From the NCBI GenBank assembly GCA_903873545.1, contig CAIQPA010000291.1, positions 1 to 44,544 on the forward strand: DNA of 44,544 bases, in the 5' to 3' direction. The first letter of the stretch is position 1, and the number at the start of each line of letters is the position of its first letter. Positions 1 through 44,544 of this stretch are shown here, in pieces. The notes beneath the pieces were generated by a model. That model saw only the letters and a list, made by a program, of their open reading frames with translations, searched no databases and was not told the origin of the DNA. The translations under genes and the position numbers were made by a program. The stretch is from an uncultured delta proteobacterium. GTDB lineage: Bacteria; Myxococcota_A; Bradymonadia; REDH01.

Positions 1-1285
1 CCTGCTCCGTCGTCACGATGGTGGAGCGGGCAGCAGCACCTGCAGAAAGTGCGAACGGTACCGCGACCCCGTCGTCGGGAGGCAGCGCTGCGACCAGGGT
101 GTTCATCGCCTCGTAGAGTGGCAACCCATCCGCGGTCAGGCGGAGGGAGCCGTCGCTGTTCAAGGACAACTCGCGCGATGCAAAGTGACGGCCGCCACCC
201 GGAAGCGCGCTCGACGTCAGGAACAGCGCCATCATGCCGACTGCAGAGACCAGGAGCAGCGGGGCGTGGCGCGGCCGAGAGACGAGCCGCTCGAGGCCAT
301 CCACCGAGGCGATCGCCAAGCCGGGAAGGGCGAACATCGCGTAATGAAAGTCCAGCAGGTCCGCCTGCATCCGCGACTGGATGAGTAGAAAGGCCAGCCC
401 GGGCATCGCCACGCCCAACCAGCGCCAGCCAAAGAGCGGCAGAAGGCCTCCGCCGAGCAGTACCCCGCACAGAATCTCGCTCTTGTAGGCGAGAACCTGC
501 GACAGCGGGAGCGGGCTCGCGTTGTCGAGCATCTGCGCCGCGACGCTGCTGGCGCGATCGACGCTCTGCGGGAACAGCCATCCTCGGATGCCGAACCAGT
601 AGATGGCGACGAAGGCCAGCACCGCAACGATCACGGCGCTGCGCCTCCTCCAATCCATCAGCAGCGAGCGACCGAACGGCGCGGTAGCCATCGCGCCGAC
701 AATGACCATGGCGAACTCTTCGCGAACGAGCAGGGCTGCCGCCATCCATCCGATTGCAACGCTGTCGAAGCCCCGCCGCCGCGCTCGAAGAAGTCCGGCG
801 AGCAGCAACGGTAGCCCGAGCATGTCGGGGCGCAGGTCAAAGAGGAAGGGGTTGATCGCCACAGGCCCCGCCAGGAGCCCCGCGCAAAGCAGCGTCGCCG
901 CCCCCAGCCGTCGGCCCCGGCCTGCACGCTCACCCAGCGCCTCCAGAAATCCGTGATGCAACAGCCCTGCGGTCGCACCGAGCGCCAGACTCTGCGCGAG
1001 CGTCAGTAGCAGCGCAGGATCGCAGAACCGGACGAGTGGCGCGAGCAACAGGAGCACCCAGTTTCCGTGCACGCAGAGCGCATGATTGTTGACCAGCGGG
1101 TTGACCCAATCGCCATGGGCGATGCCCCAGAGGTTTCGGATGTAGATCGCAGAATCGAAGCTCGCAGAGAGCCCCTCGCCGGAGAGCCGAAGCAGGCGGG
1201 CAAGCAGCAGCAGCCCAACGAAGATTCCGAAGACAACGGACGGCCAACGCTCCGGCGATTGTCTCTCCTGCGTCTGCTCGCTCAT
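1..1285 (-). CDS. Polytopic membrane protein, DUF2079-like (start inside the window, 3' end runs off the left edge)
   Basis: Absent from the ORF track because it is open at the window edge. Hand translation of the minus strand from ATG 1285..1283 (MSEQTQERQSPERWPSVVFGIFVGLLLLARLL...HGNWVLLLLAPL...FGWRWLGVAMPGLAFLLIQ...) stays open to base 1. The pattern is a repeated hydrophobic helix. The ATG overlaps the TGA of the upstream GT4 gene (ATGA). No other ORF is listed in this frame. Confidence 0.55.
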   Translation of the reverse strand, partial: MSEQTQERQSPERWPSVVFGIFVGLLLLARLLRLSGEGLSASFDSAIYIRNLWGIAHGDWVNPLVNNHALCVHGNWVLLLLAPLVRFCDPALLLTLAQSLALGATAGLLHHGFLEALGERAGRGRRLGAATLLCAGLLAGPVAINPFLFDLRPDMLGLPLLLAGLLRARRRGFDSVAIGWMAAALLVREEFAMVIVGAMATAPFGRSLLMDWRRRSAVIVAVLAFVAIYWFGIRGWLFPQSVDRASSVAAQMLDNASPLPLSQVLAYKSEILCGVLLGGGLLPLFGWRWLGVAMPGLAFLLIQSRMQADLLDFHYAMFALPGLAIASVDGLERLVSRPRHAPLLLVSAVGMMALFLTSSALPGGGRHFASRELSLNSDGSLRLTADGLPLYEAMNTLVAALPPDDGVAVPFALSAGAAARSTIVTTEQ

Positions 1286-2505
1286 GGTTCGACCTTGTGC
1301 GCCTGCTCCGACTTCGCCCGTTCGTAGACGGCCTCGTGCCGCGCCACAAAGCTTGCCATGCCGAAGCGCTGCTCCGCAAAGCGCCGTGCGGCGCATCGGC
1401 TCGCCTCATCCGTCAGCTGCGTCAGGCCCTGATCGATCGCCCAGCCGAGCGCCTCCACCGTGCGATTCCTCGCGAGAACACCGCTACGCCCATGCTCGAA
1501 AATCTCTGCGATTCCGCCTACCGGACGACCAACAATCGGCGTTCCGCAGGAGAGCGCCTCCACCGCCGTGCAGGGAAGGTTGTCCTCATGGCTCGGCAGC
1601 AGGAAGAGGTCGGCCGCCGCATAGAGCTCGGCGAGCCGCGCCTTGCTCCCGATGCGTCCGAAGCGCCGCGCTTTGGCACCCAGCAGTTCGAGCTCGGCTG
1701 GCAGTCTATCCTCACCGCCAACGAGCCAGAGCGTAAGCGCCGGGTCCTGCGCAAACCGAGGCGCAAGCGCCTTGCAGAGATCGCTAAGCCCCTTGCGGGG
1801 ATCGCCGAGTTGCGCCGCAACGAAGAGCAGCACCCGCTCCGACGCACCGACGCCTTCGGCTGCCCGCGAGGCCGCCCGCAACAATGGCGAGAAGGTCGCC
1901 GTATCAACGCCGTTCGGGATGACCTCGACCTTGCGACCGAACCAGGCGCCGCGCGCTGCGAGCTCCGCGAAGTGAGCGGATGGCGAGATCCCAACCACGC
2001 CTGCTGTCGCCCCGAATCGGCGGTTTGCGTCCCAGGTCGCGGCCGAACGGTCGAGCTGTGCGGGCTGTGCGCCGCGCCCGGTCTCCGGGCAGGAGCCGCA
2101 GCCTCGTTCAAACCGCGAACAGGCGCCTGGGTAGAGGCAGCCGCCGGTGAAACCCGTGTAGTCGTGGAAGGTGAAACAGGTCGGAAGCCGCTCCGCAATC
2201 GCCTGTGCGGTGCGGAGGCCAAAGGCCATGTGATGGTCGTGAAAATGGACCAGTTCGACGCCGTGTCGGGCGAGCAGGAGCAGCAGCGGCGCAGCAGCCA
2301 GGTCCACGCCAAAGGTCTGACGCAACCCCTGCTCCCCGCGGAGTGCGGGCAAGAGCACCGTCTCTCGGTTGCCCGCCGGCTCGCCCCTGCGGTAGACGCG
2401 AAGCACACGGTGCCCTGCTCCGCGGAGGCCTGCCGACAACTCGTCCGCAACGCGGCCAGCACCGCCGCCGGAGGCGTCGCTCCGTGAGAGGACTGCGACC
2501 TTCAC
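1282..2505 (-). CDS. Glycosyltransferase family 4 (GT-B fold, EX7E type)
   Basis: ORF 1282..2559. N-terminal VKVAVLSRSDASGGGAGRVADEL and C-terminal LLPSHEDNLPCTAVEALSCGTPIVGRPVGGIAEIFEHGRSGVL are GT4 signatures. I place the start at GTG 2505, which overlaps the upstream stop as GTGA. The longest ORF reaches 2559. Confidence 0.85.
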   Translation of the reverse strand: MKVAVLSRSDASGGGAGRVADELSAGLRGAGHRVLRVYRRGEPAGNRETVLLPALRGEQGLRQTFGVDLAAAPLLLLLARHGVELVHFHDHHMAFGLRTAQAIAERLPTCFTFHDYTGFTGGCLYPGACSRFERGCGSCPETGRGAQPAQLDRSAATWDANRRFGATAGVVGISPSAHFAELAARGAWFGRKVEVIPNGVDTATFSPLLRAASRAAEGVGASERVLLFVAAQLGDPRKGLSDLCKALAPRFAQDPALTLWLVGGEDRLPAELELLGAKARRFGRIGSKARLAELYAAADLFLLPSHEDNLPCTAVEALSCGTPIVGRPVGGIAEIFEHGRSGVLARNRTVEALGWAIDQGLTQLTDEASRCAARRFAEQRFGMASFVARHEAVYERAKSEQAHKVEP

Positions 2506-4331
2506 GAACGGCCTGTACCGCGGCCGGTGAGCGAGGCGACCACCAGCCCCGGCCACCAACTCACGCCTGAGCGGAGACCGCCAATGCCGAGTGTCGTCAT
2601 CACGCCTCGGCTGGCGCCCTCGTCCATCTCGATATCAAGGATGCGCCGGGCGAACGCCCCATCTGGCAGCAGCGTCAGCCCCTCCCAGGCGCGCCGCGCA
2701 ATGCGCTCGAGCAGCCGGCTGCAGACATCATCCTGGAGCGCGAGCAGCTGCGCGTAGGAGGGCCCGGCAAAGCGCGCCGTTTCCAGAAGCTGTGACCGCG
2801 CCTCCTGCGCCAGTTCGAGCGCCGCGGCTGTGAGCGGCGGTGGCCTGTCGAGCTCCGCCGAAACCACGCCGGCTTCGTCTCGCACCAGCCGCCGCACCGA
2901 GCCGGTCGGCTCGCGGAGCAGCAACTCCCAAAGCCGCATCACGCCTGCGCTTGTCCCCAGCAACGGGGCGCCCCGGCCGGCGGGGATATCGAACACCAGA
3001 CCCTGCTTCGACGCCCGCGAACAAGAGGGCTCGCCGCCTCTCGTGACGCCAGCGTAGCGACCGTGCACCTCGCAATCGGGCAGTACCGCCGCGATTGCAT
3101 CCTGGATGGTTCCTGCCCAGCCAAGGTCGATAACCAGCAGCTTGCGGCGCTCGCCGATCAGGCTCCGTAGGTAGCCGCCAAGCAGCGAACGCTGTTCCTC
3201 TTTCACGGCATCGTACTCGACCGAATTCCGCCGGAGCACCTCCTGCCATGCGGCAATGGTAGCCTCGCTGAGCGGCTCGTCGGCGCCGCCACCAAGCTCC
3301 GAGAGCCATCGCTCTGAGACCCCATCCGGCAGCTCAAACCCGGCCACAAAAGCCCGCATCGACCGCTTCCCGATCTTGCCCGACAGCGTCACACGGAAGA
3401 GCAGATCGCCAGGATGTGCGAGCAGAACCGAACGCCGCGAGAGGCGCAGGTAGTGCCTGAGCCCGGGGGCAGGGTGCAGCGCGTCGCAGGCGGCCAAGAG
3501 AGGCTCCGCGTCCCGCGCGAGAAAGAGCGTCGCCTCCGCCTCAAGCCGGCGCTCCTGCTGGCAGACCCAGGCCGCCGTCGCGAGCACGAAGTGTGCCGCC
3601 TCTCCTGCAAGCGGCTCAGGCCGCCCATCGGCTGCGGGCATGAGGTGGCGAAGCACCGTCCGAGCCGCGGCATCAAACTCTCCATCTGGATCAGTAAGCG
3701 GCAGGTGCGCAGCACGCCAACCGGCCTGGAGCGGACGCACAAAGTCCGATTTCAGGTTGTCGCCGATGTGGAGCCCCCGCAAACCGTCGAGCCCCAGCCG
3801 CGCCTCCACCTCCGCGAAGATGGTTCCGCGCCGCTTCGAGCGCTGCCACTCCGAAGAGGCGACGACCTCGAGCCCGAAGAGGCCGTGCGCTTGGAGTAGC
3901 CTGGTGATCAGCGCTGCCGTCAGCGTGGTGTCGCTCAGGACGAAGTGACGCCGGCCCAGTCGGCGCGCCTCGAGCAGCAGCGCCAGTCCTGTGGGACGCA
4001 CCACCGTGGCGGCAATCTCCGCCTCCAATTCGCAGCGGCAGCCAGCCTCGCGCACCGCTGCAGCGTCGACGCACATGGCGACGCCGAGCGCCTCGTACCA
4101 GTCGGCGATGCTCCACTCCGCCTCCGATTGCGGATAGCCGGCCTCGCGCGAGATCACCCATGCTCTCCTATGACGAAGCACATCTTCGCTCGTCCATGGC
4201 GACAGCCCCAGTCCAACCAAGCCCGACGCTGCATCAGCGGCAACCTCGTCCGGCCCCTTCAGCCGCCGAAGCAGCGTGTCGAACAGGTCGAAACTCACCC
4301 ACGCTGCAGAGGCCAGAGCGCGACGGGCCAT
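2502..4331 (-). CDS. Long-form HAD-superfamily hydrolase with an uncharacterised C-terminal domain
   Basis: ORF 2502..4484. HAD motif I is VSFDLFDTLL and motif IV is HIGDNLKSDFV. About 380 further residues follow (LVIDLGWAGTIQDAI...). I place the start at ATG 4331 (MARRALASAAWVSFDLFDT), because the upstream extension has no domain content and would crowd the divergent gene. Confidence 0.7.
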   Translation of the reverse strand: MARRALASAAWVSFDLFDTLLRRLKGPDEVAADAASGLVGLGLSPWTSEDVLRHRRAWVISREAGYPQSEAEWSIADWYEALGVAMCVDAAAVREAGCRCELEAEIAATVVRPTGLALLLEARRLGRRHFVLSDTTLTAALITRLLQAHGLFGLEVVASSEWQRSKRRGTIFAEVEARLGLDGLRGLHIGDNLKSDFVRPLQAGWRAAHLPLTDPDGEFDAAARTVLRHLMPAADGRPEPLAGEAAHFVLATAAWVCQQERRLEAEATLFLARDAEPLLAACDALHPAPGLRHYLRLSRRSVLLAHPGDLLFRVTLSGKIGKRSMRAFVAGFELPDGVSERWLSELGGGADEPLSEATIAAWQEVLRRNSVEYDAVKEEQRSLLGGYLRSLIGERRKLLVIDLGWAGTIQDAIAAVLPDCEVHGRYAGVTRGGEPSCSRASKQGLVFDIPAGRGAPLLGTSAGVMRLWELLLREPTGSVRRLVRDEAGVVSAELDRPPPLTAAALELAQEARSQLLETARFAGPSYAQLLALQDDVCSRLLERIARRAWEGLTLLPDGAFARRILDIEMDEGASRGVMTTLGIGGLRSGVSWWPGLVVASLTGRGTGRS

Positions 4332-4505
4332 GTCGAATCGGAAGGCGTACAAGAGGAGATCCCGGGTAGGGCGACGGGCAATCGGATGCGCTTTCGCCAA
4401 TGCCGAGCCGCCGCTTTCTCTTATCCCTTTCGACGCCACTCCGCTACGATACCCTTCATCGCAGCCGTGCCGTCGGCTCGTCACTCGTCTCGCCGCGCCG
4501 GTCCC

Positions 4506-6533
4506 ATGCAGTCTTCTCGCATTCCGCTCCTGGCGGGAATCCTCGCAGCATTCCTCGCCGTGTTGACCTTCCAGTCAGCGCTCAACGCCGGACTTGCCTT
4601 CGACGACCTCATCTTCTGGCGCGACACCTCGTGCTGGCGTGTCGACACGTGGGGCGAGGTCCTCACCCTGCCGACCATCGACGCCTGCTCCTACCGGCCC
4701 GTCCGCTACATGTCCCTCGCCATCGACTATCGCATCTGGGGACGCGAGATCTACGGCTACCACCTCACCAACCTGCTCCTCCACGGCATCACCACCTTCC
4801 TCGTCTACAACCTCATCCGTCGCGTCATCCGCGACCCGCGAGCCGCCGCGATCGGCACCGTCCTCTGGGCCATTCACCCCGTCCACACCGACACCGTCAC
4901 CTACATGTCTGGCCGCCGCGATCTGCTCGTGACCCTCTTCTACGTGGCTGCGTTGCTCGCTGCGCCGCAGCCCTCGCAGAGCACCCTGCGGAAGTGGTTC
5001 GGCGGCGTCGTGGCGGCGAGCTGTTTCCTGCTCGGCATGTTCAGCAAAGAGATGGCTGCGACCGTCCCGGCCACCCTCCTGCTCATGGTGGCGCTCGCTC
5101 CCATGATGGCTGCAGCCAGCGAGGGCATCGCCTTTCCCAGCCCTTGGCGGCCCATCTTCTCCGCCGTCTACCGCTTCTTCATCCCCATCGTCATCGTCAC
5201 CGGCGCCAGCGTTATCTTTGTCCTCTGGGCCGTAAAGGTCGGCCACGTGACCCAGATCTCCCAGAACATCCGCGGCGACAGCCTCCACACCCATGTCGCG
5301 ACCGTCATGGCTGCCTACGGACGCTACGTGGAACTCATCGCCTACCCGTCGCGACTCGTCGGTGACTACAGCGCCTTCCCCAACGCGGCCGGCTTCTCAG
5401 ACCCGCGCGCTCTCGTCGGCCTCGCCTTCGTCGGCCTGGTCTGGCTCGGCGGACTCTTTGCCGTCGCGCGCGCCCCGATCGTCGCCTTCGGGCTCCTCTT
5501 CTTCGGCGTGACCATGCTGCCGGTCAGCCATATCATTCCCCACCACGAGCTCCTCGCGGAGCACTACCTCTATCTGCCGCTCATCGGACTGGCTGTCATC
5601 GTCGCCCGAGGTCTCGAACTGGCCTTTGCAGCACCGCCCCGCCGCGCGCTCGTCGCCCTGACAGTCGCCGCGCTCGTCGCTGGTGGCTACGGCGCGCGCG
5701 TTCAGGCACGCAACAAGGAGTTCTCCGACCCCGTCGCCTTCGCCGCGCGGGTCCTCGAAGCCTTCCCCACCTCGCAGCGCGCCCGGCTCCAACTCGCCCT
5801 CGAGTACCGCAACCGCAACCAGATCGAAGCCGCCATCCAGGCCCTCGGTCAGGTGCTGAGCCTCGCCCAGCCCGGCGAGGACAACTTCTACGTCGCCCAC
5901 ATGAACCTCGCCAACAGCTACGCGCTCCTCAAGAAGTTCGACCTCGCAGAGGAGCATCTGCGCCAGATCCTCAAACCCTTCCCCAACCATCCGGAGGCGC
6001 TGCGTGTCCTCGCGCTCATCCGCGTCGAGCAGGGCCGAGGCGAGGAGGTCGTCGACATCCTCAAACACCTCTGCACCGTACCCCGCCTCGGAGCACAGGT
6101 CCCGCTCGATACCGCGATCACCCTCATCCGACTCGGCCGTTACGCCGAAGCGGAGACCTATGCCGAGCAGGCGCTCTCGCGCGACGCCGAAAACAACTAC
6201 GCGCTCTTCCAGTCTGGCATCATCGCCATGCGACTCGGCAACCTGCCCAAGGCCAAAGCGCGCTTCGAGCGGGTCCTCTTCTTCAACCCCACCGACGCGG
6301 TCGCGATGGTCCGACTCGCCTACGTCGAAGGCAAGATGGGGCGCACGCAGGTTGCAGACGCGCTTGCACAAGAGGCACTCCGCCTCCGCCCCGAACTCGC
6401 GCAGAAGAACCATCCCGACATGGAGGTCGAGGTCGCGCGCCCCGAAGGCAGTGGAGCCTCCGCTCCCGCCGCGCAGCCTGCAGCACCGTCACCAGCCGCC
6501 AGCCCCAAGCCGGCGAAGCGTCGCACTCCCTAG
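4506..6533 (+). CDS. TMTC-like GT-C membrane glycosyltransferase (PMT_2/DUF1736-type N-terminus) with C-terminal TPR repeats and a Pro/Ala-rich tail
   Basis: ORF 3945..6533, real start taken at ATG 4506 (MQSSRIPLLAGILAAFLAVL). The DD..F motif (AFDDLIFWRD), YRPVRYMSLAIDYRIWG and GYHLTNLLLHG, plus about 10 hydrophobic helices, are typical of bacterial TMTC/PMT-like proteins. The C-terminal half shows TPR periodicity (ARLQLALEYRNRNQIEAAIQAL..., YVAHMNLANSYALLKKFDLAEEHL...). Confidence 0.8.
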   Translation: MQSSRIPLLAGILAAFLAVLTFQSALNAGLAFDDLIFWRDTSCWRVDTWGEVLTLPTIDACSYRPVRYMSLAIDYRIWGREIYGYHLTNLLLHGITTFLVYNLIRRVIRDPRAAAIGTVLWAIHPVHTDTVTYMSGRRDLLVTLFYVAALLAAPQPSQSTLRKWFGGVVAASCFLLGMFSKEMAATVPATLLLMVALAPMMAAASEGIAFPSPWRPIFSAVYRFFIPIVIVTGASVIFVLWAVKVGHVTQISQNIRGDSLHTHVATVMAAYGRYVELIAYPSRLVGDYSAFPNAAGFSDPRALVGLAFVGLVWLGGLFAVARAPIVAFGLLFFGVTMLPVSHIIPHHELLAEHYLYLPLIGLAVIVARGLELAFAAPPRRALVALTVAALVAGGYGARVQARNKEFSDPVAFAARVLEAFPTSQRARLQLALEYRNRNQIEAAIQALGQVLSLAQPGEDNFYVAHMNLANSYALLKKFDLAEEHLRQILKPFPNHPEALRVLALIRVEQGRGEEVVDILKHLCTVPRLGAQVPLDTAITLIRLGRYAEAETYAEQALSRDAENNYALFQSGIIAMRLGNLPKAKARFERVLFFNPTDAVAMVRLAYVEGKMGRTQVADALAQEALRLRPELAQKNHPDMEVEVARPEGSGASAPAAQPAAPSPAASPKPAKRRTP

Positions 6534-7279
6534 CGAGCCCGGCGGCTGCGGATAACCGCCAGCTCCGCACCGGCCCGCAAGAAGTCACGACCGCGCACGC
6601 TGCTCCCCTTCACATCCTGCCAGGCCAGGAGGGGGACCTCGATAAGATAGGCTGTCGCACGCCGCCCGGTCGTGCGCAGCCATGCAGTGTCGAGGCGCTG
6701 GAGCAGCTCCACATCGAAGATCCAGCGGCTCGCGAAGGGCTCCTGCAGCGCGCTCCGGAGCGTCTCATCTGCCAGAAAGATCTTGGCGCCACACTGCGTG
6801 TCGTAGACGGGCAGGTCGAGCGTCACAGAGGCCGCCGTTGCGAACATCCGACCCAGCACATGGCGAACCGGATTGCGGTCGATCTCCCTGCCCAGCAGCC
6901 TAACGCGTGACCCGATCAAGGCTCGCGCCTCGCCGTGGCGTGCCGCCGCCGCCGAAAACTCCTCCAGCGCCTCAAGCGGTGTGGCGAGGTCGGCGTCCCA
7001 GAACCCAACCCACGCAGCCCCGCTTCCCAACGCGTCCTGCATCCCCACCCGGACCGCCTCGGCTTTCCCGCGGTTCTGCGCCAGCGAGAGCGTCCGAACG
7101 CGCCCTGCCGAGGTCGCGGCAAAGGCTGAAATGACCGCCTCCGTCCCATCGCTGCTGCCGTCGTTCACCAGCAGGAGTTGCAGCCCGGGAAAGCGCCCGA
7201 GTGCCTCTCCGAATCGGCCCGCATCGAAGCGATTCGCCTCGTTGTAACAGGGCACAACCAGGGTCAACGTCTCGAGCAT
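6530..7279 (-). CDS. GT2 glycosyltransferase, ALG5/DPM1-like polyprenol-phosphate sugar synthase
   Basis: ORF 6530..7561, start taken at ATG 7279 (MLETLTLVVPCYNEANRF). Also LLLVNDGSSDGT, WDADLATP (DxD-like) and a C-terminal LLAWQDVKGSSV motif resembling the W.E..GSK box of dolichyl-phosphate glucosyltransferases. Confidence 0.8.
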   Translation of the reverse strand: MLETLTLVVPCYNEANRFDAGRFGEALGRFPGLQLLLVNDGSSDGTEAVISAFAATSAGRVRTLSLAQNRGKAEAVRVGMQDALGSGAAWVGFWDADLATPLEALEEFSAAAARHGEARALIGSRVRLLGREIDRNPVRHVLGRMFATAASVTLDLPVYDTQCGAKIFLADETLRSALQEPFASRWIFDVELLQRLDTAWLRTTGRRATAYLIEVPLLAWQDVKGSSVRGRDFLRAGAELAVIRSRRAR

Positions 7280-7287
7280 CACCCGAC

Positions 7288-8052
7288 TCAAGGAAGCTTC
7301 CGAAGCAGCGCAACCAGACTCACCCCGCGCGCATAGGCAGGAAGCCCCGTGTCGATGGCCGAAACAAGCGCGCGCCGCTCTCCCGCAAAGAGCCGCGTCA
7401 GCAGCCAATTTGCGGCATCGGGCGGCATGGAGAGATCGGTCCCCGCTTCGCCCGACGACCGCCCCCGCAGCCGATTCACGCGACGCACTGCCGACACCAC
7501 GGGATGGAGCAGCGCGTTGAAGTGGCTCAGCAGGCGAACCTCCACAGGCCGGCCGCTCCACTCCCAGCGCAGCATCTCCTCATCGTACCGTCGATAGTGG
7601 CCAAAGTGCTCGTCGTGCGCGCTCCAGATGCTCATGTCTGCAGGTACCGTGATGAGCAGGTGTGCACCCGGCTTCATCGCTTCCAGAACCGCAGCCAGCG
7701 CCTCTCTCGAGCGCTCAATATGCTCCAGCACATCGAGCATCAAAACCACCTCGGCCCGGCCGAGCGCCGCCGGCAGGGGCTCACCCGGCTGCCAGACCGT
7801 AAAGTGAAGCTGCGGAAAGCGCTGCTGCGCCGCCGCAATCCCCGCCGCGTCCGGGTCGACACCCGCGCACCGATAGCCGCTCCCGACCGCAGCCAGCGTC
7901 CCGCCGGTGCCGCAGCCGAACTCAAACATCTCTGCCCCGGCGCCGGGGCTGCCCAGCCGCTCCACGATGGCCCGCAACACGCGCTGGCGACCCACAAACC
8001 ACCAGTGGCGCGACTCCAACTCAGCATGCAGCTCAAATTGCTCGCGTTGCAA
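7288..8052 (-). CDS. Class I SAM-dependent methyltransferase
   Basis: ORF 7288..8202. SAM motif I is MFEFGCGTGG, and the ESRHWWFVGR box and VLMLDVLEHIE are present. I prefer the TTG start at 8052, preceded by GGAGG with a 5-nt spacer. Codons upstream of it are visibly GC3-poor, and the 8202 start would overlap the divergent gene. Confidence 0.7.
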   Translation of the reverse strand: MQREQFELHAELESRHWWFVGRQRVLRAIVERLGSPGAGAEMFEFGCGTGGTLAAVGSGYRCAGVDPDAAGIAAAQQRFPQLHFTVWQPGEPLPAALGRAEVVLMLDVLEHIERSREALAAVLEAMKPGAHLLITVPADMSIWSAHDEHFGHYRRYDEEMLRWEWSGRPVEVRLLSHFNALLHPVVSAVRRVNRLRGRSSGEAGTDLSMPPDAANWLLTRLFAGERRALVSAIDTGLPAYARGVSLVALLRKLP

Positions 8053-8188
8053 GGGCGCCTCCAGAAGACAGCATCTCCCTGCTCGGCTAGCAGGGGCAGC
8101 AGCCAAACTCCACCCGCGCCACGGCATTTGGCTTGCGAACCACCGCCGCCACTCGGTAGCAGTGAGCTCTCTCTCGGACGCTGGAAAC

Positions 8189-10036
8189 ATGGACGGAAAC
8201 ACGCATCAGCCAGCTCCTCGGACTGCCCCGCCAGGCGGTCTCTGGCTGTTGCTCGTCGCAGGGCTGCTGCTGGGGCTCGCCACGACGTGGAGGGTCACAG
8301 GCGACCCCGATGCCTTCTGGCATCTCGCAACAGGAAGGCTCGCCGCAGCGACCAGCTCCACACTCCCCACCGACCCCTTCTCCTTCTCCCATTTTGGACA
8401 GCCGTGGCGGGTCAAAGACCTCGGCGGCGACCTCCTCCTCTGGGGCGCCTTCTCCGTTGCAGGATATGCAGCCATTGCGCTGTTAGGTGCGCTCTTCTTC
8501 CTGCCGCTGCCCGCCGCGCTCCAGTCGCTCGCGCCGCGACGTGGCGGCCTCCTGCCCGTGCTGCTCGCCGCTCTCTACCTTGCTGCGGTTTCGATGAGCG
8601 CCACGCCCCGGCCGCGCCTCTTCACCCTCGCCCTCTTTCCACTCGCGCTGGTCCTCTTGGAGCAGGCCCGCGCGGCCGCGCAGCGCCGCGCACCAGGGCG
8701 TGAACTCGCCGCCTGGTTCGGGGCCACCGCGATGCTCGTGGTCACCTGGCTCCAGCTCCATCGCGGCGGCCTCGCCATCGCGCCGCTTCTCGTAGGCCTG
8801 CTCCTCTACCTTGTGACGGCACGACTTCTCGCGCGCTGGAACCCAGCGCGACAGCTCTTCGGGCCACCGCCCGATCGCCGTGGCCTCATCGCTGCGGCAC
8901 TGCTCACCGTTGCGCCCCTCGTTGCCGCCCTGATGCACCCCGCAGGCCAGGGACTGCTCACCTCCACCTTCGGTGTCATGAACACCGAAATCTACCGCCA
9001 GCATGTCTCCGAGTTCCAGCCCATCTCCCTGCACGAGGCCTGGCAGCACTTTCCGACGCTCCTTCTCCTCACCGCCTCCGCACTGGTCGCGGCCCTCATC
9101 GCTCTCCGCAGGCTCGCATCTGGCGATACAGCCTTCGCAGGCATCGCCTGGCCAGCGGCGGTCCTTCTCCTCTTCCTCGCCCAGGCGCCGGGGTCGGTGC
9201 GCTGGCTCCCCTATCTCGCCGCCGCCGCGATCTTGCTCCTGGTCTGGTTCGCCGAGCGCCAAGCCTTCCGGCTGCCAGCGTTGCGGTCGGCCTCGGCGGT
9301 GACTGCCGCCACGGCAATGGGCGCCGCGCTCATCCAAGTGACCGCGGTCCACGAACTGGGTGTGGGCGAGTCGCCGCAGATGCCGGCGGCCGCCATCGCC
9401 TTCGCTCAGACCCACACACTCGGGCCCCGCGTCCACAACGCCTTTCACTTCGGCGGCTACCTCATCTGGGCCGGCGCACCGCGCTTGCAGACGCTGGTCG
9501 ATGGCCGCAACGACATGGTCTTCGATGCACCGTTCTTCCTCGACTGCGTGACCGCAGAGGACGATCCTGCCGCCTTCCGCGCCCTCGAGAAACGAATGCC
9601 CAGTGACTGGGTGCTGGCCGCCAATCCCGGCGTCAGCCCCGCCTTCGGCTTCCTCGACCGAGACCCCGCCTTCGTGCCCCTCTTCTGGTCCGAACCGGCC
9701 ACCATCTACGCCCGTCGCGGCCGCTACCCTTCGCTCGAGGCGCAGGCGCTACGCTTCATTCGCCCCTCCGATCCCGTGGCCTCGCTTGGCGCGGCCCTAC
9801 GCGCGGCCGCTGGCGAGCGCCGCCAGCTTGCGGCAATCGAGGATGAGCTCCTCCGCATGCACGCAGCGTCGCCCGACGGCGTCCAGAGCAACAGCCTCCT
9901 CGTCCTCTTCTACGGCTCACTGGGCCCCGCCGCCGTCGAACAGCGCGACGCCTACTGGGGCCGGCTCCGTCAGCGAGCACCCGACCACCCCGCCGTGCGC
10001 GAGCTGGCACTCCGCCTCAACCTCCCCCTCGACTAG
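8189..10036 (+). CDS. Large polytopic membrane protein of unknown family (possibly GT-C-like) with a soluble C-terminal domain
   Basis: ORF 7907..10036, start taken at ATG 8189 (MDGNTHQPAPRTAPPGGLWLLLVAGLLLGL). DPDAFWHLATGRL and DPFSFSHFGQPW loops are followed by many hydrophobic helices. The C-terminal roughly 200 aa are hydrophilic. Confidence 0.6.
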   Translation: MDGNTHQPAPRTAPPGGLWLLLVAGLLLGLATTWRVTGDPDAFWHLATGRLAAATSSTLPTDPFSFSHFGQPWRVKDLGGDLLLWGAFSVAGYAAIALLGALFFLPLPAALQSLAPRRGGLLPVLLAALYLAAVSMSATPRPRLFTLALFPLALVLLEQARAAAQRRAPGRELAAWFGATAMLVVTWLQLHRGGLAIAPLLVGLLLYLVTARLLARWNPARQLFGPPPDRRGLIAAALLTVAPLVAALMHPAGQGLLTSTFGVMNTEIYRQHVSEFQPISLHEAWQHFPTLLLLTASALVAALIALRRLASGDTAFAGIAWPAAVLLLFLAQAPGSVRWLPYLAAAAILLLVWFAERQAFRLPALRSASAVTAATAMGAALIQVTAVHELGVGESPQMPAAAIAFAQTHTLGPRVHNAFHFGGYLIWAGAPRLQTLVDGRNDMVFDAPFFLDCVTAEDDPAAFRALEKRMPSDWVLAANPGVSPAFGFLDRDPAFVPLFWSEPATIYARRGRYPSLEAQALRFIRPSDPVASLGAALRAAAGERRQLAAIEDELLRMHAASPDGVQSNSLLVLFYGSLGPAAVEQRDAYWGRLRQRAPDHPAVRELALRLNLPLD

Positions 10037-11919
10037 GGCTCGACCCCGAGCGTCACCACCTGCTCTCGGCCCGCGCCCTGTTCCCACTCCACCTGATAGA
10101 GGGAATGCGCAGCAGCCTCCTTCGACGCGTCGAGCGTGATCATCAGCTGTGTGACGCCCGCGGGCAGACCGCCAAACCGGGCCTCGGCCATTCCGTCGGC
10201 CGGAATCTGGCCAGGCGGGCGTGTCATGCCGGCGAACCAGCCAATCGAGTCCGTGTAGCCCAGCCTGATCGAAACCGGTCGTGTTGCAGCCTCCGGAGGA
10301 ATCCGGAATCGAACCCGCGCAGAACCGGGATGCGCGGTGAACTGCGCCGGTGCGACCGGCACGAATCCCCGCGCACCGAACTGCGCCAACATGCCATCGT
10401 CTGCGCCCACGAGCAGCGTCCGGGAGAAGTGCACGCCCTGCGTCGCGATGCGGTCTACAAACCGCCGCCGTGTAGTCTCGCAGGCCTCCGGACCGTCGCA
10501 GGCCAGCGACCGCGCGAAGTAGGCTGGTGGCGCCGGCGGCGTCAGCACGCCGGCAACGCCGTGCACGGCATGAATCGCCGCGTTGCTGACCCACATCTCC
10601 GGCAGCGCACCGCCGTCCCACAGGGCGTAGTAGGCTGCGTTCTGAAGCGGTGAAACATAGCTGTTCGGAGAGGTGCGGCCGCCCGAGACCACAGCAGGCA
10701 TCACCAGCCCGGGGCCCGTCCGCCCCATCCGTGAAACCTCCGTCCGGACCTCCTCGCCCATCGCTGTTGCTCCCACGAGGCTTGCGCCGAGGAAGACCGC
10801 GATGAGCGCGCTGTAGGCCGGCAGAAAGAGCCGCCACTTCCCGCCCCAAGCGGCGAAGGGCAGCAGCAGCGTAAAGAGCGCCGCCAGCACACGTGGCTGC
10901 GCGTAGGCCCAACCCGGAATGTGAAACGGCACCGCGAAGTAGAGGCCGAGGAGCGCCGCGGTCGCTACGCCCACAAAGAGCCGCGTGCGGCGCCCACCCT
11001 CCGAACGCCCACGAAGGTGCAGCAGGAACGCAGTGAAGGCCACGATGACCGGCAGCAGTCCGAACGCGGAGAACCCGCCGAACGATACATCCCACAGGTT
11101 CGTAATCTGTTCCAAGAGCGGGAGTCGCTGCACGCCCAGCCCCTCCGAGACGCCGTTCGTTGCCTGTGTCGCAGTCACCACGAGCGTGGCCCAGATTGCG
11201 TAGAGCCCCCCCGGAAGAAACCCGATCAATGTCAGGCCGACCCGGGCAAACCGGGTGCTCAATCGGTCGGTCGCCAGCAGCAGCGCCAGCATCCCTGCCA
11301 CCACCGCGGTCAAACCGAACGCTACTGCGTGTGTGATTGCCAGCAGCATACCAGCCACCATCAACCCAAGCAGATACCAAATCTTACGACCCGAAAGCGC
11401 CCGCAGCGTTGCCGCAATCGTGAGCACCCCCAGCGCCATGCCGAGCGCGAAATTGTCGAATCCCATCGCCTGCGGAAAGGCGCAGGTCAGCGCCGGCGCC
11501 AGCAGAAAGCCGATGGGCCGCCGCTCGCCCGTTTCGCGACCGCACAGCAGCATCGCCGCCAGCAGCAGGCCGCCCGCCACCGTCCGCGTGAGTTTGCCTA
11601 CCAGCGCCGGCTCCAGCGAAGCGAACGGAACACTCAGATAGACCGACAGCTGCGAGGTTGGAGCGAAACGCCCCTCCAGCATCCCCTCGAACAGCCCCCG
11701 CTCCCGGAGCACCCGCGCAAAGAAGGCGTGCACCGGCGTGTCCTGGCCCGGCACAAAGGCCGGCACCCAAACAACCGCCAGTGCGAGCAGACAGAGAAAT
11801 ACCGCCACGGGCCAGTACCAGACCGCGTGCGGTTCAAACGGATTCTCCCGCGGCGCAACCTCTTCGTCAGCCTCGTCGTCCGCCCGGGCTACCCCCGACC
11901 TCTCGACGACAACCTTCAC
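10033..11919 (-). CDS. Large polytopic membrane protein of unknown family with a soluble C-terminal domain
   Basis: 628-aa ORF. An acidic N-terminus is followed by about 10 hydrophobic helices (WYWPVAVFLCLLALAVVWVPAF..., MVAGMLLAITHAVAFGLTAVVAGMLALLL...). The start overlaps the upstream stop, and the stop overlaps the convergent gene (CTAG). Confidence 0.6.
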   Translation of the reverse strand: MKVVVERSGVARADDEADEEVAPRENPFEPHAVWYWPVAVFLCLLALAVVWVPAFVPGQDTPVHAFFARVLRERGLFEGMLEGRFAPTSQLSVYLSVPFASLEPALVGKLTRTVAGGLLLAAMLLCGRETGERRPIGFLLAPALTCAFPQAMGFDNFALGMALGVLTIAATLRALSGRKIWYLLGLMVAGMLLAITHAVAFGLTAVVAGMLALLLATDRLSTRFARVGLTLIGFLPGGLYAIWATLVVTATQATNGVSEGLGVQRLPLLEQITNLWDVSFGGFSAFGLLPVIVAFTAFLLHLRGRSEGGRRTRLFVGVATAALLGLYFAVPFHIPGWAYAQPRVLAALFTLLLPFAAWGGKWRLFLPAYSALIAVFLGASLVGATAMGEEVRTEVSRMGRTGPGLVMPAVVSGGRTSPNSYVSPLQNAAYYALWDGGALPEMWVSNAAIHAVHGVAGVLTPPAPPAYFARSLACDGPEACETTRRRFVDRIATQGVHFSRTLLVGADDGMLAQFGARGFVPVAPAQFTAHPGSARVRFRIPPEAATRPVSIRLGYTDSIGWFAGMTRPPGQIPADGMAEARFGGLPAGVTQLMITLDASKEAAAHSLYQVEWEQGAGREQVVTLGVEP

Positions 11920-12737
11920 GCGCTGGTCCTCTCACCGAGCTGATAGAAGAGATGGCTGAAGACGGTCCGAACAGGCGTCGGGATCTCGCTCTCCTCAATC
12001 TTCGCCAACCGTTGCACCAGCTTCGGCACTTCGCCGCCCGCGTAGATGGCTTCGATGGGCGCCGTCCACTCCAGGTCCTCAACCCGGTCGCCGCCCGAAA
12101 GGTGCAGCCGCACATCGCGGAAGCCCGGCGGGTCGGGCCACCACGGCATGTCTAAATGGCCGAACTCTGCAGGATGCAGGCCGCGACCGCGGTAGACGTC
12201 GCGCACCCGATTGGGGAAGAAGTAGGCCGTCTCGCCATGCGTCCAGGGCAGCCGGAAGGCCGCGTGCAAAAGCTTGTGCCATGGGTAGCCCCAGTTGAAA
12301 CCGTTGCAGTGCACCGTCAGCACATGCCGGTTCGACAGCCGCGCCATCTCACCGATGATGTCGCCAAAATCCGGACGAAATCCTACCGACACGAAGTTCC
12401 AAACCAGGTCGAACGACCGATCCGGCAGCCCCGTTGCAGCCGGCGTCCCCTCATAGACAGCCGTCACCTTGTCGATGAGTCCGAGCCTGCGCCAGACATC
12501 GAGCCCCTGCTCTTCCGGGCGATAGAGCGTCACATGCACACCTGCCCGCGCAAGCGCCAAACTGTAGATGCTGGGCATCGCCTTCGCCCCGTCGGCCGGA
12601 AGCTCCAGCGCCGTCTTGATCCCCCGCTCCCGCACCAGCCGCGTGAGCAGCGCATCCAGCCGAAGCCGGTCGTAGGTGATGCCAAGCGGCTCTGTCTCGC
12701 GCTGCCGAACAGCGCCCTCAAACTTCGTCTGGCTCAT
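11916..12737 (-). CDS. Hypothetical protein, possibly a degenerate methyltransferase/Rossmann-like fold
   Basis: 273-aa ORF, translationally coupled at both ends. IKTALELPADGAKAMPSIYSLALARAGVHVTL ... FDLVWNF has the spacing of SAM-MTase motifs I-III but lacks a GxGxG box. Confidence 0.45.
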   Translation of the reverse strand: MSQTKFEGAVRQRETEPLGITYDRLRLDALLTRLVRERGIKTALELPADGAKAMPSIYSLALARAGVHVTLYRPEEQGLDVWRRLGLIDKVTAVYEGTPAATGLPDRSFDLVWNFVSVGFRPDFGDIIGEMARLSNRHVLTVHCNGFNWGYPWHKLLHAAFRLPWTHGETAYFFPNRVRDVYRGRGLHPAEFGHLDMPWWPDPPGFRDVRLHLSGGDRVEDLEWTAPIEAIYAGGEVPKLVQRLAKIEESEIPTPVRTVFSHLFYQLGERTSA

Positions 12738-14143
12738 ATCAACCCTCTCTGCCGATAGTACCGGTAGGTCGCACCCAGCATCTCTTCGACGCTCTGGTGT
12801 TTCGGCACATAGCCGAGTTCGCGCTCCGCGCGCGAAATGTCGATCTGGCGGTCGGCCAGAAACAGGTCGATCCGCTCATCGGTGATGGGCACATTCCAGT
12901 CTGGCAGGAACCTGCCGGCCTGCGCGAAGGCGCGTGCTGCCAGACGGGCCGCGGCCACCGGAATGGCGACGTGGGTCCGAGGTCCACCTGTCAGCGACTG
13001 CGCCACCTCCAAGATCTCGCGCATGGTGTGCCGGCCACCGGAGGTCACCAGATAGACACCGCCACCCGTCCCTCGCTCCGTCGCCAGAAGCAGCGCCTGC
13101 ACCACATCATCCACGTCGATGAGCGGCTTCTGGATATCCAGATTGTTGCCCAGGAAGGGAAACAGGCCCGCCTTCACCAGCTTGAACATCTTGAGCAGTT
13201 CGCTCCGCTCTTTGCCTGGACCGGCGATAACGCAGGTGCGGACGATGACCACATTCAGGCCCCGCTCCGCCCGCTCGAGCAGCAGCAGCTCCGCCGCCCG
13301 CTTCGACCGCTGATAGGGCGTCTTCGGCTGGCACGGGCTGTCTGGCCCCACCACCGCAGTCTGCGGTGCACCCATCGCCGCCGTGCTCGAGACCTGCACA
13401 AAGCGCAGCCCCGGAACCGTCATCACCTCGTCGGCCAGGTTGGCCGTTCCATCTGCATTGACCGCCATGAAGGCCGCATCGGCCGCGCGCCCCGCATCAA
13501 AGGTTGAAGCAACGGCGCAGGCGCAGTGAACCACTGCCGACACGCCCTCGCATGAACCGCGAAGCGATAAGGCGTCGGTCACATCACCCGTATGAACCTC
13601 ATCGTAGAGACCGGCAATCGGCCCCAGGTTTGAAGTCGGTCGCGCCAGCACCCGCACAATCCATCCAGCCGCCTTCGCTGCCGCAACCACGTGGCGCCCT
13701 AGAAAGCCCGTCGCACCGGTCACCAGCAGCCGCTTGGCGACCGGCTTAGAGGTTGGCGTCGAAAATTCAGTAGGCTCGCTCTTCGGTGCGGCCTTCGCAG
13801 CCGGCTTGGGCTCGCTCTTTGGAGCAGCCTTTGAAGCGGTCTTCGGCGTGGGCGTGGGTTTTGGTGCGGCCTTTGCAGCCGCCTTCGCAGCCGGCTTGGG
13901 CTCGCTCTTCGGTGCGGCCTTTGCAGCGATCTTCGGCTTGGGCTCGCTCTTCGGTGCGGGCGCTGCCTTTGCAGCCGTCTTGGGCTTGGCTGCAGCCTTA
14001 GGCGCCGGCTTGGGCTCGCTCTTCGGTGCGGCCTTTGCAGCCGGCTTTGCGGCGGGCGCTGCCTTTGAATCTGGTGATGGGGGGGCAGGAGCGGGCTTCG
14101 CCGCCGGGGTAGCGCGCTTCTTGGGCGTTGCGTCAGACATCAT
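12734..14143 (-). CDS. NAD-dependent epimerase/dehydratase (extended SDR) with a roughly 130-aa N-terminal Ala/Lys/Pro-rich repeat extension
   Basis: ORF 12734..14212. The SDR core has LLVTGATGFLGRHVV (GxxGxxG) and YQRSKRAAE (YxxxK). The N-terminus is built of AAPKSEPKP-type repeats. The start is uncertain: ATG 14143/14140 (MMSDATPKKR) or GTG 14212. Confidence 0.8.
   Translation of the reverse strand: MMSDATPKKRATPAAKPAPAPPSPDSKAAPAAKPAAKAAPKSEPKPAPKAAAKPKTAAKAAPAPKSEPKPKIAAKAAPKSEPKPAAKAAAKAAPKPTPTPKTASKAAPKSEPKPAAKAAPKSEPTEFSTPTSKPVAKRLLVTGATGFLGRHVVAAAKAAGWIVRVLARPTSNLGPIAGLYDEVHTGDVTDALSLRGSCEGVSAVVHCACAVASTFDAGRAADAAFMAVNADGTANLADEVMTVPGLRFVQVSSTAAMGAPQTAVVGPDSPCQPKTPYQRSKRAAELLLLERAERGLNVVIVRTCVIAGPGKERSELLKMFKLVKAGLFPFLGNNLDIQKPLIDVDDVVQALLLATERGTGGGVYLVTSGGRHTMREILEVAQSLTGGPRTHVAIPVAAARLAARAFAQAGRFLPDWNVPITDERIDLFLADRQIDISRAERELGYVPKHQSVEEMLGATYRYYRQRGLI
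13733..14128 (-). repeat. Imperfect in-frame tandem repeats encoding (K)AAPKSEPKP(AAKAA) units
   Basis: The DNA unit CTTGGGCTCGCTCTTCGGTGCGGCCTTTGCAGCC recurs with small variations along the plus strand. The peptide APKSEPKP occurs four times, plus a fifth truncated APKSEP copy before TEF. Confidence 0.8.
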
Positions 14144-14268
14144 CGACCAGGGTAGGGGGATCGTTCGGAGCTGTCGGAGCCGCTCGGCTTCGTTGACACC
14201 TCCGATCTCCACTTGTTACCTAGTTCGTCGCGTGAGCGGAAGTCCACGCGCGCAGCGGAGGTCATTTC

Positions 14269-15990
14269 ATGTCGTCAGGTGGTCGCCTCGGAGAACTTCT
14301 AGTCCGCGAGAACCTCATCTCGCTTGCCCAGCTCCAGCGGGCCCACGACGAGCAGCGCCAGTCGGGGGAGCGGCTTGGCTACACGCTCACCAAGCTAGGC
14401 TTCATCGACGAGACGGAACTCACCCAGTTCCTCTCCAAGGCCTATGGAGTCCCCTCCATCTCGCTGGCCGACTTCGACATCAAGCGCGAGGTCATCGATC
14501 TCGTGCCCAAGGAGGTAGCCACGCGCCACCTCTGCATCCCCGTCAACCGCGCCGGCGGAACCCTCATCGTCGCCATGGCCGACCCGTCCAACCTGACGGC
14601 CATCGACGACCTCAAGTTCCTCACCTCCTACAACATCGAGGTCGTCGTAGCCTCCGAGGCGGCCATCCGCGAGGCCATCACCAAGTACTACGAGAAGGGC
14701 GTCGATGTGGAGGGCCTCTGGCGCGACCTCAACTTCGACGACGCCGATGGCGATGGTGACGGCGACGGCGGCGGAAGCGCGGCCATCGACCTCTCCGACC
14801 TCGCCAAGAGCGCCGACGACGCACCCGTCGTCCGGCTCTGCAACCTCATCCTTGTCGATGCCATCAAGCGCAATGCCTCCGACATCCATGTCGAGCCCTA
14901 TGAGAAAGAGATGCGCGTGCGATACCGCATCGACGGCGTCCTCTACGAGGTCATGAAGCCGCCGCTCAAGCTCAAGAACGCCATGACCTCGCGTATGAAG
15001 ATCATGGCCCGGCTCGACATCGCCGAGCGCCGCCTCCCGCAGGACGGTCGTATCAAGCTCAAGCTCGGCAAAGACAAGGAGATGGACTACCGCGTCTCCG
15101 TCTGCCCCACGCTCTTCGGCGAAAAAATCGTCATGCGTCTGCTCGACAAGGGCAACCTTCAGCTCGACATGACCAAACTCGGCTTCGAGGCCGAGCCCCT
15201 GCGCGCCTTCAAGGACTGCATCCACCGCCCCTACGGCATGTGTCTGGTCACCGGCCCCACAGGCTCCGGAAAGACCACCACGCTCTATTCGGCGCTCGCA
15301 GAACTCAACAAGTCGAGCGAGAACATCTCGACCGCAGAAGACCCCGTCGAGTTCAACCTCCCCGGCATCAACCAGTGCCAGATGGCCGAGTCCATCGGCT
15401 TCAACTTCGCCGCGGCGCTCCGCTCCTTCCTCCGGCAGGACCCCGACATCATCATGGTCGGTGAGATCCGAGACTTTGAAACCGCCGAAATCGCCATCAA
15501 GGCCGCGCTTACGGGCCACATGGTCATCTCGACCCTGCACACCAACGATGCTCCGTCGACCATCTCCCGTCTGCTCAACATGGGCATCGAGCCCTTCCTC
15601 GTCACAGCGGCCCTCAACGTCATCGTCGCCCAGCGTCTCGCGCGCCGCGTCTGCGGCGAGTGCAAAGAGGAGATCCCCCTCGACGAGGCCGCCCTCCGCG
15701 AGGTCCAGGTCCCCGAAGAGCTCATCCCGATGACCAAGCTCTACAAGGGGCGAGGCACAGGCTGCACCCGTTGCAACGGGACCGGCTACAAGGGCCGCGT
15801 CGCGCTCTACGAGGTCCTCGTCATCAACGACGGACTCAAAGAGTGCATTCTCCAGGGATTCTCGGCCGCCGAGCTCAAGAACGAGGCCATCCGCCTCGGC
15901 ATGAAGACCCTGCGGCAGGCCGCCATCACCAAGCTCCTCGAGGGTGTGACGACCATCCCAGAGGTCGTCCGCTGCTCAGCCCCCGACTAG
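14269..15990 (+). CDS. pilB: Type IV pilus assembly (extension) ATPase PilB
   Basis: 573 aa. The N-terminal RLGELLVRENLISLAQLQRAHDEQ matches the MshEN-type c-di-GMP-binding motif. Walker A is GPTGSGKTTT, and the tetracysteine CGECK...CTRCNGTG is present. GGAGG lies 7 nt upstream of the ATG. Closely resembles M. xanthus PilB as I remember it. Confidence 0.95.
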   Translation: MSSGGRLGELLVRENLISLAQLQRAHDEQRQSGERLGYTLTKLGFIDETELTQFLSKAYGVPSISLADFDIKREVIDLVPKEVATRHLCIPVNRAGGTLIVAMADPSNLTAIDDLKFLTSYNIEVVVASEAAIREAITKYYEKGVDVEGLWRDLNFDDADGDGDGDGGGSAAIDLSDLAKSADDAPVVRLCNLILVDAIKRNASDIHVEPYEKEMRVRYRIDGVLYEVMKPPLKLKNAMTSRMKIMARLDIAERRLPQDGRIKLKLGKDKEMDYRVSVCPTLFGEKIVMRLLDKGNLQLDMTKLGFEAEPLRAFKDCIHRPYGMCLVTGPTGSGKTTTLYSALAELNKSSENISTAEDPVEFNLPGINQCQMAESIGFNFAAALRSFLRQDPDIIMVGEIRDFETAEIAIKAALTGHMVISTLHTNDAPSTISRLLNMGIEPFLVTAALNVIVAQRLARRVCGECKEEIPLDEAALREVQVPEELIPMTKLYKGRGTGCTRCNGTGYKGRVALYEVLVINDGLKECILQGFSAAELKNEAIRLGMKTLRQAAITKLLEGVTTIPEVVRCSAPD

Positions 15991-16015
15991 TCGAACTCCG
16001 GCGCAAGGCTCTGTT

Positions 16016-17104
16016 GTGGCCAACCTCCATCAGCTTCTCAAGGTCATGCACGAGCAGGGTGCTTCCGACCTCCACATCACCGTTGGAAGCCCTCCCCGCG
16101 TCCGTGTTGACGGCCACCTGCAGCAGCTCAACCTCCCCGCGCTGACGAGCGTAGATACGCGCCAGCTCTGCTACTCCGTCCTCACCGACAGCCAGCGGCA
16201 GAAGTTCGAAGAGAGCAACGAACTCGACCTCTCCTTCGGCGTCAAAGCGCTCGCCCGGTTCCGCGCCAACATCTTCATGCAGCGCGGCGCCGTCGCCGGT
16301 GTCTTCCGCCAGATCCCCTTCAAGATCCGCTCCTTCGACGAACTCTCGCTGCCGCCCGCGCTCGGCGAACTCGCCAACAAAAAGCGCAGATTGGTGCTTG
16401 TCACCGGCCCCACTGGCTCGGGTAAATCGACTACCCTCGCGGCCATGATCGACAAGATCAACGAGGAAAAGCACCACCACATCCTTACCATCGAAGACCC
16501 GATCGAGTTCCTCCACCCCCACAAGAACTCCATCGTCAACCAGCGTGAGGTCGGCTCCGACACAGGCGGCTTCAAGACCGCGCTCCGCTACGTCTTGCGT
16601 CAGGATCCCGATGTGGTCCTTGTCGGTGAACTCCGGGACCTCGAGACCATCGAGGCCGCCCTCCAGGTCGCCGAGACAGGCCATCTTGCCCTCGCGACGC
16701 TCCACACCAATGGCGCGATTGCCACCATCAACCGCATCGTCGATGTTTTCCCCTCCCACCAGCAGGACCAGGTGCGGGCGCAGCTCTCCTTCGTCCTCGA
16801 AGGTGTCGTCAGTCAGCAGCTCGCGCCCAAGGCCCACGGTACGGGTCGCGTGATGTGCCTCGAGGTGCTTGTTATCACGCCCGCCATTCGAAACCTGATC
16901 CGCGAAGACAAACTTCACCAGATCTACAGCCAGATGCAGACCGGCGGGAAGTTCGGAATGCAAACCATGAACCAGTCCCTGTTTTCGCTTTTGCAGCGCA
17001 AGCAGATTACCGTCGACGAGGCGATTAACCGCTCCACCGATGTCGATGAGCTCAAAAGTATGCTCAGCGGCCACGGTGGCGGTACTCGGCCTCACTCCTC
17101 CTAA
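16016..17104 (+). CDS. pilT: Type IV pilus retraction ATPase PilT
   Basis: 362 aa. MANLHQLLKVMHEQGASDLHIT, Walker A GPTGSGKSTT, and the AIRNLIRE PilT signature (here PAIRNLIREDK). GTG start. Confidence 0.95.
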   Translation: MANLHQLLKVMHEQGASDLHITVGSPPRVRVDGHLQQLNLPALTSVDTRQLCYSVLTDSQRQKFEESNELDLSFGVKALARFRANIFMQRGAVAGVFRQIPFKIRSFDELSLPPALGELANKKRRLVLVTGPTGSGKSTTLAAMIDKINEEKHHHILTIEDPIEFLHPHKNSIVNQREVGSDTGGFKTALRYVLRQDPDVVLVGELRDLETIEAALQVAETGHLALATLHTNGAIATINRIVDVFPSHQQDQVRAQLSFVLEGVVSQQLAPKAHGTGRVMCLEVLVITPAIRNLIREDKLHQIYSQMQTGGKFGMQTMNQSLFSLLQRKQITVDEAINRSTDVDELKSMLSGHGGGTRPHSS

Positions 17105-17122
17105 CAGACCCGAGCAACCACC

Positions 17123-18328
17123 ATGGCGACCTATCTCTGGGAAGGACGTACACGCACCGGCGAAGAGAGTTCCGGCGAGATGCAGGCCGAAAACGAGGCC
17201 GATGTCATCAACCGCCTCCGGGCCCAGAACATCCAGCCTGGAAAGATCAAAAAGAAGTCTGCGGACTTCGCGCTCCCCTCCATTGGCGGCGGCGTTACCA
17301 ACAAAGAGCTGGTTATCTTTACCCGTCAGTTCGCCACCATGATCGACGCAGGTCTGCCCCTCGTGCAGTGCCTCGAGATCCTCGGCAACGGCGAACCCAA
17401 CAAGAGCTTCGCCAAGATCATCCTCTCGGTCAAAAACGACGTCGAGACAGGCTCCACCTTCGCGACCGCGCTCAACAAGCACCCCAAGGTCTTCGACGAA
17501 CTCTACGTCAATCTCGTCGCAGCCGGTGAGGTGGGCGGTATTCTCGACACCATCTTGAACCGGCTCGCCATCTACATCGAAAAGTCGGTGAAGCTGAACC
17601 GGAAGGTTGCCGGCGCCTTCACCTACCCGTTGTCGATCGCAGCCATCGCGCTCATTGTCGTCATCGTCCTTCTCTGGAAGGTCATTCCGACCTTCCAGGG
17701 CATGTTCCAATCGATGGGAAAAAAGGCGCTCCCCGCCCCCACCCAGTTCGTTATCGACCTCTCCGACAACTTCGCCAGCAACTGGTACATCTACATCGGC
17801 GGTATCTTCGGAGCCATCTCCGGCTTCCGAACCTTGGTCGCCAACCCGAAAGGCCGATACCTCTTCGACTCCTTCATGCTCCGCACGCCCGTCTTTGGAA
17901 CACTCATCCGTAAGTCGGCCGTCGCTAAGTTCACCCGCACCCTAGGCACCCTCGTATCTGCCGGCGTGCCCATCCTCGATGGACTCGAGATCGTCTCGCG
18001 CACCGCTGGAAACAAGGTAATCGAGCAGGCCATTATGCGTGTTCGTGAGAAGATCTCCGAAGGCCGAACCATGGCGGAGCCGCTCGCCGAGACAGGCATC
18101 TTCCCCAAGATGGTCGTTCAGATGATCGGCGTTGGTGAGGCCACCGGCGCCATGGACACCATGCTCAACAAGATTGCCGACTTCTACGAAGACGAAGTCG
18201 ATGTCGCGGTCGACGCGCTCACCGCACTCCTTGAGCCGGTCATGATGATCTTCATCGGCGGCATCGTCGGTGGCATGCTCATCGCCATGTACCTCCCCAT
18301 CTTCACCATGGCCGACAATGTTGGCTAG
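17123..18328 (+). CDS. pilC: Type IV pilus platform protein PilC (GspF family)
   Basis: 401 aa. Duplicated GspF domain (FTRQFATMIDAGLPLVQCLEIL / FTRTLGTLVSAGVPILDGLEIV) with three hydrophobic segments. Confidence 0.95.
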   Translation: MATYLWEGRTRTGEESSGEMQAENEADVINRLRAQNIQPGKIKKKSADFALPSIGGGVTNKELVIFTRQFATMIDAGLPLVQCLEILGNGEPNKSFAKIILSVKNDVETGSTFATALNKHPKVFDELYVNLVAAGEVGGILDTILNRLAIYIEKSVKLNRKVAGAFTYPLSIAAIALIVVIVLLWKVIPTFQGMFQSMGKKALPAPTQFVIDLSDNFASNWYIYIGGIFGAISGFRTLVANPKGRYLFDSFMLRTPVFGTLIRKSAVAKFTRTLGTLVSAGVPILDGLEIVSRTAGNKVIEQAIMRVREKISEGRTMAEPLAETGIFPKMVVQMIGVGEATGAMDTMLNKIADFYEDEVDVAVDALTALLEPVMMIFIGGIVGGMLIAMYLPIFTMADNVG

Positions 18329-18352
18329 CAGTCGACCTGCCGGGGGGCCTCC

Positions 18353-20161
18353 TTGAACCCCAACACGGGCGCCGCGCCGCTTCCTCACGGGTCGCTCCGC
18401 GAGCGGCTCGAATGGCTCATGCTCTTCCGGGTGGTGGTCGCCTCACTCCTGTTGGGCTCCGCCGTCATCGCCAACCTTGACGACCCTGCTGGCTTCTCCG
18501 ACCCGACCTACATCGCCGTCGCAGCCATCATCATTGTCACCTATCTCGGCACCATCGGGCTCGCCTTCTGGCTGCGGCGCGCCGCCCAACTCGACCTCCT
18601 CGTCCCCGTCCAGATTCTCGGAGACGCCTTCCTCGCCACCTCGCTCGTCCTCATGACGGGAGGCATCGAGTCTATCTTCACCTTCCTCTTCTTCTTCACC
18701 ATCTTCACGGGTGCGATCCTCCGCGGCCGGCAGGGCGCGCTCTTTACCGCCACCATCGCCGCGCTCAGCTATCTCGTCATCTTCGTCATTCAGTTCAGCT
18801 CCTTCGGCTCCGTCCCTGCCCTCTTCTTCGCCGAGGCAACCGCCTCGCAGCAGCTCCCCTTCGACAACGTCGTCGTCCATGTCGCCGCCTTCTACGCTGT
18901 CGGATTCGGTGCCGGCTACCTCGCTGAGCGGATCGGCCAGGTGGGCTCGGAACTCGAACGCAGACAGCTCGATATTCGACAGCTCCGCGCCCTCAACGAC
19001 AACATCGTCCGCTCCCTTTCAGCGGGCCTCGTCACCCTCGACCTCGACGGGCGCGTCTCCTTCTTCAACCCCGCCGCCGCAGAACTCACCGGGATCACCG
19101 AAGAGTCTGCCCGGTTTCAGCCACTCGCTACCATCCTGCCCGAACTGGCAGACCTGCTCGCCGCGGCCACCCGAGATGCAACCCTGCCGGATGGTCGAGT
19201 GGAGGGCACCCTCAGGCGGCCAAACGGCGACGACCTCGTTGTTGGACTGTCGGTCGCCCTCCTGCGCGATCCGCGCGGCCTCCCCAACGGCTACGTCCTC
19301 ACCTTTCAAGACCTGACAGCGCTCAAGTCGATGGAGGTAGAGGTGCAGCGCAGAGACCACCTCGCCGCCATCGGAAAACTCTCCGCCGCCATCGCCCACG
19401 AGATCCGCAACCCGCTCGCCTCCATCTCCGGCTGCGTGGAGCTGCTGGCCAAGCGCACACCGGAGGGAGCCGAAGAACGTCAGCTCACAGACATCGTCGT
19501 TCGGGAGGTCGACCGGCTCAACGGGCTCGTCGAGGAGTTTCTGGAGTATGCCCGCCCCATTCAGGTGAGCCGCCGCCGCTTTTCGCTTACCGAACTGGTG
19601 GGAGAGGTGGTTCAGATGGCCACCATCGACGTCCGCATCTCCGATGGCATCCTCATCGAGATGATGCACCACGCCTCCGGCGAACTGATCCTCGACTCTG
19701 ATCCGCAGCGCATTCGCCAGGTGCTGGTCAACCTCGTCCGCAACGGCTGCCAGGCCATGGAGCGCGGTGGCAGACTCCGCATCACAACCTCCCGCATGGC
19801 CTTCGGTTCCGGTGGAAGCCCCTACGTCGCCGTCCAGGTCGACGACACGGGCCCCGGCCTCACCGAGGAGGTACGGCAGAACCTCTTCGAACCTTTCTTC
19901 ACGACCAAGCAGTCGGGGACAGGGCTCGGGCTCGCGACCAGCTACCGCATCGTCAGCGAGCTCGGCGGCGTGCTGCTTGCAGACAACGCACCAGGAGGCG
20001 GCGCCCGGTTCGTGCTCATGATGCCGCTGCTTTCCTCGTCCGATCTTCCTACGGAGGTGGCGCCGACAGCCTCCGAGCGGGTAAGGGGGGCGGTGCGTGC
20101 GGCGGCGATCAGTACCGCGGCTCATCCCGTCCCTGCCTCAGCGCTCCCCACCAGGTCCTAA
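18353..20161 (+). CDS. pilS: Sensor histidine kinase PilS (polytopic N-terminus, PAS, HisKA, HATPase_c)
   Basis: 602 aa, TTG start. Five or six N-terminal helices, then the H-box AHEIRNPL, N-box LVNLVRNGCQAM and G-boxes DDTGPGL / GTGLGLA. Sits immediately upstream of pilR. Confidence 0.85.
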   Translation: MNPNTGAAPLPHGSLRERLEWLMLFRVVVASLLLGSAVIANLDDPAGFSDPTYIAVAAIIIVTYLGTIGLAFWLRRAAQLDLLVPVQILGDAFLATSLVLMTGGIESIFTFLFFFTIFTGAILRGRQGALFTATIAALSYLVIFVIQFSSFGSVPALFFAEATASQQLPFDNVVVHVAAFYAVGFGAGYLAERIGQVGSELERRQLDIRQLRALNDNIVRSLSAGLVTLDLDGRVSFFNPAAAELTGITEESARFQPLATILPELADLLAAATRDATLPDGRVEGTLRRPNGDDLVVGLSVALLRDPRGLPNGYVLTFQDLTALKSMEVEVQRRDHLAAIGKLSAAIAHEIRNPLASISGCVELLAKRTPEGAEERQLTDIVVREVDRLNGLVEEFLEYARPIQVSRRRFSLTELVGEVVQMATIDVRISDGILIEMMHHASGELILDSDPQRIRQVLVNLVRNGCQAMERGGRLRITTSRMAFGSGGSPYVAVQVDDTGPGLTEEVRQNLFEPFFTTKQSGTGLGLATSYRIVSELGGVLLADNAPGGGARFVLMMPLLSSSDLPTEVAPTASERVRGAVRAAAISTAAHPVPASALPTRS

Positions 20162-20162
20162 C

Positions 20163-21557
20163 ATGGCAAAGATCCTTGTTGTCGATGACGAGCGCAGCAT
20201 CCGCGAGCTCGCCGCGATTGTCCTCAAGAAAGAGGGCCACGAGATCGAGCTCTGCGAGTCGGGCGACATTGCCTGCATCCGGCTGGCGCAAGACAACTTC
20301 GACCTCGTCCTCACAGACCTCAAGATGCCCGGGAAGTCGGGCATGGAGGTCCTGCTTGCGGCCAAGGCTGCCGACCGGAGCACCCAGGTCATCCTCATGA
20401 CCGCCTTTGCCAGCACCGACACCGCCATCGCAGCCATGAAGGAGGGGGCGGCCGACTACATCACCAAGCCCTTCAAGATCGATGAGTTGATCGTTCAGGT
20501 CGCCAAAGCGCTCGATGTCCGGCAGCTCGAGCGCGAGAACACCTTCCTCAAGAAGCAGCTCGCCACCACCCGCAAGGGTGTCGGGCTCGTGGGGACCAGC
20601 GAGGCCATGCGGCGGGTGAACGAGATGGTCGCGCGCGTCGCGCCTGCCAAAACCACGGTGCTCATCACCGGCGAGAGCGGCACGGGGAAGGAGATGTTCG
20701 CCCGCTCCATCCACGCCCAGAGCGACCGTTCTTCGCGGGCCTTCATCCCCATCAACTGCGGCGCGATCCCCGAGAGCCTGATCGAGAGCGAACTGTTCGG
20801 TCACACCAAGGGGGCCTTCACGGGTGCCACGGGTGACAAAAAGGGGCTATTCTCTGCTGCCGAGGGTGGCACCATCTTCCTCGACGAGATCGGTGAACTG
20901 CCGCTGGCCATGCAGGTGAAGCTCCTGCGCGTCCTTCAGGAGCGGAAGATCAAGCGGGTAGGCTCCGCCACAGAAGAGACCGTGGATGCCCGCGTGGTGG
21001 CCGCTACCAACCGCGACCTCCGCGACATGGTCAAGGCAGGAACCTTCCGGGAAGATCTCTTCTACCGCCTCAATGTCATCGAACTTCACCTGCCGCCCCT
21101 GAGGGAGCGGCGTGACGATATCCCGCTCCTCATCCACCACTTCATCGCCAAGTATGCAGCCGAGCTCAGCAAGACGATCCGCGGCGTCGAGAAGGACGCC
21201 ATGCAGTGCCTGCTTGGCCACCCGTATCAGGGAAATGTCCGTGAGCTGGAGAACATCGTGGAGCGCGCCGTCACGCTGGAACTCGCAGAGCTCATCACGC
21301 GTGACTCGCTCCCCCAGGGGATGCAGGAGGCCGTCCGCTCCATCGAGATCGGCGGCTCGCTCGAAGTGACCGAAGATGGCGTTGATCTCGAGGCCATCGT
21401 GGAGCAGCTCGAACGCACCCTCATCTCAAAGGCGCTAAAGCGGGCATCGGGGGTTCGCACCGAGGCCGCCGGCCTGCTGAAGATCAGCTTCCGCTCCCTC
21501 CGCTACCGCCTGCAGAAGTATGGCATCGACGGCGGCGACATCGACGACCCCTCGTAA
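20163..21557 (+). CDS. pilR: Sigma54-dependent response regulator PilR (REC-AAA+-HTH, NtrC family)
   Basis: ORF 20097..21557, start taken at ATG 20163 (MAKILVVDDERSIRE), 1 nt after the pilS stop. Contains GESGTGKE, the GAFTGA loop and a C-terminal Fis-type HTH region. Confidence 0.9.
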   Translation: MAKILVVDDERSIRELAAIVLKKEGHEIELCESGDIACIRLAQDNFDLVLTDLKMPGKSGMEVLLAAKAADRSTQVILMTAFASTDTAIAAMKEGAADYITKPFKIDELIVQVAKALDVRQLERENTFLKKQLATTRKGVGLVGTSEAMRRVNEMVARVAPAKTTVLITGESGTGKEMFARSIHAQSDRSSRAFIPINCGAIPESLIESELFGHTKGAFTGATGDKKGLFSAAEGGTIFLDEIGELPLAMQVKLLRVLQERKIKRVGSATEETVDARVVAATNRDLRDMVKAGTFREDLFYRLNVIELHLPPLRERRDDIPLLIHHFIAKYAAELSKTIRGVEKDAMQCLLGHPYQGNVRELENIVERAVTLELAELITRDSLPQGMQEAVRSIEIGGSLEVTEDGVDLEAIVEQLERTLISKALKRASGVRTEAAGLLKISFRSLRYRLQKYGIDGGDIDDPS

Positions 21558-21572
21558 CCCTCCACGGAGAAT

Positions 21573-22124
21573 ATGCTCATGCCAATTCACGCATCTCACC
21601 GCCGCGGCTTCTCTCTCATCGAGCTGATGATCGTTGTCTCGATCATCGGCGTCCTTGCCTCCCTGGCCGCCGTCGCCTGGGGCAAGCAGGTCCGCAAGGG
21701 CCGCGAGGTGAAGGTCAACCAACTCTTTGCCTCCCTCGCCACGGCGCAGGAGACCTACCGCAGCTCACGGGGCCAGTATGCAGGCGCCTCTGCCTGGTCT
21801 CCCACGGCGGTACCGCAGAGCGTCGATGCCCCTTTCGCACCGGTCGACGGCGTATTCTCGGCGCTCGGCATCAACGTGCCGGCTCAGAGCCGTTTTGCAT
21901 TCTATGTGCAGTCGGGAACACCGGCAGACACCTGTGGCACGCCCCCTGCGATCAGTGGCACGAGCTTCAGCTCAGCGGAGGCCTGTGATGCTGTGGCTGC
22001 GGGCTCCTTCTACTGGCAGCTGTTTGCAGTGAGCGATCAGGACGGCGACGGCACCAACGCGCGGTTTGTGCTCACCAGTGGCATGACAGAGGGCGTGCCG
22101 GTCGTCGTGAACTCGGCCGAGTGA
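21573..22124 (+). CDS. Type IV pilin-like protein (prepilin-type N-terminal cleavage/methylation domain)
   Basis: HRRG|[22 protein letters not shown] class III signal. Two Cys (ADTCG...AEAC) and an SDQDGDGTNARF motif near the C-terminus. GGAG lies upstream, and the start is ATG 21573 or 21579. Only 15 nt after the pilR stop. Confidence 0.8.
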   Translation: MLMPIHASHRRGFSLIELMIVVSIIGVLASLAAVAWGKQVRKGREVKVNQLFASLATAQETYRSSRGQYAGASAWSPTAVPQSVDAPFAPVDGVFSALGINVPAQSRFAFYVQSGTPADTCGTPPAISGTSFSSAEACDAVAAGSFYWQLFAVSDQDGDGTNARFVLTSGMTEGVPVVVNSAE

Positions 22125-22343
22125 GCCGGGCCTGCCCAAAAACAGACCCGCGGTAGCGCTCGGCTGACAAAATTGGGCGTAGGAGCGGGAGCGCCGGCTA
22201 GGTGTCCGTAGGTACACGGGATAGCCATTGTCGCCCTCGGTCACTCGGCACGAAGCGTCCGAAAACATTCTTTTCTAGTTTACCCAATCATTTCATTGTC
22301 ATATCGTCTTTTGCTGCCATGTGATCTTTCTCTTCTGCAGACT

Positions 22344-22359
22344 TGGCACGAAGGTCGCA
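22344..22359 (+). promoter_or_regulatory. Candidate sigma54 (-24/-12) promoter of pilA copy 1
   Basis: TGGCACGAAGGTCGCA has GG and GC at the canonical 12-nt offset (consensus TGGCAC-N5-TTGCA). It lies 58 nt upstream of ATG 22418, inside an AT-richer 293-bp intergenic region and downstream of a sigma54 activator gene (pilR). Confidence 0.6.
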
Positions 22360-22417
22360 TCTATCCAGACATCCAACCCCGGTGGCAATTCCGCCACCAC
22401 ATTTGAGGAGAGAAGCC

Positions 22418-22948
22418 ATGAACAGCATCAACAATCGCAAGGGTTTCACGCTCATCGAGCTCATGATCGTCGTCGCGATCCTCGGCATCCTTGCCGCGGT
22501 CGCCATCCCGGCCTTCCTCAAGTACATCAAGCGCTCGAAGACGACCGAAGCGACGATGAACGTCCGCAAGCTGTACGACTCGTCGGTCACCTACTTCGCT
22601 GGTGAGCACACCCTCGCGACGGGCGCCATCGTGTCGGCCCAGTTCCCCATCACCACCGCGACCCTTCCGACGCTCGCCACGATCGGCGACGTCAAGATCA
22701 CGACCGCTCCCTCCTCGTGGGACGGCGTTGGCACCTGGAACGCCCTCCAGTTCTCGGTCTCTGACCCCTCCTACTTCGCCTACCAGTACGACTCGGCTGG
22801 CACGACCAACGACGCCAAGTTCACGGCTACCGCCTTCGGTGACCTTGACGGCGACCAGATCTACTCGACCTTCACCCGCGTCGGTGCGGTCGTTGACATG
22901 GAAGTCAAGGGCGGCGCCGGTCTCTTCATCGACAAGGAGATCGAGTAA
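22418..22948 (+). CDS. pilA: Major type IV pilin PilA, paralogue 1
   Basis: ORF 22343..22948, start taken at ATG 22418 with GAGGAG 7 nt upstream. MNSINNRKG|[24 protein letters not shown] class III signal with Glu5. 176 aa, no Cys. Confidence 0.85.
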
Positions 22949-22993
22949 TCGATCCCGACCCATTCGGTCACCCCGGGCGGTCGGCGAATTCAT

Positions 22994-23035
22994 CGCCGGC
23001 CGTTCGGCGTTTTTGGACCGCCGTTCGGCGTTTTT
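22994..23035 (+). terminator. Two tandem rho-independent terminators after pilA copy 1
   Basis: CGCCG-GCCGTT-CGGCG followed by TTTTT (22994..23014), then CGCC-GTTC-GGCG followed by TTTTT (23019..23035). The unit CCGTTCGGCGTTTTT is directly repeated. Confidence 0.6.
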
Positions 23036-23191
23036 CGTCCGCTCCGTTCCCCGCCTGACAACTTTTGTCTCTTCTGGCATCGGCCAGCGGGACCCTCAGC
23101 GGCCCTCTTTCGGGCGATGCCTTTCGCGCAAGGCCCCGTATTTCCTCGCGCCACTTATTTTGTTTGCTTGCGCGCCTGAAGATCGTCACAA

Positions 23192-23207
23192 TGGCCCAGC
23201 TTGTGCA
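23192..23207 (+). promoter_or_regulatory. Candidate sigma54 (-24/-12) promoter of pilA copy 2
   Basis: TGGCCCAGCTTGTGCA has GG and GC at the canonical offset. It lies 44 nt upstream of ATG 23251. Confidence 0.5.
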
Positions 23208-23250
23208 ACACTCCACACGTTACCCTCTCCCCCTAAGACATCGAGGCACC

Positions 23251-23781
23251 ATGTCCGTCCGCAACCGCAAGGGATTCACCCTCATCGAACTCATGATTGT
23301 CGTCGCGATCCTCGGCATCCTTGCCGCAGTAGCGATCCCAGCCTTCCTCAAGTACATCAAGCGCTCCAAGACCGCCGAAGCGACGATGAACGTCCGGAAG
23401 CTCTTCGATGCCTCCGTCACCTACTTCGCCTCCGAGCACGCTGGAACGGGCGGTGGAATTCTCGCCGCGGGCTTCCCCGACACCGCAGGTCCTCTGCCGC
23501 TCCTCACCGCCATCGGGGATGTGAAGGTCACGACGGCCCCCTCCTCGTGGGATGGTGTTCCCACCTGGAATGCCCTGCAGTTCTCGGTCTCCGACCCGAG
23601 CTACTACGCCTACCAGTACAACTCGAACGGCTCGACCACCAACCAGGCGAAGTTCACCGCTACGGCCTTCGGCAACCTTGACGGTGACGGCGAGTTCGCC
23701 ACCTTCACCCGCGTTGCCTCCGTCGTCGCGATGGAGATCAAGGGCGGTGCAGGCCTCTACATCGACAAGGAAATCGAGTAA
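23251..23781 (+). CDS. pilA: Major type IV pilin PilA, paralogue 2
   Basis: ORF 23065..23781, start taken at ATG 23251 with GAGG upstream. MSVRNRKG|[24 protein letters not shown]. 176 aa, no Cys, and collinear with copy 1 along its whole length. Confidence 0.85.
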
Positions 23782-23801
23782 TCGATTGCGCGTCGGATGA
23801 C

Positions 23802-23834
23802 GGGCCAGCCTTCGGGTTGGCCCTCGTCGTTTTT
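23802..23834 (+). terminator. Rho-independent terminator after pilA copy 2
   Basis: GGGCCAGCC-TTCG-GGTTGGCCC forms a 9-bp stem with one G-U pair. It is followed by TCGTCGTTTTT. Confidence 0.65.
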
Positions 23835-23870
23835 GTCGCCTCTTTCTGGCACTTTCTCGTTGCCCCGAAC

Positions 23871-24845
23871 ATGACAGCGGCGCCTGTTTCGCCTACCGTT
23901 CTGGAGTCTGCGGCAGGCCTCTGTCGCTCCCGTCTCGCTGGTCGATCCGTGCAAACCCCTGCCACATCGAAACCTGCTCGGTTGGCCCCTCTGCTGCCCG
24001 CTCTTGCCTGTCTGATGGGGTTGGCCTTCATCGCGCAAGCCAAACTCAGTGCAACGCTTCTCCGTGCTGCAGAGCCCGTCCCGTCGCGCAGCGCTGCCGT
24101 CGGGCCTGCCTCTGCAGGAGCGACCTGGCGTCTGCTATCACTGGGGCACCACGAGGCCGCTGCAGACCTCCTCTGGTTGAACGCGCTCGCGCAGTTTGCC
24201 CAGACCTACGGTCTCGCCCGCGACCCGCGCTGGATGGATGAGCACATCGACGCCGTCGTCGGCGTCGATCCTCGCTATCGCATCGTTTACGAATGGGCGG
24301 GCACCATCGTCATGTATGGCGCGGTCATCAACAACGACTCCGTCAATGCCTCCATCCGTCATCTCGAGCGTGGTCTGAAGCGATTTCCCGGCGACTCGGT
24401 GCTGCTTTCCATGCTCGCGGTGAACCACCTGTTCGAGTACCAGCCTGAGAGTGACGCAGACAAGGAGCGTGCGCAGCGGCTCGGCCGGCAGGCGCTGCTC
24501 GCAGCTGCTGATGCTCCGGATGCCTCTTCTACGATTCGTCTGGCCGCCGCCACCGTAGCGCGCAAATCTGGCACCCGCGGCGAGGCCTTTGCGACCGCCC
24601 GCACCGGACTCCTGGCAGATGACGGTTCAGAGCAGGTGCGCTCGCTCCGCACCCAGCTCGGCCAGGCGCTGCGAGGCCCCGAACTTCATGCCCTCCTGCA
24701 GGAGCGGCAGGTCCTCGTCGCGCTTCGCAACGAACTCCACTGGGGCGTTCTAGCGGCCGAGTCGGCACTGCTGCTTCATCCCGAGCCGAGGCTCCTCTTT
24801 TCGGCCTCTGACCTGGCCATCCCGACCATCGACGAGGCAGAGTGA
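23871..24845 (+). CDS. Membrane-anchored helical protein of unknown function, in the position of M. xanthus pilG
   Basis: ORF 23817..24845. The 23817 start lies inside the pilA terminator, so I use ATG 23871 (MTAAPVSPTV...). One hydrophobic anchor (LAPLLPALACLMGLAFIA) is followed by an alpha-helical, repeat-like sequence. Assignment is by position only. Confidence 0.45.
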   Translation: MTAAPVSPTVLESAAGLCRSRLAGRSVQTPATSKPARLAPLLPALACLMGLAFIAQAKLSATLLRAAEPVPSRSAAVGPASAGATWRLLSLGHHEAAADLLWLNALAQFAQTYGLARDPRWMDEHIDAVVGVDPRYRIVYEWAGTIVMYGAVINNDSVNASIRHLERGLKRFPGDSVLLSMLAVNHLFEYQPESDADKERAQRLGRQALLAAADAPDASSTIRLAAATVARKSGTRGEAFATARTGLLADDGSEQVRSLRTQLGQALRGPELHALLQERQVLVALRNELHWGVLAAESALLLHPEPRLLFSASDLAIPTIDEAE

Positions 24846-25810
24846 TGAGTAGCTTCACAACGCGCAGGCCAGTTGTCCTGATCACAGGTGGCGCAGGCTT
24901 CATCGGCAGCACGCTCGCACTCAGGCTGGCAGCGCACTGCGACGTGCGAATCTTCGACACTTTCGCCCGTAACGCCCTCGGAGGAACCGGCCTCGAGGCC
25001 CACCCTGCGGTGACGTTCCTGCGTGGCGATGTGCTTGATGGCCCGGGTGTAGCCGCAGCGATGCAGGGCGTTGACCAAGTCTACCACCTCGCCTCGATTG
25101 CAGGCGTTGGCACGGTGCTCAACCACCCCGTCCGAACCATGCGGGTTGCCATTCAGGGCACCTTTGCGGTGCTCGACGCCGCGGTCGCGCAGCCTGTCCC
25201 TCCCCGCGTCGTCGTCTTCTCCACCTCGGAGGTCTACGGCCGGCAGGCGCGCAATGTGTCGGAGTCTGACGACACAGCCGTGGGCCCGGTGTCGCAGAGC
25301 CGCTGGACCTACGCCTCGGCCAAACTGGCGGTCGAACACCTCGCGCACGCCTTTGGACGGGAGCATGGTCTGCAGGTGGCGACGGTACGCCCCTTCAATG
25401 TCTACGGCCCGCGCCAGGTGGGGGAGGGCGCCATTCATCACTTCGTGCGCAAGGCGCTGCTCGGCGAGCCGCTCGTGGTCCATAACGACGGCTCGCAGCA
25501 GCGCTCCTGGCTCTTCGTTGACGACATGGTCACGGGCACCATCGCAACGATGGAGCGCGACGAGGCCGTGGGGCAGGCCTTCAACCTTGGCAATCCGGAG
25601 GCGACCGTCTCGGTGCGAGAACTGGCCGAGCTGGTGGTCGCGGTATCGGGGTCTTCGTCGCCCATCGTTTCTGAGTCTCGAGACTACCCCGATATCGAGG
25701 TACGCATTCCGAGCATCGACCGTGCCCGAGCGCTGCTCGGCTTTGCGCCGGAGGTCGACCTCCGGGCAGGCATTGAGCGCACGGTCGCCTGGTATCGGAA
25801 GGGCGCATGA
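24842..25810 (+). CDS. NAD-dependent sugar-nucleotide epimerase/dehydratase (extended SDR)
   Basis: 322 aa. VVLITGGAGFIGSTLALRL (GxxGxxG) and YASAKLAVEHL (YxxxK). The start GTGATG overlaps the upstream stop. Confidence 0.85.
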   Translation: MMSSFTTRRPVVLITGGAGFIGSTLALRLAAHCDVRIFDTFARNALGGTGLEAHPAVTFLRGDVLDGPGVAAAMQGVDQVYHLASIAGVGTVLNHPVRTMRVAIQGTFAVLDAAVAQPVPPRVVVFSTSEVYGRQARNVSESDDTAVGPVSQSRWTYASAKLAVEHLAHAFGREHGLQVATVRPFNVYGPRQVGEGAIHHFVRKALLGEPLVVHNDGSQQRSWLFVDDMVTGTIATMERDEAVGQAFNLGNPEATVSVRELAELVVAVSGSSSPIVSESRDYPDIEVRIPSIDRARALLGFAPEVDLRAGIERTVAWYRKGA

Positions 25811-26934
25811 TTCGACTCAGCCACCCCAACTTTGAGCCGCGCGATCTGGAGCGGATCGCCGAGGTGCTTGCTTCGGGGATGCTGATTCAAGGCAAGATGG
25901 TGGCAGAGACGGAGGCGCTGGCGGCCGCTTTCCTTGGTGCCGAAGTGGTGGCCTGCTCGAGCGGTACGGCGGCGGTGCATCTGGCGCTGATGGCGCTGGA
26001 TTTGCGGCCCGGCGACGAGGTCATCCTTCCCACCTTCACCTGGCCCTCGGTGGCCAACTGCGTGGTGCGCGAAGGGGCGACGCCGGTCTTTGTCGACATG
26101 GACCCCGCAACGCTCTCGCCCGGTGTGGCAGAGGTGGAGGCTGCGCTGACGCCATCTACGCGTGCGGTGATTGCGGTGCATCTGTTCGGGCTAGCCGCGC
26201 CTGTGGTCGAGATGGCTGCGATGTTGGAGGAGCGCGCGCCTTCGGTCCGGCTGATCGAAGATGCGGCCTGCGCGATTGGCACACGGGTTGGCGGCGCGAT
26301 GGCGGGCACCATCGGCTGGGTTGGGTGCGTGAGCCTCCATCCGCGCAAGATCGTGACAACGGGGGAGGGCGGTCTGCTGGTGACGCGCGACGCGGCGCTG
26401 GCCCGCCGGCTCCGCCGGCTGCGCAATCATGGCATGGAGCCCGGCGTCGAGGGGATGACCTTTCTGGATGCCGGCCTGAACTACCGGCTCTCGGAGCTGG
26501 GAGGTGCGCTCGGCGTGGGCCAGATGGAGCGGCTTGAGGGCATCATCGCAGCGCGCAGGAGCCTGGGCGAGCGCTACCTGGCTGCACTGCAGGACGAGCC
26601 GCTGGTGGAGATTCCGTCGGGCTGGCGAGACCCGGGTGCTGTCTTTCAGGCCTTCGTGGTCTGGTGGCGCGGGCAGACGCCGCGGCCACGGCTCGTCGCG
26701 CGGATGCGTGAACTTGGCGTGGAGACGACCATGGGGACCTACAGCTGTGCGTCGCAGCCCTTCTTCCGCGAGCAGTGCGGCACGCGCCCCGAGGCCTACC
26801 CCGTGGCAACGGCCGGCGCGTCAGAGTTGCTTTCGCTGCCGCTGCATCCGAAGATGGCGCTGTCGGAGGTGGAGACCGTGGTAGCTGCGTTGCGTCTGGT
26901 GGAGAGCGAGTGGCGGGAGGGCCTTCATGGGTAG
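25807..26934 (+). CDS. DegT/DnrJ/EryC1/StrS-family PLP-dependent sugar aminotransferase
   Basis: 375 aa. SSGTAAVHLALMAL, and the VSLHPRKIVTTGEGG box carrying the PLP lysine. ATGA overlap with the upstream gene. Confidence 0.9.
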   Translation: MIRLSHPNFEPRDLERIAEVLASGMLIQGKMVAETEALAAAFLGAEVVACSSGTAAVHLALMALDLRPGDEVILPTFTWPSVANCVVREGATPVFVDMDPATLSPGVAEVEAALTPSTRAVIAVHLFGLAAPVVEMAAMLEERAPSVRLIEDAACAIGTRVGGAMAGTIGWVGCVSLHPRKIVTTGEGGLLVTRDAALARRLRRLRNHGMEPGVEGMTFLDAGLNYRLSELGGALGVGQMERLEGIIAARRSLGERYLAALQDEPLVEIPSGWRDPGAVFQAFVVWWRGQTPRPRLVARMRELGVETTMGTYSCASQPFFREQCGTRPEAYPVATAGASELLSLPLHPKMALSEVETVVAALRLVESEWREGLHG

Positions 26935-27877
26935 CGTTTCGACAGAGACGGTGGTCGAGATCTCCGGCCTGGCGAAGACCTTCCGCATCGGTTTCTGGCG
27001 CAAGCAGGTTGCCGCGGTACGGCAGGCCTCGTTTTCGGTAGAGAGGGGCGAGATCTTCGGCCTCATCGGACCCAACGGCGCGGGCAAGACGACGACGCTG
27101 AAGATGCTGATGGGGCTCATCAAGCCCGATGCCGGCCGCGCGACCATCTTCGGCATCGATGCGTCGCAGGCCAGCTCTCGCGCCAAGGTCGGCTTCTTGC
27201 CCGAGACCCCTCATTTCTACGACTACCTCCGCGCCGACGAACTGCTCACCTACTTTGCCCACCTCTATGGCATGGAGAGCAAGGTGGCAGCGCGGCGTAT
27301 CCCGGAGCTCCTCGACCGTGTCGGACTGGGGCAGGTGGGCGACAAGCAGCTACGCAAGTTCAGCAAGGGCATGCTGCAGCGGGTTGGGTTGGCGCAGGCG
27401 CTGCTGCCCGACGCCGAGCTCGTGATCCTGGATGAACCGCAATCGGGGCTCGACCCGATGGGCCGGCGTGACGTGCGACAGATCATCGAGTCGCTCCGCG
27501 ATGAGGGCAAGACGGTGCTCTTCTCCAGCCATATCCTGCCCGATGTGGAGCAGATCTGCGACCGAGTCGCGATCATGGTTGGCGGCACGGTGCGAAAGGT
27601 GGGCCGTCTCGATGAACTGGTGGATGGATCGCTGCGTGATGTGGAGATTGTCGTACGCGGCGAGGAGGCCCATCTCGCGGGGTTGGCGGCGCTGGCGACC
27701 CGGACCACCCGAGAGCCGCTTGGGACAACCCGCTATCTGCTCGCGCCGGAGGCCTCGCTGGACGGCTTCCTGCAGGCGGTGCTGACGGCAGGAGGCTCTG
27801 TCATTTCGGTGGCGCCGCACCGCCAGCGGCTCGAAGATATCTTCCTCCTTGAGGCTGCTCGAAAGGAGGCGCCATGA
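26927..27877 (+). CDS. ABC transporter ATP-binding protein, in the position of M. xanthus pilH
   Basis: 316 aa. Walker A GPNGAGKTTT, signature FSKGMLQR, Walker B LVILDEP. Overlaps both neighbouring genes. Confidence 0.85.
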   Translation: MGSVSTETVVEISGLAKTFRIGFWRKQVAAVRQASFSVERGEIFGLIGPNGAGKTTTLKMLMGLIKPDAGRATIFGIDASQASSRAKVGFLPETPHFYDYLRADELLTYFAHLYGMESKVAARRIPELLDRVGLGQVGDKQLRKFSKGMLQRVGLAQALLPDAELVILDEPQSGLDPMGRRDVRQIIESLRDEGKTVLFSSHILPDVEQICDRVAIMVGGTVRKVGRLDELVDGSLRDVEIVVRGEEAHLAGLAALATRTTREPLGTTRYLLAPEASLDGFLQAVLTAGGSVISVAPHRQRLEDIFLLEAARKEAP

Positions 27878-28641
27878 AGACCGTAGCGGCCATTGCGCTC
27901 TACTCCTTCCGGGAGGCGGTGAGGAACAAGATCCTCTACTCCATCCTCTTCTTCGCCATCCTGCTCATCCTTCTCTCGGTGGTGCTTGGCTCTGCCTCGG
28001 TGAACCAGGACAGCCGGTTTCTGCTCGACATCGGTCTCTTCTCCATCAACATTTTCGGCGACATCATCGCCATCTTTCTGGGCATCACCTCGGTCTTCCA
28101 GGAGATCGAGCGCAAGACGCTCTACAATGTGCTCTCCAAGCCCATCGATCGGGCTACCTACTTCCTCGGCAAGTTCGGCGGCATCGCCATGACGCTGGCG
28201 GTGCAGCTGCTGCTGATGGCGGCTGCGCTCTCGGTGACCCTGCTCCTGCGTGGAGGCTCGGTCGACCTGCAGCTGCTGGGCGCCTTCTGGCTCACCTACG
28301 TTGAGTCGGTGATGATCGCCTCCTTTGCGCTCTTCTGTGGCTCCTTCTCGACGCCCTATGTGTCGGGGTTCATCACGCTTGGGGTCTGGCTTATCGGTCG
28401 TCTGGTGCAGGAGCTGGCGGCCTTTGTCGTCAAGGTGGAGGAGCCCGTAGCGCGCCACCTGCTGCAGGGGATTGTGGCGCTGGCGCCCGACCTCAACTTT
28501 TTCACCATCACAACGCAGCTGACCTACGGGTACCCTGTCGGGCTCGCCTACTTCGGTGCGGCGACGCTCTATGGGCTAGGCTACATCGCAGTGGCGATGG
28601 GCGCGGCGATCATCATCTTCCGTCGCCGCGACTTCATCTGA
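27874..28641 (+). CDS. ABC-2 type permease, in the position of M. xanthus pilI
   Basis: 255 aa with six hydrophobic segments. ATGA overlap with the ATPase gene. Confidence 0.7.
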   Translation: MKTVAAIALYSFREAVRNKILYSILFFAILLILLSVVLGSASVNQDSRFLLDIGLFSINIFGDIIAIFLGITSVFQEIERKTLYNVLSKPIDRATYFLGKFGGIAMTLAVQLLLMAAALSVTLLLRGGSVDLQLLGAFWLTYVESVMIASFALFCGSFSTPYVSGFITLGVWLIGRLVQELAAFVVKVEEPVARHLLQGIVALAPDLNFFTITTQLTYGYPVGLAYFGAATLYGLGYIAVAMGAAIIIFRRRDFI

Positions 28642-28647
28642 GGCTGT

Positions 28648-29328
28648 ATGCTCGAATCGCCTGATGAGCGGCCGTGGGGCCCGGGTCGGATCGCCAAGAG
28701 GCTGGGCGTGGTGGTGCTGCTGTTGGCGGCGCTCTTCGCGGTAGCGGCCGGTCGCGCCGCGGTCTCGTGCCGCAGTGATCGCAGGGCGGCGGAGGGCTTT
28801 CTGGCCGCCGGCGATCTCTCATCGGCGCTGCTCGCCGCCCGGCACGCGGCAGAGTGGTATGTGCCGCTCGACAGCTGCTCTGAGGCCGGTCTGACCCTGC
28901 TCGATCAGGTTGCTGCCAAGGCCGACGCGAGCGGTCAGGCCGAACTGGCGCTCGTGGCGCTCCGGAGCGCGCGCACCTCCATCATGCTGACACGCGGTCT
29001 CTATTCGCCGCACGCGGAGCGGTTGCCCCGGCTACATGCCGAGATTGCTGCGCGCATGGCTGCGGAGCGCCGCGCCTCGGGCAAGGCGCAGCCGGGCGAC
29101 CAGGCGCGCTATCTCGCGCAGCTCGACGGCCACGAGGCTCGCCGCCCCCATCCCTGGCTCGCGCTCGCCGGTTCGGTCGGCTTTGTTGGCTGGCTGGGCG
29201 CGGTGGCGGGGTTTGCCTGGTTTGGTCTCCGCGCCGACGGCAGTTTTGTCTGGCCTCGCGCCTTGCGCTGGGGTGGTGCGGCGCTCTTCCTCTTCTGCCT
29301 CTGGCTGACGCTGGTGCGGTATGCATAG
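28648..29328 (+). CDS. Hypothetical membrane protein
   Basis: 226 aa. An N-terminal anchor (LGVVVLLLAALFAVAAG), a helical middle and two C-terminal hydrophobic helices. GAGG lies 4 nt upstream of the ATG, and the stop overlaps the next start. Confidence 0.5.
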   Translation: MLESPDERPWGPGRIAKRLGVVVLLLAALFAVAAGRAAVSCRSDRRAAEGFLAAGDLSSALLAARHAAEWYVPLDSCSEAGLTLLDQVAAKADASGQAELALVALRSARTSIMLTRGLYSPHAERLPRLHAEIAARMAAERRASGKAQPGDQARYLAQLDGHEARRPHPWLALAGSVGFVGWLGAVAGFAWFGLRADGSFVWPRALRWGGAALFLFCLWLTLVRYA

Positions 29329-31147
29329 CGAGGGCCAGGCTGGGCGCCACGAGACCCTCGCCTGGCTGGTGGGGCCCAAGGGGCTGATGGTGCTGCTCTT
29401 CGGCTGCATCGCCGTGGTCTACGCAGCGACGCTCTCCACCGAGGTACTGGGTGGCGACGCCGGCGAGTTTGCGACGCTGGCAGGGGGGCCCGGCGTAGCG
29501 CATCCGCCCGGCTATCCGCTCTATACGATGCTGCTGCGGCTGCTCGACTTTGTGCCCATTGCATCGCCCGCGGCTCGGGCCTCGTTCCTAACGGCGCTCA
29601 TGGGAATGGGTGGCGCGGTGGCGCTCTTTCGTGCGGCGCTCGCCTGGGGTGCCGAGCCGCTGGCAGCGGGCGTTGCGGTCGTGTTTTGGGCCTTCGCACC
29701 GCTCACCTGGTCGCTGGCAACCAGCCCTGAGGTCTTTGTGCTGAACGCGGCACTCTGCGTCGCCATGGTTGCTGCAGCGGGCCCCTTCGCGCCGCAACGC
29801 GGGGCCCTTCGTGCAGTCCTGCTTGGTCTGCTCGCAGGGCTTGCGCTCGCCAACCATCACTCCGCGGTGCTGATGGCGCCGATTGGCATTTACGGGTTGG
29901 TGGTCGGCATCCGTGAGTCGGGCGCGCCATTGCGCGCGCTGGGTGGGGCACTGGCCGCAGCCCTGGTTGGCCTGCTCCCCTACGCGCTCCTCTCAAGCCA
30001 GGCTGCCAATCCGGAGGCGCTCTGGGTCTGGGGTGACTTCACGACCCTGCAGGGGCTGTGGCACCATCTCCTGCGCGCCGACTTCGGCACCCTGCAGCTC
30101 GGAATCCGTGCAGACAAGGTTGATGCCTGGACCCAGGTGGGCGCGCTCACCATCGCGGTCATGGAGCAGACCTACTGGGTCGGATTCATCGCCTTCCTTG
30201 GCGGTACCGTCTGGCTGCTGACGGCCCAGAACCGCTTTGCGCAGATGCCGCCCCGCCTTGCCGTCTTCCTGCTCGTTGTCACGCTGGTGTGTGTTGGCCC
30301 GCTCTTTGTTTCGCGGCTGAACCTGTCGCCTGTGGGTGTTGCAGCGCGCGTCGTAGAGCGGTTCTATCTGCTGCCGCTGACAATCGGCTCTGTCTTTGTG
30401 GCGCTTGGATTTGAGGGTTGGTTTCGGCGGCTCGAGCTGCGAAACGATGTTCAGTTCTCGATTCTCGGCGCGCTCATCACGCTGGCAGCGGCGATGTCGT
30501 TTCAGCAGGTCCGCGAGCATCACCGCCCCGACGTCTCTCGCTATGTCGAGAATGTCCTCGTCTCTGTGCCGACCGGTGCAGTCATTATGGGCACCGAGGA
30601 TCACAGGCTCTTCGGCTTCCTCTACCATCAGGCCGCGCTGGGTGAGCGGGCCGATGTGCAGTACCTCGACCCCACCATGATGCACTACGATTGGTACCGG
30701 GACCGCATGGCCGAGCTCACAGGACTGAAACTGCCGGAGCCGGAGGGCGATACCGTCAGCACGGTAGCGCTCGCCGATGCCGTCTTTAATGCAGGCCGGC
30801 CGCTGTTTGTGACCAACCTCTTCTCGTCCGGTATCCCGAAGAACTTCGCCACCTACCCGACCGGCCTTCTCCATCGCGTACTGCCGCGCGGGGCAGCTCC
30901 GCCCCACCCGCTGGAGGTGGAGCGGTTGAATGCGGAGCTGTTCGACCGTTACTGGCTGCCCGATTATCCTGCGGTCGAGGGAAGCTGGGCGGCGTTGGTT
31001 GCACTGGACTATGTCCGGCCGTGGGAACAGCTCGGCTCCGCGTTTTCGGCGATTGGTATGAGCGAGCGGGCGGAGGGTTGCCGCCGCCGTGCCGACGCGC
31101 TGCGTCCTACCCCTGCACCCACCTTTCGACGACGGCTCACGCGATGA
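29321..31147 (+). CDS. DUF2723 / TMEM260-like GT-C membrane glycosyltransferase
   Basis: 608 aa. The N-terminal GGDAGEFATLAGGPGVAHPPGYPLYTMLL is the hallmark DUF2723 motif. About 10 helices and a soluble C-terminal domain follow. Confidence 0.8.
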   Translation: MHSEGQAGRHETLAWLVGPKGLMVLLFGCIAVVYAATLSTEVLGGDAGEFATLAGGPGVAHPPGYPLYTMLLRLLDFVPIASPAARASFLTALMGMGGAVALFRAALAWGAEPLAAGVAVVFWAFAPLTWSLATSPEVFVLNAALCVAMVAAAGPFAPQRGALRAVLLGLLAGLALANHHSAVLMAPIGIYGLVVGIRESGAPLRALGGALAAALVGLLPYALLSSQAANPEALWVWGDFTTLQGLWHHLLRADFGTLQLGIRADKVDAWTQVGALTIAVMEQTYWVGFIAFLGGTVWLLTAQNRFAQMPPRLAVFLLVVTLVCVGPLFVSRLNLSPVGVAARVVERFYLLPLTIGSVFVALGFEGWFRRLELRNDVQFSILGALITLAAAMSFQQVREHHRPDVSRYVENVLVSVPTGAVIMGTEDHRLFGFLYHQAALGERADVQYLDPTMMHYDWYRDRMAELTGLKLPEPEGDTVSTVALADAVFNAGRPLFVTNLFSSGIPKNFATYPTGLLHRVLPRGAAPPHPLEVERLNAELFDRYWLPDYPAVEGSWAALVALDYVRPWEQLGSAFSAIGMSERAEGCRRRADALRPTPAPTFRRRLTR

Positions 31148-32289
31148 TGACGGTCCCCTTGCTCGACATGAAGTTGCTCCACCTTCGCCGCAAGCCGGAG
31201 ATTGAGCAGGCGGTTGCCCGCTGTCTCGAGCATCAGCAGTTCATCCTCGGTCCCGAGGCAGCCGCGCTCGAAGAGGAGCTCGCCGCATGGCTCGAGGTTC
31301 CGGGCTGGCGCGGCGTCGGAACCAGCTCGGGTACAGCGGCCCTGATGCTTGCGCTTCGGCTCCTTGCGCTTGGGGGCGACGACGAGGTCATCGTGCCCGC
31401 CTACTCCTTCATGTCGACGGCCAGCACGGTGGCGCTGGTAGGTGCCCGCCCCGTCTTCGCCGATGTGGATCCTCTGACGCTCAACCTGACCCCGGAGGCG
31501 ATGGTCGGCGCGCTAACGGCGCAGACACGGGCGGTCATTGCCGTGCACCTCTTCGGTCGCGCAGCCGATGTTGTCGCGCTTCGTGCGGCGCTTGCGGAGG
31601 CTGGTCGCAGCGATGTGCGCATCATCGAAGATGCAGCGCAGGGCCTCGGCGCGCGTCTTGACGGCCAGCCTGTTTGCACGCTCGGCGATGTTGGCTGTGT
31701 CTCCTTCTTCCCGGCCAAGAACCTGGGCGCCTACGGCGACGGCGGCATGGCTTTCGTCCGCACCGAGGCAGAGGTCCAGCAGCTCCGCATGGTCCGGCAG
31801 CATGGCTTTGCGGCCAAGTACAACAGCGTTGTCCTGGGCTACAACGCCCGCCTCGATGGCCTGCAGGCCGCCATCCTCCGTGCCAAGCTCCCCGACCTCC
31901 ACGCCGTCGAAGGGGAGCGGCGCGCCAATGCAGCTCGCTACCGTGCGCTCTTCGCTGCCGCCTCGTTGCCCGAAGCCTTCGCGCTGCCCGCCGACGATGG
32001 GCCAGACGGGCGCTTCTACCACGTCTACAACCAGTTCGTCGTCCGTGCGCCGCGGCGCGATGAGCTTGCGGCCTACCTCGACAAGCGCTCCATCGGCAGC
32101 GCGGTCTACTACCCCAAGACGCTGGCGCAGCAGCCCTCGCTGGCTGAGTTTGTGCCGGAGGGAGCGTCGTTCCCGAACGCGGAGGCTGCGACGCGCGACT
32201 CGCTCGCGCTGCCCATCTTCCCTGGGCTGACAGAGGCGCAGCAGGCCTATGTGGTGGAGGCGGTCTCCGCCTTCTACTCCGAGGGCTGA
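31144..32289 (+). CDS. DegT/DnrJ/EryC1/StrS-family PLP-dependent sugar aminotransferase (second copy)
   Basis: ORF 31021..32289, start taken at ATG 31144 (MMTVPLLDMKLLH), with an ATGATGA overlap with the upstream stop. Contains GTSSGTAALMLAL and the VSFFPAKNLGAYGDGG box carrying the PLP lysine. Confidence 0.9.
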   Translation: MMTVPLLDMKLLHLRRKPEIEQAVARCLEHQQFILGPEAAALEEELAAWLEVPGWRGVGTSSGTAALMLALRLLALGGDDEVIVPAYSFMSTASTVALVGARPVFADVDPLTLNLTPEAMVGALTAQTRAVIAVHLFGRAADVVALRAALAEAGRSDVRIIEDAAQGLGARLDGQPVCTLGDVGCVSFFPAKNLGAYGDGGMAFVRTEAEVQQLRMVRQHGFAAKYNSVVLGYNARLDGLQAAILRAKLPDLHAVEGERRANAARYRALFAAASLPEAFALPADDGPDGRFYHVYNQFVVRAPRRDELAAYLDKRSIGSAVYYPKTLAQQPSLAEFVPEGASFPNAEAATRDSLALPIFPGLTEAQQAYVVEAVSAFYSEG

Positions 32290-34283
32290 GCCGGACAGCG
32301 TTCCGCCCAGCGGGCTCTGACTTCGGGATTGGTCGTCGGGAAGGCTGCCGCGTTGCCGCATAGCTTGGTGCTCTGCGGATAGAGCCGCCAGCCGGCCTCG
32401 AGGGCAGCAAAGGCTTCGTCTGTGCGCCCCAGGTTGGCGAGCGCAACGGCAAGGTTGGAGAGTCGACTCGATGATGTCTCGAGGGTCGCGGCTCCGGCAA
32501 AGGCGGGCAGGGCGCCTGTCCAGTCGCCCGCGCGCGCAGCATCGGAGCCTCGCGCGCCATGCTGCTCTGCGAGCCAACCCCGGTAGGGTGCGAGCGATGC
32601 GCCCGAGGCGGCCCTCGCTGCCTGGCCAAAACGGAGGTCGAGCGCGCCGTCAACGTGCCTTCGTTCGTCGGGGCAGCTACCGCCCGGCGTAGCGATGGCG
32701 AGAGGCCAACAGTCGGTCAGTGCCGTTGCCGCCGGCAGGTCTGTGTCGCGCGTGAGACGCTCCCAGAGCACCGCGTGACCCGCCTCAGTGGCCCGTGCGA
32801 GGAGTCGTCCAAAGCGGGGTCGGAGATCGGCAAGGTCGCCGCTCTCCGGTGGTTCGCCGAGAAGCGAGAAGGGCTGGCGTGCGTCTAGGTAGCGGAGCGA
32901 AGCCTCTCGCGAGGCCTGCGAACGACCGAGCAGGTAGAGGTCGGGGCGCGCGTCGCCGGCGACCTGCAGGAAGAGGGTGCCGGCGATGAGGCTGTCGCTC
33001 GCGGGGAGGACAACGGCCTCGGGTGGCGCCGCGGCGAGCGCCATGGCGGCGAGGTCTTCAGCGCTCCAGTCATTGGCGAGGCCCACAGCGCGTGCGTCGG
33101 TGGGTGCCCGGAGCAGCAGGGCGAGGGCGAGCGCAGCGGCAGGAAGGAGCCAACGCTTACCGGAATCGGGGACTTCAGCGCGCTCGAGCCAGGCGATGCC
33201 AAGCAGCGGGAGCAGGAGTGCAGTCCACTGAAGGTTCTGCAGATCGCGGAGCCCCATGGGGTTGAGGAAGATGGCGTAGACGACCTCGATTGCAATCATC
33301 GTGGCCACCGCGGTGAGCGCTGATGGAGCCCTTTCGCTGCCTGTTCGCCAACGCAGCAGGCCAAACAACACCAACAGGCCTGCCGCGATGATGGGCGCAA
33401 AGCCTCCCAGCTGCCGCACCGCCTCGAGCAGGTGTTCGGAGGCGTGGGCAAGGCTCCCCATTTCGCCCGTGAAGGCCTCACGGATCTCGGTGCCGGCGAG
33501 CACCCGAAGCAGTGAGGGGAGGGTAGACGGGTCGCCCCAGTTGTGAGGGCCTCCGCGGAGCGCCGCCGCGACAAGGTAGAGGTTGGTGAGGCCTCCAATG
33601 AAGGCCCCCAGCGCGCCTAGAGCGAGCGCGCGTGTGCGGCGCGGCCCCGGAAGCTGACGGAGATGCAGCAAGACCACCACGGGCGCCCAGAGGCGGAAGA
33701 TGGCGTGATGGGCGAAGCCGAGGCCCAGGAGTAGGCCGAGCAGCAGCGAGAGGCGAAGGTCAGGTGTGTCGCGTCGCGCGTCGGCCTGCGCGAGCATCCA
33801 GACGAGTGCGGCACCGAGCAGAAGCGAGAGCCCATAGACCTCGGTGGTGCGGGCATGGATGCTCAGCGTCGCGATGCCATGGAGCGCAGCCACTGCCACG
33901 ACGAAGCCTAGCGCTTTCGAGGCCCGTGCGCGGAAGAGGGCTGCGACGAGCAGGCCGATGGCGGCGGCGGTCGCAGCGCCTGACAGCCAGGCGGAACGCC
34001 CGCCGAGGCTGCCTGCGGGCAGGAGCCCAGCGAGGTTGGTGAGCTGCGTGAGGAGTGGAAATCCCGTGGGGTGGGGCACCCCGAGCGAAAAGCCGGCGGT
34101 CGCAAAATCACCTGCATCAAGCCATCCGAGCCCTGGCGCGCTGTTCCACACGCAGACCGCCGCGACGATCCAACTCGCTACCCAGAGGGTGGTGGTCGCG
34201 TTATGGTTGGAGCGCGTTGTCACGACGAGGCCTCGCGTGGTAGCCGATAGGCGCTTCAAGCCCTGAAGATGCCCGCCCGTCAA
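32274..34283 (-). CDS. DUF2723 / TMEM260-like GT-C membrane glycosyltransferase with a C-terminal TPR-like region
   Basis: 669 aa. LDAGDFATAGFSLGVPHPTGFPLLTQL is a DUF2723 motif. Many helices follow, and the C-terminus has TPR-like text (ARAGDWTGALPAFAGAATLE..., LSNLAVALANLGRTDEAFAALEAG). The start is uncertain (TTG 34283 or GTG 34223). The 3' end overlaps the convergent DegT gene by 16 nt. Confidence 0.75.
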   Translation of the reverse strand: MTGGHLQGLKRLSATTRGLVVTTRSNHNATTTLWVASWIVAAVCVWNSAPGLGWLDAGDFATAGFSLGVPHPTGFPLLTQLTNLAGLLPAGSLGGRSAWLSGAATAAAIGLLVAALFRARASKALGFVVAVAALHGIATLSIHARTTEVYGLSLLLGAALVWMLAQADARRDTPDLRLSLLLGLLLGLGFAHHAIFRLWAPVVVLLHLRQLPGPRRTRALALGALGAFIGGLTNLYLVAAALRGGPHNWGDPSTLPSLLRVLAGTEIREAFTGEMGSLAHASEHLLEAVRQLGGFAPIIAAGLLVLFGLLRWRTGSERAPSALTAVATMIAIEVVYAIFLNPMGLRDLQNLQWTALLLPLLGIAWLERAEVPDSGKRWLLPAAALALALLLRAPTDARAVGLANDWSAEDLAAMALAAAPPEAVVLPASDSLIAGTLFLQVAGDARPDLYLLGRSQASREASLRYLDARQPFSLLGEPPESGDLADLRPRFGRLLARATEAGHAVLWERLTRDTDLPAATALTDCWPLAIATPGGSCPDERRHVDGALDLRFGQAARAASGASLAPYRGWLAEQHGARGSDAARAGDWTGALPAFAGAATLETSSSRLSNLAVALANLGRTDEAFAALEAGWRLYPQSTKLCGNAAAFPTTNPEVRARWAERCPAQPSE

Positions 34284-34302
34284 CCCTAACCGAGTCTGCT
34301 CC

Positions 34303-35541
34303 GTGTCGAGAATTCAAGTTGAGCGGGTCGCCCCGGCGACCGAAGCAGAGACCCGTGCCCGCCTCGCGCGGGCCAAACGGATTGTCATCAAGGTTGGCTC
34401 GAACGTCTTGGTCGGTGGCTCCGCCAACCTGATCGACCGGCACAATTTCTGCGCCATTGTAGAGACCATTGCGCGCCTTGCCGACGTGCCCGGCCGCCAC
34501 ATCGTCCTGGTGACCTCGGGCGCCGTGGCGGTGGGGCGTCGCACCATCGCTTCGCTCCGGCGCGCCGATGAGGGGCGCGCCGATACGCTGTCGGCCAAGC
34601 AGGCGCTGGCGGCGATAGGTCAGCCGCGCCTCATGCACCTCTACGGCGAAGAGTTCGCCTTCTACGGAAAGCAGGTCGCACAGGTGCTGCTCACGCGCGA
34701 CGACATCGCCAACCGAGAGCGCTTCCTCAACGCCCGCATCACCTTCCGCGAGATGGAGCTCGTACCCTCCATCATCCCCATCGTGAACGAGAACGATACG
34801 GTGGCCACCGAGGAGCTCCGCTTTGGCGACAACGACCAGCTCGCCGGATTGCTCACGAGCGTCGTCGGCGCCGACCTCCTGATCATCCTCTCCGACGTTA
34901 GCGCCGTCTTCGACGCCGACCCGACCCGCGACAACAGCGCCAACCCCATCGCGGTGGCCTTCGCAGACGACCCGGGGCTGCTCGCCATCGCCGGTCCCGC
35001 CAGCCAGGAGGGGCCTGGCACGGGCGGCATGGCCTCCAAGATCCGGGCCGCACGCATCGCCGCAGGTTACGGCGTGCCGACCATCATCGGGCCCGGTCGC
35101 GAACTCAGCGGACTCGGCGCGGCGCTGAGCGGCGGTCCGGGCTTCGGCACCCTGCTTGTACCGCGCGACCAACAGCTCGGCGCTCGCAAGAGCTGGATCA
35201 AGTTCGGCGCCCGCCCGAGCGGCGTTATCTCGGTCGATGCCGGCGCTTCGCGCGCACTCCGCGAGCTCGGTAAGTCGCTGTTGCCCAGCGGTCTGCTCGG
35301 GGTGAGCGGCGACTTCGGCCCAGGTGCCGCGGTCGACCTCCAGAACGAGGCGGGCAACACCTTTGCGCGCGGCCTGGTCGCCTATTCTGCATCGGAGATT
35401 CGTCGCCTGCGGGGCCTCCGCAGTGAGCAGATCACCGAAACGCTCGGCTACTCGAATGGCGACGCGGTGATTCATCGCGATGACCTGGTGCTGCTCGACG
35501 AAACCGGGGCTGCCGGAACGCTGGACCCGCTGCCCGAGTGA
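34303..35541 (+). CDS. proB: Glutamate 5-kinase with C-terminal PUA domain
   Basis: 412 aa. KRIVIKVGSNVL, PIVNENDTVATEELRFGDNDQLAGLL and a C-terminal PUA-like region (GVISVDAGASRAL...GDF..G). Confidence 0.9.
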   Translation: MSRIQVERVAPATEAETRARLARAKRIVIKVGSNVLVGGSANLIDRHNFCAIVETIARLADVPGRHIVLVTSGAVAVGRRTIASLRRADEGRADTLSAKQALAAIGQPRLMHLYGEEFAFYGKQVAQVLLTRDDIANRERFLNARITFREMELVPSIIPIVNENDTVATEELRFGDNDQLAGLLTSVVGADLLIILSDVSAVFDADPTRDNSANPIAVAFADDPGLLAIAGPASQEGPGTGGMASKIRAARIAAGYGVPTIIGPGRELSGLGAALSGGPGFGTLLVPRDQQLGARKSWIKFGARPSGVISVDAGASRALRELGKSLLPSGLLGVSGDFGPGAAVDLQNEAGNTFARGLVAYSASEIRRLRGLRSEQITETLGYSNGDAVIHRDDLVLLDETGAAGTLDPLPE

Positions 35542-35650
35542 CGCGCCGCGTTTCGTGCGAGGTGTGGCCAAACCGCCCAACACTCACTATCTGCGCGGCG
35601 CTGGCAGGCCTACGCCGCTCGCCCTACATTCACTCTGCTGGAGCATCTTC

Positions 35651-44544: not shown

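Follow-up and report, generated by a model that had tools for sequence, protein, structure and literature searches.

The convergent gene pair at positions 4506-7279 of the window, i.e. the whole 44,544-nucleotide stretch of DNA from an uncultured freshwater Bradymonadia bacterium that was analysed here, is real, and most likely comprises a GT2 that attaches a sugar to a membrane lipid and a GT-C glycosyltransferase with a TPR array that moves a lipid-linked sugar to a target outside the cytoplasm. The fuller reading, i.e. that the GT2 makes a polyprenyl-phosphate sugar and that the transferase passes this same sugar to an acceptor outside the cytoplasm, probably an envelope protein, has in our view about an even chance of being right. 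Such a pairing of a lipid-sugar synthase with a TMTC-like transferase is already a known kind and not a new system.

Both genes lie tail to tail, as the original prediction had placed them, and their stop codons share the CTAG at 6530-6533, giving a 4-nt overlap. The ORF at 3945..6533 (+) holds the proposed ATG at 4506 (MQSSRIPLL..., 675 residues) of the GT-C/TPR transferase (4506..6533, +), and that at 6530..7561 (-) holds the proposed ATG at 7279 (MLETLTLVVPCYNE..., 249 residues) of the GT2 (6530..7279, -). Near-identical proteins in other gene calls have identical starts for both, and the codon-position GC values are strongly coding (0.68/0.46/0.85 for the transferase; 0.70/0.52/0.80 for the GT2). 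The upstream extensions of the two ORFs (3945-4505 and 7280-7561) were ruled out as coding by codon-position GC together with the homologue starts. The motifs previously quoted were all found in the translations, with AFDDLIFW, SYRP and HLTNLLLH in the transferase and VVPCYNE, VNDGSSDGT and WQDVKGSS in the GT2.

The transferase consists of a membrane domain (residues 1-~400; 4506-~5705) with 11 predicted TM helices, an array of ~6.5 TPR repeats (residues ~405-632; 5718-6401) and, from the translation and model, a Pro/Ala-rich disordered tail (residues 633-675). Pfam matches to TPR families cover residues ~405-640 (E as low as 1e-16), and the helices of the AF2 model (pLDDT 92.9), hydropathy and the positive-inside pattern place the TPR array and all of the motif loops on the predicted periplasmic side. 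For the window protein itself, none of the Pfam GT-C models PMT_2, PMT and TMTC_DUF1736 scores above threshold, the best N-domain match being to TMTC_DUF1736 (E 0.084; 13.3 bits versus a cut-off of 27); of the HMM matches anticipated originally, those to TPR and, for the GT2, to Glycos_transf_2 (E 5e-16) were obtained, whereas those to PMT_2 and DUF1736 were not. The family assignment is made because relatives, rather than the window protein, match the GT-C models: PMT_2 is found in 12 of 24 aligned N-domains (best 4e-12), TMTC_DUF1736 in 12/24 and PMT in 4/24, and relatives carrying PMT_2, PMT or DUF1736 match the window N-domain at E 1e-40 to 1e-50. By sequence, then, the transferase is a member of the very large PMT_2/TMTC-like family of bacterial GT-Cs, its N-domain alone matching 29,456 cluster representatives at E <= 1e-10. 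The TMTC/PMT_2-type layout of a GT-C domain followed by TPRs, as first proposed, holds on the 11 TM helices, the periplasmic TPR array and the Pfam matches of the relatives.

The motifs M1-M7 of the TMTCs have been tabulated, with the M7 arginine being strictly conserved in those enzymes (PMC7801869), and invariant residues of the bacterial family coincide with M1, M3, M4 and the YRP of M2. D33, D34, D74, H124, P125, R137, D139, K181 and P339 are invariant across that family. The DD of M1 (D33, D34), in the first outer loop, does not vary among 24 sequences and hardly varies among 80, and the RxD of M3 (R137-R-D139) and the KE(T/Q)xxT of M4 (K181-E-M-A-A-T186) are present. M2, which is SHKSYRP in TMTCs, reads CSYRP in the window protein, with P65 conserved and the H and K absent; M5 (EL4) has DY (D287-Y288) in place of DW, and M7 (EL5) has EHxxY (E352-H353-x-x-Y356) in place of ERxxY, the arginine being kept only in the most distant aligned family members. 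A Foldseek search with the full-length model is silent on the membrane domain because TPR proteins account for all 50 listed matches; the full-length profile likewise matched only TPRs among PDB sequences, including a BcsC entry, and the N-domain profile matched none of them. Comparison of the latter with the single E. coli ArnT sequence by hhalign gave an insignificant probability of 3.7%, albeit with a positionally sensible alignment. The sub-threshold Pfam scores, the DY of M5, the histidine of M7, and a GT-C fold left unconfirmed by the TPR-filled Foldseek list and the ArnT comparison all count against the mechanism proposed below.

The GT2 has a DxD motif (D95-A-D97) and a conserved YDTQCGAK sequence, and its AF2 model (pLDDT 92) retrieves ArnC, Pyrococcus DPMS and GtrB at Foldseek ranks 1-16 (E 3e-12 to 8e-10, TMq 0.63-0.71). 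A phmmer search against the PDB gave ArnC only, and hhalign to E. coli ArnC gave a probability of 97.5%. Relatives at 50-55% identity bear the name dolichyl-phosphate beta-glucosyltransferase, and four relatives are fused to GtrA_DPMS_TM (PF04138). Judged from its sequence and model, the protein is of the ALG5/DPM1/GtrB/ArnC class of polyprenol-phosphate glycosyltransferases and resembles the catalytic part alone, and the Foldseek ranks and ALG5-type relatives bear out its earlier description as a short, soluble ALG5/DPM1-like enzyme. Hydropathy reveals no TM helix (maximum 19-residue value 1.08), hence a membrane-acting GT2 of this type would have to attach to the membrane peripherally or with the help of a partner. 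The best fit is to ArnC, DPMS and GtrB and not to a processive polysaccharide synthase, the outcome that would have spoken against the original prediction; a processive synthase is ruled out by the length of 249 residues, the lack of TM helices and the best matches being lipid-phosphate glycosyltransferases.

A cytoplasmic role for the GT2, in which it would act like GpgS on a soluble small acceptor and, with the HAD protein, the GT4 and the methyltransferases, produce a methylated cytoplasmic oligosaccharide unrelated to the transferase, fits its lack of a TM helix, the nearby HAD, GT4 and two methyltransferase genes, and the match of GpgS structures to the model at TMq 0.60-0.67, a similarity that counts against the preferred mechanism. 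The GpgS-type soluble GT2s have worse E-values, however, with polyprenyl-phosphate glycosyltransferases coming first, and the sequence searches give only ArnC, PgfS and PpgS-type families and no GpgS (sub-threshold NCBIfam matches include PgfS, at E 4e-7, ArnC and PpgS). Given also the ALG5-type names of close relatives and their fusion to a GtrA/DPMS membrane domain, we regard such a role as highly improbable.

In the preferred mechanism, the GT2 would act on the cytoplasmic side of the inner membrane, transferring one sugar from a nucleotide sugar to polyprenyl phosphate; by analogy with ALG5, this sugar would most likely be a hexose from UDP-Glc. A candidate membrane partner is the single GtrA/DPMS-TM protein of the genome, the gene for which is free-standing on another contig. 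Either the sugar or the product may be modified by the methyltransferase that is co-transcribed with the GT2. The lipid-linked sugar would then be flipped by an unlinked or unrecognised flippase (no flippase of the GtrA, ArnE/F, MATE or Wzx type is linked, either among the scanned ORFs of the window or in the 5.5 kb further upstream in L003, a close relative) and be used by the 11-TM GT-C enzyme, the DD, SYRP, RxD and KExxxT loops of which are predicted to be periplasmic. The sugar would be transferred to an acceptor held by the periplasmic TPR array, most likely a secreted or envelope protein (Ser/Thr O-glycosylation), with type IV pilins or another pilus component being the leading single candidate.

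We infer coupling of the GT2 to the transferase from the retention of both, with the methyltransferase, in a second genus, from an analogous trio in an unrelated lineage, and from their being the sole ALG5-like GT2 and the sole strong TMTC-like gene in the genome. The methyltransferase (Methyltransf_23, 254 residues; 7288..8052, -; ORF open to 8202, likely start TTG 8052 with GGAGG before it) precedes the GT2 in their common operon, with an 8-nt gap between them, and also adjoins the GT2 in L009/L032, where the trio with the GT-C/TPR gene is kept at 58-61% identity. In the unrelated lineage (L014), a homologue of the methyltransferase (29% identical) and a YfhO-like protein accompany an ALG5-like GT2. 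Counted against the mechanism are that the pair is convergent and not co-transcribed, that no flippase is found in the window, and that members of the transferase clade at 44-49% identity have no GT2 beside them.

A scan of contigs yielded near-identical relatives only; deeper synteny comes from contig look-ups and a class-wide genome search. The adjacency of transferase and GT2 is conserved only in the genus of the host and one neighbouring genus (58-61% identity), such that the pairing is young and the term "minimal donor-plus-transferase pair" used in the original prediction is overstated. By contrast, the partner to which this GT-C/TPR clade is linked at greater depth is an orphan polytopic membrane protein of 615 residues (8189..10036, +), which ends in a soluble domain and carries an invariant DPDxxWH after TM1: in two of the 44-49% identical clade members (L006/L018 and L007), the transferase gene overlaps the gene for its homologue by 4 nt at the 3' end and is translationally coupled to it. 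In L010, a third such member of the transferase clade adjoins a homologue of a second orphan polytopic membrane protein, of 628 residues (10033..11919, -).

In the window, the genes for the transferase and the 615-residue orphan directly flank the convergent methyltransferase-GT2 unit. This position, together with the 4-nt overlap in L006/L018 and L007, where no GT2 is nearby, may indicate that an ancestral GT-C/TPR gene and its partner were split by insertion of a methyltransferase-GT2 operon and that the adjacency is incidental, with the GT2 serving another transferase or a cell-wide lipid-sugar pool and the GT-C/TPR donor being made elsewhere; two of three ALG5-like GT2 loci sampled elsewhere also have no recognisable GT-C neighbour. 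We nevertheless consider an incidental adjacency unlikely, given that the inserted arrangement is retained across two genera, down to 58-61% identity, and that no other ALG5-like GT2 was found in the 81%-complete genome.

The surrounding genes are largely as first described, with a GT4, an HAD-domain protein, two methyltransferase-like genes and an SDR preceding pilB. The HAD-hydrolase domain protein (2502..4331, -), which is divergent from the transferase gene and has a ~400-residue C-terminal part with no assigned function, likely starts at ATG 4331 (609 residues) and not at GTG 4484; its L009 orthologue has 621 residues and aligns from residue 53. The GT4 family glycosyltransferase (1282..2559, -), a cytoplasmic enzyme with a GT-B fold, is conserved in L001-L003 and L009. 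A DUF2079 polytopic membrane protein (2..1396, -; Pfam E 5e-27) has its C-terminal (3') end beyond the window start and is present as a full-length copy in L003; a literature search on DUF2079 found nothing. On the other side, the 628-residue orphan is followed by a methyltransferase-like gene (11916-12737, -), with a sub-threshold Methyltransf_11 match only (E 0.0014), and an HpnA/3beta-HSD-type SDR (12734-~13735, -; ORF open to 14212). This pair (11916..14212) stays directly upstream of pilB across the class and, in sister genera, is adjoined by homologues of the 628-residue orphan. None of the 24 members of the 615-residue orphan family has a Pfam family, and profile comparison with the TMTC-like domain (probability 0.2%) and with ArnT (0.1%) led to rejection of the idea that this orphan is a divergent GT-C of either type.

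Beyond the transferase, no fewer than three large polytopic proteins are encoded at the locus, for which the donor could serve just as well. The block may be a line for the assembly or decoration of a periplasmic glycan or lipoglycan, with the GT2 feeding the DUF2079 protein, the GT-C/TPR enzyme and the two orphans, and with an acceptor other than a protein (e.g. a cell-wall glycan, a lipoglycan or a side chain of LPS/EPS), for which the TPR array would be a scaffold or glycan-binding module; mycobacterial LM/LAM synthesis and GtrABC-type three-component modification are parallels. TPR arrays are known also from polysaccharide-export scaffolds, and the TPR domain is therefore no proof of a protein acceptor. 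The presence within a single conserved block of four large polytopic proteins, two methyltransferases, a GT4, an HAD protein and an SDR, the polytopic rather than secreted nature of the deep partner of the clade, and the YfhO-like protein next to the ALG5-like GT2 in L014 all favour a glycan acceptor, as does the wide distribution of three-component glycan-decorating systems (PMC11127046). However, the block, as scanned, has no initiating phosphotransferase, Wzx/Wzy or dedicated exporter, neither orphan has detectable similarity to GT-C profiles, and the characterised TPR-bearing GT-C enzymes (the TMTCs and, by prediction, TfpW) act on proteins, leaving a glycan line as a possible but somewhat doubtful explanation. 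The reported absence of Wzx, Wzy, Wzz and an initiating phosphotransferase was itself confirmed by Pfam for the large ORFs of the window (mostly >=200 residues) and the 5.5 kb further upstream in L003.

TfpW, the pilin D-arabinofuranosyltransferase of Pseudomonas aeruginosa group IV (Pa5196/PA7), is encoded after pilA and is a polytopic GT-C that carries a DDx in periplasmic loop 1 and, at its C-terminus, a periplasmic domain for which TPRs are predicted; its donor is a polyprenyl-phosphate monosaccharide, for which a GtrA-like component and separate cytoplasmic enzymes are responsible (bioRxiv 10.1101/2020.04.19.049825). The window transferase is like TfpW, as compared by described architecture, in having a DD in the first outer loop of a GT-C and a C-terminal periplasmic TPR array, but its gene is not directly downstream of pilA, its clade is not pilus-linked, and its proposed donor synthase is an ALG5-like GT2 rather than a DprE1/DprE2 arabinose pathway, no D-Araf donor families (DprE1/DprE2, phosphoribosyltransferase) being present among the large ORFs of the window. 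With animal TMTC1-4, the ER protein O-mannosyltransferases of cadherins, it shares 11 TM helices and, after them, a TPR array on the lumenal/periplasmic side, the DD (M1), YRP (part of M2), RxD (M3) and KExxxT (M4) motifs, and relatives that match TMTC_DUF1736. It differs from them in its M5 (DY), its M7 (EHxxY), the lack of HK in M2 and its score below the DUF1736 threshold, and its donor is probably not Dol-P-Man.

The GT2 shares a GT-A fold, the DxD motif and its best structural and sequence matches with ALG5/DPM1/GtrB/ArnC but does not have N- or C-terminal membrane helices, corresponding to the catalytic part of the split or fused DPMS-type arrangement that four relatives show. In Streptococcus mutans, PgfS (a GT-A enzyme), the epimerase PgfE and the GT-C enzymes PgfM1/PgfM2 O-glycosylate surface/membrane proteins outside the cytoplasm (bioRxiv 10.1101/2024.05.05.592596). 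The logic of a GT2-type synthase with a GT-C enzyme is shared, and the window GT2 matches PgfS sub-threshold, whereas the Pgf system is Gram-positive, has GT-C enzymes with no TPR array and is encoded in one operon. The three-component periplasmic systems (GtrABC; GT136 pentofuranose) also combine a lipid-sugar synthase with a GT-C transferase (PMC11127046), but they decorate O antigens, their GT-C enzymes have carbohydrate-binding modules and not TPRs, and any flippase of the window system would be unlinked. In the literature that we searched, no bacterial GT-C bearing a (predicted) TPR domain has a known substrate apart from TfpW; a review of bacterial O-glycosylation mentions neither TfpW nor GT-C enzymes.

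A protein rather than a glycan as acceptor would accord with TfpW, with Pgf and with pilus-proximal TMTC-like genes, and protein, possibly pilin, O-glycosylation is plausible. Outside the genus of the host, 8 of ~20 Bradymonadia loci have a TMTC-like gene <=10 kb from pilus genes, at three positions across four families (downstream of pilA or pilHI, or upstream of pilB); paralogues of the transferase lie directly after pilA in L008, L020 and L022, i.e. Persicimonas caeni and two other Bradymonadia genomes. These pilus-linked genes belong to clades other than that of the window transferase, which counts against the mechanism, and the gene itself is ~8 kb upstream of pilB, with six genes between, and ~15 kb from the pilins. 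The suggested link to pili thus holds for paralogous TMTC-like clades and not for that of the window, where two TMEM260-like GT-C genes, carried by the pilin operon after the pilins, are better-placed candidates for pilin modification. If these enzymes glycosylated pilins or other beta-sandwich adhesins, domain-specific O-glycosylation of adhesion proteins could, as a distinctly speculative proposal, be ancestral to both the TMTC-like and TMEM260-like families, with the eukaryotic enzymes possibly coming from a Myxococcota-like donor.

For this gene pair, the gain is modest, being a refinement of annotation and a hypothesis; the locus is a clean example in which a methyltransferase and a dedicated lipid-sugar synthase accompany a TMTC-like gene. 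Surveyed across the class, TMTC-like genes are repeatedly embedded in the Bradymonadia pilus cluster, which makes cultured relatives, e.g. Persicimonas caeni, practical for finding the first substrate of the family. Up to six large polytopic membrane proteins are encoded around the Bradymonadia type IV pilus locus, four of which match GT-C-type Pfam families; two of these families, TMTC-like and TMEM260-like, are bacterial counterparts of animal protein-specific O-mannosyltransferase families.

The two convergent genes at the centre of this analysis are well delimited in the window, which has a GC content of 66%. The plus-strand open reading frame at 3945..6533 includes ATG 4506, the predicted start of a GT-C/TPR protein of 675 residues (4506-6533), and the minus-strand frame at 6530..7561 includes ATG 7279, that of a GT2 of 249 residues (6530-7279); codon-position GC from these starts is typical of coding sequence (0.68/0.46/0.85 and 0.70/0.52/0.80, respectively), and that of the upstream extensions of both frames is atypical. 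Near-identical proteins called from other assemblies share these starts, and the two stop codons share the CTAG at 6530-6533. The originally predicted gene pair is confirmed, and every cited motif is present in the two translations.

The GT2 matches Glycos_transf_2 in Pfam (E 5e-16) and belongs to a very abundant family (>8,000 matches), in which relatives at 50-55% identity are repeatedly annotated as dolichyl-phosphate beta-glucosyltransferase and four are fusions with a GtrA/DPMS membrane domain. Invariant blocks in its alignment are PCYNE, DGSxD, WDADLATP, YDTQCGAK, FDVE and W.D..GS; no membrane helix was found in the protein. A search with its structure model (pLDDT 92) returned the polyprenyl-phosphate glycosyltransferases ArnC, Pyrococcus DPMS and GtrB in places 1-16 (E 3e-12 to 8e-10, TMq 0.63-0.71), with chondroitin polymerase domains and GpgS below, and ArnC was both the sole phmmer match in the PDB and, for the E. 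coli enzyme, matched by hhalign at 97.5% probability. The best match is not to a processive synthase, which would have counted against the original proposal. The genome contains no second ALG5-like GT2 and one GtrA-like gene, which lies on another contig, adjoining a polyprenyl synthetase.

Assignment of the transferase is less direct. Its full length matches only TPR families in Pfam (residues ~405-640), and a search with the first 420 residues yields no more than a match to TMTC_DUF1736 below the threshold (E 0.084). Residues 1-400 retrieved 146 relatives, many of which carry PMT_2, PMT or DUF1736, some of them being annotated as protein O-mannosyltransferase; in an alignment of the N-terminal domain (n=24), PMT_2 was matched by 12 sequences (best 4e-12), DUF1736 by 12 and PMT by 4. 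The family is very large, an exhaustive search with this domain having yielded 67,361 cluster representatives at E <= 0.001, of which 29,456 reach E <= 1e-10; D33, D34, D74, H124, P125, R137, D139, K181 and P339 are invariant in the alignment. Comparison with the seven TMTC motifs tabulated by Eisenhaber et al. (PMC7801869) reveals that M1 (DD), M3 (RxD) and M4 (KExxxT) of the animal enzymes are all found in the window transferase, whereas M2 is shrunk to SYRP, M5 is DY rather than DW, and M7 is EHxxY in place of ERxxY, the arginine of which is strictly conserved in TMTCs (PMC7801869). The AlphaFold model (pLDDT 92.9), together with hydropathy and loop charges, predicts 11 transmembrane helices, five outer loops carrying all the motifs, an external TPR array of about 6.5 repeats, and a Pro/Ala tail that is disordered. 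The match list of a structure search with the full-length model was taken up by TPR proteins, the N-domain profile had no match among PDB sequences, and hhalign of that profile against the single E. coli ArnT sequence was not significant; identification as a probable GT-C enzyme therefore rests on transitive homology, motifs and predicted topology. A public variant, P0003, is the same protein without 23 residues of the first TPR repeat, a FPTSQRARLQLALEYRNRNQIEA-type stretch at about 420-442, and is otherwise identical.

The best-supported reading of the pair is a lipid-sugar synthase with a periplasmic GT-C transferase, the logic of three-component systems (PMC11127046). The acceptor is probably a protein, given the TPR array and three precedents, i.e. 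the TMTCs, the Pgf system and TfpW, a pilin GT-C predicted to carry TPRs. The main rival is a multi-transferase glycan or lipoglycan pathway; a less likely one sees the operon of GT2 and methyltransferase as an insertion that serves other enzymes. The other genes of this block upstream of pilB encode on the minus strand a DUF2079 membrane protein (2-1396), a GT4 (1282-2559), a HAD-domain protein (2502-4331), a methyltransferase (7288-8052), a 628-residue orphan polytopic protein (10033-11919), a methyltransferase-like protein (11916-12737) and an SDR (12734-14212), and on the plus strand a 615-residue orphan polytopic protein (8189-10036). No match to Wzx, Wzy, Wzz or initiating phosphotransferase families was found among the window's large ORFs (mostly >= 200 residues), or among ORFs of a further 5.5 kb upstream in a close relative.

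If the HAD gene began at GTG 4484 and the methyltransferase gene at GTG 8202, as in their longest ORFs, hardly any room would remain for divergent promoters; ATG 4331 and TTG 8052 are better supported, by homologue lengths and a GGAGG site, and give divergent intergenic regions of 174 bp (4332-4505) and 136 bp (8053-8188). The N-terminal extension of the SDR frame (13736-14212) has flat codon-position GC (0.64/0.67/0.69, versus 0.70/0.49/0.76 in the SDR body); it may be a low-complexity repeat, or may not be translated. Both orphans have soluble C-terminal domains, and neither resembles TMTC-like domains or ArnT at the profile level; in the 615-residue protein TM1 is followed by an invariant DPDxxWH motif, and none of 24 relatives of this protein matches a Pfam family. 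On an unrelated metagenomic contig (L014:2665-6753), a Methyltransf_23 gene (29% identity to the window methyltransferase), a gene for an 860-residue YfhO-like membrane protein and an ALG5-like GT2 gene form one co-directional unit; the methyltransferase-GT2 duo thus occurs again, here with another class of membrane transferase.

Close relatives, which are freshwater Bradymonadia MAGs, have the same block as the window, and L009/L032 (58-61% identity) retain GT-C/TPR, GT2 and methyltransferase as a trio, and HAD, GT4 and DUF2079 as well. At 44-49% identity (L006/L018, L007, L010 and L011) no GT2 lies beside the transferase. The 615-residue orphan homologue, a translationally coupled partner of the GT-C/TPR clade in other genomes, overlaps the transferase gene in L006/L018 and L007, the 628-residue homologue adjoins it in L010, and neither is at the L011 locus. 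In a maximum-likelihood tree the window gene groups with the orphan-coupled genes (support 99/99), and pilus-linked TMTC-like genes fall in other clades; the window's own genus has a single strong TMTC-like gene, the orthologue of 4506-6533.

Across the class, 44 of 113 genomes have a match, and 20 loci were excised for neighbourhood comparison, related genomes not being independent observations. TMTC-like genes follow pilA directly (L008, L020, L022), follow the pilHI transporter (L026, L027), or lie upstream of pilB, next to methyltransferase, SDR and 628-residue orphan genes (L023, L024, L030 and probably L028). Within Bradymonadia, to which this comparison applies, insertion at three distinct positions in four families speaks for a genuine association of the enzyme family with the pilus locus, carried by genes outside the window gene's clade.

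In the window, the SDR is followed by pilB, pilT, pilC, pilS, pilR and three pilin-type genes with N_methyl motifs (21573-23781), one divergent (21573-22124), the others near-duplicates in tandem (22343-22948 and 23065-23781) that both have a Thr/Ser-rich stretch past the N-terminal helix. The methyltransferase-like gene (58-70% identity across the class) and the SDR keep their adjacency to pilB in several Bradymonadia families (L008, L023, L024, L028, L030), often with the 628-residue orphan homologue alongside, which may reflect either functional pilus linkage or a conserved neighbourhood. The pilin operon runs on through 23817-34283 with a pilG-position gene, an SDR, a DegT aminotransferase, a PilH/I-like ABC-2 transporter, a 226-residue protein, a TMEM260-like GT-C, a second DegT and a convergent second TMEM260-like GT-C; L026, from another family, shows this gene order too, except that the second DegT is followed by a TMTC-like gene.
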